This document shows, one piece after another, positions 1 through 64,000 of a DNA stretch of 64,000 bases. Position 1 is the first letter of the stretch; the number at the start of each line of letters is the position of its first letter. The stretch covers positions 195,974 to 259,973 of the forward strand of contig JBBEBG010000026.1 of assembly GCA_040882465.1 (NCBI GenBank), in the 5' to 3' direction. The notes under the pieces are model-generated. The model ran no database searches, was not told where the DNA came from, and saw only the letters and a program-made list of their open reading frames with translations. Both the position numbers and the translations under genes were made by a program. Source of the stretch: Gemmatimonadota bacterium. GTDB lineage: Bacteria > Gemmatimonadota > Gemmatimonadetes > Longimicrobiales > Gaopeijiaceae.

Positions 1-245
1 CTCGGCGCCTGCCTGGAGGAAAAGAATGGGCGGCCGGCGGCCCATTCTTACCCGGCCCTCCCCCACGACCACGGCCGCCGCAGGGGTGCGCCCCGCGCGC
101 CACCGCGCCTCGCTTGAAGAAGGGGAGGTCGTCTGGCACGCGACGCGCTGGCCCGGGGATTGCGTATCCAATCGGGCCCGATCGCCGGCTTCCGAACTCT
201 GTCTCGACCGAGGGTGCGCGGAGCCCGACCCCACCGAGGAATCCC

Positions 246-992
246 ATGAACTTCGTGAAGGCCCAGGACGGACCGGCTCAGAACTCCGAGCCCGACTCGC
301 TCTTCCCCCTCCCTCCCCTCCCCGAAAACGCGGGGCACGGGTCCTCGCCCCAGGAGAACTCCGAAGAGCCCGCATCCGACGAGGTCGAAGCATCCTTCGA
401 CCAGGCGGTTGACGCCGCCCAGGCGGGTCGCAACGAAGACGCGATGTTCATGTACCGCACGATCCTGCGCGCCAGCCCAGCGCACGTGCGCGCGAGGAAC
501 AACTTGGGGCTCCTCCTCGACCTGATGGGCGACCACGCGGTAGCCCTGGAGCACTTTCGCGCCGCACTCCAGATCGAGCCTCACAATCCCACGGTCCTGG
601 CGAATCTGGGAGCCACCCTTGGGAGTCTCGGGCGATACGACGAAGCCGAATCGCGGCTCCACGAGGCAATCGGAATGGATCCCGAGAGCACGGAGGCCCG
701 TGTGAATCTCGGCATCCTGCACATGCGCCGGGGACTATACGGGGAAGCGGAAGCCGAGCTCCGCCGTGTCGCGGAGCGCGAACCCAATCACGCCACTGCG
801 CATCTCTTTCGAGGAAAGGCATTGAACCGGCTTGGGCGCGTGGATGAGGCCCTCGACGCCCTCGCCCAGGCCGCGCGGCTCCGTCCAAGCGATCCGCAGG
901 CCTTCCACCTCATGGGGATCCTCTATGATCGGAAGGGTCTTCCCCAGGAGGCGGCCGTCATGTACCGGCGCGCCCAATCGCTCGTCCGGTAA
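246..992 (+). CDS. TPR repeat protein
   Basis: ORF 114..992 trimmed to ATG 246, preceded by GAGGAA. Translation shows several 34-aa TPR-like repeats (AMFMYRTIL..., ALEHFRAALQIEP..., AESRLHEAIGMDP..., LDALAQAARLRP...). The upstream part of the ORF is low-complexity R/P-rich. Confidence 0.7.
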   Translation: MNFVKAQDGPAQNSEPDSLFPLPPLPENAGHGSSPQENSEEPASDEVEASFDQAVDAAQAGRNEDAMFMYRTILRASPAHVRARNNLGLLLDLMGDHAVALEHFRAALQIEPHNPTVLANLGATLGSLGRYDEAESRLHEAIGMDPESTEARVNLGILHMRRGLYGEAEAELRRVAEREPNHATAHLFRGKALNRLGRVDEALDALAQAARLRPSDPQAFHLMGILYDRKGLPQEAAVMYRRAQSLVR

Positions 993-1005
993 TGGGAGGG
1001 TCACC

Positions 1006-1629
1006 ATGAGAGCCGGAATCCCTATGCCGGCCCGCGGCATCACGGCGGTCGTTGTCCTCGGGATCGGTGCTGGTCTCGCGCACCCGGCGAAGGCTCAGGT
1101 CGCTTGGGACGCGCCCTTCCTCGTCCCCCCGCGCGTAGGATCCGGTTGGGGGCTGGCGCTCCTGGATCCGGCGGGAGGAGACTTCGGGGTGTTGGGATCC
1201 TGGCGGGGCCGAGGCGGTTCCCTGGGGATTCGCGGCGGCCTCGCCGAGGAGCGCAACGACGACCTGGCGGCCTTTGCCGGTGTGGACTTTTCGGGGTCGC
1301 TCGCGCGCCGCTCGTCCGACATGCCCGTGGACGTGGACTGGATTGCGGGGGTCGGGCTCGGAGTGGGTGATGAGATTCTGTTCAGCATTCCCTTCGGCGT
1401 GACCATCGGCGCCGCCATCTCGACGGAGTCCGTGGCCTTCGGTCCGTACGTCAGTCCACGCCTCATTCTCGACGCGTGGACCGGGGACGATGGGCCCCGT
1501 GACGGGCTCGACCTCGAGTTGGCCGTGGATCTCGGGCTGGATGTGGCCTTCAACCCCGGATGGACGCTCCGCTTCGGTGCGACGCTGGGCGACCGGGAAG
1601 CGCTGGCCGTGGGTTTCGCAGTTCACTAG
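1006..1629 (+). CDS. secreted Gly/Asp-rich hypothetical protein, possibly outer-membrane beta-barrel
   Basis: Internal ATG 1006 follows GGGAGGG. Signal peptide MRAGIPMPARGITAVVVLGIGAGLAHPAKAQ. Alternating hydrophobic/Gly pattern. The upstream part of ORF 832.. overlaps the TPR gene and looks like a frame artefact. Confidence 0.5.
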   Translation: MRAGIPMPARGITAVVVLGIGAGLAHPAKAQVAWDAPFLVPPRVGSGWGLALLDPAGGDFGVLGSWRGRGGSLGIRGGLAEERNDDLAAFAGVDFSGSLARRSSDMPVDVDWIAGVGLGVGDEILFSIPFGVTIGAAISTESVAFGPYVSPRLILDAWTGDDGPRDGLDLELAVDLGLDVAFNPGWTLRFGATLGDREALAVGFAVH

Positions 1630-1706
1630 AGCGGTGCGGGGTGGGCCTCGGAGGGCGGGCCCAGCAAGGGTTGTCCGGCGTCTCCGGGGAAGCTAGCCTC
1701 CTCGTC

Positions 1707-2432
1707 ATGCCAGCATCCCGCTCCATGCCGAGGTCCATCCTCGGGCTCCTCCTGATCGGCATCGTTCTCGCCGCCGTCCGGTGCTCCACGGTTTCCGAAG
1801 CGCCCCCCGCGGCACCCATCCCGCCCTCTCTCGCGCAGAGCGCTCCCCCCTCCCCGTTTCTCCTGGATCCGACGGCGCCCGAGGTAAACCTTCCCGTTCC
1901 CGAGCGCTTCAAGGTCCTCTTCGAAACGTCGCAAGGGGACTTCGTGGTGGAGGTGATCTCGGCCTGGGCGCCGATGGGAGCCCGACGTTTTTATAACCTC
2001 GTGAGCAACGGTTATTACGACGGCGCGAGGTTTTTCAGGGTCCTTCCCGGATTCGTGGCCCAGTTCGGGATTCACGCCGTGCCCGAGGTCACCGCTGCGT
2101 GGAGGCAGGCCGCCATTCCCGACGATCCGCCCTCACGCTCGAACACACGCGGTACGCTCACCTTCGCCACCGCCGGGCCAAACACGCGGACCGTTCAGCT
2201 CTTCGTCAACCTGGTGGACAACGCGCGGCTCGACCCGATGGGTTTTTCTCCCTTCGCCGTCGTGACTGGAGGAATGGACGTCGTGGATCGGCTCCACGGC
2301 GACTACGGGGAGGGCGCGCCGAACGGACAGGGTCCCGATCAGGCGCGCATCCAGGCCGAGGGCGAAAGTTACCTGGCCCGGGACTTTCCCTTGCTCGACA
2401 GCGTCATTCGCGCCCGCATCATCGAGGACTGA
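1707..2432 (+). CDS. peptidyl-prolyl cis-trans isomerase, cyclophilin type
   Basis: Cyclophilin core ([12 protein letters not shown]..., [10 protein letters not shown]..., FGIHAV...[20 protein letters not shown]). N-terminal hydrophobic signal/anchor. Start taken at internal ATG 1707. Confidence 0.85.
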
Positions 2433-2448
2433 TCCGGAGGGACCTTTC

Positions 2449-2898
2449 ATGCTGAAAGAGTTCAAAGAGTTCGCACTCAAGGGAAACGTCCTCGACATGG
2501 CCGTCGGGATCATCATCGGCGCCGCCTTCGGGACCATCGTTCAGTCCCTCGTGAACGACGTCGTGATGCCGCCGGTCGGGCTTCTGCTCGGAGGCGTGGA
2601 CTTCACCGACCTCTTCGTCGTCCTGCGCGAAGGTGAGTTCGCCGCCGGCCCCTACGCGACACTGGCCGCGGCGCAGGATGGTGGCGCGGTGACGATCGCC
2701 TACGGAGTGTTCCTGAACGCCGTGATCTCCTTCACGATCGTCGCCTTGGCGGTTTTTTTTCTCGTGCGAAGCTTCAATCGCCTCAAGGCCGCGACCGAAA
2801 AAAAGGAGGCCGCGGCCCCGGTGACCCCCCCGCCGCCCTCCGCCGAGGAGAAACTTCTCGCCGAGATACGCGATCTCCTGAAGGCGAGCCGCGCCTGA
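2449..2898 (+). CDS. mscL: large-conductance mechanosensitive channel
   Basis: [46 protein letters not shown]... is the canonical MscL N-terminus. 149 aa. Confidence 0.95.
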
Positions 2899-2917
2899 GC
2901 GGCGGGGGCCCGGCGAG

Positions 2918-4825
2918 CTACCAGACGTCCCCTTCCAGGTAGGTGTATCCGGCGAGCCCGGCGATGTAGTCGGCGATGAAGGTGTTCGCTTCGCTCCTCG
3001 GGAGCGTGGTAGCGCGCGCGACCTTCTTCCGGAAGTTGGCGATGAGGGTGTCGGAGTCGTACTGGACGTACTTCAGGACGTCCGTCACCGTGTCCCCCCG
3101 CGAAAGCTCGGTCACCTCGTAATCGCCATCGGAAGTCAGGGAGAGGTGCACCGTGTTCGTGTCACCGAAGAGGTTGTGCAGGTCCCCGAGGATTTCCTGG
3201 TAGGCCCCGGTGATGAAGATCCCGAGGATGTAGGGCCGCGCCGGATCGAAGGTGTGGAGTTCGATTCCCCGCTGACCTGCCCCGTTTCCGACAAAGCGAT
3301 CGATCTTCCCATCCGAATCGCAAGTCACGTCCTGAAGCGTCCCGCGGCGAGTGGGGCGCTCGTCCAATCGGTGGATCGGCATGATGGGAAAGAGCTGGTC
3401 GATCGCCCAGGAATCCGGGAGGGACTGAAAGAGCGAGAAGTTGCAGAAGTATCGGTCGGTGAGGATGTCCTCCATCTCCGGGAGGATGTCCTCCCATTCC
3501 TCCGGCTCTCGTCGCGCGAGCTCCGCCCCCCGCGTCATGATCGCGAGGTAGAGCCGCTCCGCCAGTGCCCGTTCCGGGAGGCTCAGCACTCCGCTGTTGT
3601 ACAGCGACCGCATCCGGTCCTTCCAGTATGATGCGTCGTGGAAGACCTCCCGAAGCGATCGCTCGCTCATTCCGTGGAGCGTTTCCGCGAGGTCGTGGAC
3701 CACCGAGTGCATTTCTTCCGGGATCTCGTCCCGGTCCTCGACGATTTGGGTCTCCAGCGCGATGACGTTCACGAGGAGGAGGGTGTGGTGCGCGGTGAGC
3801 GCCCTCCCCGACTCCGATAGGATGTGCGGCATGGGGAGGTCGTTTTCCCGGCACGCCTCCGCCATCGCGTACACGATGTCGTTCGCATACTCCTGGATGG
3901 AGTAGTTCACGCTCGCCGAGCCGACCGAGCGAGAACCGTCGTAGTCCACGCCGAGGCCACCACCCACGTCCACATGGGTGATGTCGAGCCCGAGCCTGCG
4001 GAGCTCCACGTAATAACGCGCGACCTCGGTCATCCCCTGCTTGATGTTCCGGATGTCGGGGATCTGCGAACCCATGTGAAAGTGGACCATCTTGAGGAGG
4101 TCGGTCCGTCCCGCCGCGCGGAGCTTCTCAACGACACGCATGAGCTCGGAGGCCGAGAGCCCGAACTTGCTCTTCTCTCCGGCGGTCTCGGACCACCGTC
4201 CCGCCCCCGCGGTCGAGAGCTTGATGCGCACCCCCGCAACGGGGCGGATGTCCATCTCTTCGCCGAGCTTCAGGAGGAGATCCACCTCTGAGATCTTCTC
4301 GATCACGATCATCACCTGATGCCCGAGCTTCTGCCCCATCAGCGCCAGGTAGAGGTATTCCTCGTCCTTGTAGCCGTTGCAGATGATGAGGTGATCGGTC
4401 CGGTCGGTGAGAGCGAGGACCGCCTGGAGCTCGGGCTTGCTCCCGACCTCGAGTCCGAGGCCATGTTCCTCCCCGGCGGCGACGAGCGCCTCGAGGACCT
4501 TCCTCTGCTGGTTGACCTTGATGGGATAAACGAGGGTGTACCCCCCGTCGTAGTCGTACTCCTCCATCGCCGTGCCGAAGCGGGAGACGAGGGTCTCGAT
4601 CCGGGTGCGGAGGATGTCGGGGAAACGGAGGAGGATGGGGAGTCCGACGCCCTGACCCATGAGATCGGTCGCGATCTCGTAGAGGTCGAGTCCTTTCTCC
4701 GCTTCGCGCGTCGGATGCACGGTAACGTGCCCACTAGCATTGATGTCGAAGTAGCCGACGCCCCACCACTCGATGTTATAGAGATGCCGGGCCTCCTCGA
4801 TCGTCCAACCCATCGCCGATTCCAC
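2918..4825 (-). CDS. speA: biosynthetic arginine decarboxylase
   Basis: 635 aa. MGWTIEEARHLYNIEWWGVGYFDINASGHVTV... and the PLP-fold region match SpeA over the full length. Confidence 0.95.
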   Translation of the reverse strand: MESAMGWTIEEARHLYNIEWWGVGYFDINASGHVTVHPTREAEKGLDLYEIATDLMGQGVGLPILLRFPDILRTRIETLVSRFGTAMEEYDYDGGYTLVYPIKVNQQRKVLEALVAAGEEHGLGLEVGSKPELQAVLALTDRTDHLIICNGYKDEEYLYLALMGQKLGHQVMIVIEKISEVDLLLKLGEEMDIRPVAGVRIKLSTAGAGRWSETAGEKSKFGLSASELMRVVEKLRAAGRTDLLKMVHFHMGSQIPDIRNIKQGMTEVARYYVELRRLGLDITHVDVGGGLGVDYDGSRSVGSASVNYSIQEYANDIVYAMAEACRENDLPMPHILSESGRALTAHHTLLLVNVIALETQIVEDRDEIPEEMHSVVHDLAETLHGMSERSLREVFHDASYWKDRMRSLYNSGVLSLPERALAERLYLAIMTRGAELARREPEEWEDILPEMEDILTDRYFCNFSLFQSLPDSWAIDQLFPIMPIHRLDERPTRRGTLQDVTCDSDGKIDRFVGNGAGQRGIELHTFDPARPYILGIFITGAYQEILGDLHNLFGDTNTVHLSLTSDGDYEVTELSRGDTVTDVLKYVQYDSDTLIANFRKKVARATTLPRSEANTFIADYIAGLAGYTYLEGDVW

Positions 4826-4936
4826 CTTCCCGCAGGTCGCGGAGCATAAAGGGCGGCCACGCTCCCCAGCGCGATCGCGGGAAGAAGATCGCGGGCGAGG
4901 GGCGGAAGCTCAACTTCTGCGGGGACGTGCCGGGTT

Positions 4937-6208
4937 GTGCCCTCCTCGGTTGTGCCGCTCCTCCCTTCCGCGCTAAGTTCCGCTGAGCCCGAACAAAATG
5001 CGAATCTCCGCCTCGCGATGACCCTCCTCCCGGACGCGCCCCCACTCCCCGAACGCGCGGCCGCGCTCCTTGCGAAGGTGCGCGCCGGGGCGAAGAACCG
5101 TCCCGGGATCTACCGGTTCTTCGGCGCTCGTGGTGAGCTCCTCTACGTCGGGAAGTCCGTGCGGATCCGCGCGCGGCTCCTCTCCTACTTCCGCGCCGGC
5201 CCCGATGAAAAACCGGGCGAGCTCGTGAGGATGTCCGGCGGGGTCGAGTGGGAGTATGTCCCAACCGAGTTCGAAGCGCTTCTTCGGGAGTTCCGGTTGA
5301 TTCGGACCTTCCGCCCGCGCTTCAACGTGCAGCATCGGCGTGAGCGTCGCTTCGCCTGGGTGAAGCTGGCGGGGGGGGCGGCACCGCGGCTCTCCGCGAC
5401 CCGCGCCCCAGCGGCCGATGGCCACGCCTACTTCGGTCCCTTTCCGGCGAGAAGGGATCTCCCCGACGCCCTCCATCGTCTGGCGCACCTGATGAAGCTG
5501 CGCGACTGCCCAGCCCGCACCCCCCTGTTTTTCGCCGACCAACTGGACCTCCTACGGGAGCCGCGGGCGCCCGCGTGCCCGAGGGCCGATTTGGGGAATT
5601 GTCTCGCCCCCTGCGCGGGACTCTGCACAGAAAAGGAATACGCTTCCCGTGTGCGCGAGACGACGGAGTTTCTGGGAGGGCGGTCGGAGGTGCCCCTCGG
5701 GAGAATTCGCGCGCTCATGGAAGGCGCGGCGGAGCGGCACGAATACGAGATGGCGGCCCGCTTCAGGGACTCGGAAGAGCGGCTCCGCCACCTTCGCGAC
5801 GAGGTCGTGGCCTTCCGCGACTACCTGGAAGGCCTCACCTTCGTCTACCGTGTCCCCGTCGAAGAGAAGCGCGCCCGAGGTTACCTCCTACGGGCGGGAC
5901 GGGTCCGGCTCACCTTCGACGAGCCCGATGCGGGAAGCGGCGCGGCGCGGGAGCTCGCGCGCAATCTGCGGGGCCTCCTCCGGGATCCCGACCGGCCCCC
6001 TGCGGCCCTCACCGTCGAAGAACGGGAAGAGCTCTTCTTGGCGGCCCGGTGGTTCCGCGCACACCCCGCAGAGCGCGAACGGGGGCTGGATCCCGCGGAC
6101 TACATCACCGAGCGGCTTGCCTCCGCCGCGCCGGACGAGGATGATGGCAATCCGTCCCACGCCACCCCGACCCCTTCACGCCGCCGACGCCGGAACTCCC
6201 ATCCATGA
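4937..6208 (+). CDS. GIY-YIG nuclease with UvrC-like Cys-rich and UVR domains, lacking the C-terminal UvrC endonuclease/HhH half (Cho-like)
   Basis: GIY-YIG motif (GIYRFFGARGELLYVGKSVRIRARLLSYF...EYVPTEFEALLRE). Cys cluster (CPRADLGNCLAPCAGLC). UVR-like helix pair (RIRALMEGAAERHEYEMAARFRDSEERLRHL). Ends after 423 aa with a low-complexity tail. An alternative start ATG lies near 5018. Confidence 0.6.
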   Translation: MPSSVVPLLPSALSSAEPEQNANLRLAMTLLPDAPPLPERAAALLAKVRAGAKNRPGIYRFFGARGELLYVGKSVRIRARLLSYFRAGPDEKPGELVRMSGGVEWEYVPTEFEALLREFRLIRTFRPRFNVQHRRERRFAWVKLAGGAAPRLSATRAPAADGHAYFGPFPARRDLPDALHRLAHLMKLRDCPARTPLFFADQLDLLREPRAPACPRADLGNCLAPCAGLCTEKEYASRVRETTEFLGGRSEVPLGRIRALMEGAAERHEYEMAARFRDSEERLRHLRDEVVAFRDYLEGLTFVYRVPVEEKRARGYLLRAGRVRLTFDEPDAGSGAARELARNLRGLLRDPDRPPAALTVEEREELFLAARWFRAHPAERERGLDPADYITERLASAAPDEDDGNPSHATPTPSRRRRRNSHP

Positions 6209-7149
6209 CCCCGCGGATCTCGAGCCTGCACCATGTGACCGCCACTGTTTCGGGCGCGCAGCCGGACCTCGACTTTTACGCCGGGCTGCTCGGGCTCCGC
6301 CTGGTGAAGACGACGGTAAACTTCGACAATCCCGCCGTTTATCATCTCTATTACGGAGACGAGCGCGGGACTCCTTCGACCCTCATGACCACCTTCCCGT
6401 ACGAGGGATGGGGTGTCCCCATCGGGGTCCGGGGAGCGGGGCAGATTCATGTGACTTCTTTTTCGGTCCTCCCCGGAACTCTCGATTTCTGGCGGCAGCG
6501 ATTTTTCGCGGGCGAGGCCGCGTTCGTTGCGGAAGACGAGCGCTTCGGATCCCGGGCCCTGACCGTCGCGGACCCCTCGGGCCTCAACATCGAATTGATC
6601 GAGGCGCCCGAGGACACCCGCACTCCCTGGACGGGCGGAGAGGTGGAGGCGGCCGCCGCGATTCGCGGGGTCCAGGGGGTGACTCTTCTCCACCGCGATT
6701 CCCGGCCCACGCTCCGCTTCGTCACGGATGTCCTCGGATTTCAGGTCGCCGCCGAAGAGGGTGCGCGCACGAAAGTCTCGATCGGTGAAGGGGGGCCGGG
6801 CGCGACGCTCGAGCTCCTTCGCGATGCCTCCGCCCCCGTCGCGCAGAACGGCCTCGGGACCGTGCACCACGTAGCGTTCGCGGTGGCGGATGGGGCCGAG
6901 CAGCTCCGGATTCGCGAGCTTCTGGTGCGCGCGGGTGTCCAGGTGACGGAAGTGCGGGACCGGCAGTATTTCCAGTCCATTTATTTCCGTGAACCGGGCG
7001 GGGTCCTCTTCGAGATCGCGACCGCGGGACCGGGTTTCCTGATCGACGAAGACTCGTCGAGCCTGGGCGGAGCGCTCAAGCTCCCCCCCTGGGAGGAGGA
7101 GCGCCGGGAAACCATCGAAGGCCGACTTCCGCCGCTCTCCAGGGAATAA
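6205..7149 (+). CDS. VOC-family ring-cleaving dioxygenase (two glyoxalase-like domains)
   Basis: SLHHVTATVSGAQPDLDFYAGLLGLRLVKTTVNFD...YHLYYGDERGTP and a second VOC repeat (GVQGVTLLH...GTVHHVAFAV). ATGA overlap with the upstream gene. Confidence 0.75.
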   Translation: MTPRISSLHHVTATVSGAQPDLDFYAGLLGLRLVKTTVNFDNPAVYHLYYGDERGTPSTLMTTFPYEGWGVPIGVRGAGQIHVTSFSVLPGTLDFWRQRFFAGEAAFVAEDERFGSRALTVADPSGLNIELIEAPEDTRTPWTGGEVEAAAAIRGVQGVTLLHRDSRPTLRFVTDVLGFQVAAEEGARTKVSIGEGGPGATLELLRDASAPVAQNGLGTVHHVAFAVADGAEQLRIRELLVRAGVQVTEVRDRQYFQSIYFREPGGVLFEIATAGPGFLIDEDSSSLGGALKLPPWEEERRETIEGRLPPLSRE

Positions 7150-7219
7150 CACAAGGAACTACGGAGCCGCCGCCGGGTTCCCCGAGAACCCCCTTCGATC
7201 ACCCCCTGCATTCGCTCCC

Positions 7220-8533
7220 ATGCGCTCCACTGGGATCCATCCCGCCATCGAGGCGACGCGCGAAACCGGCGCCTTCGGCCCGCGCCTCGAAGAGCGTTTC
7301 CTGGGAATTCGCGCATTCTCCGAGAAGCTGACGGAGGGGCTGCTCCCCGAGGACTTCGTCGTTCAGTCCATGACCGACGTGAGCCCCCTCAAGTGGCACC
7401 TGGCTCACACGACCTGGTTCTTCGAGTACTTCGTCCTCCTTCAGCACGCGGCGGGATACCGCCCCCTGGATCCGCGTTATCACCACCTCTTTAACTCGTA
7501 TTACGTCCAGGCGGGAGAGCGTCATTGCCGGGCCCAGCGTGGCTACCTCTCTCGCCCCACGGTGCGAGAGGTGTTGGATTACCGGGCCCATGTGGACGAC
7601 GCCATGACGCAGTTTCTCATGGCCGGCGAGCCTCCCCGCGTCCTCGCGGAGCTCGTCGAGCTCGGACTCCATCACGAACAGCAGCACCAGGAGTTGATAC
7701 TCACGGACCTGAAACACGTCTTCTCCGTGAATCCGCTCCGCCCCGAATATCGACCGCGGGCCACCGGCGCGCCTCGCGCGTCCGCCCGCACGCTTCGATG
7801 GATCGAGAATCCGGAAGGACTTCGTGAGGTGGGCGCCGCTGCCGAGGGATTCTCCTTCGACAACGAGCGCCCCCGCCACCGCGTTTACCTGAAAGGCTTC
7901 GCCCTCGCGGATCGGCTTGCGACCTGCGGCGAATTTCTCGAGTTCATGAAGGATGGCGGGTACGAGCGCGCCGACCTCTGGATGTCCGACGGCTGGGCGG
8001 TAGCCCGGGAGCGCGGGTGGACCGAGCCCTTTTATTGGGAGAAGCGAGATGGCGAATGGTGGGTCTTTACTCTGACGGGAATGCGGCGGGTGGAAGCGGC
8101 CGATCCGGTTTGCCACCTGAGCTGGTACGAGGCGGACGCCTTCGCCCGCTGGGCAGGAGCGCGACTTCCGACCGAGTTCGAGTGGGAGGTCGTCGCGGCG
8201 GATCTCCCCGTCGCGGGGAATCTCGTCGAAGCGGGCCACTACCATCCGATCCCCGCCACCGATCCGGCCTTGAGGACGGGGTCTTCACCGACGCAGATGT
8301 TCGGCGACCTCTGGGAGTGGACGGGAAGCTCGTACCGCCCCTATCCCGGCTTCATTCCGGCCCCGGGAGCGATCGGGGAATACAACGGGAAGTTCATGTC
8401 CAACCAGTTCGTCCTGCGGGGCGGCTCCTGCGCGACATCGGGGTCGCACCTGAGGGCGACGTATCGGAATTTCTTCCATCCGGACGCCTGTTGGCAGTTC
8501 TCGGGGGTCCGGCTCGCAAAGGACGTCGGGTGA
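7220..8533 (+). CDS. egtB: ergothioneine biosynthesis sulfoxide synthase (hercynine oxygenase), DinB_2 + FGE-sulfatase domains
   Basis: DinB-like N-terminus (WHLAHTTWFFEYFVL...HHEQQHQELILTD) and C-terminal FGE-like domain (GGYERADLWMSDGW...GDLWEWTGSSYRPYPGF...VLRGGSCATSGSHLRATYRNFFHP). 437 aa. Confidence 0.9.
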   Translation: MRSTGIHPAIEATRETGAFGPRLEERFLGIRAFSEKLTEGLLPEDFVVQSMTDVSPLKWHLAHTTWFFEYFVLLQHAAGYRPLDPRYHHLFNSYYVQAGERHCRAQRGYLSRPTVREVLDYRAHVDDAMTQFLMAGEPPRVLAELVELGLHHEQQHQELILTDLKHVFSVNPLRPEYRPRATGAPRASARTLRWIENPEGLREVGAAAEGFSFDNERPRHRVYLKGFALADRLATCGEFLEFMKDGGYERADLWMSDGWAVARERGWTEPFYWEKRDGEWWVFTLTGMRRVEAADPVCHLSWYEADAFARWAGARLPTEFEWEVVAADLPVAGNLVEAGHYHPIPATDPALRTGSSPTQMFGDLWEWTGSSYRPYPGFIPAPGAIGEYNGKFMSNQFVLRGGSCATSGSHLRATYRNFFHPDACWQFSGVRLAKDVG

Positions 8534-9522
8534 TTCCCCTCGCCCGGCTCGCCGAGCCTCCGCGCCTGGACTCCCTGCGCGAGGAGGTCCTCGCGGGACT
8601 CGGCGGGACGCCGAAGACCCTTCCGGCCCGCCTCCTCTACGACGCCGGGGGTTCGCGTCTCTTCGATCGGATCACGACGCTCCCGGAGTATTACCTCACC
8701 CGCACGGAACTCGAGATCCTTCGGCGGTGCCTCGGAGAGTTGGCGGAGCTGGTCGGCCCCGACGCGCTCGTGGTCGAGCCGGGGAGCGGGAATGGCGCGA
8801 AGGCGCAAATGTTACTCGGCGCCCTCGTGCGACCTCGTGCCTACGTCCCGGTGGACGTGGCCGTGTCGCAGCTGCGGTCGCTGGCACGCACGCTCCGCGA
8901 CCAGCCGATGGAGGTCGAGATCCACCCCGTCGTCGCCGACTATACGCGGCCGTTCGAACTCCCCCTCGCGCCGGCCGCCTTCCGGCGCACCCTCGTCTTC
9001 TTCCCCGGATCCACGATCGGAAACTTCGCCCTCGAGGAGGCGGTCGCCTTTCTCGCGATGCTCGGGCGACTCGCCGGGCCGGAGGGAGCCCTCCTTCTCG
9101 GCGCGGACCTCCGGAAGTCACCCCGGATCCTGGAGCCCGCGTACAACGACTCCGCCGGCCTCACGGCGGCGTTCAACCGCAACGTCCTCCTCCACCTGAA
9201 TCGGGCGCTCGGCACTCACTTCGATCCCCTCGCGTTTCGCCACCACGCGCCCTGGGTCCCCGACGAGAGCCGGATCGAGATGCGCCTCGTGAGCGTGCGC
9301 CACCAGGTTGTGCGGGTTCCGGTGGGAGCCGGCGAGCGACCTGCCGAGGTTCGTGTCGAGCTGGAGCCCGAGGAGCCCATCGTGACCGAGCATTCCTACA
9401 AATATTGGCCCGAAGACCTCGAGCGTCTCGTCGGGCGAGCGGGATGGACGACGGTGCGTGAGTGGCGGGACGAAGCGGGGTGGTATTCCGTGCGCTTTCT
9501 CGAACGGTCGGCCGCCGAGTAG
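8530..9522 (+). CDS. egtD: L-histidine N-alpha-methyltransferase
   Basis: GTG 8530 overlaps the egtB stop (GTGA). EgtD motifs (LLYDAGGSRLFDRITTLPEYYLTRTE...VEPGSGNGAKAQMLL...FFPGSTIGNF...YNDSAGLTAAFNRN). About 330 aa. The upstream 170 aa of ORF 8017.. is the antisense/alternate frame of egtB. Confidence 0.9.
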   Translation: MIPLARLAEPPRLDSLREEVLAGLGGTPKTLPARLLYDAGGSRLFDRITTLPEYYLTRTELEILRRCLGELAELVGPDALVVEPGSGNGAKAQMLLGALVRPRAYVPVDVAVSQLRSLARTLRDQPMEVEIHPVVADYTRPFELPLAPAAFRRTLVFFPGSTIGNFALEEAVAFLAMLGRLAGPEGALLLGADLRKSPRILEPAYNDSAGLTAAFNRNVLLHLNRALGTHFDPLAFRHHAPWVPDESRIEMRLVSVRHQVVRVPVGAGERPAEVRVELEPEEPIVTEHSYKYWPEDLERLVGRAGWTTVREWRDEAGWYSVRFLERSAAE

Positions 9523-9540
9523 CCCGGCGGCGGGTTATCC

Positions 9541-10689
9541 TCAGAGCCAGCCCCTCCTTCGGAAGTACCAGAGCATCCCGAGCCCCACCGCGAACATCCC
9601 GGCGAGAACCGCGGGATAGGCCCACCGGACGTCCAGCTCGGGCATGTATTCGAAATTCATTCCGTAAATGCCCACGACGAACGTCAGTGGAATGAAGATG
9701 CTCGCCATCACGGTGAGGACCTTCATGACCTCGTTCTGACGGCGGCTCATGTCGGAGAGATAGAGGTCCCGCATCCCCGTCGTGATGTCGCGCAAGACCT
9801 CCGCCGTGTCCATGAGTCGGACGCTGTGGTCGTACACGTCCCGGAGGTAGAGCTTCGTCGTGTCGGTGAGGAGATCGGATTCCACCCGCAAGAAGTTGCC
9901 CAGCATTTCGCGGAGTGGCCAGACCGAACGCCAGAGTACGAGGAGCTCGCGTTTGAGCTGGTGAACTCGGTACATCGTGTCGGGAGAGGGCTCGTCCACG
10001 ACTTCCGCCTCGAGTTTTTCCGCGCGCTCGCCCAGGCGCTCGATGATCTGGAAGTAGTTGTCCACGACGGCGTCCATGAGGGCGTAAGCGAGATAGTCCG
10101 AGCCCCGGGCGCGCAATTGCCCCCGTGCGGAGCGGATCCGCTCGCGGACCACCTCGAAGACGTCTCCGGGGGACTCCTGGAAGGAGAAGAGACATCCTTT
10201 TCCGATGACGAAGCTCACCTGCTCGTCCGTGATCTGGAAAGGCTCTTCCTGAATCCGGAGCATATGCAGGACGACGAAGAGGTGATCGTCGTATTCCTCG
10301 ACCTTCGGCCGCTGTCCGACGTGCGCGATGTCCTCCGTTATGAGGGGATGGAAACCCATGCGGACGCCGATCTTCTCGAGGATCGCGACATCGTGCAGTC
10401 CCTCCACATTCACCCAGAGGACTCCGGCGCCGTCGGGGACGAAGCCCTCGGGTGGGGCGTCCGGGTCCCAGAGGCCTTCGTGAACGCCCCCTGCATCGAA
10501 GCGGATCGCGTCGATCCGGACTTCTTCCACTCGACGCTCCCCGGTGTGCACGACCGTCCCCGGAGCGGATCCGGGCTTTTTGAGCGAGCGCCGCACAAAG
10601 CGCCCCATCACGCGGAGCTGATGGAGGGGGCTCAACGTGTTCAGCACGAGGTGGGCGAGGGGTTTGTTTTCGTAGGATCCAGACGCCAC
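9541..10689 (-). CDS. corA: magnesium/cobalt transporter CorA
   Basis: 382 aa. Two C-terminal TMs with YGMNF (GMN motif) and a CorA cytoplasmic domain. GTG start. Confidence 0.9.
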   Translation of the reverse strand: MASGSYENKPLAHLVLNTLSPLHQLRVMGRFVRRSLKKPGSAPGTVVHTGERRVEEVRIDAIRFDAGGVHEGLWDPDAPPEGFVPDGAGVLWVNVEGLHDVAILEKIGVRMGFHPLITEDIAHVGQRPKVEEYDDHLFVVLHMLRIQEEPFQITDEQVSFVIGKGCLFSFQESPGDVFEVVRERIRSARGQLRARGSDYLAYALMDAVVDNYFQIIERLGERAEKLEAEVVDEPSPDTMYRVHQLKRELLVLWRSVWPLREMLGNFLRVESDLLTDTTKLYLRDVYDHSVRLMDTAEVLRDITTGMRDLYLSDMSRRQNEVMKVLTVMASIFIPLTFVVGIYGMNFEYMPELDVRWAYPAVLAGMFAVGLGMLWYFRRRGWL

Positions 10690-10886
10690 AGGTCCTCCGG
10701 GTGACAGCGGAAGCGGGCCCTGGCCAGGTATATCCGATGCGTGCCGCGCGCGTCAAGCCGCGGAGCCCCCGCTCCGCCTGCTCCGCTTGCTCGCCCCGTT
10801 GGTCGCGGCGAAGATGTCCCGATGCCCGACCCACCGAACTTCGCCGGAAGGCGCCCGCCCCCTCCGGCCGGCCTCCAAGACGGATC

Positions 10887-12035
10887 CGTCGAGCTTTGAC
10901 CCAAGAGCCCGTCCTCAGGATTCGTGGACTGACGAAGCGATTCGGGGGTGCGGTTGCCGTGCATCCGCTCGATCTGGAAATCGGCGCCGGCGAGTACTTC
11001 TGCATTCTGGGTCCGTCGGGTTCGGGGAAAACGACGCTTCTTCGCATGCTGGCGGGATTCGAAGCCCCCGACGCCGGCGAGATCCATCTCGATGGAGTCC
11101 GCGTGGATGGGTTTCCCCCGGAGCGGCGGGACACCAACACGGTCTTTCAGGAATACGCCCTCTTCCCGCACCTCTCCGTGTTCGAAAACGTCGCTTTCGG
11201 GCCGCGAATGAAGGGAGGGCGTGGAAACTCGCTGAGCAGCCGGGTGCTCGAGTCCCTGGCGCTCGTCGGACTGGAGGGCCATGGCGACCGCTCGCCGGCC
11301 ACACTTTCGGGCGGTGAGCAGCAGCGGGTGGCCCTCGCACGGGCCCTCGTGAATCGGCCGCGCGTCCTTCTCCTGGACGAGCCACTCGCCGCCCTCGATC
11401 GAAAGCTCCGCTCGCGGATGCAGATCGAGCTTTCCAGGATCCAGCGCGAGTCCCAAGTCGCCTTCGTGCACGTGACCCATGACCAGGAAGAGGCGCTCAG
11501 GCTCGCGGACCGGGTGGCCGTGATGCGGGCGGGCCGTTTCCTCCAGGTTGGGGCCCCCGAGGAGGTGTACGATCGGCCCAACTCCGCCTTCGTCGCCGAC
11601 TTTCTGGGCTCGGCCAACATCTTCCGTGCCCGTCCCTCGGATGGCTCGCTTTTTTTCCCCGATGGAACCCGTGTCTCGATCGGTTCGCGCCCTTTCGACG
11701 CCGGGGGCGAAAGCGAACGGCTCTACGCGATCCGTCCCGAAGCCTTCATGGTGATTCGCGAGGGCGGAGGCGAGGACCCCTCCGGCGGGTCGGAGATGAT
11801 CCGCCTCCCGGCCATGATCACGGGGCGCTCACGCGTCGGAGGTGTCGAGGAGCTCGACCTCCGTGTGGGACCGCTGCGCTTCGTGGCCCATCTCCGCGGC
11901 CCGGCCCCCGTCATTCCTTACGCCCCCAGCGACCGGGTCGTCCTCCTTCTCCACCGGGAAGACATCGTCCCGCTCGTTCTGGAGGGCGGCGAGGAGGATC
12001 CCGATCCCGCTCCTGGGGCGGCACGATCCCCATGA
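10887..12035 (+). CDS. potA: spermidine/putrescine ABC transporter ATP-binding protein
   Basis: Walker A GPSGSGKTT, signature LSGGEQQRVALARAL, Walker B LLLDEPLAALD, and a TOBE-like C-terminal domain. The N-terminal 60 aa of ORF 10701.. is R/S/P junk. Start placed at in-frame TTG 10887 (MTQEPVLRIRGLTKRF), but no strong RBS, so the start is uncertain. Confidence 0.8.
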   Translation, partial: RRALTQEPVLRIRGLTKRFGGAVAVHPLDLEIGAGEYFCILGPSGSGKTTLLRMLAGFEAPDAGEIHLDGVRVDGFPPERRDTNTVFQEYALFPHLSVFENVAFGPRMKGGRGNSLSSRVLESLALVGLEGHGDRSPATLSGGEQQRVALARALVNRPRVLLLDEPLAALDRKLRSRMQIELSRIQRESQVAFVHVTHDQEEALRLADRVAVMRAGRFLQVGAPEEVYDRPNSAFVADFLGSANIFRARPSDGSLFFPDGTRVSIGSRPFDAGGESERLYAIRPEAFMVIREGGGEDPSGGSEMIRLPAMITGRSRVGGVEELDLRVGPLRFVAHLRGPAPVIPYAPSDRVVLLLHREDIVPLVLEGGEEDPDPAPGAARSP

Positions 12036-12931
12036 AGGAGGGCAAGGGAGAGGGCCGCACGGAAGGGATTCGAGGGCTCGCCCTCTGGACCGTCGGGCCG
12101 GCCACGGCCGTGCTCGTCGTCCTCTTCCTCCTCCCCCTCGCGATTGTGGGGGGATACGCCCTGTCGAGCGCGGGAAGCCAGGGAGAGCCGGCACTCCCCG
12201 CGACTTTCGCCAACTTCGTCCGCTCCTTCGATCCGCTCTACCTGGGAATCCTTGTTCGCTCGGTGAGGCTGGCCTTCATCTGCACACTCATCTGCCTGGT
12301 CGTCGGGTTCCCCCTCGCCTGGATTCTGCGCGGAATGGGCACCCCCGCCCGCCACCTGGCGCTCCTCGCCTTCATCCTTCCTTCTTGGACGAACCTCTTG
12401 GTGAAGAACTACGCCTGGATCGTCCTCCTCCGGCAGGAGGGCGTGGTCAACTCGGCCCTCCTCCGCCTGGGCGTCATCGGGGAGCCCCTCCCCCTCCTCT
12501 TCAACGAAGGGGCGGTCCTCGTCGGCCTGGTGCACACCTTTCTCCCCTTCATGGTCCTCCCGCTTTATTCCTCGCTCGAGAAGCTCGACCCCGCGCTCCT
12601 CGACGCGGCACGCGACCTCGGTGCGGGACGCTGGGCACGATTGCGCAAGGTCGTCCTTCCCCAGTGCGCGCCGGGAGCCGTCGCCGGGGCGATCCTCGTC
12701 TTCATTCCCACGCTCGGGTCTTTCGTGACCCCCGATCTTCTCGGGGGGGCCCGCGGAATGATGGTGGGAAACCTGATCCAGAATCAGATGCTGGTAGCGC
12801 GGGACTGGCCTTTCGGGTCGGCGCTCTCCATCTGGCTGATCGCGGCGTCGCTCGGGATGATCCTTCTCGCGGGAAGGCTCACCGGCCGGGGCGACACTTC
12901 GAGACCGGGACGGGCATCGTGGCTCCCCTGA
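12032..12931 (+). CDS. potB: spermidine/putrescine ABC transporter permease
   Basis: 6-TM BPD-transporter permease with EAA-like loop (LDAARDLGAGRWARLRKVVLP). ATGA overlap with potA. Confidence 0.85.
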   Translation: MKEGKGEGRTEGIRGLALWTVGPATAVLVVLFLLPLAIVGGYALSSAGSQGEPALPATFANFVRSFDPLYLGILVRSVRLAFICTLICLVVGFPLAWILRGMGTPARHLALLAFILPSWTNLLVKNYAWIVLLRQEGVVNSALLRLGVIGEPLPLLFNEGAVLVGLVHTFLPFMVLPLYSSLEKLDPALLDAARDLGAGRWARLRKVVLPQCAPGAVAGAILVFIPTLGSFVTPDLLGGARGMMVGNLIQNQMLVARDWPFGSALSIWLIAASLGMILLAGRLTGRGDTSRPGRASWLP

Positions 12932-12945
12932 GCGGCCCCCGCCGG

Positions 12946-13725
12946 ATGGGGATGGGGAGCGCGGTCTTTTTTGGGAGCGGGTTGGCCTTCTTGTATCTCC
13001 CGGTCGTGGTTCTCGCGGCGTATTCCTTCAACGACTCGCGCTTCGCCCTCGCCTGGGAGGGATTCACCCTCGACTGGTATCGCGGGGTGTTCACGAGCCG
13101 CGAAATCGGGCGGGCGGCCTGGAACACTCTGATCGTTTCGAGCGCGTCCACCATCGCCTCCGTGATCCTCGGGACCGCGCTCGGTGTCGGGCTCCACTTC
13201 AGCCGGTTCCGGGGACGTGAGCTTCTCTGGAAGTCCTTTTACCTCCCCATTCTCGTCCCGGACATCACGCAGGCCGTGGCACTCCTTTCCATTTTCGCCC
13301 TGGTCGCATTTCCCCTCGGTCTCACCTCGATCATCCTGGCGCACATCTCCTTCCAGATTTCCTTCGTCGCGCTGCTCGTACGGGCGCGATTGGACGCCTT
13401 TCCCGGAAGCGTCGTCGAGGCGGCGCGGGACCTGGGCGCCCCGCCCCTGGTCGCGATCCGAAAGGTGGTCCTTCCCCTCGCGGCACCGGGGATCGTGGCG
13501 GGCGCTCTCATCGCCTTCACCCTTTCGGTGGACGATTTCCTGATCGCCTACTTCACCGCCGGCCCGGGAGCTTCCACCCTCCCAATCCGGATCTATTCGA
13601 TGATTCGCAGAGGGGTCACACCGGAGGTGAACGCGCTGGCCACCCTGCTTCTCGCCTTTTCCCTCCTCACGATGACGGCGGCCATGCTCTTCCTGAGGAA
13701 GGGAGGAGGTAAGGACCGGGCTTGA
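12946..13725 (+). CDS. potC: spermidine/putrescine ABC transporter permease
   Basis: Internal ATG 12946 lies in the long ORF 11842... PotC-like permease (VEAARDLGAPPLVAIRKVVLPLAAPG). Confidence 0.85.
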   Translation: MGMGSAVFFGSGLAFLYLPVVVLAAYSFNDSRFALAWEGFTLDWYRGVFTSREIGRAAWNTLIVSSASTIASVILGTALGVGLHFSRFRGRELLWKSFYLPILVPDITQAVALLSIFALVAFPLGLTSIILAHISFQISFVALLVRARLDAFPGSVVEAARDLGAPPLVAIRKVVLPLAAPGIVAGALIAFTLSVDDFLIAYFTAGPGASTLPIRIYSMIRRGVTPEVNALATLLLAFSLLTMTAAMLFLRKGGGKDRA

Positions 13726-13836
13726 GGGTGCGGCCGCCGTACCTCCGCGGCCTTTACGCCCGGATCGGCCCCTTCTACCCTCAGGGATCCGCCCCCGGGC
13801 GCGTTCGTCTCCCCTCTTCCGAAATCACCGCGACCC

Positions 13837-14973
13837 GTGAACCCTTCGCACGCTACGCCTTTCCTCGCGCTCGTCGCCGCCGGCGTCCTCCTTTCGCTAT
13901 CGGTCGCCGGATGCGGCTCGCCCTCTCCCGAGCTTCCCGCCGAGATCGAGGCGTTCGGGATCACCGTCGAGACGGCACGCCTCTCTCCGACGCTCCGGCT
14001 TTTTAATTTCCCGGAATACATGGATCCGGAGCTCTTGAGGCAGTTCGAGGAGCGCTTCGGCACGCGAATCATCGAAGACTACTTCGACACGAATGAAGCG
14101 ATGATGGCTCGCCTGACGGCGGGAGGCACGGCGCAGTTCGATCTCGTCATGGCTTCGGACTATGCCGTGGAAATTCTCGCGGCGGCCGGGCGCCTCGAGC
14201 CGCTCGATCCAACACTTCTCCCGAACCGTGCGAATCTCCACCCGAGCTTCGGTTCACCGCCGTACGATCCCGAGAACCGCTTCGCGATCCCCTTTCAGTG
14301 GGGGACGACCGGCCTCGGGATTCGGGGGGACCGCGTGCAGGGAAATCCGGACGAGCTCGCGACCTGGGGGCTCCTCTTCGATGCCGCGAAGTCGCCCGGC
14401 CGCTTCGCCTTCCTCGATGACCCGCGCGAGACGATCGGGGCGGCGCTTCTTTACCTGGGTTACTCCGTGAACAGCACGGACGACGCGGAGCTCGCCGCTG
14501 CCGAGGCGGTCCTTACCGTGGCAGCGGGCCGCGCCGTGGCCTTCACTCCGGCCTCCACGGGACGCGACCTCCTTCTGGCGGGTGAGCTCGACGTCTCCCA
14601 CAACCACTCGGGCGAGATCACGGTTGCAGGGGAGGAGCGCCCTGAGATCCTGTACCTGGTCCCGCGGGAGGGCGCCGTGGTCTGGGCCGATAACCTGGTC
14701 ATCCCGGCCGGTGCCGCGGGAGCGTACACCGCGCATGTCTTCGTGAATTTCCTTCTGGACGCGCAGAACGGAGCCCGGCTCACGGAGGAGGTGCGGTACT
14801 TCTCTCCTAATCTCGCCTCATGGGAGCTCCTCGATCCTGTGCTCCGTGCCGAACACGAACGCCTCCTGGAACCGGGCGCGATGGAGGGGCTCGAGTTCAT
14901 CGCCGACGTGGGTCCCGACCGGCGCAAGTACGACCAGCTCTGGACGCGCGTGAAAGCCGGCTCGGCGCGGTAG
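13837..14973 (+). CDS. potD: spermidine/putrescine ABC transporter substrate-binding lipoprotein
   Basis: Lipoprotein signal LLSLSVAGC. PotD/PotF-family SBP fold ([23 protein letters not shown]...). GTG start. Confidence 0.8.
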
Positions 14974-14986
14974 GCGGGGGAATTCG

Positions 14987-16036
14987 ATGGAGATCGGGAT
15001 CTATTCGTTCGCCGAAACCCGGCTCGAAGCCGGGACGGGGCGCCAACTCGCGGCCGGCGAACGAATCCGCCACCTCATCGAGGAGATCGAGCTCGCGGAT
15101 CGGATCGGGCTCGACGTCTTCGGGGTCGGCGAGCACCACCGCCCGGACTACACCGTCTCCGCTCCCGCGATCGTCCTCGCCGCGGCGGCCGCGCGCACTT
15201 CGCGAATCCGCTTGACGAGCGCCGTGACCGTGCTCAGCTCCGACGACCCGGTTCGAGTCTTTCAGGACTTCGCGACGCTCGACCTCATCTCGAAGGGCCG
15301 GGCCGAGATCATGGCCGGGCGGGGCTCCTTCGTGGAGTCATTCCCACTCTTCGGCCAGGACCTGGCCGACTACGACGAGCTCTTCGCCGAGAAGCTCGAG
15401 CTTCTCCTGGCATTGCGTGAAAATGAACGGATCACCTGGTCAGGGAAGCACCGCCCGTCCATCGAAGATCGAGGAGTTTATCCCAGGCCCGAGCAGAACC
15501 CGATTCCCGTCTGGATCGCGGTGGGCGGAACTCCGGGCTCCGTCGTGCGGGCGGGAACCCTCGGCCTCCCGATCGCGCTCGCCATCATCGGGGGGGCACC
15601 GGCCCGCTTTCGCCCCGTCGTGGACCTCTACCGAGACGCCGCCACCCGCGCCGGGCACGATCCGGCCACCCTCCCCATCAGCATCAATTCGCACGGCTTC
15701 ATCGCCGACGACGCCACTGAGGCCGCGGAGCTCGCCTTCCCTCCTTTCGCCGAGACGATGACCCGGATCGGGCGCGAGCGGGGGTGGCCCCCGACCACCC
15801 GCGCCCACTTCGACGCCGAGGCCGACCTTCACGGAGCGCTGTTCGTCGGAAGCCCCCGGGAGGTCGTGGAGAAGATCCTCTACCAGTGGGAGATCTTCCG
15901 CCACGACCGCTTCCTCCTTCAGCTCACGGTCGGGCCGATGGCGCACGACCGGGTTCTCCGCGCGATCGAACTGCTCGGAACGGAGGTGGCGCCGGTCGTG
16001 CGCCGAGAGCTGGGTCAGTCGGCCGCGAAGCAATAA
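14987..16036 (+). CDS. LLM-class (luciferase-like) flavin-dependent oxidoreductase
   Basis: [13 protein letters not shown]...[62 protein letters not shown] matches the LLM TIM-barrel family. Confidence 0.85.
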
Positions 16037-16686
16037 AAGAGCCCGGCGCCGCCCGTCGCCACGAGCTGCTCCTGCGAGCAGCCCTGGCTCGCATGCGCCG
16101 TATTCCATGGAGAGCCCGGAGTCGTACGGGAGAACCGGTCGTGGTGCCCCAGCATCGCCGCGCCTTCCCCACTGCTCGTCCAGTTGTTGCAGGTGCGATC
16201 CTGTTCCGCCGGGAAAGCCGTCCCGTCGAGCTGGCTCCCGGTCAGGATGTCGTGCGCGTTCGGCGAATCCCCCATCGCCCCCGAGTTTACCGTCTCGCCC
16301 CGCTCGTTCACCGAGAACTCGTAGTTCAGATTCGAATTGTTGTAGTGCAGGTCGTTCACGTTGGCTGCGACCTGGACGCCGGCGGCATTAAACCAGGGCC
16401 CAACGCCGATACGGTCCCGCGCATTGACCGCCGGCTGGCCGCCGGTCGCCTGGGTGCTCAGATACGCCCGCCAGGTGCGTGCTCCCGCGCCAACGGGCGC
16501 GGCCAACGCCTGACAATGGGCGTCGGCCCCCGCGAGGCCACCGAGATCGCCCCCATTTCCGAGTCCCACGCTCGTGATGAAGAACCCCATGGGCTGCTGT
16601 TGCTGCTGAGCCCCTCCCGCGAGCGGAAGCACCAATACGGCGACCAAGGCGATCACTCCCACCGAAAAGCTTCGAAAACAGACCAT
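16015..16686 (-). CDS. secreted hypothetical protein (4 Cys, Gln-rich N-terminus)
   Basis: Signal peptide [32 protein letters not shown]. No confident family assignment. Its 3' end overlaps the convergent LLM gene by about 22 nt. Confidence 0.5.
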
Positions 16687-16852
16687 GACAACCCCTCCCT
16701 CCTGAAGTGGACCGAGACTATTTCAACCTCACCCGTGCTGGAGGTCCGCCCAAGGTAGTCGGGCCCAAATCGCGCCAGCAACTTCCTTTGCGCGCGCGCT
16801 CTCCCCCCGTAGCTTGGACCGAAGGAGCGACTCCCCTCACTCTCCGTGCCCC

Positions 16853-17776
16853 ATGACGCACTCATCCGACTTCTCCCGCCGCGAGTTCATGCGCGCGATC
16901 GCGGGACTCGGTGCCCTCCTCGCCGCCCCGCGCCGACTCTTCGCGCGCCAGGCGCTCCCTACCCGGGCAATTCCGGTGAGCGGGGAGCAGATTCCCATCG
17001 TGGGCTTCGGGTCCACCAAGTCCGTGTTGGAAAGCCCGACGGAGGGGACGGGGCCGATCGCGAACGTCATGCGCATGCTTCGGGAGTACGGCGGGCGAGT
17101 GGTGGACACCTCGCCGCGCTCCGCGGCCATAGACCAGGAGTTCGGACGCGTGCTCCAGGAAGCCGCGGCGGCGGAGCCGCTCTTCATCGCCGCCAAGATC
17201 TACGTGGACGGCGCGGAGAATGGGATCGCGCAGTTCCGGCAGACCCAGCGGCTCTACGGGCGACGCACCCTCGATCTCCTCCAGGTCGAGAGCCTCCGGG
17301 ACCTCGAGGCCCATTGGCCGAACGTGCGCGGCTGGAAGGAATCCGGAGAGGCCCGGTACATCGGAGTCACGGTCTTCCTCGACCGCGACCACGAGGCGCT
17401 CGAGACCTTCATGCGCCGCGAGCCGCTGGACTTCGTCCACATGAATTACTCGGTCGTCGAGACGGCCGCCGAAACCCGCCTTCTTCCCCTCGCCCGCGAC
17501 CGGGGAATGGCCGTCCTCATCAACCGACCCTTCATGAATGGCGACTTCTTCCAGCGAGTTGCCGAGCGCCCCCTTCCGGAATGGGCGGCGGAGTTCGATT
17601 GCGTGAGTTGGGCCCAGTTCTCCCTGAAGTACGTGCTCTCCAATCCGGCCGTGACCTGTGTCCTCACCGAGACGACGAATCCCGTGCACATGGAGGAAAA
17701 CATGCGGGCGGGACTCGGCAGGCTCCCCGACGACGCCACGCGGGTCCGGATGGCGGAGTTGATGCGGGGAATCTAG
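16853..17776 (+). CDS. aldo/keto reductase with twin-arginine (Tat) signal
   Basis: Start at ATG 16853 (MTHSSDFSRREFMRAIAGLGALLAAPRRLFA, Tat motif SRREF). The AKR fold runs over the rest of the protein. Confidence 0.85.
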   Translation: MTHSSDFSRREFMRAIAGLGALLAAPRRLFARQALPTRAIPVSGEQIPIVGFGSTKSVLESPTEGTGPIANVMRMLREYGGRVVDTSPRSAAIDQEFGRVLQEAAAAEPLFIAAKIYVDGAENGIAQFRQTQRLYGRRTLDLLQVESLRDLEAHWPNVRGWKESGEARYIGVTVFLDRDHEALETFMRREPLDFVHMNYSVVETAAETRLLPLARDRGMAVLINRPFMNGDFFQRVAERPLPEWAAEFDCVSWAQFSLKYVLSNPAVTCVLTETTNPVHMEENMRAGLGRLPDDATRVRMAELMRGI

Positions 17777-17824
17777 ACTTTGTATAACAAAGTACTTGAC
17801 GTAATCCTCGGGAGCCATTAACCT
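17777..17824 (+). promoter_or_regulatory. perfect palindrome ACTTTGT-ATA-ACAAAGT abutting a TTGACG-17-TAACCT promoter for the membrane-protein/wHTH operon
   Basis: Read directly. The palindrome, 17777..17793, starts at the first base after the AKR stop. -35 TTGACG 17796..17801 and -10 TAACCT 17819..17824. ATG at 17834. Confidence 0.5.
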
Positions 17825-17833
17825 CTCGCCATC

Positions 17834-18445
17834 ATGGGAACGCGTCCCCTCCCTCGGTCCCCTTCGGAGCCCGTCGCCCTGCACGATCGGGCCATGGATG
17901 ACCTCCGATTCATCCGCCGCACGATGGAACGGGCGGGCGCCTTCACGGCCGTCCCGGGATGGGGCGGAGTCGCGATGGGGGTAACCGCCCTTGTGGCGAG
18001 CGCGGTCGCCACAGGGCAACCCACATTCGAGCGATGGTTGTGGGTTTGGCTCGCGGCGGCGGCGATTTCGGTGACGATCGCCATCTCCTCCATCGTTCAG
18101 AAGGCGCGCCGCGTCGGACTGCCGCTACGAACGGGTCCGGGCCGGACCTTCGTACTCAGCTTCCTTCCGCCGGTCCTCGCGGGCGCGGCGCTCACACCGG
18201 CCCTGTATTTCGCCGGGGCCACCGGAGCGATCCCGGGCACGTGGCTCCTCCTCTACGGGGTCGGCGTGGTGACGGCCGGCACCTTCTCGGTGCGCGTGGT
18301 CCCGGTCATGGGGCTCTCATTCATGCTCGCCGGCGCCGCCGCCCTCTTTTCTCCCCAGGGCTGGGGCGATCTCTACATGGCGGGTGGTTTCGGGGCCCTG
18401 CACGTCGCCTTCGGTCTGGTCATTGCCCGGAGGCACGGTGGCTGA
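17834..18445 (+). CDS. hypothetical integral membrane protein (4-5 TM)
   Basis: Hydrophobic segments throughout. Its stop overlaps the GTG start of the downstream wHTH regulator gene. Confidence 0.5.
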   Translation: MGTRPLPRSPSEPVALHDRAMDDLRFIRRTMERAGAFTAVPGWGGVAMGVTALVASAVATGQPTFERWLWVWLAAAAISVTIAISSIVQKARRVGLPLRTGPGRTFVLSFLPPVLAGAALTPALYFAGATGAIPGTWLLLYGVGVVTAGTFSVRVVPVMGLSFMLAGAAALFSPQGWGDLYMAGGFGALHVAFGLVIARRHGG

Positions 18446-18836
18446 GCGAAGCGCGGTCCCCAAGAAGCGAGACGAAGCCGTGGATGACGGCACACGAGAG
18501 AAGAACGGCTCCCCTTCGCGCCGGGCGAAGAGACGAACCAACCCGGTGGATCTCGACCGCGTCATCCACGAGCGGGTACGCCTCGGGATCGTGAGCGCGC
18601 TCGCCGTGAACGACACGTTGACCTTCAACGAGCTGAAGGCCCTGCTCGACACGTCTGACGGGAATCTGAGCGTCCACGCGCGCAAGCTCGAGGAGGCGGG
18701 ATACCTGGTGTGCAAGAAGAGCTTCCAGGAGCGCGTCCCCCGCACCGAGTATCACCTTACAGCCGAAGGGAAGAAGGCGCTGGAGCGTTACCTCGATCAC
18801 ATGGACGCGCTGATTCGGCGCGTTCGGGAAAGCTGA
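18438..18836 (+). CDS. winged-helix transcriptional regulator (HTH_34 / ArsR-superfamily-like)
   Basis: GTG 18438 overlaps the upstream stop (GTGGCTGA). [81 protein letters not shown] is a typical wHTH. The family name is recalled from memory, not searched. Confidence 0.65.
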
Positions 18837-18882
18837 GCCGACCCGGGCATGCGCCCTCAACCCTCTCTTTTTTCTCGCGAGG

Positions 18883-18897
18883 CTTTGTGATACAAAG
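18883..18897 (+). promoter_or_regulatory. second copy of the CTTTGT-N3-ACAAAG palindrome (CTTTGTGATACAAAG), overlapping the uppS GTG start
   Basis: Same 6-nt arms as the 17778..17792 site. AT-rich 15-mer in a roughly 70% GC background. Lies 47 nt downstream of the wHTH regulator stop. Confidence 0.5.
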
Positions 18898-19651
18898 ATC
18901 TTTTCATACGCCGTCCCGCGGCCTCCACGTCGCGATCATCATGGACGGCAATGGGCGTTGGGCATCTTCTCGCGGCCTTCCCCGGACTGACGGCCACCGC
19001 GCCGGGGCCAAAGCCGTCCGTCGGACTGTCGAGGCCGCGCGCTCCCTCGGGATCCGGACTTTGACCCTGTACGCCTTTTCCTCGGACAACTGGCGCCGCC
19101 CCGGGGCGGAAGTCGGTGCGCTCATGCGGATCTTTCGGGAGTACCTCGAGGGCGAGGTCGGGCGGTGCGTCGCGGAGGGGATCCGACTGAACGTCGTCGG
19201 CCGGCGGGACCGCCTGGCCCCTTCCTTGGTTCGGGCAATCGAGGTCGCCGAGGCGGCGACCTCGACCGCGACCGAGCTCCAGCTTCGGGTCGCAGTCGAT
19301 TATTCGTCGCGGGACGCAATCGTCGCCGCGGCCGGCAGGGGACCGGACATTGGGATTCCCACGCGGGACTCCTTCTCCCGCGCCCTCGCGGAAGTGATGC
19401 ACGCCTCGGGCACGATCCCCAATGTGGATCTCCTCATCCGCACCGGTGGGGAGCGCCGGCTGAGCGACTTCCTTCTCTGGGAGTGTGCTTATGCGGAGCT
19501 CGTCTTCGTCGAATGCCCCTGGCCCGAGTTCGGACTCCAGGCGTTGCAGGAGGCGCTCGAAGAGTTCGACCGCCGGGAGCGGCGGTTCGGCGGGATCGAG
19601 AACACCGTGACTTCAGGGGTCACGCCCGACCGAGCGGAGGTGGGCCGATGA
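18887..19651 (+). CDS. uppS: isoprenyl transferase (undecaprenyl-diphosphate synthase)
   Basis: [47 protein letters not shown] and RERRFGG are all UppS signatures. The only in-frame start before the conserved N-terminus is GTG 18887. Confidence 0.9.
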
Positions 19652-21168
19652 CACAGGTCGTCATACCCAAGCGGCCGTTGATTCTGGGCGGCCTCCTCCT
19701 CGGCGTGATCGCGGATGTTCTCCTGCGGGCCCCGGGTGCGCCCGGGCTCAACCTCGCCCTCTGGGCGCTGGCCCTGGGGGGCGCCACCGGGCTTCTTCAT
19801 CGCCGCAAGACGGGCGCCCCATACCCCGAGGCAACAATTCTCGTCGCAGGCGGCGTTCTCCTGGCCGCCACCATCGCTTGGCGAGATTCGGAGGCGCTCA
19901 AGCTGCTCGCCCTGGCGGGATCGGCAACGGCCTTCGCGCTCCCGGCGTACCGGGCCGGTGCGTCCTGGGTGCGGCGGACCCATGTGTTCGAATACGGCGG
20001 GGCGATCGCCGCCGCCATGGCCAGCTCGGCATTCGGATGCCTCTTCCTCGCTTTCGACGGCCCGGACGACTCCCGTGCGGCCCCCGCCGCCGGGGTCGGA
20101 TGGTGGCGACGACTCGGTCCGGTGCTTCGCGGGGCGGCGCTCGCGCTCCCCGTCCTCCTGGTCGTAGGAGCCCTCTTCGCGGCGGCAGACCCCGTATTCG
20201 CGGACTTCATGGCCCGCCTGGTCCGATTCGACCTGGAACGGATCTTCGAACACCTCTTCGTCACCGGACTCTTCGCGTGGATCGCGACTGGATACCTTCG
20301 AAGCTTCCTCGGGAGGTCTCCTCTGGCCGAGGTCGGCCGGTTGGTGAGCTGGCGGCCCTCCTTGGGCGCGGGCGAGACCGCGACGGCGCTCGCACTTCTC
20401 GATCTCCTCTTCCTCGTCTTCGTGGCCGTGCAGCTCCGCACCTTCTTCGGCGGCGCCGCCTTCGTCGAGGCTACGCCCGGGCTCAGCTTCGCCGAATACG
20501 CGCGCGAAGGTTTCTTCGAGCTCGTGGCCGTGGGGGCCATCGTGATCCCCTTCCTTCTGGCGGCCGACCAGATGATGCGGCGCGACTCCTCGAGGGACGA
20601 GCGGGTCTTCCGCGCCCTCGCCGGCCTTCAAGTCCTCCTCCTCGCCGCCGTGATGGCGTCCGCCATCCAGAGGCTCCGACTCTACCTCGCCGAGTACGGC
20701 CTCACGGAGGCGCGTTTCTTCGCCGCAGCTTTCCTGGGATGGCTCGCCCTCTTGCTCGTCTGGTTCACAGCCACCGTGCTCCGAGGGCGACGCAGGCCCT
20801 TCGCCTTCGGTGCGCTTCTCATGGGTTTCGGCTGGATCGCGGCACTGATTCTGACGAATCCGGATGCCGCGATCGTCCGCGCGAACGTGGCCAGGGAAGG
20901 CACCGGTGTGGAGTTCGACGCGGCATACGTCACACGGTTGAGCGCGGACGCCGTTCCGACCCTCGTCGCCTCGCTTCCGGCTCTCACTCCGGTGGCGCAC
21001 TGTCGGGTCGCCCGGTCTCTTCTCGACCGATGGGGGACGCCCCCGATGGGGGACTGGAGAAGCTGGAGCCTCTCGGCCTGGAGAGCTCGGGTGGTGGTTG
21101 CGCGGGAGCGGGTGGCACTCACCGCCGCCCTGGGGGAAATGGACGACTGCCCCGACGGCACGACTTAG
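19648..21168 (+). CDS. DUF4173-like polytopic membrane protein
   Basis: ATG 19648 overlaps the uppS stop (ATGA). About 506 aa and highly hydrophobic. The family assignment is tentative. Confidence 0.55.
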
Positions 21169-21292
21169 GAGGGCCGCGCCGGTCTTTCCCGCGGCGCTTC
21201 TCTCTTGCCGGTGCGGGGTCCACCCGGGTACGATCCTCGTCGTCCCGCCGTCCTCAGGATTCCCCCTTCTCTCCCGCGGAAGGCGCCCTTCG

Positions 21293-23167
21293 ATGATTCC
21301 CCAGCACCTGATCCCGACATCGCTCGTTCTGGGAGCCTTTCTCGCCGTCAACGCGGCGGGAGCATCCGGGCAGGCACCGCCCGTCTCTCCGCATCCGGGT
21401 GAAGTTCTTTTCCAGCAGCGCTGCAACGTCTGCCATGGGGGAGGAGATCCCCGAGCCCCGACAATCGCCACTCTCCGTTCGATGACCGCCGAACAGCTCA
21501 CCTTCGCACTCACGGAAGGGATCATGGCTCCGCAGGGCTCCACGCTTTCCGCGGAGCAGCGATCCCAATTGATCGCCTATCTGGCCGCCCAGTCGGTTCC
21601 CCAGGAAGAGTGGATCACCTCCATGACATGCACCGCCGCCGCGCGGCGGGTTGCCCTGGAGGGGCCCGTGGCCATGCGGACCGCGGGCGTCGAAGTGACC
21701 GCCTCCCGCATGATCTCCGCCGAGGCGGCAGGACTCTCCCGGGACGATTTCGCGCGGCTCGAGCTGGCCTGGGCGATCGCCTTTCCCGGCGTCACCGGAC
21801 TTCGCGCGGGGCCGGTCATCGTCGGTTCGACGGTCTTTTATTCGGCCGTGAACACGGCGAAGCTCCTCGCCCTCGATACGGAGTCGGGGTGTGTAAAGTG
21901 GGTATACGACTCGCCGACCCCACTCCGCTCGTCGGTCTCGCTCGGAGAGATCGGTGCTCCAGTCCGCCCGGCCCTCTTCTTCGGTGATGCGCGGGGACAG
22001 GTACACGCGGTGGACGCGGAGACCGGCGCGGCGATCTGGATCGCAAGTGGGCGGGCCGACGAGGGGAGCAGCAACATCACGGGCTCCGTCGTCTTCCACG
22101 ACGGAAAGGTGATCGTTCCGCTCTCCGCCTCCGGCGTGGCCGCCGGCTCGAATCCCGACTTCGAGTGCTGCGTCGGACGAGGGGCCGTCGCGGCGCTGGA
22201 CGCCGAGACGGGCCGACGACTCTGGGCGTACGTCACCATGGAGGAAGCCGAATACACCGGCGCGGTGAACTCCGCGGGGGCAAGGCTGCGCGGTCCCTCG
22301 GGGGCTCCCATCTGGTCCACGCCGTCCATCGATGCGCGCCGGGGGCGAGTCTACGTGACGACCGGGGAAAATACCTCGCTTCCGGCTACCGGAACGAGCG
22401 ACGCCGTGATCGCGCTCGACATCGAGACGGGCGAAGCGCTCTGGATCTTCCAGTCGGTCGCGAACGACGTCTGGAACATGGCGTGCGGGGCGCGCCCGGG
22501 TCCGAATTGTCCCAGCGCGGACCAGAGCATTCTGCGGGACTGGGACTTCGGCGGCTCGGCGATCCTGATCGCGCTCGCGGACGGGCGGGAGCTCCTCCTC
22601 GCCGGCCAGAAGTCCGGCCACCTCTGGGCGCTGAATCCGGATGACGGGTCGGTCGTCTGGGAGAGGCGAGTGGGTGAAGGAGGAGCGCTCGGCGGAAACC
22701 ATTGGGGAATCGCGGTGGATGGGGAACGGGTCTTCCTCCCGATCAGTGATCCCGGAGCCGGCGCGAATCGGATGCCCGGGATGTATGCCTTCGGCATCGC
22801 CACCGGAGCACCCGTCTGGGAACATCGGCTGAGTCCCGATTGCCCGCCGGAGCGCGCGGAGCGCGTCCCGGGATGTCAGGCGAGGTTCGGGCTCTCGGCG
22901 ACGCCGTTGGTCGTGGACGGGGCGGTCATCAGTGCCGGGATCGACGGTCGCCTCTACATCTTCGACGGGGAGAGCGGCGAAACCCTCTTCCAATTCGACA
23001 CCGCCCGCCCCTTCGAAGCCATCAATGGAGTGGAGGGCCACGGCGGCTCGATTGATGCGCACTCCATCGCGGCCGGCGCGGGAATGGTCTTCATCGGGTC
23101 GGGATACGGCTCCTTCTCACAGCCGCCTGGAAACGTCCTCCTGGGCTTCCGTCCGGCGGAGAACTGA
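21293..23167 (+). CDS. secreted c-type cytochrome fused to a PQQ-like beta-propeller repeat domain
   Basis: Signal peptide. CNVCHGG haem-binding motif near the N-terminus. Repeated W-containing beta-propeller blades (GQVHAVDAETGAAIW, LWALNPDDGSVVW, GRLYIFDGESGETLF). ORF 21098.. trimmed to ATG 21293. Confidence 0.7.
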   Translation: MIPQHLIPTSLVLGAFLAVNAAGASGQAPPVSPHPGEVLFQQRCNVCHGGGDPRAPTIATLRSMTAEQLTFALTEGIMAPQGSTLSAEQRSQLIAYLAAQSVPQEEWITSMTCTAAARRVALEGPVAMRTAGVEVTASRMISAEAAGLSRDDFARLELAWAIAFPGVTGLRAGPVIVGSTVFYSAVNTAKLLALDTESGCVKWVYDSPTPLRSSVSLGEIGAPVRPALFFGDARGQVHAVDAETGAAIWIASGRADEGSSNITGSVVFHDGKVIVPLSASGVAAGSNPDFECCVGRGAVAALDAETGRRLWAYVTMEEAEYTGAVNSAGARLRGPSGAPIWSTPSIDARRGRVYVTTGENTSLPATGTSDAVIALDIETGEALWIFQSVANDVWNMACGARPGPNCPSADQSILRDWDFGGSAILIALADGRELLLAGQKSGHLWALNPDDGSVVWERRVGEGGALGGNHWGIAVDGERVFLPISDPGAGANRMPGMYAFGIATGAPVWEHRLSPDCPPERAERVPGCQARFGLSATPLVVDGAVISAGIDGRLYIFDGESGETLFQFDTARPFEAINGVEGHGGSIDAHSIAAGAGMVFIGSGYGSFSQPPGNVLLGFRPAEN

Positions 23168-23188
23168 GCGGTTCTCGATACCCAGCTT

Positions 23189-24790
23189 TCACCCCTGTCG
23201 CGCCTGCGACTCCGCGATCGCTGCCAAGAAGGCCGTCCCATACCGCTCCAGCTTCGCCGGCCCCACGCCGGGAACCTCGAGTAGTTCGCCGGAAGTCGAG
23301 GGCCGCCGCGCCGCCATCTCCCGGAGGACCTTGTCGCCGAACACGATGTACGCTGGGACACCCTGACGATCGGCGATCTCCTTCCGCAGGACCCGAAGTC
23401 GGGCGAAGAGGGGGTCATCGGCCGCCGTAACGCCCACGGTGAGCCGGTCAGCGGCTCGCGCGGGGGCAGCCCGGCCAACACTCGCCCCCGCCACCCGCGC
23501 GGCGACCGACACGCCTCGGCACACATCGCACGAAGCGCTGCAGCTCCCGATCCGCTCATCGAAGTGCCCCACGATGGATTCGTGTCGGCACCCGCCGGCC
23601 TCCACCAGGCGGAAGAGGTGTACGCTCGCTTCGCGCTTCTCCCGCCAGAGCTCGGGATCCTCGATCTCCGCAAGGAAGCGCTCGTGCTGCTTCACGTCGG
23701 CCCACGAGTAAAAGAGGACGCAGTCGCTCTCCAAGCCGTCGCGTCCGGCGCGGCCCATCTCCTGGTACCAGGACTCCACGTCCTTCGGCATGTCGCGATG
23801 GATCACGAATCGGACGTTCGGCTTGTCGATTCCCATCCCGAAGGCGACGGTCGCCACGACGACGTCCACCTCGTCCCGTCGAAAGGCCTCCTGATTTCGG
23901 GTTCGGACGGCATCGTCGAGCCCGGCATGGTAGGGGAGGGCCCGGACGCCGTTGCGGGTCAGATACGTCGTGGTTTGCTCTACCGTCCGCCGCGACAAGC
24001 AGTAGATGATCCCCGCCTCACCGGCATGCTCCCGCACGAGTGCGAGGATCTCCCGCTTCGTCTCGCCCTCTCCCTTCTTGCGACAGCCGATGTGGAGGTT
24101 GGGCCGGAAGAACGAGCCTTTGTAGCCGGCGGGGCTCCGCATCCCGAGTTGGCCGACAATGTCGCGAGCCACCGCATGCGTGGCCGTGGCCGTCAACGCG
24201 AGCACCGGTACCTCGAGCGCCTCGCTCAGTCCGCGGAGACGCCGGTAGGCCGGGCGAAAGTCGTGCCCCCATTGGGAAATGCAGTGTGCCTCGTCCACGA
24301 CGAGGAGCGATACCGGGCACTCGAGGACGAACTCCCGGAGGGGCCCATCCAATGCTTCCGGAGCCAGGAAAACCAGCTCGAGCTCGCCCCGGCGGAACGC
24401 TCCGAGCCGGCTGCGGCGCTCCTCGGGATCGAGCGTCGAGTCGATCTGTGCCGTCCGGAAGTCCAGCTCCCGGAGGGCGTCCACCTGATCCTTCATCAGG
24501 CTGATCAGGGGTGAGATCACGAGGACCGTGCCTTCCAGGATCCGCGCGGGGACCTGATAGGTGAGCGACTTCCCCGCCCCCGTGGGCATGACCGCGATGC
24601 AGTCCCTTCCCACGAGCACCGCATCGATCACCTCCCGCTGGCCCGGTCGGAAGGAGGGATATCCGAAGACGTGCTGGAGGACGGACTGCGGATCCGAGGG
24701 GTCGCCGCCGCTTTCCGGCCCGGCGGGACCGGCCGGGCGAGGCCCTGCGGCCCCGAGATCGAGATCGTGCTGCATGGCGATGTGCGACAT
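23189..24790 (-). CDS. recQ: ATP-dependent DNA helicase RecQ
   Basis: [53 protein letters not shown], RecQ-C zinc finger (CxxxC...CDVC) and a C-terminal HRDC-like segment. Confidence 0.9.
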
Positions 24791-24946
24791 CCGCTACGAG
24801 GAGGGGAGAGGCTCCGCATGATGACGGCACCGCGAGGGCGCGTCCAGGGCTTAAATGGGGATTCCGCACACTGGTGCACCGGTCGAATAGGATCCGGACA
24901 GATTCACCCCGGGTACGGATGAACAAGCACCCGCAGTGGAGGAACC

Positions 24947-26212
24947 ATGTTCGAGCTCACCCGAACTTTCCAATCGGCCGCGGCGCCACGTTCCGTCCGA
25001 GTCGCTCTCGCGGCGGTCGTCGCCGCGCTCACATTCGGGTGCACGCAGTCCTCCCGAATCACCGACCCCCTCCCACCGCCCCCCGGCCTGACCGTTCAGG
25101 GGCACCAGGTCTCCCTTGCGAACACTTCCTTCGGGCTCGGGCTCCTCACCCGCGTCCTCGAGGAAGAGACGGAGCCCAATGTCCTCCTCTCGCCCCTCAG
25201 CGCCTCCATGGCGCTCGGGATGACGCTGAATGGCGCGGTCGGCGAGACCTACGACGCGATGCGCGGGGCGCTCGGATTCGGGACGCTCTCCGAGGACGAG
25301 GTGAATGCGGCGTATCGCAACCTCATCGACCACCTGCGCGGGCTGGATCCGGACGTCGGGTTCGGCCTCGCGAACTCGGCGTGGCACGAGGAGTCCTTCC
25401 CGGTGAAGGCGCCCTTTCTCGACGCGGCGCGCATCCATTTCGACGCGGAGGTGCGCGCCCTCGACTTCTCCGATCCGGGCGCCCCCGGCGTGATCAGCGG
25501 GTGGGCCGAAGAGAAGACGGGCGGGCGCATCAAGGATCTCGTCACCAAGATCGATCCGGACGAGATGCTCTTCCTCGTGAACGCGGTTTACTTCAAAGCC
25601 CCGTGGGCTCTCCCCTTCAACGAATTTGGCACTCAGGCGGGGGCCTTTCGAACCCTCGCGGGCGCGGAGGCCACCGTGCCGCTCATGACGCTCGACGGTC
25701 CGGTCCTTCATTCGTCGGACGACCGGATCCAGGCGGTGGAGCTGCTTTACGCGGATAGCGCCTACGCGATGCTCGTGGTGGGTCCGGCGGAGGGAGGAAC
25801 CCTGGACGATGTGGAAGATGCGCTTACTCCGACCGGCCTCGCCGCGATCGTCGAGTCCCTCTCTTCGTCGCGCATCCTCCTGACCCTCCCGAAATTCCGG
25901 TTCGAGTACGACATCCGGCTCGATCCGGCGCTGACCGCGCTCGGGATGGGGATCGCCTTCGACCCCTGGCAGTCCAACTTCACTCGGATCGCCGACCGCG
26001 ACGACCTCTACATCACCCGGGTCGAGCAGAAGGCCTTCATAGACGTGCACGAGTTGGGGACCGAGGCCTCCGCGGCGACGTCTGTGGGCGTCGGCATCAC
26101 CTCGCTCCCACCACAGCTCACCTTCGGTCGGCCCTTCTACTTCCTGATCCGCGAACGCGCCGGCGGTGCGATCCTCTTCCTCGGCCGGGTGGGCGATCCC
26201 TCCCTGAATTGA
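24947..26212 (+). CDS. serpin (serine protease inhibitor) lipoprotein
   Basis: Lipobox LTFGC. Serpin fold throughout (NVLLSPLSASMALGMTLNGA...FLVNAVYFKAPW...). Hinge GTEASAATS before the reactive-centre loop, and C-terminal FLIRE motif. Confidence 0.85.
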   Translation: MFELTRTFQSAAAPRSVRVALAAVVAALTFGCTQSSRITDPLPPPPGLTVQGHQVSLANTSFGLGLLTRVLEEETEPNVLLSPLSASMALGMTLNGAVGETYDAMRGALGFGTLSEDEVNAAYRNLIDHLRGLDPDVGFGLANSAWHEESFPVKAPFLDAARIHFDAEVRALDFSDPGAPGVISGWAEEKTGGRIKDLVTKIDPDEMLFLVNAVYFKAPWALPFNEFGTQAGAFRTLAGAEATVPLMTLDGPVLHSSDDRIQAVELLYADSAYAMLVVGPAEGGTLDDVEDALTPTGLAAIVESLSSSRILLTLPKFRFEYDIRLDPALTALGMGIAFDPWQSNFTRIADRDDLYITRVEQKAFIDVHELGTEASAATSVGVGITSLPPQLTFGRPFYFLIRERAGGAILFLGRVGDPSLN

Positions 26213-26264
26213 GGGGAATGGCACCCCGGGGAACGCCCGCCCCGGCAGGGGGTGACCGAACAGC

Positions 26265-28109
26265 GTGAGTCCCCCCTCCTTCCGCCGGTCGCCCGCAGCC
26301 CAGGGGCCCCTCCCCCCACTTCGCGAACGCCTCCATGCGCTTCGGCTCGTCCCGCGATTTCTCGGGATGGTCTGGCGCACGAGCCCCCTGTACGGCGCCG
26401 GGATCATCGCCGTGCGTGGGCTCGCCGCCTTCGGGCCGGTGGCGATGCTCTGGGTGGGAAAGCTCATCATCGACGGCGTCGTCGAGAACATCGGGGCCGC
26501 GGATCCCGATTGGAATCGGCTCCTGGGGCTCGTGGCCCTCGAGCTAACGATCGCGCTGGTCATGGATGGGCTGGGACGGATCGCGAACCTACTGGAAACC
26601 CTCCTCGGCGATCTCTTCGGGAACCAGATGAGCGTGCTCCTCATGCGGCACGCCGCGACGCTGGACCTCCAACACTTCGAGGACCCGGACTTTTACGACA
26701 AGCTCCAGCGGGCGCGCCGTCAGACCGTGGGGAGGGTCGCGCTCCTGGGCACGCTCCTTCAGATCGGGCAGCAGTTCCTCACCCTCGCCTCGCTCCTGGT
26801 CGCCCTCGTCGCCTACAACGTCTGGCTCCTCGTCATTCTCGTCGTCGCGATCCTTCCGGCTTTTCTCGGAGAGACCCACTTCGCGGGGGTGAGTTACTCC
26901 CTCTTTTTCCGCTGGACTCCGGAACGGAGGGAGCTCGACTACCTCCGCTACGTCGCGGCGAGCGACGCCACGGCGAAGGAGGTCAAGCTCTTCGACCTGT
27001 CGGACCACTTCATCCGTCGCTACTCGGATCTCGCGGACCGTTATTACGAGGCGAATCGGGGGGTGGCCCTGAAGCGGGCCGCGGTAGGGACGGCGCTCGC
27101 GGGGCTGTCCACGGTCGCTTATTACGGAGCGGTCGCCTTCATCGTCGTCCAGGCGGTCGGGGCGGTGATCACCATCGGGACGCTGACCTTTTTGATCGGC
27201 TCCTTCGACCGCAGCCGCGGGCTCATCCAGTCGGTGCTCCTTCGCGGCGCCTCCATTTACGAAGAGAGCCTCTTCCTCAAGGACCTCTTCGACTTCCTCG
27301 AGATGCGCCCCCGCGTCCCCACACCGGCCGACCCCGTTCCGTTTCCGCGCCCCATCCGTGAGGGATTCGTCTTCAAAGGCGTCGGATTTCGGTATCCCGA
27401 CTCAGAACGGTGGGCGCTCCGCGACGTCTCCTTTCGACTCGGGCCGGGAGAGAGGATCGCCCTCGTGGGGGAAAACGGCGCGGGAAAAACGACGCTCGTC
27501 AAGCTGTTGACCCGACTTTACGATCCATCGGAAGGAACAATTTTGCTAGACGGCCACGATCTTCGGCAATACGACCCCGATGAGCTTCGGGCCGCCGTGG
27601 GTGTCATCTTTCAGGACTTCGTCCGCTACGACATGCGGGTGCGCGAGAACATCGCGGTCGGCCGGATCGAAGCCCGCGACGACGAGGCCCGCATCATGGA
27701 GTCGGCAAGGAAAAGCCTCGCCATGGACGTGGCGGAGCGCCTGGCCGGAGGGCTCGACCAGATGCTGGGTCGCCGGTTCGAGGGCGGCGCGAATCTGAGC
27801 GGAGGGGAGTGGCAGAAGGTCGCCCTGGCACGGGCGTACATGCGCGACGCACAGCTCCTGGTGCTGGACGAACCCACCGCGGCGCTCGATGCCCGCGCCG
27901 AGTTCCAGGTCTTCGAGCGGTTCAGCGAGCTGACCGCCGGAAGAATGGCCGTCCTCATCAGCCACCGGTTCAGCACGGTTCGCATGGCGGACCGGATTCT
28001 GGTGCTCGGCGACGGCCGGATCATCGAGGATGGAAGCCACGAGGAGCTTCTCGCCCTCGGGGGGCAATACGCGGAGCTCTTTACGCTTCAGGCCGCGGGG
28101 TACCGGTAG
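26265..28109 (+). CDS. ABC exporter, fused permease/ATP-binding (MsbA-like)
   Basis: 6-TM domain followed by an NBD (GENGAGKTTL, LSGGEWQKVALARA, LVLDEPTAALD). GTG start; alternative ATG near 26367. Confidence 0.85.
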   Translation: MSPPSFRRSPAAQGPLPPLRERLHALRLVPRFLGMVWRTSPLYGAGIIAVRGLAAFGPVAMLWVGKLIIDGVVENIGAADPDWNRLLGLVALELTIALVMDGLGRIANLLETLLGDLFGNQMSVLLMRHAATLDLQHFEDPDFYDKLQRARRQTVGRVALLGTLLQIGQQFLTLASLLVALVAYNVWLLVILVVAILPAFLGETHFAGVSYSLFFRWTPERRELDYLRYVAASDATAKEVKLFDLSDHFIRRYSDLADRYYEANRGVALKRAAVGTALAGLSTVAYYGAVAFIVVQAVGAVITIGTLTFLIGSFDRSRGLIQSVLLRGASIYEESLFLKDLFDFLEMRPRVPTPADPVPFPRPIREGFVFKGVGFRYPDSERWALRDVSFRLGPGERIALVGENGAGKTTLVKLLTRLYDPSEGTILLDGHDLRQYDPDELRAAVGVIFQDFVRYDMRVRENIAVGRIEARDDEARIMESARKSLAMDVAERLAGGLDQMLGRRFEGGANLSGGEWQKVALARAYMRDAQLLVLDEPTAALDARAEFQVFERFSELTAGRMAVLISHRFSTVRMADRILVLGDGRIIEDGSHEELLALGGQYAELFTLQAAGYR

Positions 28110-28127
28110 GGGCGCCGAATTTCCCTC

Positions 28128-29879
28128 TTACCGGCCGTCCACGAACCGCTCCTCGATCCAGCGTCCGATCATCTCCAGCGCCTCGGGAGCGAAGGTCTCT
28201 TCGATCGTCGCGTATTCCGCCATGAGGCCGGTCTCGGCATGCTGGAAGAGGTGATTGAGCCCGGGGAATACGTGAATGGTGGCGTCAGGATGGTCATCCC
28301 ACGCGTCCTCGAGAATGGGCACGCTTTGCGTCGGAGGGACCTGTAGGTCCCGCTCCCCGTATAGGGCGAGGGCGGGAATCTCGAGATTCTCGAGTGTATC
28401 GATCGGATCGTACACCACAAGATTCCTGTACCAGGGCGACACCATCGTCGGGAGACCGGCCTCCATGTTCGACTGCACTGTTTCGGCCTCCCACACCGCG
28501 CGCAGCGCAGAGCCCTCCTCGGGGGGGAGCCCGGCGATCGCCTCCTCGACGGCCCGGTGGACAGCCTCCCGCGCCCGCTCGACCGTCGTTTCCGAAGCGG
28601 CCGCGTCGATACCGATACGGTTGATCGTCAACCCTTCCTCGAATTGAGTTGCGCCGGAAGCCTCCATGATCGCGCGCGACTGAGCGAGCAAGATCTCCCG
28701 CCCGCTCACCGACGGCCCCGCCAGCATCACAAGGAAGGCCACATCCTCCGTGTCCGCTGCGACTCCGGGCGCGACCCACCCTCCTTCCGAGTGCCCGATC
28801 AGGCCGACGCGGTCCGGATCGATCTCGGGGCGTTCACGAAGGAATGCCACAGCCGCGAGAGCGTCCCCGATATTGTCGCGAATCGTCGCTTCCATGACGT
28901 TGCCCGTGGATCCTCCCACTCCGCGGTCGTCCACACGCAGAACCGCGATCCCGCGGCGGGTCAGGTGGTCCGCGATCACGAGGAAGGGACGATGCCCCAT
29001 GAGGGCTTCGTTTCGGTCCTGCGCGCCCGACCCAGTGATCATCAACGCAGCCGGGAACGGCCCCTCGCCTTCCGGAACCGTGAGCGTCCCGGCGAAACGC
29101 GTCCCATCGTTTGGGTTCTCGTAGGTCACCTCCACTTCCTCGTACGGAAAGGGCGGCACCGGGTCCTGCGGACGCGCGAAGGAGACCGGTCCGTCGCCCC
29201 GCGCCAGCCGCATCTGGATGGAGCTTCCGGCCTGCGTCCAGGTTCCCGCGATCGAATCGCGCCCCGCGGAAACCGTGCCCCGGAAGGCCCCGCTCGCGGA
29301 GGCGATCTCGAAGGCGAGCGTGTCTCTCGAAAGGCTGATGGAAGAGACCGGGATGTTCTCCGCGCCCTGGTCGGGGCTGTCCATGGAAGCGTGGACCTGG
29401 CCGCACGGCGCGGGCGCGAATTCGAAGCCGAGTCTCAGAACGAGGGCGCCCCCCTGATAGAGCCCGCCGTTCCAGTAACCCAGGAGATCCAACGCGGGAT
29501 CGGGGACCGCCAGATCCACGCGGAAAAAGCTCACCGGAATGGATTGACCGGCCGACTGAATGCTGCCGGTCAGCGCATCCCCCTCGATCATCCCCTGAAA
29601 AGTGGCCGATCCGGTCCCGAGGGTGCTCGGGAAGGTCGTGCTCACCGACGCGCCGAGCATCGTCACGGCGGAGAAAGGGTCGGAGCTCGGGTTGGCCCCC
29701 ATCCTGTGAATCGCTCCGCTCCAACTTCCGCCCACGTCGGAGAACTCGAAGGCCCCCCGCACGAGGTTGGCGCCCTGCGCCATCGTCCCGGCCCAACAGC
29801 CGCCCAAGTCCTGAGCGCCCGCGGGAAGGGCACCGGCGAGAATCCCGAACAGGGCGAGAAGGGACGCACGACGTATCAT
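28128..29879 (-). CDS. secreted alpha/beta-hydrolase fold protein with N-terminal beta-rich domain
   Basis: Signal peptide MIRRASLLALFGILAGALPAGAQ. Nucleophile elbow GHSEGG in the C-terminal half. Confidence 0.7.
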   Translation of the reverse strand: MIRRASLLALFGILAGALPAGAQDLGGCWAGTMAQGANLVRGAFEFSDVGGSWSGAIHRMGANPSSDPFSAVTMLGASVSTTFPSTLGTGSATFQGMIEGDALTGSIQSAGQSIPVSFFRVDLAVPDPALDLLGYWNGGLYQGGALVLRLGFEFAPAPCGQVHASMDSPDQGAENIPVSSISLSRDTLAFEIASASGAFRGTVSAGRDSIAGTWTQAGSSIQMRLARGDGPVSFARPQDPVPPFPYEEVEVTYENPNDGTRFAGTLTVPEGEGPFPAALMITGSGAQDRNEALMGHRPFLVIADHLTRRGIAVLRVDDRGVGGSTGNVMEATIRDNIGDALAAVAFLRERPEIDPDRVGLIGHSEGGWVAPGVAADTEDVAFLVMLAGPSVSGREILLAQSRAIMEASGATQFEEGLTINRIGIDAAASETTVERAREAVHRAVEEAIAGLPPEEGSALRAVWEAETVQSNMEAGLPTMVSPWYRNLVVYDPIDTLENLEIPALALYGERDLQVPPTQSVPILEDAWDDHPDATIHVFPGLNHLFQHAETGLMAEYATIEETFAPEALEMIGRWIEERFVDGR

Positions 29880-30028
29880 GGGCGACTTCCTGGAACGAAG
29901 GGCCTAGAGGACAGGGCTCGCGCGAATCGCGAGCCATGACGCCTCAGGTCATTCACGAATCGAAGGGGAAAAATCTTCATCGGGCCGGGCGCTCCCCACG
30001 ATCCTCGAGAACCGGGTTATAGCCCGGC

Positions 30029-30823
30029 TCAAGGCGCACCCAGCCCCGCGATCTCCTCGCGAATCTCTCGTAGCGCGCGAAGATGATCGGGACTCCACAT
30101 CGCCACCACCACCCCTTCCTCGTCCGGCAGCTCCCCAAGCCCCGTCCCGCGCGACCGCCGCACCCGGTCCATGATCAGGTCGCGGATCTCCGCGGGGTCG
30201 TCGATCCCCTCCATGATCGCCTTGTTTCCGACCGCGTACCGATTCGCCTCCCCGGGCCCCGCGGCTCCGGCCGTCTCGATGACGATCGTCCAGATTCCGA
30301 AGAAGTACTGCAAAGGCCCCCGTGTCAGATGGACATTCTGCACGTTCTCGAAAGTGATGGTGTGTTCGAGGATGTTCCAGATTCCTCGGCGGCAGCGGAG
30401 GCTCCGGGCATTCATCACATACCACATCGTGTCGTACTTCAGGTGGACCGCCACGTACGCCACGACGTCCGGGACGATCGCGAGCACCAGGGCCGGTGCG
30501 GCGAGGATCACTCCCATCTCGCGATCCGCGATAAAGATGCCGAGCCAGGCGAGGCCGATGAGCGCATCGATCGCGAGCGCGGCAACCCAGAAGTAGAGCT
30601 TCAGGTACCGGAGATAACTCCGCGACGGATGAAAGCTCCGGGGCACGTCTCCTGGGAGACTCGGGAGCTCCGGAGGCGCCCCGGGGATCTTGAAGGCGCT
30701 CGAGAGCCGTTTCCAGAGTCCGCGATAGACCCACTCCGCCGCCCGCTCGACGCCGCGGCGATCAGACTCTTCGTGCGTGACCGCGTTCGGCCCTCGACCT
30801 TGGGCGCGATCCGCGCCGCTCAT
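30029..30823 (-). CDS. bPH_2 (bacterial PH, YdbT-like) membrane protein
   Basis: Two TMs then a bPH_2-like domain (ITFENVQNVHLTRGPLQYFFGIWTIVIETAG). ATGA overlap with the upstream bPH_2 gene. Confidence 0.65.
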   Translation of the reverse strand: MSGADRAQGRGPNAVTHEESDRRGVERAAEWVYRGLWKRLSSAFKIPGAPPELPSLPGDVPRSFHPSRSYLRYLKLYFWVAALAIDALIGLAWLGIFIADREMGVILAAPALVLAIVPDVVAYVAVHLKYDTMWYVMNARSLRCRRGIWNILEHTITFENVQNVHLTRGPLQYFFGIWTIVIETAGAAGPGEANRYAVGNKAIMEGIDDPAEIRDLIMDRVRRSRGTGLGELPDEEGVVVAMWSPDHLRALREIREEIAGLGAP

Positions 30824-31320
30824 GACCCCGATCCGGACGTGTTGGAGGACAATGCGCGGAGCGCGTCCCTGATCTCCCGGAGAATGGCGAGCGCCTCGTC
30901 TTCCCCGGACGTTCCCGGTGACCGGACCCCCTCGTCCTCCCTCGCTCCCTTCATCCGTTCATAAAGAAAGTCGCGGAGCGGTTCGGGATTCCGGATCCCC
31001 TCGATCTTCATCGTGGGTCCAGAGGTCCCCGACGCAGTCTGGATGGGCACCTTCGCGAGCCCCATCCATCGCTCCAAGAGGTTTCGATTGACGTGGATGT
31101 CCTGGATTCTCCGGTACGTCAGGTAGACTTCGCGGCGGAAGAAGAAACCCCACGACATCTTCACCCCTTCGTCGTCGAACTCGTACCGAAGGGTCTTGAA
31201 GCGGATGAAGAGAGGAATGAAGACGACCGGGAAGGCGATGAGCGCGCAAAGCGAGACGAGCACGTAATAGGTGAGGAGCGAGTCGTCGGGGCGGGTGATC
31301 GCGCGCGGATCCGTCGTCAT
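30820..31320 (-). CDS. bPH_2 (YdbS-like) membrane protein
   Basis: Start at internal ATG (MTTDPRAITRPDD...) overlapping the stop of the RHH gene (ATGA). TM hairpin then the canonical TYRRIQDIHVNRNLLERWMGLAKVPIQTASG. Confidence 0.65.
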   Translation of the reverse strand: MTTDPRAITRPDDSLLTYYVLVSLCALIAFPVVFIPLFIRFKTLRYEFDDEGVKMSWGFFFRREVYLTYRRIQDIHVNRNLLERWMGLAKVPIQTASGTSGPTMKIEGIRNPEPLRDFLYERMKGAREDEGVRSPGTSGEDEALAILREIRDALRALSSNTSGSGS

Positions 31321-31520
31321 TTCACCTCGCCTCCTTTCCGAGCTTCGATGGTTGTCTCGCCCTTCGATCCCGCCTTCAGCCGACCGGCCTCCTTCAGAGC
31401 CCTGCGAAGAATGAACTCGATCTGACCGTTCACGCTCCGGAGCTCGTCGTCCGCCCAACGGCGCACGGCGTCGAGCGTCTTCGGGTCGACCCGAATCAGG
31501 AAGGCGTCGCGCTCGGCCAC
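31317..31520 (-). CDS. Arc/MetJ-type ribbon-helix-helix DNA-binding protein
   Basis: 67 aa. FLIRVDPKTLDAVRRWADDELRSVNGQIEFILRRALKE matches the Arc-family RHH pattern (beta-strand + two helices). Confidence 0.6.
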   Translation of the reverse strand: MAERDAFLIRVDPKTLDAVRRWADDELRSVNGQIEFILRRALKEAGRLKAGSKGETTIEARKGGEVK

Positions 31521-31529
31521 CGGACTCGC

Positions 31530-32471
31530 TTACGAGTAGAGGGACCCGGTATTCACTACGGGCTGAACATGCCGATCGCTGCAAAGGACGACGAGGAGGT
31601 TCGACACCATGGCCGCCTTTCGCTCGTCGTCGAGGGTGACGATCCGGTCCGCCTCGAGCTGTTCGAGGGCCATCTGGACCATTCCGACCGCCCCCTCCAC
31701 GATCCTCGTCCGCGCCGCTACGACCGCGCCGGCCTGCTGGCGCTGGAGCATCGCCGCTGCGATCTCGGGAGCATACGCCAGATGGCTGATTCTCGCCTCC
31801 ATGACCTCAACGCCCGCCCGCTCGAGTCTCTCCTGGATGTCGGCCCGGAGCTGATCGGAGATGTCCCCCGTATTCCCGCGCAGCGAGACCTCGTGGTCCT
31901 CGCTGTCATAAGGGTGCCGGCTCGCGAGGTTCCGGAGCGCCGATTCGCTCTGGGTTGCGACATAACCCTCGTAATCCTCCACCTCGAGAAGCGCTTCGGC
32001 CGTTTCCACCACGCGCCAGACGACGATCGCGGAGATCTCGATCGGGTTTCCGTCGCGGTCGTTCACCTTGGAAGGTTTTCCGCCAGTACGTCCATGTGTC
32101 TTCACGACCGAGCCCGAAGCCGACTTCTCTTCGTGTTGTGTCGCCGTGGAACCCGTCTCGAAGTTTCGAATTCGGAGAGAGACCTTCTTCTTCGAGAAGA
32201 AGGGATTCACCCAGTAGAAGCCGGACTCCTTCACGGAGCCCTTGTAGAGGCCGAAGAGAAGGAGGACGCGCGCCTGATTCGGGGCGATCGCCATGAAGCC
32301 GAAGAGGCTGACGACACCGGCCGGCATGAGGAGCAATCCGGCGACGATTGCGGGCCAGAATCCGGTGATCCCCCCGTACGCGATGACCGCAGGGCTGCCG
32401 GCGATCATCACGATGCAGGCGAAGAGGGCGGGCCATCCGGAGCGAGGTCGAACGGGAATTTCTCTGACCAT
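31530..32471 (-). CDS. SPFH/band-7 (stomatin-prohibitin-flotillin) domain protein
   Basis: N-terminal TMs then SPFH core (NPFFSKKKVSLRIRNFETG...IEISAIVVWRVVETAEALLEVEDYEGYVATQSESALRNLAS). RBS AAGGAGAG lies 9 nt upstream of the ATG. Confidence 0.8.
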   Translation of the reverse strand: MVREIPVRPRSGWPALFACIVMIAGSPAVIAYGGITGFWPAIVAGLLLMPAGVVSLFGFMAIAPNQARVLLLFGLYKGSVKESGFYWVNPFFSKKKVSLRIRNFETGSTATQHEEKSASGSVVKTHGRTGGKPSKVNDRDGNPIEISAIVVWRVVETAEALLEVEDYEGYVATQSESALRNLASRHPYDSEDHEVSLRGNTGDISDQLRADIQERLERAGVEVMEARISHLAYAPEIAAAMLQRQQAGAVVAARTRIVEGAVGMVQMALEQLEADRIVTLDDERKAAMVSNLLVVLCSDRHVQPVVNTGSLYS

Positions 32472-32514
32472 GGGAGAGGCTCTCCTTGGGATACGTTATC
32501 GTTATACTATCTTT

Positions 32515-32526
32515 ATGATATCATAC
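32515..32526 (-). promoter_or_regulatory. perfect 12-bp palindrome TATGATATCATA in the AT-rich promoter of the SPFH-RHH-bPH2-bPH2 operon
   Basis: On the minus strand: TTGACC, 17 nt, then the palindrome (covering the -10 position), then AAGGAGAG, then ATG 32471. A tandem CGTTATCGTTAT lies immediately downstream. Confidence 0.5.
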
Positions 32527-32790
32527 CCTCCGGCTCCCGGTCAACCTTGCCGTTCAGCTCTCGGCCTGCCGCCTCGGCCTGCATCCAGTCAACCTGTCCC
32601 AAACTCCCATGGACGCTCTTTCGAGCCGCGAAGTCCCGCGGTCCGAGACCGCCCCGCGGAAGCCCACCATGAACCCTGGCGTGGCCCCTGAGCCTCGTCG
32701 AGCATAGCGGACCTTCGGAATTTCGAATTCGAGGCCGCCGTTGTCGCTTGAAGCCCCCTTTCCGGGCCTCGAAAATTCGCCACTTACATT

Positions 32791-34188
32791 GTGATCGAGC
32801 GGACTTCAGCCCGGCGCGCCCTTGCCCCGGGCCGAACCATTCCTCACGATGCCGAGCCCCCATCCATGATCCAGATCGCGTCGCACTCGACCTCCGATCC
32901 GCGTGCCGAAGGCCTCACCGCGACTCCACTCACGACGTGCGCAAACAATCTGTCGAGTCTCGGCGATGAGATCGCGGCGCTGGCCGTCCACCTGGACGCC
33001 GCGAAGTACCGGCTGCTCGTACGGCTGCGCGAATTCGACGAAAAAGAAGGATGGGCGGGATTTCGGAGCTGCGCTCATTGGCTGAGCTGGCGGACATCGC
33101 TCGCGCCCGGGGCGGCGAGAGAGCAGGTACGCGTGGCTCGAGCGCTGGGAGATCTGCCCCTCCTGAGCGAGGAAATGCGTGTGGGCCGCGTCTCTTATTC
33201 GAAGGCACGCGCGCTCACGAGAGTCGCGAACCGGGAGAATGAAGCGAACCTCGTGCAGTTCGCGAAGCACGCCACGGCGACCCAAGTGGAAAGGCTGGTG
33301 CGGGGCTGGCGCCAGGTGGACCGCTCGAAAGAGGTCGAAGAGGAGCGGGCGCGCCATCGAGGCCGCAGCCTGACCCTCTTTCCCGATGCCGACGGAAGTT
33401 GGGTGGTGCGGGGCCGATTGGACCCCGAAGTGGGAGCGTTGCTCCAGAAGGCTGTGGAGGCGGCAGCGGAGATTCTTGATGCGAGGAAGGAGCGGGTCTC
33501 GGATGCAAACTACGCCCCCGTCGAAGAACAACCCGCTCTCGAGCGCCGGTGGGCCGATGCCCTCGGGCTCGTTGCAGAGGCTGCGTTGGGGGAAGGGATA
33601 GACCAGCGTGACCCGGGGCCCCGAGAGGTGGGGTCACCACGCTTGGAGGTCGAGAGCGGGCACCGATCGACAAGAGCGGGGCGGCGCGCGGATCGATTCC
33701 AGGTCGTCATCCATGTGATGCCTGACGATCTTCGCACCCCAGGCAGAGGCGCCGAACTGTCCGCCTGCGGAGGGTTAAGGGCGGGCCTGGATCCAGGAAC
33801 CGGACTTCCCGGACGCCTCCTCGGAGACGACACGCGCGTCTCCGCGGAGACGTGTCGGCGAATCGCCTGCGACGCGAGCCTCGTCCCTATGGTGCGTGGA
33901 AAGGTCGCTTCGGCGGCGGTCAACGCCCCGAACGGCGTGCTCGACGTGGGGAGACGGCGCCGGACCGTCCCGCCGGCCCTTCGCCGGGCACTCGAAGCCC
34001 GCGACGGGGGGTGCCGGTTTCCCGGGTGCGGCGTGAGTCTCCGTTGGTGCGACGCGCACCATGTCATGCACTGGGCCGACGGCGGAGCCACGAAGCTCGA
34101 TAACCTCGTCCTCCTTTGCCGCTCATTCCGAAGTCGGCATGATGCTCCGTCCATCACCGAGCGCTCCACGAGGAGGGTTATGAGATGA
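32791..34188 (+). pseudogene. DUF222-family HNH endonuclease (13E12-type), reading frame disrupted near 34120-34145
   Basis: DUF222 N-region and HNH C-x2-C pair (CRFPGCGVSLRWCDAHHVMHWADGGATKLDNLVLLC). The expected HH..H tail (CSVHHRALHEEGYEMTLTEGGATQFRQPDG) continues in the -1 frame (ORF 34185..). Removing a 26-nt segment, 34120..34145, restores LLCSVHHRALHEEGY. Confidence 0.6.
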
Positions 34189-34468
34189 CGCTGACGGAGG
34201 GGGGCGCGACGCAATTCCGCCAGCCCGACGGTGCGTTCATTCCCGAGGTGCCCGTCTCCCCACGGGCTCCCGACGACCGGGTCGGAAGCTTTGCGGAGGA
34301 GCACGACAAGATGGGGATCGAAGTCACACCCTGGTCGTCCACTCCGTCCTGGCTCGGCGAGCCCTTCGATCTCGACTGGGCTCTGGGGGCGCTTTGGGTG
34401 CCGCGGGAGGTTGCGGCCTCGGACCCTGAACTGAGGGACGCGAGGGGCCATGCGTGCACCGTGGGAAC

Positions 34469-34732
34469 TCAGGTGGAGTGCTCCTCCGGCTCATCCCACT
34501 CCGCCTCCTCCCAGAACCGGTCTTCAGCCTCGCGGATCTCTTCCTCGTCGAGCGGCTCGTCGTCCGCGGCGACCGAGCCCCCCGTTTCGACTGAGCCTTC
34601 TTCGAGGATCTCGCGGAGAAGTTCGTCGGTCATGACGGGTACCCTTCCCTCGCGGACGTTTCGTACCTGACGCCGCCGGCGCCACCAGGCGAAGACGACC
34701 AGAGCGGCCAGGAGGGCGAGAGCCACGGGAGT
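34469..34732 (-). CDS. small single-TM protein with highly acidic C-terminus (hypothetical)
   Basis: MTPVALALLAALVVFAWWRRRRQ then a D/E-rich tail. It overlaps the out-of-frame tail of the HNH gene, so one of the two readings may be spurious. Confidence 0.35.
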   Translation of the reverse strand, partial: TPVALALLAALVVFAWWRRRRQVRNVREGRVPVMTDELLREILEEGSVETGGSVAADDEPLDEEEIREAEDRFWEEAEWDEPEEHST

Positions 34733-34872
34733 CATACGTAGCGAACACTCATGCACCCCGGCCGGGTCCTCCGAATCCCGATTGTTAGAACGTTCTCCAA
34801 GCCCCATTCTGTGGAGGTTGGCCCCCGGCCATCGATTCGAGCGCCAACGACCCACTCGAACCAGGAGGCCCG

Positions 34873-36327
34873 ATGCCCGCTCTTGACGCCCGCCGCAGAC
34901 TCCGCGCCCTCCCCGCACTTCTCCTCGCCCTCATGTTTCAGGGGTGCGGCGGTGAGCAGGCCCCCGACGCGGCGGCGGACGCATTGCCGGGCATCGAGGT
35001 GATAGCCGAGCTGGTTCCCCCTCCCGGGGTCCCACAGGCACTCGATCGGTCCGAACCCGCGACGGTCATCGTCAACCTCGAGACGAATGAGCAGACGATG
35101 CGGCTGGCGGAAGGGGTGGACTACACCTTCTGGACCTTCGGCGGAAGCGTTCCCGGTCCCTTGATCCGCGTGAGGGTGGGGGACCGCGTAGAGTTCCGGT
35201 TGAGCAATCACCCCTCGAGCCAGAACCCTCACAACATTGACCTCCACGCGGTGAACGGACCGGGCGGCGGGGCGGTCTCCTCGCTGGTTGCGCCCGGACG
35301 GTCCGCCACCTTCGCGTTCAAGGCCCTGAATCCGGGCCTTTACCAGTATCACTGCGCCACGGCGCCCGTGGGTATGCATGTCGCCAACGGGATGTACGGC
35401 CTCATCCTCGTCGAACCCGAGGAGGGGCTTCCTCCGGTGGATCGGGAATACTACGTGATGCAGGGAGAATTCTACACGGCTGGGGCCTATGGCAGCCCCG
35501 GGCTGCAACCATTCGACATGCAGAAGGCGATGGCGGAGGATCCGCCCTATGTGGTCTTCAACGGAGGGGTCGGGGCCCTCTCCGGCACCAATGCACTGAC
35601 CGCCGAGGCCGGCGAGACGGTGCGGCTCTTTGTGGGGAACGGCGGTCCCAACCTCAGCTCCTCTTTCCACGTCATCGGCGAGATCTTCGATCGCGTTTGG
35701 GTGGAGGCGGGGACGATGGTGAATGAAAACGTCCAGACGACGATGATCCCGGCGGGCGGCGCCGCGATCGTCGAATTCGAAACCAACGTTCCAGGTGATT
35801 TCCTCCTCGTGGATCACGCGCTTTTCCGGGCGTTCAACAAGGGAGCGCTCGCGATTCTCGACGTGGGCGGCGCCGACGGCGAAACGGTGTATTCGGGGCA
35901 GATCACGGAAGGTGTCTACGAACCCGAAGGAGGCGCGATTCAGAGCTTCGCGGCGGCCCCTCCCCCGCCCACCGTGGCGGCGTCGGTTGAGGAACGGATC
36001 ACTCTCGGGAGCGCCATTTACACGCAAAGTTGCGTCGCTTGTCACCAGGCCACCGGCACGGGGTTGGGCGACGTATTCCCGCCCGTCGCCGGCTCGGACT
36101 ATCTGAATGCGAACGTGGCCCGCGCGATCCGCACGGTTACGAACGGTCTCTCGGGACCGATCACGGTCAATGGAATCGAATACCAGGGGCAGATGCCCCC
36201 GCTCGGACTCACCGACGAGCAGGTCGCGAACGTGTTGACCTACGTCTATAGCCAGTGGGGGAACTCGGGCGCCGTGGTCACGCCGGAGGAGGTGCGGGCG
36301 GCGCGATTCGTGACCGTCCCTAACTGA
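34873..36327 (+). CDS. nirK: copper-containing nitrite reductase with C-terminal cytochrome c domain
   Basis: Lipobox LMFQGC. Type-1/type-2 Cu ligands (HNIDLHA...YQYHCATAPVGMHVANGMYG). C-terminal CVACH haem motif. Confidence 0.9.
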   Translation: MPALDARRRLRALPALLLALMFQGCGGEQAPDAAADALPGIEVIAELVPPPGVPQALDRSEPATVIVNLETNEQTMRLAEGVDYTFWTFGGSVPGPLIRVRVGDRVEFRLSNHPSSQNPHNIDLHAVNGPGGGAVSSLVAPGRSATFAFKALNPGLYQYHCATAPVGMHVANGMYGLILVEPEEGLPPVDREYYVMQGEFYTAGAYGSPGLQPFDMQKAMAEDPPYVVFNGGVGALSGTNALTAEAGETVRLFVGNGGPNLSSSFHVIGEIFDRVWVEAGTMVNENVQTTMIPAGGAAIVEFETNVPGDFLLVDHALFRAFNKGALAILDVGGADGETVYSGQITEGVYEPEGGAIQSFAAAPPPPTVAASVEERITLGSAIYTQSCVACHQATGTGLGDVFPPVAGSDYLNANVARAIRTVTNGLSGPITVNGIEYQGQMPPLGLTDEQVANVLTYVYSQWGNSGAVVTPEEVRAARFVTVPN

Positions 36328-36386
36328 CCTCGGTTGAGCCGGGCGACGGCAGCGGCATTCATGCTTTAGACAGCATCACGCGGCTC

Positions 36387-36428
36387 TTGACGTTTTCGTC
36401 ACGGAGACGTATATAACCAGTTAGTTAT
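36387..36428 (+). promoter_or_regulatory. arsR promoter TTGACG-17-TATATA with overlapping imperfect palindrome ATAACCAGTTAGTTAT
   Basis: Read directly. 31 nt upstream of the ArsR ATG (36459). Confidence 0.45.
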
Positions 36429-36458
36429 GTATCACGACCACTACTCTCAGCCGACTCG

Positions 36459-36836
36459 ATGAAGCCTGCCGGGCGCCTCGACGCCACCTTCTTCGCCCTG
36501 GCGGACCCGACCCGTCGTGCGATCCTCGCGCGCCTCGCGAAGGGGGAAGCGGCCGTGAACGAGTTGGTGGCGCCATTCGAGATGAGCCAGCCGGCGATCT
36601 CGAAACATCTCAAGGTACTCGAGCGCGCGGGCCTCGTGTCGGTGGGATACGACGGACAGCGCCGCCCGCGCCGGCTCGAACCGGAGCCGCTCGAAGCCGC
36701 CACGGAGTGGATCGAGCGCCACCGGGAGGTCTGGGAAGCGAACTATCAGAGGCTCGACGCCCTGCTCGCGGAGCTCCAGGCCGTGTCGCCCGCGAGGCAG
36801 AAGCACGAGTCTCGCCGTCCCCGCTCAGGAGCCTGA
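36459..36836 (+). CDS. ArsR/SmtB-family transcriptional regulator
   Basis: LADPTRRAILARLAKGEAAVNELVAPFEMSQPAISKHLKVLERAGLV is the ArsR HTH. Confidence 0.85.
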   Translation: MKPAGRLDATFFALADPTRRAILARLAKGEAAVNELVAPFEMSQPAISKHLKVLERAGLVSVGYDGQRRPRRLEPEPLEAATEWIERHREVWEANYQRLDALLAELQAVSPARQKHESRRPRSGA

Positions 36837-36838
36837 CC

Positions 36839-37279
36839 ATGTCGAAGATCACCCCCTTTCTCTGGTTCAAAGTCCCGCTCGACGAACCGATCGCGTACTA
36901 CCGATCCATCTTCAAGAACTTCCGCTTGCTCCACGACTCGCCCCAGATGGCGTCCTTCGCGATCGAGGGCCAGCGGTTCCACGCCCTGTACGGCGGCCGC
37001 CATCACGACTTCAACGACGCGGTGTCCTTCTTCATCGACTGCGAGGACCAGGAGGAGGTGGACTACTTCTGGTCACGTCTCTCGGCAGACGGCGGTGCCG
37101 AGAGTCGGTGCGGCTGGCTGAAGGACAAGTACGGCCTCGCGTGGCAGGTCATCCCGAAGGCCCTGATGCAGTATCTCAGCGATTCCGACCGGGCCAGAGC
37201 CGAGCGCGTGACCCAGGCGATGCTGAAGATGAAGAAGATCGACGTGCCCGATCTCGACCGCGCCGCCGCGGCCGGCTGA
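36839..37279 (+). CDS. VOC-family protein (PhnB / 3-demethylubiquinone-9 3-methyltransferase-like)
   Basis: Start at ATG 36839, immediately after the ArsR stop. MSKITPFLWFKVPLDEPIAYYRSIFKNF... Confidence 0.75.
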   Translation: MSKITPFLWFKVPLDEPIAYYRSIFKNFRLLHDSPQMASFAIEGQRFHALYGGRHHDFNDAVSFFIDCEDQEEVDYFWSRLSADGGAESRCGWLKDKYGLAWQVIPKALMQYLSDSDRARAERVTQAMLKMKKIDVPDLDRAAAAG

Positions 37280-37301
37280 GCGGCTCAAGCGGAGATTTTG
37301 C

Positions 37302-37817
37302 ATGCCGACGAAACCCGAAGGTGCCCAGGTGTCGCTTCCGAGCGACCGCGAAGTCCTCGTCACGCGCGTTTTTTCCGCGCCGCGTGCGCTCGTCTACACA
37401 GCCTACACGACGCCCGACTTGGTCCGAAGGTGGCTCCTGGGACCCCCTGGGTGGACGATGCCGGTCTGCGAGATGGATGTCCGCGTGGGAGGCAAGTTCC
37501 GGTGGCTCTGGAAGTCGGAGAAGGACGGGAGCCAGTTCGGCTTTCACGGGGAGTTCAAGGAGTTGGAAGTGCCCGCCCTGATCCGGCACACCGAGATCTA
37601 CGATCCCGGCGACGTCGGAGGGAGCATGAGGGAGGCCGGCGAGGCGATGATCACGGTGTCCTTCGAGGAGCGAGGTGGCGTCACCACTCTCACGACGCGG
37701 ATGGACTTCGGATCGAAGGAGGCGAGAGACGCCGCCATGGCGACCGGAATGACGGACGGGATGGAGATGAGCTACCAGCTCCTGGATGCGCTGCTAGGAG
37801 AGCGCTCGGCAGGCTGA
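37302..37817 (+). CDS. SRPBCC (AHSA1-like) domain protein
   Basis: REVLVTRVFSAPRALVYTAYTTPDLVRRWLLGPPGWTMPVCEMDVRVGGKFRW is the AHSA1/SRPBCC fold commonly encoded next to ArsR. Confidence 0.8.
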   Translation: MPTKPEGAQVSLPSDREVLVTRVFSAPRALVYTAYTTPDLVRRWLLGPPGWTMPVCEMDVRVGGKFRWLWKSEKDGSQFGFHGEFKELEVPALIRHTEIYDPGDVGGSMREAGEAMITVSFEERGGVTTLTTRMDFGSKEARDAAMATGMTDGMEMSYQLLDALLGERSAG

Positions 37818-37993
37818 CGCGGCGCGGCGCGTAGCGGATTGCGCGCGGATTCGAGCCGCTCCATCTTCGGATCGGCGTTCGGGACGCCACCGGTCCGCGG
37901 AAAGGGCTGCGCCCACCTGGAAGGACGAGGAGATCATTCCAACCTCTTTCGGGCCGATCGTGCGGACACCGGCCGATCACGAAGGAGGCAAGC

Positions 37994-38433
37994 ATGTCCG
38001 AGCGTTTCCGCCCTACCCTCCCGCCGCACCCCGATTTCGACCAGCAGAAGAAGCTCGCGAAGGAATTGCTGCGCGCCTTTCGCGCGGGCAAGGTCGAGGC
38101 TCAGGCGCGCATCAGCGAGCAACTGCCCGGTAAGGTGCGAATCACCCTCGCGGACGCCCAATTCGTTCTCGCCCGCGAGTACAACTTCGGGAGTTGGGCA
38201 TGCTCGACGCCGAGCACCACCAGACGCCCGCCGGTTGGTGCTTTTTCGGTTCGCGCCATGGCCCAAACGGAGAGCACGCGGCAGTCGCTCGCCTCCTCTA
38301 TGCTGCGGCCGCTCGGCCGCACGCGAACGACTTCGACGATCCGAGTCCGGCGGTGAGGGCCATGATTGCAGGCGAGGGTGAGTTCCCCTACCGCCTCGCC
38401 GACTCTGGGGAAGCGGAGGAAGAGGAGTCCTGA
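37994..38433 (+). pseudogene. hypothetical protein with apparent +1 frameshift near 38200
   Basis: ORF 37994.. reads MSERF...LADAQFVLAREYNFGSWA, then degenerates into S/T/R junk. The +1 frame from 38200 continues protein-like (LDAEHHQTPAGWCFFGSRHGPNGEHAAVARLLYAAA...EEEES). This may be a sequencing error or a real frameshift. Confidence 0.35.
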
Positions 38434-38569
38434 GCCGGTGCGGGTTGACTCCATCCTCGGGATCGGGCCCTTCGGCGACCGGACCGAGGGGCTCTTTTTT
38501 CTTGGCCGGGGAGCGGCGGCCAGCGAGATTGGCCCCGCGGGACAAATCGTCGGACTGGGAGATCATTCG

Positions 38570-39400
38570 ATGACGTCGAACGCCGAGCCGCGACCAGGGG
38601 ATGTGGATGTCCGGGACCTCCCGGGCCTCCTCGCCGCTCCGTCCTGGCTCGCGGAACGGGTGGGGCGACCGGGCCTTCGCGTCGTGGATCTGCGCGACTC
38701 CGATGCGTACGAAGCGGGTCACGTTCCAGGGGCCGCGCACCTGAACCTCTCCGAGCTCGGTGCGACCGTGGCCGGATGTGAAAACGTCCTCATTCCTCCC
38801 GCGGAGCTCGGCGAGCTCATGGCCGCCTGCGGAATCTCGAACGGGGACGCAGTGGTGGCGTACGACGACCAATGGGGGCTCGCGGCCGCCCGTCTCGTTT
38901 GGGCGCTCCATCGGTACGGGCACGAGCGCGTCGCCGTGCTGGACGGGGGGTGGGACCGCTGGCACGACGAGGGAGGGCCGGTGGGCGAAGGAAAAGAGCG
39001 GCTCCCCCGAGGAAGCTTCGAGGCCACGCCCCGGCTCGACGTCCTTGCCGATGCCGACTGGATCGCCCGGCGGATCGAGGACGGCAACGCCATCCTCCTC
39101 GACACGCGGACGCCGATGGAATTCGAGCGGGGTCATCTCCCCGGGGCCATCGTCTGGGACTGGTTCAACGCCGTCCCCACCGCGTCGTGGAACGTGTCGC
39201 GCGATCCGGAGGAGCTTCGCGCCGAGTGGCGCACGCTCGGGGTCGAACCGTCCGGCGAGATCGTCGTCTACTGCAGATCGGGGATGCGGGCCGCACACAC
39301 CTGGCTGGTGCTCAGGAACGCGGGCTTCTCGCGGGTGCGCCTGTATGACGGGTCCTGGCAGGAGTGGGTGATGAGGGGTGGGGGCGGCGATGGCCGCTGA
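38570..39400 (+). CDS. tandem-rhodanese sulfurtransferase (thiosulfate/3-mercaptopyruvate type)
   Basis: Two rhodanese domains. Active-site loop VVYCRSGMRAAH in the second. The first 68 codons of ORF 38366.. are discarded. Confidence 0.85.
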   Translation: MTSNAEPRPGDVDVRDLPGLLAAPSWLAERVGRPGLRVVDLRDSDAYEAGHVPGAAHLNLSELGATVAGCENVLIPPAELGELMAACGISNGDAVVAYDDQWGLAAARLVWALHRYGHERVAVLDGGWDRWHDEGGPVGEGKERLPRGSFEATPRLDVLADADWIARRIEDGNAILLDTRTPMEFERGHLPGAIVWDWFNAVPTASWNVSRDPEELRAEWRTLGVEPSGEIVVYCRSGMRAAHTWLVLRNAGFSRVRLYDGSWQEWVMRGGGGDGR

Positions 39401-40637
39401 GACAGCGCGCCCCGGAAGGGGGGCTGCGGGCGGGGGCGCACCTTCCCACGGCGCGCTCCGCGCGGTCGCGGCCTGGCTGCTGGCTGCCGTCGTCTGGGTG
39501 GCGGCGCACGGCTACGACACGCAGTTCTCGAGGTTCTGGGTCTTCGGACTCGCCTTCGGGTTCGTCCTTCAGCGCGGGCGTTTCTGTTTCGCATCGGCCT
39601 TTCGCGACCTCTTCCTGCTGGGCCACGGGCGCACCATGAAGGGGGTCCTCCTCGGTCTCGCGGTCGCGTCGGTCGGGTTCGCCGTCGTCATGGCCCGCCA
39701 GATCCCCAACGCATCCCTCGGCTTCGATCCGCCGACCGCGAACATCCTTCCCATCGGGGCGCACACGGTACTCGGCGGGCTCCTCTTCGGCGTGGGCATG
39801 GTGCTCGCGGGCGGCTGTGTCTCCGGGAGCCTCTACCGCATGGGCGAAGGTTACGTCGCCTCGTGGGTGGCCTTCGCCGGAGTCATGGGCGGGCTACTCG
39901 GCTCGAGCTACACCTGGAACTGGTGGTGGGAGGCGTCCATCGCGAGTGGCCCGCGTATCTGGTTGCCGCGCTTGCTCGGGCACCCGGGGGCGCTGGTCGC
40001 GACCCTCCTCGCGCTGGCGGCCACCTTCGTCTGGGTGCTCCGGATCGAGCGCCGCGCCGGCGTGGTCCTGCCGGCGGTACGCCCCGCGGACGAGGCTTCG
40101 GAGAGCGTGACCGACGACTTGAAAGCGATCGGCCGGGGCGTGTTCGTGCGGGGCTGGCCGGTCCTCGTCTCGGGTGCGGTGCTGGGCGCGCTGAACGTCC
40201 TCCTCTTCACCGCGCAGGAGCCCTGGGGATTCACGGGGGAAATCGCCCGCTGGACGAGCGGGCTCGCGGGATTGTTCAGCGCCCCGCCACCGGTTCCCGC
40301 CGGGGCGAGCGAGCTCCCCGGGTGCGTGCTCGTCCCCCTGGACGGCTCGATTCTCAACCACATGACCTTCATGGTCGGCGGGATGTGGTTCGGCGCCTTC
40401 GCCGCTGCGCTCGGGGCCGGGGAATTCAAGCTGCGGATCCCGAGGCGGCCCGTGAGGTACGCACAGTCCCTCGGCGGCGGGGTATTGATGGGGTACGGTG
40501 CCGGAATCGGCATCGGATGTACGATCGGAGCCTTCTTCTCCGCGGTGCCGTCGCTTGCGGTGAACGGCTGGGTGTTCGCGGTCTTTCTGGGGGTCGGTGC
40601 CTGGCTCGGCACCCGGATCATCGGTAGAATCGCGTGA
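39390..40637 (+). CDS. YeeE/YedE-family (TsuA-like) sulfur-compound transporter
   Basis: Two DUF395 repeats with conserved Cys loops (GCVSGSLYRMGEG, FVLQRGRFCFASAF). Start overlaps the rhodanese stop. Confidence 0.85.
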   Translation: MAAETARPGRGAAGGGAPSHGALRAVAAWLLAAVVWVAAHGYDTQFSRFWVFGLAFGFVLQRGRFCFASAFRDLFLLGHGRTMKGVLLGLAVASVGFAVVMARQIPNASLGFDPPTANILPIGAHTVLGGLLFGVGMVLAGGCVSGSLYRMGEGYVASWVAFAGVMGGLLGSSYTWNWWWEASIASGPRIWLPRLLGHPGALVATLLALAATFVWVLRIERRAGVVLPAVRPADEASESVTDDLKAIGRGVFVRGWPVLVSGAVLGALNVLLFTAQEPWGFTGEIARWTSGLAGLFSAPPPVPAGASELPGCVLVPLDGSILNHMTFMVGGMWFGAFAAALGAGEFKLRIPRRPVRYAQSLGGGVLMGYGAGIGIGCTIGAFFSAVPSLAVNGWVFAVFLGVGAWLGTRIIGRIA

Positions 40638-40674
40638 GGCCTGGATTCAATTGGACGGAGCGAGAACCGGATCG

Positions 40675-40917
40675 CACATGGCGCAGAGACTGGACGTGAG
40701 GGGCGAGATCTGTCCCTACCCGATGATGCGCACGGTGACGGCGCTCAAGAAGCTCCCGGCGGACGAACGAATCCTCGAAGTGATCACGGACCACGCCCCC
40801 GCGCTCGACACGATTCCCACTCAGGCCGCCCGACTCGGTTTTCGGACGGAGGTGGACGAGGTGGGTGGATCCGAGTGGCGCCTGGTGCTCACGCGCGCGG
40901 CGGCGGACGTAAGATAA
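40675..40917 (+). CDS. TusA-like sulfurtransferase (TsuB-like)
   Basis: MAQRLDVRGEICPYPMMRTVTALKKLPADERILEVITDH carries the CPxP motif. 80 aa. RBS GGAGCGAG upstream. Confidence 0.8.
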   Translation, partial: HMAQRLDVRGEICPYPMMRTVTALKKLPADERILEVITDHAPALDTIPTQAARLGFRTEVDEVGGSEWRLVLTRAAADVR

Positions 40918-40934
40918 TGGCCCGGCTCGAGCGC

Positions 40935-41429
40935 ACCGGCGGGACGAACGGAACCATACAGCAACGGGGAGTGATCGTGAGACTCGAAAGCATTGCCGCA
41001 TGCGTCGTGGCCTGCGCCGTCCTCGGCGGTTGCGTGGCCGGGGCTCCGGAGGCCGAAGCTCCAGAAGCCGACGCCCCCACCGTGGTAGGGGAAAGGGTGA
41101 CCGTCGACGGAGGCGAATACACGAACATCGCCGTTCCCGAGCTCCAGGCGATGCTCGAGGACAAGGACTTCCCGCTGATCAACGTTCACATCCCGTACGC
41201 TGGGGATCTCCCCGGCACGGACGACTCCATCCCCTACAACGAGATCGGGAGCCATCTGGACCGGCTGCCGGCCGACAAGGGCGCGAAGATCGTCCTCTAC
41301 TGCCGGACCGGTCCGATGAGCGTGACCGCTGCTCGGGAGCTGGTGACCCTCGGGTACACGAACGTCTACAATCTGGTCGGCGGAATCACAGCATGGATCG
41401 AGTGGGGACTGCCACTGGCGGGCACGTAA
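40935..41429 (+). CDS. single-domain rhodanese lipoprotein
   Basis: GTG start after GGGGAG. Lipobox LGGCVAG. Rhodanese active site KIVLYCRTGPMS. Confidence 0.7.
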   Translation, partial: TGGTNGTIQQRGVIVRLESIAACVVACAVLGGCVAGAPEAEAPEADAPTVVGERVTVDGGEYTNIAVPELQAMLEDKDFPLINVHIPYAGDLPGTDDSIPYNEIGSHLDRLPADKGAKIVLYCRTGPMSVTAARELVTLGYTNVYNLVGGITAWIEWGLPLAGT

Positions 41430-41780
41430 CGCCAATTCACGCCAGAGTTGGCCGATGATCCGGGGGCCGGGGCGGACCGAGGATGGTTCGCCGCCTCCCG
41501 ACTCAAGGGATGAGGGCGGGTACCGGCGTCATGCGGTCTACGTCACCGTGCCCGAGGCGCCCGCGGAAACCCCATCCCCGGCAATAAATGGCGTCTCCGG
41601 TGGTGGCGCCGCGGGTGCGCGGGGATCCGGCTGGAATGACTCGCCGCTGGTGGCCGCCGCTCACGAGCGCAGGCACCGCTCTGTCGGTGGTCGTTCCCTC
41701 ACGGAGTCGGCCGCCGGCCTGGCCAGTCTGTTCTTCCACGAGAAACGGGCCGCTCCCGCACCCATTCCGGCCTGCACGTG

Positions 41781-42932
41781 TCAACGGTACCTGACAACGA
41801 TCTCTCCCCCGTCCGGAACGGCTTCGAATACGATGCGGTTGTCACGACGTTCATGACGGAGAACGTTTTCCGCCTGTGACAGCGCCATCTGGCCCCGGCC
41901 GGACGGAACCGTCAGAGCGATCGTCAGAGGCTGGTTGTACAGCGCATCGTCCGCAAGTTCATCCGAAAGCGTCAGCGTCATCCCCACATCTGTCTCTGAG
42001 TTCAAAGTCAGGCGCGCCGACCTTCGCTCCCTGTGGTATCGCAACGCCTTCCCGAATGTCGTCACCCACGTAAGAGACTGCCGATCCTGAACGATATTCA
42101 GATGTTCATTCAAGAGATCCTCGGATATCGGTTCCCACCAGGCATCCTCCACCGTGTCGGAGTGAATGCTGTGGTAGACGAGGATGTAGAGACCACCTGT
42201 TTCGATGGCAAAATCGAGGGTCTGGGTGAAGTCGGCACGATCGCGGATCACATATGCGTCCGTCGCGGAAATTCGGTAGTATTCTCGTTCGTCCGCAGCG
42301 AAGTCGTAGGGCATCACTGCGATAACCGGGTCGTACTTTCGGGCTCCCACGAAGTCCGAGCTTATCAGGTAGTCGATCGTCTCGGAGCCATCATAACCGA
42401 AGGGATACGCAAAGGTCGTTGGCACCACCCCGATACGCGCTCTGATGAGTTCATTCGCCCCCGCGATTTCGTGGTCCAGCCGCTCCAACATCGTCGGTGC
42501 GGGCCCTCCGCCGCCGCCCCCGGTCGGGGCTACGAGGCGGACATGTGACTGTGTATGATTAGCGATCTCGATCCCATTTCTCGCCGCGATATCCAGGTTG
42601 AGGTAGTCCTGGAACTCCGCATTTGCGGTGGTTACGAAGATCGTGGCCTCGATGCCGTGCCCAACAAGCATGGGAATTGCGAGCTCAGCTTGCCCTGGCG
42701 AAAGGTCGTCGAAGGTGAGGACGGTGGCGGAGCGCTTGAACTGAAACCACTCGGCGATCTCGTAGTCCAGGCCGTTCTCCAGGCCGGCTTGGCCTCCTTC
42801 CGCTTGGCCTGAGACGCCCGTGGCGGCGTCGCCCTCTTCCCTCGTGTTCGCATCGGGAGAGGTCCGCCCACACCCCGACAGCAACAGCGGGACGAAGCCG
42901 AGCGTGAGCCACATCGAAGTCTTGCTCTTCAC
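41781..42932 (-). CDS. polysaccharide deacetylase (NodB-homology, CE4) lipoprotein
   Basis: Lipobox LLLSGC. TFDD motif (ATVLTFDDLSPGQ). His motifs (IANHTQSHVRL, LVYHSIH). Local GC about 55-57%, versus about 70% in the flanks. Confidence 0.85.
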   Translation of the reverse strand: MKSKTSMWLTLGFVPLLLSGCGRTSPDANTREEGDAATGVSGQAEGGQAGLENGLDYEIAEWFQFKRSATVLTFDDLSPGQAELAIPMLVGHGIEATIFVTTANAEFQDYLNLDIAARNGIEIANHTQSHVRLVAPTGGGGGGPAPTMLERLDHEIAGANELIRARIGVVPTTFAYPFGYDGSETIDYLISSDFVGARKYDPVIAVMPYDFAADEREYYRISATDAYVIRDRADFTQTLDFAIETGGLYILVYHSIHSDTVEDAWWEPISEDLLNEHLNIVQDRQSLTWVTTFGKALRYHRERRSARLTLNSETDVGMTLTLSDELADDALYNQPLTIALTVPSGRGQMALSQAENVLRHERRDNRIVFEAVPDGGEIVVRYR

Positions 42933-43040
42933 CTGGAAGCTCCCCTGATGGTCACAGGCGGGCGCGTCGGGACTTCAGTCCTGACGGCGCCAGCGACGTC
43001 CGAGCCTTCTCGATCCGTCGGATCTGCGCGATCCTCCCAC

Positions 43041-44399
43041 TCACTTTCCAAGACTCAGCCTCTCGACCAAGGCTTCCGCCAGAACGCGGTTGAGTGCCCC
43101 GGAGTGGTGCCAGTCGTCGTCCGCGACCCTCCAGCGGCGCTCACTGAAGTCGACGATTCCGCTCAGGTCGATGACGGGCACCTGCTCGGCCTCGAGTGCC
43201 TTTTTGAGACGAACCACCGTCTCGGCCTGGTCTGCGGTCGAAACCGGAGCCATGACCACGTAGAAGTCGACCTCCTCAAAGAGTGGCTGGAGGCGATCGG
43301 CTACTGTCCGGAGGATACGCGCGGTCAGGACGAAGTCCCCGTCGCCGTACCGCAAAGGCAGAACCAGACCAAAACGACTCAGGATGTTCGAGCGATTCCA
43401 ATAGTGTTGCGCGAGCGTCCGAAGGGGCCGCGCACGGAAGAAGCTCCCGAGGCGCACGGGTTCGCCGGCCGCGCCCAATTCGTAGTAGGAGAATCCCTTC
43501 CCCCACACCGGCGCGACCTGACTACTTCCCACGACTCGGCCCATGTGCGCGGGGATGAATGTGTAGATCGCGATCCCTCGGCGTTCGGCGACTTCGCTTG
43601 CGAGGTCGCGCACGTCCAGTAGGTCGAGAGCCTGTGTCGGGCCGTAGCCGTGCATCCCGTAGTTGTACGGATGACTATCACCCGCCATGGAGGCGACCGC
43701 GGCCGGGAGCGTTTCTTCCTGATTGAGCCCCTCTCCAAAGGTGTTGGAGTCTCCAAAGAAGAGGAGGAACCGGTCCGACGACCGTCCACCGGTCCCCGGG
43801 GTTTCCCGCCGGCCCAAGGAGTCGATCCGATAGGTGACGTCGTACGCAACCTCGCCGTCCACCATGCTTCGATGACGAGCAGTCACGGCGGGGGAAACCA
43901 CATAGCTCAACACCTCGTCGAATTCGTAGTACGACCTGGCGTCGACCGGCTCCGGCTCGCCCTCGGCAATTGGCCAGGGCGGCGGCATGAGCCCCAGCAC
44001 GGTCTCCACTCCCAGCCCCAGTGCGATGAGAAGCGCCAGGTTGACCTGAATCAGGCGCGGCAAGACGGCGACGGCTGCGAAGCCCAGGGTTCCCAAGAGC
44101 GGCACGGCATGCAGCAGATGGAAAGCGAGCGGGTCGCTTTCCAAGGCGCCCAAGTGGATGCCGTCCGGGCCGACGGCGTGGATGCCCAGCGCGAGGAACC
44201 CCGCGTGAAGCGCCGCAGTCAGAGCACAAGTCGCGCGGACCGACGCACCCTTTTCGAAGGAAGGCAGCCTGAGGATCGCGAACCCGGCTGCGACTGCGAG
44301 TCCCGCCCCCAGTAGACCGTGGACCGGGGACAGGGGCGCCAAGAGCGCCAGTGTCGGGACCGCGGTCATCGGCGCAATCAGGCGCCCATACGGCCACAT
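43041..44399 (-). CDS. membrane-anchored SGNH/GDSL-family protein (putative glycan O-acyl esterase or transferase)
   Basis: N-terminal ~200 aa polytopic hydrophobic region. Then GDS block (FLLFFGDSNTFGEG) and C-terminal D-x-x-H (ADDDWHHSG). The start within ORF 43041..44573 is uncertain (M59 or M69). Confidence 0.65.
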   Translation of the reverse strand: MWPYGRLIAPMTAVPTLALLAPLSPVHGLLGAGLAVAAGFAILRLPSFEKGASVRATCALTAALHAGFLALGIHAVGPDGIHLGALESDPLAFHLLHAVPLLGTLGFAAVAVLPRLIQVNLALLIALGLGVETVLGLMPPPWPIAEGEPEPVDARSYYEFDEVLSYVVSPAVTARHRSMVDGEVAYDVTYRIDSLGRRETPGTGGRSSDRFLLFFGDSNTFGEGLNQEETLPAAVASMAGDSHPYNYGMHGYGPTQALDLLDVRDLASEVAERRGIAIYTFIPAHMGRVVGSSQVAPVWGKGFSYYELGAAGEPVRLGSFFRARPLRTLAQHYWNRSNILSRFGLVLPLRYGDGDFVLTARILRTVADRLQPLFEEVDFYVVMAPVSTADQAETVVRLKKALEAEQVPVIDLSGIVDFSERRWRVADDDWHHSGALNRVLAEALVERLSLGK

Positions 44400-44416
44400 C
44401 GTGTCGGCGACTCCGG

Positions 44417-46636
44417 TCAGGGTGAGCGGCTCTTGCGAGCCGCCTTTTGGGGTGCCCCTTCCCTGAATCCACGGGATCGAAGGAGGATGGAAGCCCGCGT
44501 CGGGATCGGTGATTCCGCTAGCGTGCGGGGAGGCGGTCGCCTTTCGGTGGCGGCACGCCGCAAACTGGTCCACGCCAACCGAAGGTCTTCGCGGGTTTCC
44601 TTGATACCCACAAGGTGCGTCATCGCGTACGCGAGGAACGCGCCATTAAAGGCCGCGAACGCCGAGTGAGCCCACCGCCCGAAGAAGAGGTCCACGATTG
44701 AGTTGACGAAGCAGTAGACAAGAAGGCCGATTGGAGCCAGGAGATAGAGGGCCTGCACGAACGTCCGCGAAGCGATCTTCGGCGTGCGTCCAAAGGGCGT
44801 CTTGCGTCCCGTCATCGCCTGGCGGAGAGACATGCCCACGCCGGCGAGGTGGACAGGGATCAGGAGCAAGTTGAGTGCATAGACCCGGAATACGTCGGTC
44901 CAGCTGTAGCCGGACAGCGCCTGGTCGCGCGCATAGAGCGCGAAATAAGGGAGGGCGGTCAGCGGAAGCCAAAAGCTGCGCATGGCTTCCTCGAACGGAT
45001 AAAGGATCAGAAGGAGGACTCCCAAGCTGCCCCCCGCCAGGGAGGTCAGATAATGCGTGCGCACGAACGCTTCTTGCGGCCGCACGAACGGAAGTGCCCT
45101 TCCCAGAATGTGGCGCAGGAGCTTGGGAAGAATGATCAGCCCCCCATTCGCCCAGCGGCGCCGCTGGATGACCAGGGCGCCGAAATCCGGAGGGGTCGCG
45201 CTGTAAGCGAGGCGGTTCGGGTAGTTGTACAGACTCCACCCCCGCTCGATCAGATCGATGCTGGATTCCGTGTCCTCGATCACGGTCCGGTCCTGAATGA
45301 ACCGAATTACCGGGTAGCCCCTTTCGACCCCGGGGACGGCGATTTCATCCAGGGCCGCTCTGCGGATAAGGGCGTTCGCGCCAACCCAATAGGTTCCCGC
45401 ACACCAAGTGAAGCCCTGGTGGACGATATGCTGAACGTCGGTGGTCGATCCTGCCAGCCGTTCAAGCCGGCTCGTGGCCCCGGGAAAGGCGCTGTACGGC
45501 GTCTGGATGACCGCGAGACGTTCTCTTCCCGGCTTCCGCATCTCGTGGATGAGGCGCAGGGCGTAGTCATTAAGCAGGGCGCTGTCCGCGTCGAGCGTGA
45601 TCAGCAACTCGGCTGCGGGCACTTCCAGGTCCGCCTCGGCCTCGGTCGTGGGCACGAGGTGCAAGCCGTCGGCCTGCCTGACCTTCTTGAATCGCCCTCC
45701 CATGAGCCCGATGTAAGCATTCAGGTTCATCGCCTTGTTCGCTTCGTGGGAAAGGTTCGTGTAGCCCTTTCGCTCGAAACTGGTGATGTCCGTTCGGAAG
45801 AGAGTCGCAAGGCGGCGATACTCTCGGTCAAGATCTGCGGGACTGAGCGAACGCCCAGTCCCCGTCGCGGACCTTCTCAGCTCCGCGGCTCGCTCGCGGT
45901 GGAGAGCCGCCGGATCGCGGAGGATCCTTGCAATGACGAGATCGTCGCTGTGGTCGAAGCGTGGGGCCCCATCTGCGAACTCCTCCAACCAACGCGCCGC
46001 CTCGTCATAATGCGCCGCAAGGGCGTGGCACTCTGCAACGTTTTCACACGTTCCGCCCTCCTTACGAGCGAAGTACCTGTCGCCCGCATCGGTGAAGCCC
46101 TTCGCCAGTGGGGCGAGCAGAGCGGAAAGGCGCTGCGGCAGATCCCGTGCGGCGGCAAGCCCGCGAGCCGCTTCGGGGGTGCTGGGGTTCGGCGAATCGT
46201 CAATCAGGAGGACGATGCTCTTGCGTGGGTACTCCATGAGGGCCGCGGAGAGCAGCGTTTGCCAAATGACCCTCTCCTCCTCCCGATACGATGGCACCAG
46301 CACCGTGAGCCAGGGAGCAGGCGCATCGTAGAGTCGCTCGAGCGCCTCCCTCGACGCCGGACGGTGGGCCCGACTTCGGACGAGTGAGCCAAGGCGCGCC
46401 ACCTGGTAGACCAGGTTGCCGTAGATCAGGAAGTAGACGATCGCAATGAAGATGCCCTGTTCGGCGATCCCCCAGGCGCCTCCTCCCCGAATTCGATCCC
46501 GAAGCGTGCCGCCGACGTCGCTGCCCAGCATCACCGCGGCAACCATCGTGACCCCGAGCGCCAGGAGTGTCAGCGCGATTTCGCGCCGGAACCGCGATTC
46601 GCAGGAGATCCCGGTCGCCGGACGCGTGGAGGTCAT
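44417..46636 (-). CDS. processive family-2 glycosyltransferase (synthase-type, PgaC/BcsA-like) with long insertion in the catalytic domain
   Basis: N-terminal TMs. D / DAD / TED / QRRRW motifs (LLIDDSPN, ITLDADS, IEDTESSIDL, QRRRWANG). Multiple C-terminal TMs. About 190 aa lie between the first Asp motif and DxD. Start taken at MTSTRPATG. Confidence 0.8.
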   Translation of the reverse strand: MTSTRPATGISCESRFRREIALTLLALGVTMVAAVMLGSDVGGTLRDRIRGGGAWGIAEQGIFIAIVYFLIYGNLVYQVARLGSLVRSRAHRPASREALERLYDAPAPWLTVLVPSYREEERVIWQTLLSAALMEYPRKSIVLLIDDSPNPSTPEAARGLAAARDLPQRLSALLAPLAKGFTDAGDRYFARKEGGTCENVAECHALAAHYDEAARWLEEFADGAPRFDHSDDLVIARILRDPAALHRERAAELRRSATGTGRSLSPADLDREYRRLATLFRTDITSFERKGYTNLSHEANKAMNLNAYIGLMGGRFKKVRQADGLHLVPTTEAEADLEVPAAELLITLDADSALLNDYALRLIHEMRKPGRERLAVIQTPYSAFPGATSRLERLAGSTTDVQHIVHQGFTWCAGTYWVGANALIRRAALDEIAVPGVERGYPVIRFIQDRTVIEDTESSIDLIERGWSLYNYPNRLAYSATPPDFGALVIQRRRWANGGLIILPKLLRHILGRALPFVRPQEAFVRTHYLTSLAGGSLGVLLLILYPFEEAMRSFWLPLTALPYFALYARDQALSGYSWTDVFRVYALNLLLIPVHLAGVGMSLRQAMTGRKTPFGRTPKIASRTFVQALYLLAPIGLLVYCFVNSIVDLFFGRWAHSAFAAFNGAFLAYAMTHLVGIKETREDLRLAWTSLRRAATERRPPPRTLAESPIPTRASILLRSRGFREGAPQKAARKSRSP

Positions 46637-47145
46637 AGGCCTTCGGGAGAACTGCGTCTGGTCGGCGTTAAGGCGGACGTTGGCAGGTAGGTTGAAAAGT
46701 GAGTAACCTCTCGAAGACCGACACCAAGTGTCAAGCCGCCGGCCTTGAAGCCCCCGGCAAGGGTTTGGCCGCTCGGGCAAGGCGAATGGAAATCTGCAAT
46801 CGGTATGCCGGGAAGTTTGGGGCTCGCCCCAAGAGACACGGAGGACTGAGATCGTTGATGAGGCGGGCTTCTTGGGAGGCCGTTATCATGTCCGCCGGAT
46901 GGAGCCGGGGCGTATCGTTCGCAGTGTCGCGACGGCACCTGTGGCGAGCAATCACCAGGTAGGGTGGTCCTGGCGGCGTTGGTTGCCAACCGCCGCGCCG
47001 TCTTTCGGGATTCGACTGAATCGAGCACTCGTCGCTGCCGGCCGCCCTATGGGCCCAGTTCTTGCGCTCTTGCGGCCCCCGCCGCACCTGCGAGCCAGCA
47101 CTGATCCGATCGCGTGGGGACAGCGACCAGAATGAGTCAACCTGA

Positions 47146-48990
47146 ATGAGCGATCGAGTGGACGGCCGACAAGTGCGCGTGCTCGGCATTTCGGCATTTT
47201 ACCACGACAGCGCCGCATGCCTAGTGGTCGATGGCAAGATCGTGGCGGCCGCATCTGAAGAACGCTTCACTCGGATCAAAGGCGATTCCGCGTTCCCCAT
47301 TCGAACCATCGAGTTCTGCCTCGAGCAGGGGGGGATCGAGGCCAAGGAGCTCGACGTCGTCGGCTTCTACGACAAGCCGCTGCTCAAGTTCGAGAGGATT
47401 CTGGAGACCTACGTGGGGGTCGTCCCGCGTGGATTCCGGTCCTTCTTGATGGCAGGGCCTCTCTGGATGAAGGAAAAGCTGTTCATGGAGCGTGAGATCC
47501 GCCGCTCCCTCGGATACGACGGAGAGCTCCTCTTCGCGGAGCATCACGAATCCCATGCGGCAAGTGCCTTTTTCCCCTCGCCCTTCGACGAGGCCGCCAT
47601 CCTCACGTTGGACGGAGTCGGGGAGTGGGCGACGGCGACTATGGGTGTGGGAAGGGGGAACGACATCGAGCTGTTCCGGGAGCTGCATTGGCCGGACTCT
47701 CTCGGCCTCCTCTACTCCGCATTCACATACTACACCGGATTCAAGGTCAACTCGGGGGAATACAAGGTCATGGGGCTGGCGCCTTACGGGGAGCCTCGGT
47801 TCGTGGACCTGATCTTGGATAGGCTGATCGACCTCCGTCCAGACGGCTCGTTCAGGATGAATCAGGACTACTTCGGCTACCTCACCGGCCTGACCATGAC
47901 GAACGGGGCGTTCGACGAGCTCTTCGGAGGCCCTCCGCGGAAGCCCGAGTCATTGCTGACCCAGCGTGAGATGGACCTCGCACGCTCGGTCCAAGAAGTG
48001 TGCGAAGAGATCATGTTACGGATGGCCCGCACCGCCCATCGCGAGACTGGCCTCGATCGTCTCTGTCTTGCCGGGGGAGTCGCCCTCAACTGCGTCGGGA
48101 ATGGTCGGCTCCTCCGCGAGGGTCCTTTCAAGGAGATCTGGATCCAACCGGCCGCCGGAGATGCCGGTGGAAGTCTTGGTGTCGCGCAGCTCATCTGGCA
48201 TCGCCATCTGGACCGCCCACGCGCGGTGACGCCCGGAAGGGATTCGATGAAAGGATCTTACCTGGGACCCGAATTTTCGGAGGCCGAGATCGAAGAGTAT
48301 CTGACGGGGGTGGGCGCGGTATATCGGAAGCTCGAGCGGAACGAACTGAACGAGCGGGTTGCGGCCCAGATGGCGGAGGGAAAGATCGTCGGGTGGTTCA
48401 ACGGTCGGATGGAATTCGGGCCGAGGGCCCTCGGTGCCCGAAGCATCTTGGGAGATCCGAGGAATCCGCACATGCAGACCCAGATGAATCTGAAGATCAA
48501 GTTCCGGGAAAGCTTTCGCCCATTCGCTCCCAGCGTACTTCGGGAACGAGTCGCCGACTACTTCGAGCTGGACGTGGACTCGCCTTACATGCTTCTCGTG
48601 GCGCCGGTCAAGGAGGAGCGTCGAATCCCGATGTCGGAAGCCTCGGGCAAGCTTTGGGGAATCGAGAAGCTGAAGGTGCCGAGATCGGACATCCCGGCGA
48701 TCACGCACGTGGACTACTCTGCGCGGGTGCAGACCGTCGACCGAGAGACGAGTCCCGACTATTACGACTTGATCCGGGCCTTCGAGGGGCTCACCGGCTG
48801 TGGCGTTCTCGTGAATACTTCCTTCAACGTGCGTGGGGAACCCATCGTTTGCACGCCGGAGGACGCGTATCGCTGCTTCATGCGCACCGATATCGATTCG
48901 TTGGTCCTCGGCCGCTTTTTCCTTGCGAAAGAGGACCAGCCGGCATGGAAGGAGGAATCCGATTGGAAAACACAGTTCCAGCTCGACTGA
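47146..48990 (+). CDS. carbamoyltransferase (NodU/CmcH/NovN family)
   Basis: VLGISAFYHDSAACLVVDGKIVAAASEERFTRIKGDSAFP (Kae1/YgjD-like N-domain) and a C-terminal carbamoyl-phosphate domain. 614 aa. Confidence 0.9.
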   Translation: MSDRVDGRQVRVLGISAFYHDSAACLVVDGKIVAAASEERFTRIKGDSAFPIRTIEFCLEQGGIEAKELDVVGFYDKPLLKFERILETYVGVVPRGFRSFLMAGPLWMKEKLFMEREIRRSLGYDGELLFAEHHESHAASAFFPSPFDEAAILTLDGVGEWATATMGVGRGNDIELFRELHWPDSLGLLYSAFTYYTGFKVNSGEYKVMGLAPYGEPRFVDLILDRLIDLRPDGSFRMNQDYFGYLTGLTMTNGAFDELFGGPPRKPESLLTQREMDLARSVQEVCEEIMLRMARTAHRETGLDRLCLAGGVALNCVGNGRLLREGPFKEIWIQPAAGDAGGSLGVAQLIWHRHLDRPRAVTPGRDSMKGSYLGPEFSEAEIEEYLTGVGAVYRKLERNELNERVAAQMAEGKIVGWFNGRMEFGPRALGARSILGDPRNPHMQTQMNLKIKFRESFRPFAPSVLRERVADYFELDVDSPYMLLVAPVKEERRIPMSEASGKLWGIEKLKVPRSDIPAITHVDYSARVQTVDRETSPDYYDLIRAFEGLTGCGVLVNTSFNVRGEPIVCTPEDAYRCFMRTDIDSLVLGRFFLAKEDQPAWKEESDWKTQFQLD

Positions 48991-49370
48991 GCGCCCACGA
49001 GGGCAAGAAATTCGCGCTCACGGTGGGCGCGGCCTTCCTCGTGCTGGCCGGCGTTGCCTGGCGGAGGGATCATCTCAGGGTCGCGGGAGGGCTCGCGGCG
49101 CTGGGCGGACTCCTGGCGATCGCCGGTGTCCTGATTCCCGGCCAGCTGGGGCCGGCTTATCGGGCATGGATGGGCTTCGCGCACCTCCTGTCCAGGATCA
49201 CGACACCCATCTTTCTAGCCGCCACCTATTACCTTGCGTTTTTCCCCACCGGGATGTTGATGCGACTCTTCGCCCGCAACCCGATGGTCCGGAAGCCTGT
49301 GGATGGAAGTTATTGGGTGGACCGCCCCGACGGCGCGGGACGGCGGAGTGACCTCGAGCGGCAGTTCTGA
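48945..49370 (+). CDS. SxtJ-like small membrane protein
   Basis: Reading frame at the 3' end of ORF 48000..49370 (KKFALTVGAAFLVLAGVAWRRDHL...AATYYLAFFPTGMLMRLF). Start uncertain: ATG 48945 overlaps the carbamoyltransferase end, alternative GTG near 49023. Confidence 0.45.
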   Translation: MEGGIRLENTVPARLSAHEGKKFALTVGAAFLVLAGVAWRRDHLRVAGGLAALGGLLAIAGVLIPGQLGPAYRAWMGFAHLLSRITTPIFLAATYYLAFFPTGMLMRLFARNPMVRKPVDGSYWVDRPDGAGRRSDLERQF

Positions 49371-49394
49371 ACGGGACTACAGAAGGATGAGTTG

Positions 49395-49544
49395 ATGAGC
49401 CTGATCAAAGAGCTGTGGGCCTACATGCGATCGCGAAAGAAATACTGGCTGCTGCCGATCCTCGTGGTGATGCTCCTCGTGGGGTCGCTCCTGGTGTTCG
49501 CGCAGGGCTCCGCGCTCGCGCCGTTCATCTATACGATCTTCTAA
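49395..49544 (+). CDS. DUF5989-family small membrane protein (49 aa), absent from the ORF track
   Basis: ATG 49395 after AGAAGGA. MSLIKELWAYMRSRKKYWLLPILVVMLLVGSLLVFAQGSALAPFIYTIF, stop TAA 49542-49544. Matches the conserved small protein that accompanies carbamoyltransferase/SxtJ pairs. Confidence 0.55.
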   Translation: MSLIKELWAYMRSRKKYWLLPILVVMLLVGSLLVFAQGSALAPFIYTIF

Positions 49545-49951
49545 CCAACGGCGAGCGACGCACGCGAACGGCCGCCGTTCTAGTCGAGCCCCTCATGGGG
49601 ACACGTCATCATGGCGACCGAGGCTGGGCCGCGTTCGATTCGCCTCCGGAATTCGCTCGACAACGCGAGAATAGGACGACGTCTCCGGGATGTCCCGGAC
49701 ATGCCGCGAAGCGGGTGAGCTGGGGCCCGATGGCTCCAGGAGCCGAGCACGCGAGACAGACGCGGGGGAGGAGGACCTCGCGACCACCCTTCGCTCCGTG
49801 CCCGAGGGCAAGGAGCCGTGCCCAGGAGATGCGGCTCGTGGAACTCCATCGGGGCTCGGGAACCGGTTCGACCTGCGCCCCTGCCGAACGCATCGGTGCC
49901 CCGTTCAGGAACCACGAGTCTCACTCCGACGCTCCTTCCGCGCTCGAGGAT

Positions 49952-50011
49952 TGACGCCACCCCAAAGATGTAGATATCCTACCCCCTAAGATGTAGGCTT
50001 CCTACACCCCA
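49952..50011 (+). promoter_or_regulatory. padR promoter region with two tandem 23-bp repeats, each containing GTAG-N5-CTAC
   Basis: TTGACG 49952..49957. Repeat 1 AAGATGTAGATATCCTACCCCCT (49966..49988) and repeat 2 AAGATGTAGGCTTCCTACACCCC (49989..50011). RBS AAGGGG, then ATG 50024. Confidence 0.5.
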
Positions 50012-50023
50012 AGGGGACCAACG

Positions 50024-50380
50024 ATGACCAAGCAGCCACTCGCGCGCATCGAGCTCCTCCAGGGAACGCTCGACCTCATTATCCTCCAGACGCTTCGGTG
50101 GGGCCCACGGCACGGCTACGGGATTTCCCAGATGATCCGCGCCAACTCGAGCGAGCTCCTCCAGGTCGAGACGGGCTCCCTCTATCCTGCGCTCCACCGC
50201 CTCGAACGGAGAGGTTGGATCAAGGCGGACTGGACTCTGTCCGAGAACAATCAGCGGGTACGGGAATACCGCCTCACGGACGCGGGCCGGAAGCAACTCG
50301 TCCAGGAGCGCACCCGCTGGGCACAGCTCACCTCCGCAATGGCGCAAATTCTCGAGGCGCCGGAAGGAGGGCCGGCATGA
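50024..50380 (+). CDS. PadR-family transcriptional regulator
   Basis: LQGTLDLIILQTLRWGPRHGYGISQMI...LYPALHRLERRGWI. ATGA overlap with the downstream permease. Confidence 0.85.
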   Translation: MTKQPLARIELLQGTLDLIILQTLRWGPRHGYGISQMIRANSSELLQVETGSLYPALHRLERRGWIKADWTLSENNQRVREYRLTDAGRKQLVQERTRWAQLTSAMAQILEAPEGGPA

Positions 50381-53019
50381 CCCCGTTTTTCTCACGCAAC
50401 CGCCGCGAACGCGAGCTGGAAGACGAAATCCAGGCGCACGTGGACATGGCCGTCGCAGAGCGTGTGGCCCGCGGGGAATCCCGTGTTGACGCCGAACGGG
50501 CCGTACGTCGGGAATTCGGAGACCCCGGGCGGGTGAAGGAGGTCACCCGCACGATGTGGGGCGGGATGTGGCTCGACCGCCTGGAGCAGGACCTTCGATT
50601 CGGATTCCGCTCGCTCTTCCGCGACCGCGGATTTTCGCTCGCGGCCACGCTCGTCCTCGTGGTGGGAATCGGCGCCAACGCCATCGTCTTCACCCTCGCC
50701 CATCGAGTTCTCTTCGAGGATCCCCCTGGAGTCGGAAGTGCCGATGAGCTCGTGGGGCTTCAGTGGTTGAACGAGAATGGCGACGAATCCTCCTGGTCTT
50801 ACACGGACTTCAAATTCGTCCGCGAGGAGAACGGGGTTTTCTCGGATGTCTTTGCATATACGGGCTTTCCCTTGACCGCCGCGGTGAGGTGGGATGACTC
50901 TCCCCCGTCGCCCGCCGACGGCTGGGTCGTTTCGCACAACTTCTTTCAGGCGCTCGGAACGGGATTGGCGTTGGGCCGCGGATTCCTCCCGGAGGAAGGG
51001 GTGACCCCCGGAACCCATCCCGTCGTCGTCCTCGATCACGCCTTCTGGCAACGCGAGTTCGGAGCCGACTCGGCCATCCTCACCAGGACGATCGCTCTGA
51101 ATGGCACCCCCTTCATCGTGGTGGGCGTGACCGAGGCCGACTTCCGCGGAATCACCCCCATTGATGTGTCGCCGGACTTCTACGTTCCCGTGACGATGCA
51201 GGGGGCGCTGGCCGCCGGTTGGGAGGAGATGCTCGAGCGCCGCCCCGGGGAGTCCAACTCCTGGCTCAAGGTGATCGCGCGGCTCGGCGCGGAAGCTTCT
51301 CTGGAATCCGCCCGCTCGGACATGGACGTCCTTGCCTTCGCGTGGCAGGAGGAATTCGGCGACTGGGCACGCAGCAACGACGTCGCCGGGGTTCGCATGG
51401 AGGTGAGCTCGGACCCGGGATTCTCCCCCGGAGAGGCCGAGCGGCTGCACCGGACGATTTGGCTTCTGGGGATCGTTGCGGGCGCCGTGCTCTTCATCGG
51501 ATGCGCGAACCTGGTCATCCTCCTTCTCGCTCGCGGGTCGGCGCGGGAGGGAGAGATCGGCGTGCGCGCGGCGCTCGGCGCGGGCCGTGGCCGGCTGCTC
51601 CGACAGCTCCTGACCGAAAGCGCACTCCTGGCCGGCGTCGCGTGTGTCGCGGGCCTCGCCCTGGCATATTGGGGAGCGGGAATCGTGGCGCGGCTTCTTC
51701 CTTTCTACTTCGCGGCCGACATGACGCCCGACGGCTTGGTGCTTCTCGGAACGGTCGCCGTGACGCTGATCATGACCGCAGTTTTCGGCCTGGCCCCCGC
51801 CCTGAAGTTGTCCAGCACCGATCTCGGGACGACACTTCGACGCCAGCTACGGAACACGCGCCGAAGCCCCGCGCGCAGCGCGCTCGTCGTCGGTCAGATC
51901 GCCGCTTCCGTGGTTCTCGTCGCGGGGGCCGGCCTCTTCGTGCGAAGCGTCCTTGCGGCCCGGTCGGTGGAACTGGGATTCGATCCGGAGAATCGGGTCC
52001 TCATGAGCGTGCAGCTCGGTACCCACGGCTACGACGCGGAGGGCGTGCAGCTCTTTCAGCGAGGGGTCCTCGAGCGCATCCGGGCACTCCCGGGCGTCGT
52101 GTCCGCCGCCCTCACCGATCGGGGCCCCTTCAGCGGGCGCTCGACAAGTAACTTTCGCCCGATCGGCACCGAGTATGAGGAGGAGGGGCTCAATCTCTCC
52201 ATGAACCGGGTCGGCGCCGGCTACTTCGAAACGATGGGCGTCCAGGTCGTGGCCGGGCGGCCGATCACCGAGGTAGACGACGGATATGCGGTCCGCTCTC
52301 TGGTGATCAGCCGGACGGCGGCCGAACGGCTTTTCCCGGGGGAGAGCGGGGTGGGGAGAATCTTCCGGTGGCGGGACGACGAGTGGACCGTGGTGGGAGT
52401 GGCCGAGGACGCCAAGTATTACAGCCTCGGAGAGGAACCGGTGAGCCGCGTATACGTTCCTCAGGCCCGGGTGGATGATGGAAACCTCACCTTCGTCGCC
52501 CGGACCGCGGTCCCGCCGGCCGGCCTGGTCTCAGCGATCGAGGGGGCGATCCACGAGGTGGACCCGGCCGTGGCCGTCTTCGGTGTCCAGACGCTACAGG
52601 ACCTGGTGGATGGGCAGACCAACTCCTACCGCTCCATGGCCGTTCTCGTGAGCGCCTTCGGGTTGGTCGCACTCATCCTCGCGGCCGTTGGGCTTTACGG
52701 CGTCCAGGCCTACGTCGTCGGGCAACGGTCGAAAGAGATCGGCATCCGAATCGCGATGGGTGCGCGGGCCGGGGAGGTCGCGTCGTCCATCCTCGGTCGA
52801 GGCGCCGTCCTTTCGCTCGTGGGGGTGTCGATCGGCGTGGCGGTCGCCTTCGGGCTGGGGCGAATCGTGGAAGGGATGCTCTTCGGGGTGGAACCCCAGG
52901 ACCCCGTGACGTTCGTCGGGGTCGCGGCCCTGCTCCTCGCCGTCGCACTCGCCGCCAGCTACTTCCCCGCCCGCCGGGCCGGCCGGTTGGACCCGATGAT
53001 GGTCTTGAAGGAGGAGTAG
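50377..53019 (+). CDS. MacB-like ABC permease (MacB periplasmic core domain + two FtsX modules)
   Basis: ATG 50377 after GGAAGGAGG. Two FtsX 4-TM blocks with large periplasmic domains. ORF 50098.. trimmed to the coupled start. Confidence 0.85.
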   Translation: MTPFFSRNRRERELEDEIQAHVDMAVAERVARGESRVDAERAVRREFGDPGRVKEVTRTMWGGMWLDRLEQDLRFGFRSLFRDRGFSLAATLVLVVGIGANAIVFTLAHRVLFEDPPGVGSADELVGLQWLNENGDESSWSYTDFKFVREENGVFSDVFAYTGFPLTAAVRWDDSPPSPADGWVVSHNFFQALGTGLALGRGFLPEEGVTPGTHPVVVLDHAFWQREFGADSAILTRTIALNGTPFIVVGVTEADFRGITPIDVSPDFYVPVTMQGALAAGWEEMLERRPGESNSWLKVIARLGAEASLESARSDMDVLAFAWQEEFGDWARSNDVAGVRMEVSSDPGFSPGEAERLHRTIWLLGIVAGAVLFIGCANLVILLLARGSAREGEIGVRAALGAGRGRLLRQLLTESALLAGVACVAGLALAYWGAGIVARLLPFYFAADMTPDGLVLLGTVAVTLIMTAVFGLAPALKLSSTDLGTTLRRQLRNTRRSPARSALVVGQIAASVVLVAGAGLFVRSVLAARSVELGFDPENRVLMSVQLGTHGYDAEGVQLFQRGVLERIRALPGVVSAALTDRGPFSGRSTSNFRPIGTEYEEEGLNLSMNRVGAGYFETMGVQVVAGRPITEVDDGYAVRSLVISRTAAERLFPGESGVGRIFRWRDDEWTVVGVAEDAKYYSLGEEPVSRVYVPQARVDDGNLTFVARTAVPPAGLVSAIEGAIHEVDPAVAVFGVQTLQDLVDGQTNSYRSMAVLVSAFGLVALILAAVGLYGVQAYVVGQRSKEIGIRIAMGARAGEVASSILGRGAVLSLVGVSIGVAVAFGLGRIVEGMLFGVEPQDPVTFVGVAALLLAVALAASYFPARRAGRLDPMMVLKEE

Positions 53020-53152
53020 CGTCGCGCCCGGAGGAGGGGTTCCTCCATCGCCTCCCCCCCGAACGGCAACGAAAACACGCTGCCCAAGGCCACGCCTTTT
53101 CCACTCCCCGATGGGACCCCGCGGAAGACCTTCGATTGACAAAACGGCGGTG

Positions 53153-53185
53153 CTAATGCCATTTTGCGACCCAATATGGCATTAG
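53153..53185 (+). promoter_or_regulatory. 10-bp perfect inverted repeat CTAATGCCAT-N13-ATGGCATTAG enclosing the start of the AAA-ATPase gene
   Basis: The right arm begins with the preferred ATG (53176). TTGACA at 53129..53134 upstream. Confidence 0.45.
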
Positions 53186-54336
53186 AAAGGCGATTTTTCG
53201 CCGTCCCGGACCGGAGCTTCTTTCTCTTCGGTCCGCGCGGCACCGGAAAGACCACCTGGCTTCGCCAGGCGCTGCCGACGGCGCTCTGGTTGAACCTCCT
53301 GCACCCGGAGGAATACCGGGCCTTAAAGGCTCGCCCGGAAAGGCTGCGAGAGCTGGTCCTCGGGGCCTCGCAAGCGCAGTCGGACGTGGTCATCGATGAG
53401 GTGCAGCGCGTCCCGGAACTCCTGAACGTCGTCCACGACCTCATGGAGTCCGGGCCACCGAAGCGGTTCGCGCTCACCGGATCCAGCGCCCGCAAGCTAC
53501 GCCAGGGCGGGGTCGATTTGCTCGGGGGCCGCGCAGTCCTGAAAACCCTCCATCCGTTCATGGCGTCGGAGTGGTCCGGTTTCTCCCTCACCGGGGCCCT
53601 CGCGCACGGATTGCTCCCGTTGGTCGTATCGTCGTCCGCACCTGATGAGGTGCTCGGCGCTTACGTGGGGCTTTACCTGGAGCAGGAGGTCAAGGCGGAA
53701 GGGCTGGTGCGGAACCTGGGGGACTTCGCGCGCTTCCTGGAAGCGGTGAGCTTCTCGCATGCCCAGGTGCTGAACGTGAGCTCGGTGGCGCGGGACACGG
53801 GCGCGAACCGCAGGACGGTTCAGGGCTTCCTGGAGGTGCTGGAGGATCTGCTCCTCGCGTTCCGCGTTGACGTATTCACGCGAAGGGCCAAACGGAAACC
53901 TGCGGCACATCCCAAGTTCTACCTCTTCGACGCAGGGGTTTTCCGCTCGCTTCGACCCTCGGGCCCGCTCGACCGACCGGCGGAGATCGACGGCGCCGCC
54001 CTGGAAGGGCTCGTCGCGCAGCATCTTCGTGCGTGGGTGGCGTATTCGGAACGCGACCTCTCACTATACACTTGGCGCACCCGATCCGGAGTCGAAGTCG
54101 ATTTCGTCCTCTACGGGCCCGATGGTTTCTGGGCCGTGGAAGTGAAGAACGGCTCGGAGGTGCGTCCCGCCGATCTGCGGGGCCTGAAGGCTTTTCGAGA
54201 GGATTATCCGGAGTCCGAAGCGGTACTTCTATACCGCGGTGAGCGACGGATGCGGAAAGGAGACGTGCTTTGCCTACCGGTCGAGGACTTCCTCGTGTCC
54301 CTCGCGCCCGTCTACGGTTCGATCATAGAGGTGTGA
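53176..54336 (+). CDS. AAA-family ATPase with C-terminal DUF4143-like domain
   Basis: Walker A FLFGPRGTGKTT and Walker B VVIDEVQ. ORF begins at TTG 53164; ATG 53176 (MALERRFF) preferred. Confidence 0.75.
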   Translation: MALERRFFAVPDRSFFLFGPRGTGKTTWLRQALPTALWLNLLHPEEYRALKARPERLRELVLGASQAQSDVVIDEVQRVPELLNVVHDLMESGPPKRFALTGSSARKLRQGGVDLLGGRAVLKTLHPFMASEWSGFSLTGALAHGLLPLVVSSSAPDEVLGAYVGLYLEQEVKAEGLVRNLGDFARFLEAVSFSHAQVLNVSSVARDTGANRRTVQGFLEVLEDLLLAFRVDVFTRRAKRKPAAHPKFYLFDAGVFRSLRPSGPLDRPAEIDGAALEGLVAQHLRAWVAYSERDLSLYTWRTRSGVEVDFVLYGPDGFWAVEVKNGSEVRPADLRGLKAFREDYPESEAVLLYRGERRMRKGDVLCLPVEDFLVSLAPVYGSIIEV

Positions 54337-54403
54337 GCGCGGTCGGCAACCGGTTCTGGGCGCCATCGATTGCGTATATTACAGAATCACGTATTTTGCG
54401 GAT

Positions 54404-54670
54404 ATGGAACACCGCCTGTCCGCCACCGATCTCGCGCGAAACGTCGGCGAGATCCTCGCCCGGATCCGCTACCGGGGGGATTCCTTCCTCATCGAACGAA
54501 ACGGCGAGCCTGTCGCCCGCATCACTCCGCTCGAGCGACAGCCGCACGGGACCGTTCGCGAAGGGCTGGCCGCGTGGCGTGAAGTCGGGGAGGCCGAGAC
54601 TGCGTTCGCGGAGGACCTCGAAGCCGTGTCGAGGGCGGACCACCCACCGGAAGGCCGTTGGGACTTCTGA
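54404..54670 (+). CDS. Phd/YefM-type antitoxin
   Basis: [44 protein letters not shown] is the Phd/YefM fold. Confidence 0.75.
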
Positions 54671-55065
54671 TCGACACGAGCGCGCTCATCGCGCTGGAGC
54701 GCATGGAACGCGATTGGGATCCGCTCGTCGAGGCCTTGGGTGAGGAGCCGGCCGCCCTTCCCGCGATCGTTTACGCGGAGCTGCTCTCCGGTGTCCTTCT
54801 GGCTGAAACCCCGGAACGGGCGGCGATGCGAAGGGGCAAGGTCGAAGCCCTTGCCTCGAGACTCCCCATCGCGGAGTTCGGGGCGGGCGCGGCCCGCCGA
54901 TGGTCGGAGATCTTTGCTCAGCTGCACCGCCGCGGAGCCCTCATTCCCTCCAACGATCTCACCGTGGCCGCGACCGCCCTCGACCTCGAGTTCGGCGTCC
55001 TCGTGGGACCCGAGGGCGAGAAGCACTTCACGCGAGTACCCGGACTTCGGGTGACGGTGCTGTAG
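54658..55065 (+). CDS. vapC: PIN-domain toxin (VapC-like)
   Basis: TTG start overlaps the antitoxin stop. [12 protein letters not shown]... acidic PIN residues. 135 aa. Confidence 0.7.
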
Positions 55066-55078
55066 CCCCCGACTGCCC

Positions 55079-55594
55079 CTACATGGACGACGGGGGCACG
55101 ATCCCGTTGAGGCGCATGTAGGTAACGAGATTTCCGTAGTGCTCGTAATTGTGCGCCGAGTTGAAGGCCAGGATCCCGCCCGTGGTGTTCTGACCTAGGA
55201 AGGTCACCGGGCGGGCCGCCCCCGAGTCTGGCGTGCGGTCGAAGACACCCGCGCAATACGCGAAGCCCGCCTCGAGCGCCTGGACGATGGTCGCCTTGGT
55301 GGTCCGCGTCTCCTCGAAGTTCTCAGAGTTCGGGTTCGACTCTCCCGCCGCGGCGGCACAGAACTGGTACTGTGAGAAGGCGACGTGGGCGAGGATCTGG
55401 CCGGTGCTCCGCACCTCGTCCGTGGGACGGTAAGCGTACATCTGCTCGTCCAGCATCTCGGCCGTGGCCATGACATTCTCGCTCGTGCGGTCGAAGAGCC
55501 ACCTCAGAGATTCGACGAGCGGATTCTGGCCGCTGGCAGACAGCGGCGTGAGGAGCAGGACAAATGCGGCGGCAAGGGTCAGGCGCGGGGTCAT
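55079..55594 (-). CDS. DinB/YfiT-like (DinB_2) secreted protein
   Basis: Signal peptide. Conserved His pattern (ILAHVAFSQ...HNYEHYGNL). Confidence 0.7.
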   Translation of the reverse strand: MTPRLTLAAAFVLLLTPLSASGQNPLVESLRWLFDRTSENVMATAEMLDEQMYAYRPTDEVRSTGQILAHVAFSQYQFCAAAAGESNPNSENFEETRTTKATIVQALEAGFAYCAGVFDRTPDSGAARPVTFLGQNTTGGILAFNSAHNYEHYGNLVTYMRLNGIVPPSSM

Positions 55595-55697
55595 GTGGAG
55601 CTCCCGGGTGAAGTCATGACGGGGCGCAAGGCGCTCCCCTGGATGGACGGACCTCCAAATGTGCCACCCTTGGCCCCGCCGCGCGACCGTTCGATCC

Positions 55698-58442
55698 TTA
55701 CTCCGCCCGCATCGCCCTCATCGGATCCACGCGCGCCGCTTCCCTCGCGGGAACCAGGGTCGCGAGCAGGGCCACGAACGCGAGACCGGCCGCGATCGCT
55801 CCATACGTCACCGGATCCCCCGGAGACACCCCGTAGAGGAAGGTCTCGACCGCGTCGTCGAGGAGGAGAGTTCCGACGAGACCCGCGGAGAGCCCGATGA
55901 CGATCGGGCTCAGCATGCTTCGCACGACCTGCCTCACGATCCTGTCCCGCCCCGCGCCGAGCGCCATTCGCACCCCGATCGCCCGCCGCTGCTCCCGGAT
56001 CGTATAGGAGACCACGCCCACGATTCCGACTGCCGCCAGAAGAAGTGCGAGCGCCGCGAACCCGGAGAGGAGGACCGATCCCACCCGCTGCGGCATGAGG
56101 CGGTCTCCAACCTGCTCGTCGAGGGTCGTGAGGAGGGTGAAGGAAAGCTCCGGATCGAGCCCCTGGGCCTCGCCGCGGAGAGTGGGAAGGAGGGCCCCCA
56201 CATCCCCGGCCGTTCGAACGGCCATCGTCATGACGGCGAAACGCCCCGGGTATTGCGCCAACGGAAGGAAGACGAAGTTGGTCGCATCCTCCTCGATGGC
56301 CCTCCAGTGGGCGTCCTCCACGATCCCCACGACCTGAATCCCCGGGCTCTCCGCGCCTGGGGCGGCGGGCGGACGAATCGTGCGGCCGAGCGCCTCGCCG
56401 CCCGGCCAGTACAGCTCGGCCATGGACCGGCTCACGATGGCCACGTAGGATGAGCCCTCCGCGTCCGCTGGGGCGAAGTCCCTTCCGGCCAGAATCTCGA
56501 TGCCCAGCGACTCGAAGTAGCCGGGGGTCGTGAAGACCTGATCCACCCGCATCTCCTCGTCCGGACCGGGCTGGTAGCCGTCCACCGTCGCGAACGTCCC
56601 CATGAAGCCGCCTGGTCCGAAGGGGACGACGTTGGCCAGGGCGGCGGCGCTCACACCGGGTTGGGCGAGCGTCCGACTCCTCAGCTCCTCGGTGAACCGG
56701 AGGACCTCGGAGGGCTCGTATCCGAGGACGCCGAGACTGAAGTTGGCCACGATCACCCCGTGCGGCTCGAACCCCAGATCCGCGTCCAGCGCGCTACGCA
56801 AGGAGTGAATGAAGAGCCCCGAACCGGCGAGGAGCACGAAGCAGAGGCTCACCTGGACTGCGACGAGGGCGCGACGCAGGCGCCCGCCTCCATGCCTCAG
56901 CTCTGCGCCCCCGCCCCGATGGAGTCCCTGGGCGACTTCGCGGCGAGTCGACTGAAGGGCCGGGATCAGCCCGCAGAGGAGGGCGGTGGCCGCGGAGAGG
57001 ACGGCGGCGGCGGCAAGCATCCGGCCGTCCAAGGTCCCGCCGAGCGCGGAAATCGGGAGCCCTCCGGGGAGCTCGTACGCGCCGAGGGCGCGCAGCAGTC
57101 CGAGGGCGACGAGGAGTCCTACGACGCCACCGGATCCCGCGAGAAGGAGGCTTTCGACCAGGAGTTGGCGGACGATGCGCCCGCGCCCGGCGCCGATCGC
57201 GATTCGGATTCCGATCTCGCTCCTCCGTGCCGAGGCCCGCGCGAGGAGGAGGTTTGCGAGGTTGGCACAGGCGAGAAGGAGCGTCGCTCCAACCACCCCC
57301 ATGAGCAGCCAGACGAACCGCGGAAGCGACGTTTCGGCACCGAGGGGGAGGAGATAGCTCCCGAGCGGATCCAGCGTGATGGAGCGGGTCCCACGGGTCG
57401 GGTCCTCTTGGATCAGGCGCTCGGAGAGGGCGAGGAGCTCCGAGCGGGCACGGTCCGGTGGGGCGCCCGGCGAGAGCCTACCGACCAACCGGGCAATCCA
57501 CCGCGATCCCCGCGAATCCCACATGTTCTCCGGAAAGTCGCGGAGCGCGCCACCCGTCTGCATGGGAAGCCAGAGGTCCGCCCCTTCGCCGAGGGTCAGC
57601 CCTTCGAAGCGCTCGTGCGTCACGCCGACGACCTCGATCGCCCGCCCGTTCAATCGGATGGACCGCCCTACGATCGCGGGATCGCTTCCGAAGTGATCTC
57701 GCCAGAGATCGTGCGAGAGGACGGCGACGGGCGCGCCCGCCCGCAGCATGTCGTCGCTCCGCTGGAGAAGGCGCCCGCGCGAGGCCTCCACACCCAAGAT
57801 CGGAAAGAAGTTGCCGGTGACGCCCACCGCCTCAAGCATGCGGGCGCCCCGCGCCTCGTCGCCCAGGCTGACCTGAAGGGGAAAGACCGCGGCGAGGTCG
57901 GAGAGGCTCGACGTTTGGTCCCTGTAGTCGAGGTACTCGGGATACGAGGTCGAGGACCGCGGCTCCCCCATGCGGCTCGTCGTATAGACCGCCACGAGGG
58001 ATTGGGGGTCGGCCACCGCGGGCTCGCGGAAGAGCGCGGCGTCGAGAAGGGAGAAGATCGCCGTGGTCGCGCCGATCCCGAGGGCGAGTGTTCCGACCGC
58101 GACGAGGGTGAAGACGCGATTCCGCACGAGGAACCGCGCCGCATAGCGCAGGTCCTGGCCGAAGGATCCGGCGATCTCCCGAACGGGGCGCATGTTCTTC
58201 TTATGCTCCTTCATCTCCAGCACCTCCCGCTCGATGTCCTCTGGGACGCCGAACGAGTCCAGCGCGGCGCGCCACGCCTCCTCCCGTTCCATTCCCTCCG
58301 ATTCGAACTCCCGTGCGCGCATTTCGAGATGAAAGGCGATCTCCTCGCTCACCTCCGCGCGGTATCCCTCCCTCCCCCGCCAGAAGCTCATCCCTCCGCC
58401 TCGCGAATGACTTGGTTGACGGCCCCCGAGAAGACCCGCCAC
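55698..58442 (-). CDS. MacB-like ABC permease (MacB periplasmic core domain + two FtsX modules)
   Basis: Same architecture as 50377..53019. 914 aa. Its start overlaps the PadR gene end. Confidence 0.85.
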   Translation of the reverse strand: MAGLLGGRQPSHSRGGGMSFWRGREGYRAEVSEEIAFHLEMRAREFESEGMEREEAWRAALDSFGVPEDIEREVLEMKEHKKNMRPVREIAGSFGQDLRYAARFLVRNRVFTLVAVGTLALGIGATTAIFSLLDAALFREPAVADPQSLVAVYTTSRMGEPRSSTSYPEYLDYRDQTSSLSDLAAVFPLQVSLGDEARGARMLEAVGVTGNFFPILGVEASRGRLLQRSDDMLRAGAPVAVLSHDLWRDHFGSDPAIVGRSIRLNGRAIEVVGVTHERFEGLTLGEGADLWLPMQTGGALRDFPENMWDSRGSRWIARLVGRLSPGAPPDRARSELLALSERLIQEDPTRGTRSITLDPLGSYLLPLGAETSLPRFVWLLMGVVGATLLLACANLANLLLARASARRSEIGIRIAIGAGRGRIVRQLLVESLLLAGSGGVVGLLVALGLLRALGAYELPGGLPISALGGTLDGRMLAAAAVLSAATALLCGLIPALQSTRREVAQGLHRGGGAELRHGGGRLRRALVAVQVSLCFVLLAGSGLFIHSLRSALDADLGFEPHGVIVANFSLGVLGYEPSEVLRFTEELRSRTLAQPGVSAAALANVVPFGPGGFMGTFATVDGYQPGPDEEMRVDQVFTTPGYFESLGIEILAGRDFAPADAEGSSYVAIVSRSMAELYWPGGEALGRTIRPPAAPGAESPGIQVVGIVEDAHWRAIEEDATNFVFLPLAQYPGRFAVMTMAVRTAGDVGALLPTLRGEAQGLDPELSFTLLTTLDEQVGDRLMPQRVGSVLLSGFAALALLLAAVGIVGVVSYTIREQRRAIGVRMALGAGRDRIVRQVVRSMLSPIVIGLSAGLVGTLLLDDAVETFLYGVSPGDPVTYGAIAAGLAFVALLATLVPAREAARVDPMRAMRAE

Positions 58443-58720
58443 CGCTCCGACAGGCGTTCCAACCGCGCTTCCCCCTCCGGCGTCAGGCGGTAGAACTTCG
58501 CGCGGCGGCCCGTTTCCGTTTTCGCCCAGGACGCCCTGAGGAGGCCGCGCCCCTCGAGCCGGTGGAGCGCCGGGTAGAGCGCCCCCTCCTCGACGTCCAG
58601 CACGCCCTCGGAGCGTTCGCGCAGCCGCCGCCCGATCGCGTAGCCGTGCATCGGGCCCGCGCGTAGCGAGTTGAGGATCAGAATGTCGAGGGTCCCGGTG
58701 AAGAGATCGCTTCCGCTCAT
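58388..58720 (-). CDS. PadR-family transcriptional regulator
   Basis: LDILILNSLRAGPMHGYAIGRRL...LYPALHRLEGRGLL. Start taken at ATG 58720 (the ORF track starts at GTG 58759). Confidence 0.8.
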   Translation of the reverse strand: MSGSDLFTGTLDILILNSLRAGPMHGYAIGRRLRERSEGVLDVEEGALYPALHRLEGRGLLRASWAKTETGRRAKFYRLTPEGEARLERLSERWRVFSGAVNQVIREAEG

Positions 58721-58963
58721 AGTCCTGGCGTCGGGTTGCGGCACATATACATAGCTCACCTAGGTATCGTCGCAGAAGAATGTCGCCGTGAACCCTAGTT
58801 CGTCAAGGGATAAGACGGACGGACGCGCCGATGGCTTGCACGGATTCACCTGGCGCTCTAACTCCCTTCCCTCTGAAACCGATTTGAAGCGGCCGCCGTA
58901 GATTCTCCTGTCTCGAACGGCGAAGGACGGCAATGGCGAACGCCTCCCCAACTGTCTCACCGC

Positions 58964-59920
58964 ATGCATAACGTGGACGGCATGCACCCGTCATCCGTGC
59001 GGCTCTCGGTCGAGAAGCTGACCAAGCGGTACGGCGACGTCGTCGCCCTCGACGACATTGCCTTCGAAGTCTCGGACGGGATCACCGGCCTTCTCGGAGA
59101 AAACGGCGCGGGAAAGTCCACGGCCATCAAGATCCTTCTGGGGCTCGTCCGTCCCACGTCGGGATCGGCGAAGATTCTCGGGGAAAGCGCCGCGGAGAGC
59201 GTCGGGATTCGCTCGAGAGTTGGCTATATGCCCGAGCACGATTGCCTTCCCCGCTCCGTCTCGGCCGCCGAGTTCCTCACGCACATGGCCGAAGCGAGCG
59301 GTCTCCCTCCCACTCACGCCCGCCTCCGCGCGGCGGATACCCTCCGGCACACCGGCCTCTTCGAGGAGCGGTATCGTGCCATGGGCGGCTATTCCACCGG
59401 GATGAAGCAGCGGGTGAAACTGGCCCAGGCGCTCGTTCACGATCCCGCGATCGTCTTCCTGGACGAACCGACCGCGGGGCTCGACCCGGTCGGACGCGAG
59501 GAGATGCTCGCGCTCATTCGGAAGACGCACCGTGAGTTCGGGATCAGCGTCCTCTTCTCTTCGCACCTGATGGCGGACGTCGAGCGCACCTGCGACCGGA
59601 TCGTCGTTCTCAGGGACGGGAAGGTCGTAGAGTCCGGGGAAGTCGAGCACTTCACGAAGGAAAGCGAGACGGTCTTCATCGAGGTGGACGCCGACCGCGA
59701 CCGGTTCGTGGCGGCCTTGGAGATCCGGGGGGTCGCGGTCGTGTTGGATGGGCGCGGCCTCTACGTCGAAGGCACCGACGAGACGGTGTACGATCAGATC
59801 CGTGCGGCCCTCGTCGAGACCGAAGTTCCGTTACGTCGCATGGCGCCCCGCCGGCGGGCCCTGACGGAGCTCTTTCGACGGGGCGGCGACCGCCGGCCCC
59901 CTCAGGACGCCCCCCGATGA
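58964..59920 (+). CDS. ABC transporter ATP-binding protein
   Basis: GENGAGKST, YSTGMKQRVKLAQAL, VFLDEPTAGLD. Confidence 0.85.
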   Translation: MHNVDGMHPSSVRLSVEKLTKRYGDVVALDDIAFEVSDGITGLLGENGAGKSTAIKILLGLVRPTSGSAKILGESAAESVGIRSRVGYMPEHDCLPRSVSAAEFLTHMAEASGLPPTHARLRAADTLRHTGLFEERYRAMGGYSTGMKQRVKLAQALVHDPAIVFLDEPTAGLDPVGREEMLALIRKTHREFGISVLFSSHLMADVERTCDRIVVLRDGKVVESGEVEHFTKESETVFIEVDADRDRFVAALEIRGVAVVLDGRGLYVEGTDETVYDQIRAALVETEVPLRRMAPRRRALTELFRRGGDRRPPQDAPR

Positions 59921-60843
59921 CCAGCGAAGGAAGGACCATGGGCGCCCAGGGCACCGTCTTCGATATCGGCTATCGGAGTTATGGGGGCCCCCGGGAAGGT
60001 CGGAACCGTTCCCGTCTCGCGATCTACAAGGACGGGCTGAGGGGAGCGCTCGGACTCGGACGCGGGGGCCGCGCGAAGATCCTGCCCTGGTTCTTCATCA
60101 TCCTGCTTGGAGGGATCGGGCTGGTATTCGCCCTCTTCGCCGGCCTCGCCTATCAGCTCGCGGGCTCCGGGGCGGCGGATGCACTCAATCTTCCGTCGCA
60201 TTCGGACTTCAACGGGATCGCGTCCATCATCTTCTTCGTTTTTGCGGCCGTGTGCGCGCCCGAGCTCCTCTGCCCCGACCGGCGCGAGGGGGTGATCAAC
60301 CTCTACCTCGTCCGGCCGATCACGGGGACGGATTACGTCCTCAGCCGCTGGCTCGCCTTCTTCACGGTGATGCTCGGGGTCGCCTGGCTTCCCCAGACGG
60401 TCCTTCTGATCGGGCTCGCGATGGGCGATTCGGACCCGGTCGCATACCTGCGCGTCAACTGGCTCGACGTGCCACGGTACCTCGCCGCCGGCGCGGCGTT
60501 CGCGGCGTACACCACGAGCCTCGCCATGCTCGTCGCCTCCTTCACGACGCGGCGCGCATATGCGTCCGTCTTCCTCGTGGGCCTGTTCGTGATCTCGACG
60601 CCCTTCACCACGGCGCTGGCCATGGAGCTGGACGATTCGAGCGCCGGACGGTGGATCTCGATGTTCAACCTCTCGAACATCCCGGTGCATCTGAACGATC
60701 TGATTTTCGGCGAGGTGAGCGACGTCACACGACCTGCGCCCGCCCGGCAGTTCCCGCCTTCGGTCCTCGTGGCCTGGTACTTTCTCTGGACCGTCGCGCC
60801 GGTCGCGATCCTTTGGCGGCGCTACCGGAGACTCACGCCGTGA
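59917..60843 (+). CDS. ABC-2 family transporter permease
   Basis: 6 hydrophobic segments. ATGA overlap with the upstream ATPase. Confidence 0.7.
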   Translation: MTSEGRTMGAQGTVFDIGYRSYGGPREGRNRSRLAIYKDGLRGALGLGRGGRAKILPWFFIILLGGIGLVFALFAGLAYQLAGSGAADALNLPSHSDFNGIASIIFFVFAAVCAPELLCPDRREGVINLYLVRPITGTDYVLSRWLAFFTVMLGVAWLPQTVLLIGLAMGDSDPVAYLRVNWLDVPRYLAAGAAFAAYTTSLAMLVASFTTRRAYASVFLVGLFVISTPFTTALAMELDDSSAGRWISMFNLSNIPVHLNDLIFGEVSDVTRPAPARQFPPSVLVAWYFLWTVAPVAILWRRYRRLTP

Positions 60844-61769
60844 GCCTGGAGCCCCAGCCGATCATCCGGGTGGACCGCGTGTCGCGCTGGTTCGGAAGCG
60901 TCGTCGCGGTGAGCGCCGTCACCTTCGACGTCATGCCAGGAATCACCGGACTTCTCGGGCCCAATGGTGCCGGAAAAACGACCCTCCTCCGCATGATGAC
61001 GGGACTCGCCAGGGTATCCGCCGGAGCGATCACCGTTTTCGGCCGGCCCGTGCGCGATAACCCGCCTTTGTATGCGCGCATGGGCGTAATGTCGGAGCAC
61101 GAAACCGTTTACGGCTTCATGAAGGGGCGCGACTTCGTCCGGATGATGGGGCGCCTGCGCGGGGTGGAGGATCTCGAGGCCGCCGTGGATCGCGCCATCG
61201 CCCTCGTGGATCTCGTGGATGCCTCGAAGCGCCCCATGTCCACCTATTCGCGGGGGATGCGCCAGCGGATGAGGCTCGCCGCGACCCTGGTACACGACCC
61301 GGAGCTCCTCATCCTGGACGAGCCGCTGAACGGCGCGGATCCCGGCCAGCGCGTGCACTTCCAGGAGCTCTTGAGAAGGCTCGCGGAGGAAGGGCGAACC
61401 ATCGTCGTGTCTTCGCACATCCTCGAAGAAGTGGAGCAGCTCGCGGATACCGTCGTCCTCGTCATCAATGGAAAGCTGGCGGCGTCGGGTGGATACCGCG
61501 CGATCCGGGCGGCGCTCGACAAACGCCCGTACCACGTTCGTGTGATCTCGGACCAGCCTCGGGAGCTGGCCGCCCAGCTCGTGAAGCTCGACTCCGTGGA
61601 CGCGGTGAACTTCGATCCCGACGGGGCCATCGTGGTGCTGAGTCGGAACGTGCGTGCCCTCCAGATCGAGCTGCCGCGCCGCGCGCAGGAAGCGGCGATT
61701 CGGATTCGCAGGGTCGAGCCGCTCGACGACTCGCTCGAGAGCGTCTTCGGCTACCTGGTCGAGGGGTGA
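60840..61769 (+). CDS. ABC transporter ATP-binding protein (second copy)
   Basis: GTG 60840 overlaps the permease stop (GTGA). GPNGAGKTT, YSRGMRQRMRLAATL, LILDEPLNGAD. Confidence 0.85.
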   Translation: MSLEPQPIIRVDRVSRWFGSVVAVSAVTFDVMPGITGLLGPNGAGKTTLLRMMTGLARVSAGAITVFGRPVRDNPPLYARMGVMSEHETVYGFMKGRDFVRMMGRLRGVEDLEAAVDRAIALVDLVDASKRPMSTYSRGMRQRMRLAATLVHDPELLILDEPLNGADPGQRVHFQELLRRLAEEGRTIVVSSHILEEVEQLADTVVLVINGKLAASGGYRAIRAALDKRPYHVRVISDQPRELAAQLVKLDSVDAVNFDPDGAIVVLSRNVRALQIELPRRAQEAAIRIRRVEPLDDSLESVFGYLVEG

Positions 61770-62482
61770 GAATGGGCGCGATCTATCTCCTCACGCTCCG
61801 TCAGCTCGCCGGCCGATGGCGGCTCCTCATCATGACGGCCCTCGCGACGCTCCCGGTGCTCATCACCTGGGTCGCCTTCCTCACGGGGGAATTCTCGGTT
61901 CAGGAGTTCGAAGAAAACGTTCTGGCCGGGTTCCTCTCGGGCTCCATCATTCCCCTCGTGGTCCTGGCGATCGCGGCCGCCGCATTCGCAAGCGAGGTGG
62001 AAGACCGCACACTCGCGAACCTCACTCTCGCGCCGATCCCGCGTTGGCGGATCGTCTTTCCGAAGCTCCTGGCGACGTTCAGCCTCGCCGCCCCTTTCAT
62101 CGCGATCAGCGCCTTCGCGGCGACCGATATCGCGATCGAAGGAGATACCCGAGCGGCGATCGCGGTCACGACTTCGGCACTCATCGGGGTGGCGCTTTAC
62201 GCGTCGGCTTTCGTCTGGCTCGGCCTCGTGGCCTCGCACCCCATCGGGATCGGCCTCCTCTACATCGTCGTGTGGGAGGGCTTTTTTTCTGGCTTTGTGA
62301 GAGGCGTGAGGCTCTTCAGCCTCCGTCACTACACGACCGCCTGGATCCACGTCCTGGACGAGCGGCGTTTCGCCTGGACGGACAACCTCGAATCGGGCGT
62401 TACCATAGGCGTTTCGGCCGCGGTGTTGGGCGGGTTCGTTTTTCTCACGGTGCGGCGGCTGCGGCGGATGGACGTGCCCTAG
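61766..62482 (+). CDS. ABC-2 family transporter permease (second copy)
   Basis: Hydrophobic 6-TM protein. Overlaps the upstream ATPase stop. Confidence 0.7.
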   Translation: MRMGAIYLLTLRQLAGRWRLLIMTALATLPVLITWVAFLTGEFSVQEFEENVLAGFLSGSIIPLVVLAIAAAAFASEVEDRTLANLTLAPIPRWRIVFPKLLATFSLAAPFIAISAFAATDIAIEGDTRAAIAVTTSALIGVALYASAFVWLGLVASHPIGIGLLYIVVWEGFFSGFVRGVRLFSLRHYTTAWIHVLDERRFAWTDNLESGVTIGVSAAVLGGFVFLTVRRLRRMDVP

Positions 62483-62518
62483 GGGACGCGACTGTCCCCT
62501 CCGCGGCCAACGGGGGTA

Positions 62519-63598
62519 TCAGCGCGGTTCGGGTGGAGTAGGCGAGGTTGCCGCGGCCACCCGGATCGTCGTCCCCGGGGTCGGTATCTCCCACTCCGCT
62601 TCGGCAGGGAGGGCGGCTTCCATCCGCCTCAGGAATCCCTCCAGATCGGTCGCCGGGACGCCGCGGAACTCCTCTTCCTCCCGCGACCGGAAGAAGCTCT
62701 CCCAGTGGCCGACCAGGACCTGCCTGGGCTCGAGGCGACGGAGGATCCCCTCGGGGAAGTCGCGGACCTCCTGGTAACCCGGCGCGCAGACGATCGCGAG
62801 GTCCACCGGGATCCCATCCGCGAGCGGGGGAGGAAATCCCTCCGGCGGGGTGGAGGCGGCGTCCTGATAGTGGATCCGGTAGAGGACCTCCCCTTCGGGG
62901 GAAAGGAAGTCGATCAGGTAGGCGGGGGGCGTCCCCTCCACCCATTCCCCCGCCCATTCGGGGAGCTCCGTCGCGGGTTCGCGGCGCTCCCCCTGGAAGA
63001 GATGGATCCCGAAGAAGTGCGGGGCGTGTCCCGAGCGGAGCGCCATGAAGCGGATGCGACCGTCCGCCGTCGAGTGCCAGCTGCCGGGGTGCTCCGAGTT
63101 TCCGGCGCTCTCCTCGACCGAGACGAGCCGGACCGGGTCGAGTTCGGGATCCCCCCGGAGGAGATTCGCCGCCGTCCGGCTCCCGTACATCCGCGCCTCC
63201 GGCGCTCGCCTGCGAAGGATGTAGGGAAGGTCCATGAGGTGGTCGTAGTGCGCATGCCCGACGAGGACGGCGGGGACATCGGAGACGGGCGGGAGGTACC
63301 GCTCGATCGCCGCGGAGTCGGACTCTATTCGCCCGAAGGTGACGTCGAGGAGCCCCGGATTGGAGAAGAACGGCGCGGTCAGGATCGCGGCCTCTCCCAT
63401 CCGGAGGAGCCATCCGCCCGCCCCGAGGTACTCCAGGGTGAGGGGCTCCTCCCCGCGGACACAGCACCATCCCTCCACGGGAGACCTGCCCACGGGGAGG
63501 GAGTCGAGGGAAGTCGCGCACGCCGTGAGGAAGAGGGCGATGGAGAGGAGTCCGGATCGCATGATCAACGATAATCCCCCGATCACCCAAGCGCTCAT
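62519..63598 (-). CDS. MBL-fold metallo-hydrolase lipoprotein
   Basis: Lipobox LFLTACA. HxHxDH motif (VLVGHAHYDHLMDLPY). Confidence 0.8.
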   Translation of the reverse strand: MSAWVIGGLSLIMRSGLLSIALFLTACATSLDSLPVGRSPVEGWCCVRGEEPLTLEYLGAGGWLLRMGEAAILTAPFFSNPGLLDVTFGRIESDSAAIERYLPPVSDVPAVLVGHAHYDHLMDLPYILRRRAPEARMYGSRTAANLLRGDPELDPVRLVSVEESAGNSEHPGSWHSTADGRIRFMALRSGHAPHFFGIHLFQGERREPATELPEWAGEWVEGTPPAYLIDFLSPEGEVLYRIHYQDAASTPPEGFPPPLADGIPVDLAIVCAPGYQEVRDFPEGILRRLEPRQVLVGHWESFFRSREEEEFRGVPATDLEGFLRRMEAALPAEAEWEIPTPGTTIRVAAATSPTPPEPR

Positions 63599-63629
63599 CC
63601 GTTGATGAGGTGGTGCCCGCCAGTGCGCC

Positions 63630-63676
63630 TTGACATACCCCCTGGGCCTATCTATCGTATACCCCAGTAGGGTATA
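63630..63676 (+). promoter_or_regulatory. TTGACA-17-TATCGT promoter overlapped by GC-rich palindrome TATACCC-CAGTA-GGGTATA (CsoR-type operator-like)
   Basis: Palindrome 63658..63676 lies between the promoter and the cupredoxin RBS. The half-site pattern TATACCCC/GGGGTATA is recalled as characteristic of CsoR/RcnR-family operators. Confidence 0.45.
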
Positions 63677-63799
63677 TAGCGCCGAAAGAAGCTGCGAGTC
63701 CCCTCTCCTGGTGCGGCGCGGCGCGGCACCCCCACGTCAGATCGGAGGCGACGGAACGATGGATGGGCACGCGTGGTGGAGGCCGAAGGAGGCACGGCG

Positions 63800-64000
63800 A
63801 TGAGCCCGCTGGATCTCGTCGTTTTATTGGGCGGCGTTGCCGCGATTCTCTGGGTGAACTGGTACTTCTTCCGTGCGGGGCGTTCCCCCGTTCAGGCCGG
63901 TGTGGGAGCGGGCGGGGTTCAGGAGGTCGAGATCGTCGTGCAGGGGGGATACGAACCCAGCCAGGTGCGGGTCCGTCGGGGGATTCCGGTGCGACTCGTC
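63800..64000 (+). CDS. cupredoxin-like domain protein, 3'-truncated by window end
   Basis: RBS GAAGGAGG 7 nt before the ATG. TM helix (LVVLLGGVAAILWVNWYFF) then EVEIVVQGGYEPSQVRVRRGIPVRL, typical of small cupredoxin proteins in Cu-efflux loci. Confidence 0.5.
   Translation, partial: MSPLDLVVLLGGVAAILWVNWYFFRAGRSPVQAGVGAGGVQEVEIVVQGGYEPSQVRVRRGIPVRLV

Follow-up and report, generated by a model that had tools for sequence, protein, structure and literature searches.

The window analysed here is a 64,000-nt stretch of DNA from a Gemmatimonadota bacterium. Four closely packed genes lie on its minus strand, in the order SPFH/Band_7, Arc-type ribbon-helix-helix (RHH), bPH2-A and bPH2-B, as read from the open reading frames and Pfam. 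The first (31530..32471) codes for a 313-aa membrane protein that has two TM helices at its N-terminus and a Pfam Band_7 domain. The second (31317..31520, GTG start) codes for an Arc-type RHH protein of 67 aa (Pfam Arc and RHH_5), a putative autorepressor. These are followed by bPH2-A (30820..31320; 166 aa, YdbS-like) and bPH2-B (30029..30823; 264 aa), with one bPH_2 domain each (Pfam, for bPH2-B also AF2). An earlier note on this DNA had named the same four genes on this strand, and Pfam supports each of its domain calls.

A gap of 9 nt separates the SPFH stop codon (TAA, 31532..31530) from the GTG start of the RHH gene at 31520; the earlier note had given the gap as 10 nt and had implied an ATG start. 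It was right about the other two junctions, which are 4-nt ATGA overlaps (RHH/bPH2-A, GTGAAATGACG; bPH2-A/bPH2-B, GGGTCATGAGC). This is the commonest type of overlap in bacterial operons and is unremarkable by itself. The overlaps leave no space for an intergenic terminator. The Shine-Dalgarno sequence of the SPFH gene (AAGGAG, 32482..32487, minus strand) is located within a short GGAGAG/CTCTCC inverted repeat, and that of bPH2-A (AGGAGG) sits within codons of the RHH tail. A GC-rich hairpin, GAGCCGGG-CUAUAA-CCCGGUUC (30009..30030, minus strand), begins in the stop codon of bPH2-B. The corresponding 71-nt fold has -38.9 kcal/mol (z = -3.5) and is devoid of a U tract; a scan for consensus terminators did not call it. 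It is a possible candidate terminator.

The SPFH protein matches Band_7 (PF01145) over residues 62-254 with 90.2 bits (cut-off 23.6; E = 2e-25). The N-terminal anchor is modelled by AF2 as helices 13-36 and 39-56 (pLDDT 79-96), which are also hydrophobic in sequence. A long helix (235-274) is predicted as well, in a model that was built from 40 close homologues and is poor overall (mean pLDDT 62). At least 8000 homologues are found at E <= 1e-10, which are about 70% identical across phyla and also occur in plasmid and phage records. Sequence and profile searches of the PDB returned only the Pyrococcus stomatin (E about 0.003-0.006). Bacterial SPFH proteins are widespread. To our knowledge, neither function nor regulation has been worked out for most of their subfamilies, and NfeD is the sole recognised operon partner. 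Small partner genes are common beside SPFH genes, NfeD being the partner of SPFH1, 2 and 5, while a partner gene is not reported for the small uncharacterised subfamilies SPFH6-12 (PMC2636767), to one of which the protein from the window probably belongs. The other three genes of the operon (RHH and the two bPH_2 genes) have no Pfam match to NfeD.

The matches of the RHH protein are borderline singly and consistent together. It scores 20.4 bits with Pfam Arc (PF03869), which is exactly the cut-off (20.4), and is below the cut-off for RHH_5 (E = 1e-4). It matches Arc variants in the PDB (E = 1e-5 to 0.04) and the PHROG "Arc-like repressor" (E = 1e-4). The protein resembles P22 Arc in its strand-helix-helix core of about 50 aa and in the RSVN motif that opens helix 2, and the DNA-contact region of the core corresponds to Arc residue for residue when compared with PDB entries. 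In the family alignment, the core is conserved and the C-terminal tail is variable, charged and of low complexity. One PDB match (9pio, "Arc family DNA-binding protein") was dismissed, being a ClpXP substrate complex. Two apparent RHH domain fusions (P0244 and P0159) were dismissed as merged gene calls that join the SPFH C-terminus and RHH.

bPH2-A matches Pfam bPH_2 with E = 2e-16, the domain (42-115) being located behind a hydrophobic stretch of 28 residues. bPH2-B matches with E = 2e-12. Its model (AF2 pLDDT 84) has two TM helices and one PH domain between an N-terminal helix and C-terminal helices, and its best Foldseek matches in the PDB are bacterial PH proteins (3dcx, 3hsa and 3b77). 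It is 100% identical to the NCBI entry "PH domain-containing protein [Gemmatimonadota bacterium]". The pair had been described as YdbS/YdbT-like. This fits bPH2-A (166 aa, one bPH_2 domain). It does not fit bPH2-B (264 aa), which has a single PH domain and is thus not YdbT-like, since YdbT has three, along with six TM helices in 493 aa (PMC8657885). Among 24 loci that were anchored on bPH2-B, bPH2-A is directly upstream in about 20, and it is also found there in L115-L117. The two-gene unit with its 4-nt overlap is kept in unrelated contexts.

Scans of the four proteins against the PADLOC-DB v2 models returned no match at E <= 0.1, and NCBIfam returned nothing above its curated cut-offs. Neither Rfam nor a tRNA scan gave any match in the window, so that the operon has no RNA element or integration site in its vicinity.

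A promoter scan places a -35 hexamer, TTGACC, at 32539..32544 and an extended -10, TATCAT with a preceding TG, with its hexamer at 32515..32520 (both minus strand). With 10/12 consensus matches and an 18-nt spacer between the hexamers, this promoter is sigma-70-like. It is the sole promoter-like site in 29800..32900, where 0.4 would be expected, and related loci have a TTGACA-like hexamer at the equivalent position. The -35 hexamer is located just beyond 32530, where the earlier note had the operon region end. The palindromic promoter that had been proposed there is borne out: the -10 falls in a perfect 12-mer palindrome, TATGATATCATA (32514..32525, minus strand), which holds the extended -10 TGATATCAT and a GATATC hexamer, operator box 1 (32517..32522), overlapping the -10. 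Two further boxes are found on the same strand, GATAGT (box 2, 32506..32511; 4/6 matches to GATATC) and GATAAC (box 3, 32495..32500; 5/6), which are 11 and 22 bp, respectively, downstream of box 1. The operator in the window is thus degenerate, with one perfect box. Its layout (0/+11/+22) is shifted and is common to the window and two close relatives, which have GTTATC (L109) and CATATC (L111) as +11 box and GATAAC (L109) and GATACC (L111) as +22 box.

Taken alone, the operator in the window does not reach statistical significance within the 64 kb. Against 0.19 expected occurrences, the sequence TGATATCA is found once, a count that is reached in 18 of 100 shuffles. The palindrome being insignificant alone, its reality depends on conservation in other genomes. 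Two-box operator matches elsewhere in the window are at chance level, TGATATCA is unique, and there is no sign of a wider RHH regulon within the 64 kb window.

The RHH gene directly follows its SPFH neighbour in 70 of 80 related genome loci. This figure describes only the closer part of the family, since the 80 loci have the highest scores among at least 471 confirmed matches. The loci with the pair come from at least seven phyla (Gemmatimonadota, Planctomycetota, Acidobacteriota, Pseudomonadota, Armatimonadota, Chloroflexota and Eisenbacteria), and isolate records from Deinococcus, Bacillus thuringiensis and Parabacteroides add three more. An RHH repressor beside SPFH, which the earlier note had considered unusual, is the rule for this subfamily. 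The other 10 of the 80 SPFH orthologs lack RHH and are 53-68% identical to the SPFH protein from the window. An exact GATATC is found upstream of 66 of 67 RHH-positive loci and of none of the 10 RHH-negative ones (Fisher p = 1e-11), against a background rate of 9% of 330-nt tiles. The consensus of the upstream regions reads gATAtCA-aag-TGATATCA-tttt-GaTATCa, its boxes being placed at -11, 0 and +11; the Bacillus thuringiensis site GATATAAAAGTGATATCATTTTTATATC is an example of this three-box operator. In the consensus, the TTGACA hexamer begins 21 nt ahead of the middle box, with TGATATCAT as the extended -10. This middle box is at the same time the -10, so that its conservation could partly reflect promoter function. 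The -11 and +11 boxes are conserved though they are not promoter elements. The GATATC operator co-occurs with the RHH gene, and we therefore infer that the RHH protein acts as a dedicated autorepressor. The patchy spread across phyla, together with about 70% identity, suggests horizontal transfer. A search of the open-access literature on SPFH with ribbon-helix-helix or Arc proteins found no paper that describes an SPFH-RHH-GATATC cassette.

The linkage of these two genes to the bPH_2 pair is of a different kind. A co-occurrence analysis of SPFH with bPH_2 genes had been proposed as a check, and it found the two linked in 0/80 SPFH-anchored and 0/24 bPH2-B-anchored loci. The four-gene arrangement is found only in the window, in the P0004 contig and in L111; the SPFH proteins of these two relatives are about 82-83% identical to that of the window, and bPH2-A from L111 is 92% identical to its counterpart. 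Two other relatives at the same SPFH distance (82-83%) lack the bPH_2 linkage. Because the modules are conserved separately and are linked only in this lineage, the operon is read as a fusion. We consider it probable that two independently conserved two-gene modules were joined here, in a lineage-specific manner, behind one promoter that, as the sequence comparisons suggest, would be autoregulated. An SPFH partner of such a pair, which the earlier note had called unusual, is indeed rare, and the arrangement is preferably taken as a local fusion rather than as a conserved system of four parts.

The following mechanism is proposed. The first module comprises the SPFH scaffold gene and, behind it, the Arc-type RHH gene. 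RHH dimers would bind to a row of GATATC boxes that are one helical turn (11 bp) apart and that overlap both the -10 and the start region in the sigma-70-type promoter of the operon itself. With the boxes over its own promoter, the operon would repress itself and keep the output of the oligomeric scaffold at a set level. DNA binding and repression by RHH are predicted from comparative footprinting. The second module is a YdbS-family membrane pair, facing the cytoplasm, with one bacterial PH domain each. In this Gemmatimonadota lineage, the pair would have been inserted directly behind the RHH gene, with its ribosome binding site within the RHH tail, so that it would be co-transcribed and come under GATATC/RHH control. 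All four genes are presumably co-transcribed, and the SPFH and PH-domain proteins may cooperate functionally. The bPH_2 pair may in addition have an internal promoter inside the RHH gene. In a more far-reaching reading, which we regard as quite unlikely, RHH would go beyond homeostatic autorepression and be titrated or released depending on how far the SPFH scaffold is assembled, here by bPH_2 complexes too. If true, the cassette would be a portable feedback sensor of the membrane state, comparable to PspA-PspF partner switching and conserved along with its promoter-operator in more than ten bacterial phyla, and the capture of the bPH_2 genes would mark a partnership of two ring-forming membrane assemblies.

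Alternatively, in keeping with the membrane-stress module proposed in the earlier note, the four proteins may form one functional membrane complex or stress system, in which the SPFH scaffold would act together with the ring-forming bPH_2 proteins and RHH would be the sensor or regulator. The tight packing and the signatures of translational coupling would be in line with this, as would the recurrence of the arrangement in three related contigs. Both families oligomerise at membranes (PMC3581485), and both are represented in the sigma-W antimicrobial-peptide resistance regulon of Bacillus subtilis, by YqfA (PMC2636767) and ydbST. From such family knowledge, a membrane stress module is a plausible idea. 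However, the linkage is missing in all 80 SPFH-anchored and all 24 bPH2-B-anchored relatives and even in two relatives with 82-83% SPFH identity, and either pair is conserved and evidently works by itself. A single four-protein system is thus rather unlikely, and the fusion of two modules is preferred.

Two further readings concern the SPFH-RHH pair itself and are ranked low because of the points that speak against each. The pair might be a module of the toxin-antitoxin or abortive-infection type, with SPFH as effector, RHH as antitoxin and autorepressor, and the bPH_2 genes as passengers. Type II toxin-antitoxin loci typically have RHH autorepressors that act on the promoter of the locus itself, the RefSeq name of the Bacillus thuringiensis homolog is "HicB family antitoxin", the cassette is patchy across phyla at about 70% identity, and homologs occur in plasmid and phage records. 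However, the PADLOC defence models match none of the four proteins, the 10 of 80 SPFH orthologs that stand without RHH (53-68% identical) would be effectors lacking their antitoxin, the effector-first gene order is atypical, and the neighbourhoods consist of ordinary housekeeping genes. Antitoxins normally have a conserved toxin-binding region, whereas RHH has no conserved second domain and its tail is variable and of low complexity. We consider such a module very unlikely. Even lower in our estimate, and highly improbable, is that RHH is mainly a structural or regulatory partner of SPFH in the role of NfeD, with GATATC being bound by another factor or serving as a promoter element. Small partner genes are common with SPFH, as is NfeD for SPFH1, 2 and 5 (PMC2636767), and the middle box is also the -10 element. 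But the boxes at -11 and +11 are conserved outside any promoter element, every box is gone exactly where RHH is missing (0/10), and the DNA-contact region of the RHH core corresponds, residue for residue, to that of the DNA-binding Arc. The preferred reading thus remains that of an autoregulated SPFH-RHH module to which a bPH_2 pair was fused.

One highly conserved SPFH subfamily thus appears to travel with an Arc-like repressor and a nearly invariant GATATC operator/promoter, in phyla that include Gemmatimonadota, Planctomycetota, Acidobacteriota, Pseudomonadota, Bacillota, Bacteroidota and Deinococcota. The regulatory model is testable in cultivable organisms (Bacillus thuringiensis, Parabacteroides distasonis, Deinococcus and Cellvibrio). 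With the captured bPH_2 pair, this lineage represents a natural experiment on whether two oligomeric membrane-protein families cooperate.

Several known systems resemble parts of this locus. As in prokaryotic SPFH systems that have NfeD as partner (the stomatin-like YbbK/QmcA-YbbJ, YqfA/FloA-YqeZ and YuaG/FloT-YuaF), a Band_7 domain is located behind an N-terminal anchor, and a short partner gene is part of the same small operon (PMC2636767). The partner is, however, RHH in the window, with NfeD being absent. Like YdbS/YdbT from Bacillus subtilis and DdE/DdF from enterococci, the bPH_2 genes are adjacent and co-oriented and code for membrane proteins. bPH2-A matches YdbS in size and layout, whereas bPH2-B (264 aa, one PH domain, two TM helices) differs from the three-PH YdbT with its 493 aa and six TM helices (PMC8657885). 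The pair from the window also differs from both of these systems in having no bacteriocin or ABC-transporter context, and in having, in this lineage only, the SPFH-RHH promoter before it. With type II toxin-antitoxin systems (CcdA, ParD, RelB), the cassette shares a small RHH protein and repeated or palindromic boxes over what would be its own promoter. It differs in having no recognisable toxin or conserved toxin-binding tail, in RHH being the second gene and in SPFH standing alone in 10/80 loci. On the regulatory side, the locus resembles P22 Arc and Arc/MetJ proteins in general, with the strand-helix-helix core, the RSVN motif, and short boxes at one-turn spacing that overlap the regulated promoter. 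Arc dimers bind half-sites that are about 11 bp apart. In contrast to the P22 system, the operator here consists of GATATC boxes, usually three, and the RHH gene is downstream of a membrane-scaffold gene on the same proposed transcript. Arc is a phage immunity gene, whereas this RHH gene is chromosomal, occurs in many phyla and codes for a variable, charged C-terminal tail.

The operon consists of four open reading frames on the minus strand, arranged head to tail. The SPFH gene (32471..31530, 313 aa) is assigned to Pfam Band_7 (E = 2e-25). It is followed by the RHH gene (31520..31317, GTG start, 67 aa), which scores exactly at the cut-off for Pfam Arc (20.4 bits) and also matches RHH_5 (1e-4) and, more weakly, ParD_like. 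In PDB, the RHH protein matches P22 Arc variants (E = 1e-5 to 0.04), with an alignment that spans the beta-strand and the RSVN motif beginning helix 2. The genes for bPH2-A (31320..30820, 166 aa) and bPH2-B (30823..30029, 264 aa) both match Pfam bPH_2 (E = 2e-16 and 2e-12, respectively), and bPH2-B is 100% identical to a database entry (NCBI 'PH domain-containing protein [Gemmatimonadota bacterium]'). The four-gene operon and the domain calls of the earlier note, which had been made from the sequence alone, thus required only minor corrections. Both ATGA overlaps that it described are present (RHH/bPH2-A, GTGAAATGACG; bPH2-A/bPH2-B, GGGTCATGAGC). The gap between SPFH and RHH is short, as proposed, but consists of 9 nt rather than 10 (TAA, 9 nt, GTG, as read from the sequence). 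The AGGAGG ribosome-binding site of bPH2-A lies within the final codons of the RHH gene.

The reading frames are too tightly packed for terminators between them. A GC-rich hairpin without a U tract (30030..30009; z = -3.5 for a 71-nt fold) starts in the bPH2-B stop codon. The sole promoter-like site in the region 29800..32900 is strong and sigma-70-like (TTGACC at 32544..32539, an 18-nt spacer, and TATCAT with a TG extension) and is overlapped by GATATC boxes. Its -10 element lies within the perfect palindrome TATGATATCATA (32525..32514), so that the palindromic promoter was called correctly. The SPFH ribosome-binding site is found in a short inverted repeat, GGAGAG-C-CTCTCC, directly 5' of the ATG (region 32472-32489, minus strand). 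Pairing of this repeat could mask the site; no obvious conservation was seen in the related leaders compared.

The SPFH protein has at least 8000 database relatives (E <= 1e-10), the best being ~70% identical, with the source labels Thermoanaerobaculales, Planctomycetales, Gammaproteobacteria and Proteobacteria. One genome per GTDB species was scanned, and the best-scoring 80 of at least 471 confirmed loci (51-74% identity) were analyzed; these 80 come from Gemmatimonadota, Planctomycetota, Acidobacteriota, Pseudomonadota, Armatimonadota, Chloroflexota and Eisenbacteria. An RHH repressor inside an SPFH operon had been considered unusual. This does not hold, as an RHH homolog is encoded directly 3' of SPFH in 69 (tblastn) or 70 (family HMM) of these best 80 of at least 471 loci, at a distance of -4 to 376 nt (median 30). 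The RHH alignment has a conserved core of ~50 aa, MAxR(D/K)SFLLRxDPxxLxALRRWADDELRS(V/L)N(G/A)QIE(F/Y)xLRxAL..AGR, followed by a variable charged tail. An all-against-all search with RHH returned 1640 clusters (50% identity) at E <= 1e-3 and 173 at E <= 1e-10. The pair also occurs in isolate records (Deinococcus sp. QL22, Bacillus thuringiensis YB6 and Parabacteroides distasonis). Judged from gene order, SPFH and RHH form a conserved cassette that is widespread.

Two of the RHH genes from isolates are misannotated in RefSeq, as 'PTS ascorbate transporter subunit IIC' in Deinococcus sp. QL22 (locus L106, 3918-4115) and as 'toxin-antitoxin system HicB family antitoxin' in B. thuringiensis YB6 (locus L107, 3755-3919). 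Both small proteins align with the RHH family of the cassette. The P. distasonis protein is annotated as 'Arc family DNA-binding protein'.

When the regions 5' of the SPFH genes are aligned across related loci, the consensus gATAtCA-aag-TGATATCA-tttt-GaTATCa emerges, which has three GATATC boxes at an exact spacing of 11 bp. The middle box supplies the extended -10 element TGATATCAT, and a TTGACA-like -35 element begins 21 nt 5' of this box. An exact GATATC within 300 nt upstream is present in 66 of the 67 RHH-positive loci that have enough upstream sequence (drawn from the best 80 of at least 471), compared to none of 10 RHH-negative loci (Fisher p = 1e-11); the background is 9% of 330-nt tiles, operator tiles themselves included. 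The B. thuringiensis (GATATAaaagtGATATCatttttATATC) and Deinococcus records have the same boxes, which in Parabacteroides read TAATATC. The operator of the window lacks the box at -11 (CCGGAG is found there) and has boxes, on the minus strand, at 0 (GATATC, 32522..32517), +11 (GATAGT, 32511..32506) and +22 (GATAAC, 32500..32495). This shifted layout is shared with two close relatives (L109 and L111). Within the 64-kb window alone, the motif has no significance: TGATATCA is found a single time, against an expectation of 0.19, and matches to two boxes are no more frequent than expected by chance.

Arc dimers occupy half-sites ~11 bp apart. An Arc-type autorepressor would be expected to have boxes that lie over the promoter, are spaced by one helical turn and are present or absent along with the RHH gene. 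The comparison of loci thus supports a role of RHH as autorepressor of the SPFH operon. Both RHH and the boxes are missing from ten SPFH orthologs (53-68% identical; among the best 80 of at least 471 loci). Nine are from Planctomycetota, mostly Pirellulaceae plus one from Phycisphaerales (L010, L012, L024, L032, L039, L041, L043, L044 and L045), and one is from Dehalococcoidia (L063). Several of these Pirellulaceae loci have another conserved leader instead (…GGAGGTGCGATGAAAAGTGATTTGATGA…). This joint loss, together with the different leader, suggests that RHH and the boxes were lost, or replaced, as one regulatory unit. If RHH instead had a structural role like that of NfeD, the loss of the non-promoter boxes wherever RHH is absent would be left unexplained. 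A function in toxin-antitoxin or defence systems is weakened by the lack of a PADLOC match, the variable RHH tail, the ordinary genes in the genomic neighborhoods and the ten solitary SPFH orthologs among the best 80 of at least 471.

Taking RHH as an autorepressor, its dimers on the boxes would occlude the -10 element and the start region. Because RHH would be translated from the SPFH mRNA directly after SPFH, its level would follow operon output, and this negative feedback would set how much of an oligomeric membrane scaffold is made. In the lineage of the window, the bPH_2 pair would have been brought under the same control. As promoter, operator and repressor are kept as a unit across phyla at ~70% SPFH identity, the cassette appears self-contained and horizontally mobile; Hinderhofer et al. 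had earlier argued for lateral transfer of SPFH genes (PMC2636767).

The linkage of SPFH to the bPH_2 pair, also claimed in the earlier note, stands in the window and two relatives but in none of the other loci compared. No relative of bPH2-A or bPH2-B was found within ±5 kb of SPFH in the best 80 of at least 471 loci (tblastn E <= 1e-3, phmmer E <= 1). In the reverse test, a metagenome scan with bPH2-B, bPH2-A was directly 5' of bPH2-B in ~20 of 24 loci; SPFH or RHH occurred in none of the 24, even where the upstream sequence extended over 1.1-4.8 kb. Free-standing pairs (164-166 aa plus 240-277 aa) are found on a Phycisphaeraceae chromosome and on two further contigs; a 4-nt overlap is present in two of these three pairs, and their neighboring genes are unrelated. 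It is possible that all four proteins form a single complex, but the absence of SPFH/bPH_2 linkage from the best 80 of at least 471 SPFH loci and from the 24 bPH2-B loci argues against this. Besides the window, the four-gene arrangement occurs on contig P0004 (SPFH 82% identical; Band_7, a 65-aa gene, bPH_2 of 165 aa and a 260-aa gene) and in L111/P0010 (SPFH 83% identical), where the bPH2-A sequence, as far as the contig extends, is 92% identical. In P0002 and P0003, at the same distance from the window as the fused contigs, the cassette ends after RHH, as it does in P0013 and P0012 (both 75% identical; the P0012 contig stops ~260 nt past RHH). From these loci, we infer that the fusion is real and has been inherited in a small clade of Gemmatimonadota, and is not a general association.

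None of the operon neighbors in the window offers a clue to function; they encode an S9/S15-type hydrolase, an ABC transporter, a DUF222-HNH endonuclease and a copper nitrite reductase bearing a cytochrome c domain. The DUF222-HNH gene (32791-34188, plus strand, 465 aa; DUF222 E = 1.5e-20, HNH E = 1e-5) is divergent and lies ~250 bp 5' of the operon promoter. Members of this family, known mainly from actinobacteria (13E12 repeat family), are probably selfish or mobile; the gene may mark a variable region beside the cassette. At this place, contig P0004 has a divergent TerB-domain gene (4349-4813, minus strand). With its multicopper-oxidase/cupredoxin domains and a cytochrome c domain at the C-terminus, a 484-aa protein (34873-36327, plus strand) looks like a NirK-type copper nitrite reductase joined to its electron donor. 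The S9/S15-type gene after the operon (28128-29879) is co-directional and lacks a Tricorn domain; in several Gemmatimonadota-like relatives (L081, 1396-3507; L112/L113, 4225-6438), an S9/S15-type serine peptidase/hydrolase gene after the cassette is convergent and has Tricorn_N. This may be residual synteny or coincidence. Relative to the remainder of the window, AT skew is unusually strong in three 2-kb bins (12001-14000, -0.27; 20001-22000, -0.23; 56001-58000, +0.17).

In the AF2 model of bPH2-B (pLDDT 84), an N-terminal helix (17-43) precedes two TM helices (68-99 and 108-131), which are followed by a PH-type beta-sandwich with capping helix (133-225) and two more C-terminal helices; the best Foldseek matches of the model in PDB are bacterial PH proteins (3dcx, 3hsa and 3b77; probability 0.9-1.0). 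The proposed YdbS/YdbT-like pair is therefore only half retained. bPH2-A is similar to YdbS (159 aa, two TM helices, one PH domain), but bPH2-B, with 264 aa, two TM helices and a PH-type beta-sandwich, is unlike YdbT (493 aa, six TM helices, three PH domains; PMC8657885). Known PH-domain pairs function in antimicrobial peptide resistance or export, DdE/DdF being needed for enterocin DD14 export (PMC8657885), and bacterial PH domains assemble as oligomeric rings (PMC3581485). The window has no feature that links the local pair to peptide resistance or export; a bacteriocin or ABC-transporter gene, for example, is absent from the operon. In open-access full text, we found no description of SPFH paired with a ribbon-helix-helix, Arc-like or Arc family protein. 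A 2009 survey of prokaryotic SPFH proteins reported NfeD partners for SPFH1, 2 and 5 only, none for SPFH3, 4 and 6-12, and did not mention a DNA-binding partner (PMC2636767); such a partner is likewise unreported in a survey of Pseudomonas aeruginosa SPFH proteins from 2026. The parts are all of known kinds (SPFH scaffold, Arc-type RHH autorepressor, YdbS-like PH-domain proteins), and the conserved SPFH–RHH–GATATC cassette is a more valuable result than the four-gene fusion from which the analysis set out.

Follow-up and report, generated by a model that had tools for sequence, protein, structure and literature searches.

We found that six adjacent genes of a soil Gemmatimonadota bacterium, read from a 64-kb window (the whole stretch of DNA that we analyzed), probably act as one module for the synthesis and tailoring of a polysaccharide of the envelope or the extracellular space. 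They encode a processive membrane synthase of glycosyltransferase family 2 (GT2), a membrane SGNH protein, a CE4 (NodB-homology) deacetylase lipoprotein, and a cassette consisting of an O-carbamoyltransferase, an SxtJ-like protein, and a DUF5989 peptide. We favor a single module because the same six families occur together in operons of two other organisms (L168 and L170/L171), and because GT2-SGNH and SGNH-CE4 fusion proteins exist. These findings support an earlier, sequence-only reading of the locus as a deacetylated, carbamoylated glycan system, insofar as it describes one system in which a synthase-type GT2 is combined with a CE4 and carbamoylation genes.

The six gene positions and family assignments of the sequence-only reading were borne out by an ORF and coordinate check and by Pfam profiles; its GT2 ORF is longer, starting at a TTG upstream of our 739-aa call. 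The two halves of the locus are divergently transcribed rather than forming one operon, and are separated by 509 bp (46637-47145, read from the sequence) that presumably hold the promoters of both the GT2 operon and the carbamoyl operon. Nothing in Rfam matched this intergenic region at E ≤ 1; a single weak promoter-like site was found on the minus strand (47223-47196), and the number of such sites was not above chance expectation. The flanks have no link to glycans: sulfur transport and rhodanese genes lie on one side, and PadR and MacB/FtsX permease genes on the other. Among the flanking genes scanned, no further glycan gene lies within about 10 kb of the cassette, and neither the locus nor these flanks encode an outer-membrane porin, TPR scaffold, co-polymerase, or PilZ domain. 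The locus thus lacks an outer-membrane exporter gene, although it comes from a phylum with two membranes.

The GT2 (44417-46636, minus strand; 739 aa) is a member of a very large uncharacterized family of membrane-integrated processive synthases. It matches Pfam Glyco_trans_2_3 (E = 3.7e-29) and has the catalytic motifs LIDD (residues 144 to 147), DAD (349 to 351), ED (454 to 455), and QRRRW (491 to 495); hydropathy and a structural model place two N-terminal and several C-terminal transmembrane helices on either side of the GT domain. Residues D146, D349/D351, E454-D455, and Q491RRRW495 are invariant in 64 GT2 homologues, as is F615-G-R-T-P-K620, which resembles a gating-loop motif: F, T, and K of FxVTxK are kept, and R replaces V. 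The AF2 model (pLDDT 90.7, pTM 0.90) has only membrane-integrated processive synthases as Foldseek neighbors, the best being BcsA (E = 2e-13), plant CesA, hyaluronan synthase, CslF6, and chitin synthases; the probability is 1.0 for BcsA, CesA, hyaluronan synthase, and CslF6, with TM-scores of 0.42 to 0.51 over the full length. In catalytic motifs, helices on both sides, and overall fold, the enzyme has the properties of processive GT2 synthases, and its earlier description as a long synthase-type GT2, not a short NodC, holds. Leaving aside the window's own protein, its best homologue has 58% identity. Bacteria with a single membrane (Actinobacteria, Enterococcus, and Saccharibacteria) have members of the family as well, and some members adjoin Acyl_transf_3 or MBOAT genes.

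Like BcsA, CesA, hyaluronan synthase, PgaC, and IcaA, the window GT2 places a GT-A domain between transmembrane helices and has the D, DxD, (T)ED, and Q(Q/R)xRW motifs; its FxxTxK sequence may correspond to their gating loop. BcsA-type synthases rank first among its PDB matches in both sequence and fold, yet identity is about 16%, and the window enzyme differs from them in a 125-residue, four-helix insertion (residues 154 to 278) that separates the first Asp from the KAxNLN/DxD region, as well as in the absence from the window of a PilZ domain, BcsB, PgaD, or an outer-membrane partner. All NCBIfam equivalog scores fell far below cutoff. We rejected cellulose synthase BcsA proper: the CelA domain match (E = 2.6e-19) reaches 68.7 bits against an equivalog cutoff of 699, there is no PilZ match, and no BcsB-like gene lies nearby. 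Weak NCBIfam matches to MdoH/OpgH (E = 8e-9) were also seen.

The CE4 protein (41781-42932, minus strand; 383 aa) matches Polysacc_deac_1 (E = 5.5e-15; 55.9 bits, cutoff 23.1) and has the Asp-His-His metal motifs of the NodB-homology family, TFDD (residues 73 to 76) and HxxxH (HTQSH, 126 to 130), as well as AYPFG (175 to 179). It gave no sequence match in the PDB. A lipobox (LLSGC, residues 17 to 21) predicts a lipoprotein located outside the cytoplasmic membrane. This CE4 clusters with those encoded beside the carbamoyl cassette elsewhere; its lineage differs from that of the CE4 usually found after GT2-SGNH, and the six-gene operons carry a CE4 that is not orthologous to it.

The membrane SGNH protein (43041-44399, minus strand; 452 aa) begins with four transmembrane helices, after which come a small beta domain and an SGNH domain whose predicted location is the periplasmic side. 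Its Lipase_GDSL_2 match (20.3 bits) is under the Pfam cutoff, and other evidence rescues the assignment; the protein has the block I GDS Ser, the block II and III Gly and Asn, the block V DxxH, and the flavodoxin-like fold of the SGNH/GDSL superfamily. It is homologous (hhalign 99.3%, E = 5e-20) to a family of membrane GDSL proteins encoded after the cassette in 21 loci, habitually in the SxtL position, and the fold of this subtype is closest to CgnD. The protein may thus act on carbamoyl groups instead of attaching acyl groups; O-acylation, as proposed in the sequence-only reading, is just one option.

The three plus-strand genes form a tightly conserved and separate mobile cassette. The carbamoyltransferase (47146-48990; 614 aa) is of the CmcH/NodU/TobZ type: Carbam_trans_N (E = 6.5e-93, 312 bits) and Carbam_trans_C (E = 2.3e-74, 249 bits) both match above the gathering score, and the family motif GPRALGxRS is present as GPRALGARS at residues 425 to 433. 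Its PDB relatives are 7xb6 (E = 4e-91), GdmN (E = 4e-89), NovN, and TobZ; it is related to ATP- and carbamoyl-phosphate-dependent enzymes and is predicted from its sequence to be soluble, with neither a transmembrane helix nor a signal peptide. Far from being divergent, as it had been called, the enzyme lies in a very conserved clade, typical of cassette-only loci, in which its best 120 homologues are 76 to 80% identical. The SxtJ-like gene (48945-49370; small membrane protein, 141 aa) overlaps the end of the carbamoyltransferase gene by 46 nt, which suggests translational coupling. Its PF19588 match (E = 1.4e-4, 23.0 bits) is below the Pfam cutoff of 24.4, but the protein is 58 to 60% identical to proteins from loci L082 and L083 that pass it. 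The DUF5989 peptide (49395-49544; 49 aa; PF19451, E = 9e-26) has a single N-in transmembrane helix, with five K/R before the helix and none after; RKKWWL...APFIYTlF is conserved in 61 homologues, and the window peptide has the C-terminal APFIYTLF motif. An SxtJ gene directly follows the carbamoyltransferase gene in at least 64 of 83 cassette loci, and the order carbamoyltransferase, SxtJ-family gene, and ~50-aa single-helix peptide is likewise kept in at least 64 of the 83. In other genomes the cassette is found in surface-glycan loci of many kinds, with Wzy-type, GtrB-like GT2, GT-C, aminotransferase, and epimerase genes; its two most frequent enzymatic companions are a membrane SGNH protein and a CE4.

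A parallel in gene order comes from saxitoxin biosynthesis, where sxtI, sxtJ, sxtK, and sxtL (1839, 405, 165, and 1281 bp, sxtK being located after sxtJ) encode a carbamoyltransferase, two small unknown proteins, and a GDSL lipase (PMC2679770). A joint action of SxtI, SxtJ, and SxtK is assumed there, and a decarbamoylase role is proposed for SxtL (PMC2679770). Both order and sizes match the cassette (614, 141, and 49 aa) plus a 415- to 452-aa membrane GDSL/SGNH protein. A direct (Pfam) family match to the saxitoxin proteins exists for SxtJ only, and DUF5989 corresponds to SxtK by position and size only. The saxitoxin substrate is an alkaloid, not a glycan, and the window's homologue of the membrane SGNH family is encoded not in the SxtL position but in the divergent synthase operon. 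Carbamoylation of a surface glycan by a CmcH-family enzyme is known from WapO (PA5005), the heptose carbamoyltransferase of the Pseudomonas lipopolysaccharide (LPS) core (PMC8005017). This likeness is by family description: WapO modifies a lipid-linked substrate during assembly of the LPS core, without a synthase, and no SxtJ or DUF5989 partner for it is mentioned in that paper.

Other known systems share parts of the gene set. In poly-N-acetylglucosamine (PNAG) systems (PgaABCD and IcaADBC), as in the window, a synthase is paired with an extracytoplasmic CE4, which there partly de-N-acetylates the polymer after translocation; the window adds the SGNH protein and the carbamoyl cassette. A PNAG system was rejected: PgaC_IcaA scores 27.7 bits against a cutoff of 422 and PIA_icaB 19.3 against 248, and the flanks contain no PgaA porin or PgaD. 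The parallel with Nod-factor chemistry drawn in the sequence-only reading stands at the level of families, since NodC, NodB, and NodU belong to the same three (GT2, CE4, and NodU/CmcH-type carbamoyltransferase), but does not extend to equivalogs: we rejected NodC (17.3 bits, cutoff 550) and NodU (126.4 bits, cutoff 1000). Moreover, the window GT2 is long and channel-type, its CE4 is an exported lipoprotein while the Nod CE4 is cytoplasmic, and SxtJ, DUF5989, and the SGNH protein have no Nod counterpart. Compared to the periplasmic O-acetylation and de-acetylation machineries AlgI/AlgJ/AlgX, PatA/PatB/Ape1, and OafA AT3-SGNH, the window lacks an MBOAT or AT3 partner; the top fold match of its SGNH protein is CgnD, and carbamoyl, not acetyl, may be the group that is donated.

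GT2, SGNH, and CE4 make up a recurrent core, in which the SGNH gene directly follows that of the GT2 and the two proteins are sometimes fused. One GT2-SGNH fusion, P0320, shares 52% identity with the window GT2 over 680 aa, and P0287 is an SGNH-CE4 fusion. In 87 other loci anchored on the GT2, its neighbor is an SGNH homologue in 18, a CE4 of the L170 type in 15, and both in 7; GT2-SGNH-CE4 is also found on five more contigs and in loci L085 and L172. In L086, GT2-SGNH is followed by a G8/CEMIP beta-helix protein of 1345 aa, possibly an enzyme that degrades glycans. In L168 and L170/L171, all six families lie on one strand with small gaps, in the order GT2-SGNH-SxtJ-DUF5989-carbamoyltransferase-CE4, which differs from that of the window; the cassette has met the core in at least two different arrangements, and the six-family grouping is not due to chance. 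Because the carbamoyltransferases of these operons are only 60 to 61% identical to that of the window, as against 76 to 80% for those of cassette-only loci, and because gene order differs, the data point to separate events in which the cassette joined the core. Two other organisms hold all six families, but the cassette was found within 10 kb of the GT2 in 0 of 80 representative genomes that encode a GT2 of this family, the synthase in 0 of 83 cassette loci, and the cassette is absent from the three closest GT2 relatives examined. The cassette joins this synthase only rarely.

As a single module, the locus could work as follows. The synthase would polymerize a UDP-sugar, perhaps a HexNAc as the CE4 partner suggests, at the inner face of the membrane and thread the chain through its own channel. 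Using ATP and carbamoyl phosphate, the cytoplasmic carbamoyltransferase would O-carbamoylate the sugar donor, a primer, or the non-reducing chain end where it faces the cytoplasm, with SxtJ and DUF5989 holding it at the membrane beside the synthase. The periplasmic CE4 lipoprotein would then take off some acetyl groups, and the SGNH enzyme might edit ester or carbamate substituents, either as a transferase or, like SxtL in its proposed role, as an esterase or decarbamoylase. Several observations weigh against a single module: the rarity of the synthase-cassette association, the divergence of the two halves together with a CE4 that is not orthologous to that of the six-gene operons, the lack of obvious access for a cytoplasmic carbamoyltransferase to a polymer that is extruded during synthesis, and the missing porin, TPR scaffold, co-polymerase, and PilZ domain in a host with two membranes.

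It is quite unlikely, in our estimate, that two independent modules merely lie next to each other, such that the GT2-SGNH-CE4 glycan is uncarbamoylated and the cassette serves another surface glycan (LPS or another exopolysaccharide) encoded elsewhere. The null counts (0 of 80 and 0 of 83) would fit such an arrangement, as would the divergent transcription, the varied company that the cassette keeps in other loci, and a carbamoyltransferase from the cassette-only clade; set against these are the co-directional six-gene operons, the absence of other glycan genes within about 10 kb, and the fact that the window encodes the cassette's two commonest enzymatic companions, membrane SGNH and CE4, nowhere but in the GT2 operon. 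A single module whose product is something other than a secreted exopolysaccharide also seems unlikely, if less so: it would make a periplasmic or membrane-associated glycan resembling osmoregulated periplasmic glucans (OPGs), or a short, Nod-factor-like oligosaccharide, capped by carbamoyl at its non-reducing end. Cytoplasmic carbamoylation is easiest to explain on a chain end or a short product, and the missing porin, TPR protein, and co-polymerase, the weak MdoH/OpgH matches, and the Acyl_transf_3 or MBOAT neighbors of other family members agree with this; succinylation of OPGs by OpgC, an Acyl_transf_3 protein, is a precedent. But the fold neighbors of the GT2 are polymer-translocating synthases, it has the gating-loop-like motif, the beta-helix protein of L086 could degrade glycans, and a periplasmic glucan makes less sense in the single-membrane bacteria that share the family.

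The origin of the locus is a separate question. The sequence-only reading proposed horizontal acquisition of a block of 55 to 62% GC within flanks of 70%; a dip does exist, but its size was overstated. The six-gene region has 62.65% GC, compared to 66.7% in the remainder of the window, and no other 7.76-kb stretch within the 64 kb is as low in GC; CE4 is the only gene below 60%, and GC3 is 0.754 inside the region versus 0.802 outside (P = 0.03). These values, together with neighboring genes unrelated to glycans and a best GT2 homologue of 58% identity, might indicate a recently acquired genomic island whose lower GC reflects foreign origin, a scenario we regard as improbable. The deviation is only about 4 points; we found no tRNA at the locus and no integrase, transposase, or other mobility gene among the flanking genes scanned; and the closest named relatives of the carbamoyltransferase are from the host phylum (Gemmatimonadota and Longimicrobiales). 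The strong composition shift, border mobility genes or tRNA, and discordant phylogeny expected of an island were thus not seen. In addition, the carbamoyltransferase gene lies 2 to 6 GC points below its own flanks in 7 of 7 closest-clade loci checked; part of the dip is therefore intrinsic to this gene, and horizontal transfer is not shown.

We thus continue to favor one module, in which a processive synthase, its SGNH and CE4 partners, and the carbamoyl cassette would together make and tailor a polysaccharide. In line with the sequence-only reading, which knew of none, literature searches yielded no characterized system with this gene set; a carbamoyl-tailored, synthase-dependent glycan system would be one with no characterized counterpart in the literature searched.

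The six genes lie at 41781-49544 of the window, where the sequence-only reading had placed them. On the minus strand, the GT2 synthase gene (44417-46636; 739 aa) is followed, 17 nt past its stop codon, by the gene for a membrane SGNH protein (43041-44399; 452 aa) and, 108 nt beyond that, by a CE4 gene (41781-42932; 383 aa). A 509-bp gap separates these from the plus-strand cassette: a carbamoyltransferase gene (47146-48990; 614 aa), an SxtJ-like gene (48945-49370) that overlaps the end of the carbamoyltransferase gene by 46 nt, and a DUF5989 gene (49395-49544; 49 aa). The GT2, CE4, and DUF5989 proteins and both domains of the carbamoyltransferase score well above their Pfam thresholds, while the SGNH protein (GDSL, 20.3 bits; cut-off, 32.9) and the SxtJ-like protein (23.0 bits; cut-off, 24.4) fall short of theirs.

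None of the flanking genes scanned is related to glycans: one flank encodes a rhodanese, a sulfur-transport protein, and TusA; the other encodes a PadR regulator, then an ∼880-aa MacB_PCD/FtsX permease (together 50024-53019, plus strand), and a DUF4143/AAA_14 ATPase (53164-54336, plus strand). A candidate 133-aa ORF (41455-41856, plus strand) without a Pfam match runs toward the CE4 gene, overlaps its 3′ end by 76 nt, and is also called as a gene on the matching contig of Logan run SRR27977658. Elsewhere, the window encodes a full-length bacterial serpin (24947-26212, plus strand; Pfam Serpin E value, 2.7e-91), adjoined by an ABC transporter (26265-28109) and an alpha/beta-hydrolase peptidase (28128-29879); the equal length of 614 aa had raised the suspicion that 26265-28109 was a second carbamoyltransferase, which was rejected. 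An Rfam scan of 41000-50500 at an E value of ≤1 gave no match, and hence no c-di-GMP or other riboswitch; promoter and terminator motifs were no more numerous than in shuffled controls.

The GT2 has >5,300 homologues at an E value of ≤1e-10; the best 120 of these are full length and 50 to 58% identical, and none carries an informative name. Copies in 80 representative genomes come from Proteobacteria, Nitrospirota, Chlorobi, Actinobacteria, Chloroflexota, Planctomycetota, Saccharibacteria, and an Enterococcus; we found no characterized member. D146 (in LIDD), an NKAMNLN box, D349xD351, E454-D455, and Q491RRRW495 are invariant in 64 sequences, as is F615-G-R-T-P-K620, which we take to resemble the FxVTxK gating loop of BcsA and CesA. 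Confidence in the AF2 model is high (pLDDT, 90.7; pTM, 0.90); the model comprises two N-terminal helices, a GT-A domain, an interface helix bearing QRRRW, and a C-terminal helix bundle. Its GT-A domain contains a four-helix insertion (residues 154 to 278; pLDDT, 94 to 98) with nearly invariant R191, E202, W216, H229, D231, Y273, and R275; we know of no equivalent in BcsA or PgaC. Foldseek matched the model in the PDB to membrane-integrated processive synthases only: BcsA (E value, 2e-13; ∼16% identity), plant CesA, the Chlorella virus and Xenopus hyaluronan synthases, CslF6, and chitin synthases. Assignments as a BcsA (CelA), PgaC_IcaA, MdoH, or NodC equivalog were rejected because NCBIfam scores were far under the cut-offs. 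Judged by its conserved residues and predicted fold, the GT2 is a synthase-type enzyme of an uncharacterized family and a member of no named one.

The family of the SGNH protein has invariant S218 (in GDSNTFGEG), N246, G251, and H431, and nearly invariant D429. Its AF2 model (pLDDT, 89.3) shows four transmembrane helices, a small beta domain, and an SGNH fold, and the positive-inside rule places the catalytic domain outside the cytoplasmic membrane. A profile search yielded 8,216 cluster representatives at an E value of ≤1e-3 and 1,794 at ≤1e-30; close homologues are nearly all labeled hypothetical, and no Pfam family scores above threshold for this partner family. The CE4 protein has a lipobox (LLSGC, residues 17 to 21) and metal-binding motifs (TFDD, 73 to 76; HTQSH, 126 to 130), and is thus predicted to be an exported, probably active deacetylase. 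Sequence searches of the PDB with the CE4 protein and the SGNH profile gave no match, and an assignment of the CE4 protein as an IcaB equivalog was rejected on its NCBIfam score.

In other loci of the GT2 family, the SGNH gene is replaced by genes for an MBOAT protein plus an unannotated 450-aa protein, for Acyl_transf_3, or for PMT_2, as would be expected if periplasmic tailoring modules were interchangeable. At six such loci (L003, L004, L015, L020, L024, and L030), the MBOAT gene and that for the conserved ∼450-aa protein (motif ILGTSRS, no Pfam match) lie about 1.5 to 5 kb downstream of the GT2 gene; the latter protein is possibly an AlgJ/DltD-like partner. At L086, whose synthase is a close relative of the window's, a 1,345-aa G8/CEMIP beta-helix protein (7361-11398 of that locus) is encoded directly after GT2-SGNH and may act on the GT2 polymer as a hydrolase or lyase.

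The carbamoyltransferase had been described as divergent, but its 120 best homologues are 76 to 80% identical to it. Its nearest solved relatives are 7xb6, GdmN, NovN, and TobZ; an assignment as a NodU equivalog was rejected on its NCBIfam score. It contains GPRALGxRS, the catalytic signature according to the saxitoxin literature. At least 64 of 83 related loci preserve the order carbamoyltransferase-SxtJ-DUF5989, most exceptions being incomplete contigs, and the overlap of the first two genes recurs in loci L082 and L083. SxtJ retains RKFG, PVYxxWM, and SYW boxes with no obvious catalytic residues; DUF5989, of which we found no mention in the literature, is a peptide with a single helix, oriented N-in, whose C-terminal APFIYTLF is conserved. 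In the saxitoxin cluster, sxtI-sxtJ-sxtK-sxtL measure 1,839, 405, 165, and 1,281 bp, and the sxtL product is a GDSL lipase proposed to be a decarbamoylase (PMC2679770, PMC2684587, PMC2885083); L082 agrees with this cluster gene for gene in size and order.

Recurrent neighbors in the 83 cassette loci include a membrane-anchored GDSL protein of about 415 aa (21 loci), a small GtrB-like GT2 (19), a Wzy-like protein (14), a methyltransferase (13), an epimerase (12), CE4 (10, window included), GT-C-like membrane proteins (10 and 7), and a DegT aminotransferase (9). Because its neighbors are so often glycan genes, we regard the cassette as a portable accessory of surface-glycan loci; our literature searches found nothing that ties the sxtI-J-K cassette to polysaccharides. 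At nine loci (L118, L122, L123, L130, L131, L137, L141, L142, and L144), it lies amid genes for a GtrB-like GT2, GT-C-like membrane proteins, a DegT aminotransferase, an epimerase, and CE4, a set that recalls the Arn (undecaprenyl-phosphate aminoarabinose) pathway; by analogy, the sugar carbamoylated in those organisms may be lipid-linked.

Whether the GT2-SGNH-CE4 core and the cassette belong together was less straightforward. Sampling anchored on the GT2 and on the carbamoyltransferase pointed at first to chance juxtaposition: no cassette lay within 10 kb of the GT2 gene at any of 80 genome loci, no synthase was found in the 83 cassette loci, and the three closest GT2 relatives examined occur as GT2-SGNH(-CE4), GT2-SGNH-G8 protein, or GT2 plus a PMT_2 protein, all without the cassette. 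The link surfaced only via homologues of the SGNH protein. In one other organism (L168), GT2-SGNH-SxtJ-DUF5989-carbamoyltransferase-CE4 run on one strand with minimal gaps, the CE4 gene being cut by the contig end; the same six genes are complete in L170 and L171, which represent one organism in two forest-soil samples (99.96% identical). GT2-SGNH-CE4 without the cassette was found in L172 and in five contigs (L173 to L177). The six-family combination proposed in the sequence-only reading therefore does recur, but it is rare.

The L168 and L170 carbamoyltransferases are 83% identical to each other and each only 60 to 61% identical to the window's; the cassette gene order in both is permuted relative to the window; and the window CE4 groups with cassette-associated CE4s, whereas the L170-type CE4 is the usual one after the GT2. 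Because it is of this different lineage, the window CE4 as a tblastn query had under-counted GT2-CE4 linkage, which we corrected by re-querying with the L170 CE4. Together, these differences in identity, gene order, and CE4 lineage suggest that cassette and core came together on at least two separate occasions, which is better evidence of function than one arrangement passed on by descent would be. Three additional results support the link. Among 87 other GT2-anchored loci, 18 have the SGNH gene, 15 the L170-type CE4 gene, 7 both, and 2 all six genes. Two database proteins are predicted fusions: P0320 (1,086 aa) couples an SGNH domain to a GT2 synthase that shares 52% identity with the window's across 680 residues, and P0287 (745 aa), by profile search, joins SGNH and CE4 domains. 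Lastly, by hhalign (99.3%; E value, 5e-20), the SGNH family linked to the GT2 shares homology across 294 columns with the GDSL family linked to the cassette. Against a joint system, we count the rarity of the association, the organization of the window's two halves as divergent operons, and the finding at the locus of no outer-membrane exporter, co-polymerase, or PilZ domain in a host with two membranes. On balance, we consider it quite unlikely that core and cassette are adjacent by chance. That the product is periplasmic or oligomeric, rather than a secreted polymer, seems to us unlikely too, if a little less so, and is compatible with most of the reading of a joint glycan system.

The sequence-only reading had suggested horizontal acquisition; recent arrival of the locus as an island seems to us as improbable as chance adjacency. 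The locus is the lowest-GC 7.76-kb stretch of the 64 kb, but the gap is 4 points (62.65% versus 66.7% in the rest of the window) instead of 8 to 15; GC3 is 0.754 inside and 0.802 outside (P = 0.03; 4 genes versus 41). The carbamoyltransferase gene is 2 to 6 GC points under its own flanks in all seven closest-clade loci checked, so this strongly conserved gene itself accounts for some of the dip. A tRNA scan found none, the flanking genes scanned include no mobility genes, and the closest named relatives of the carbamoyltransferase are from Gemmatimonadota and Longimicrobiales; horizontal acquisition is thus not borne out.

The locus, then, combines a synthase-type GT2 with two proteins that recur beside it and can be its fusion partners, an SGNH enzyme facing outward and a CE4 lipoprotein, and with a cytoplasmic carbamoyltransferase that has two small membrane partners. 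We propose that the synthase would polymerize a nucleotide sugar and extrude the chain, which the CE4 protein would partly deacetylate outside the membrane. The characterized relatives TobZ and GdmN require ATP and carbamoyl phosphate; because it would need both, the carbamoyltransferase presumably acts in the cytoplasm. At the synthase entrance, where SxtJ and DUF5989 may tether it, it would most likely modify the donor, the primer, or the non-reducing chain end. In Nod factors, NodU and NolO modify the terminal residue; by analogy, a carbamoyl group capping the non-reducing end could also stop chain growth. The SGNH enzyme may trim or redistribute ester or carbamate groups, consistent with the role proposed for SxtL. 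A bolder version, which we regard as a long shot, is a relay of four proteins that moves carbamoyl groups through the envelope. In the cytoplasm, the carbamoyltransferase would activate carbamate in the form of carbamoyl-AMP; SxtJ and DUF5989 would hand the carbamoyl group over, or present it, across the membrane; and the active-site serine of the membrane SGNH protein, as the last station, would carry it in the periplasm to freshly extruded polymer. If true, such a relay would do for carbamoyl groups what the MBOAT/AT3 plus SGNH machineries do in O-acetylation, and it would account for the company that this SGNH subtype keeps with carbamoyltransferases, both in glycan loci and in the clusters for saxitoxin (SxtL) and crocagin (CgnD); the crocagin paper mentions no SxtJ/K-like genes in its cluster.

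Like the PNAG, acetylated cellulose, and alginate systems, the locus appears synthase-dependent with post-translocation tailoring, but membership tests place it in none of the three; likewise, it echoes the enzyme families of NodC, NodB, and NodU but is not a Nod system. Glycan carbamoylation by the CmcH family is known from WapO of the Pseudomonas LPS core (PMC8005017). The locus pairs a very large uncharacterized synthase family with an equally uncharacterized SGNH family, and the GT2 product, once defined, would extend the short list of synthase-dependent polysaccharides (cellulose, PNAG, alginate, Pel, and hyaluronan). It is also the first concrete case outside toxin biosynthesis in which the sxtI-J-K(-L) cassette can be tested, and a tractable one for SxtJ and SxtK, small membrane proteins unexplained since 2008. 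It raises the concrete question of the cell compartment in which carbamoylation takes place; if the polymer is carbamoylated, the locus would show how a cytoplasmic ATP-dependent tailoring enzyme can be coupled to a polymer that is exported during synthesis.
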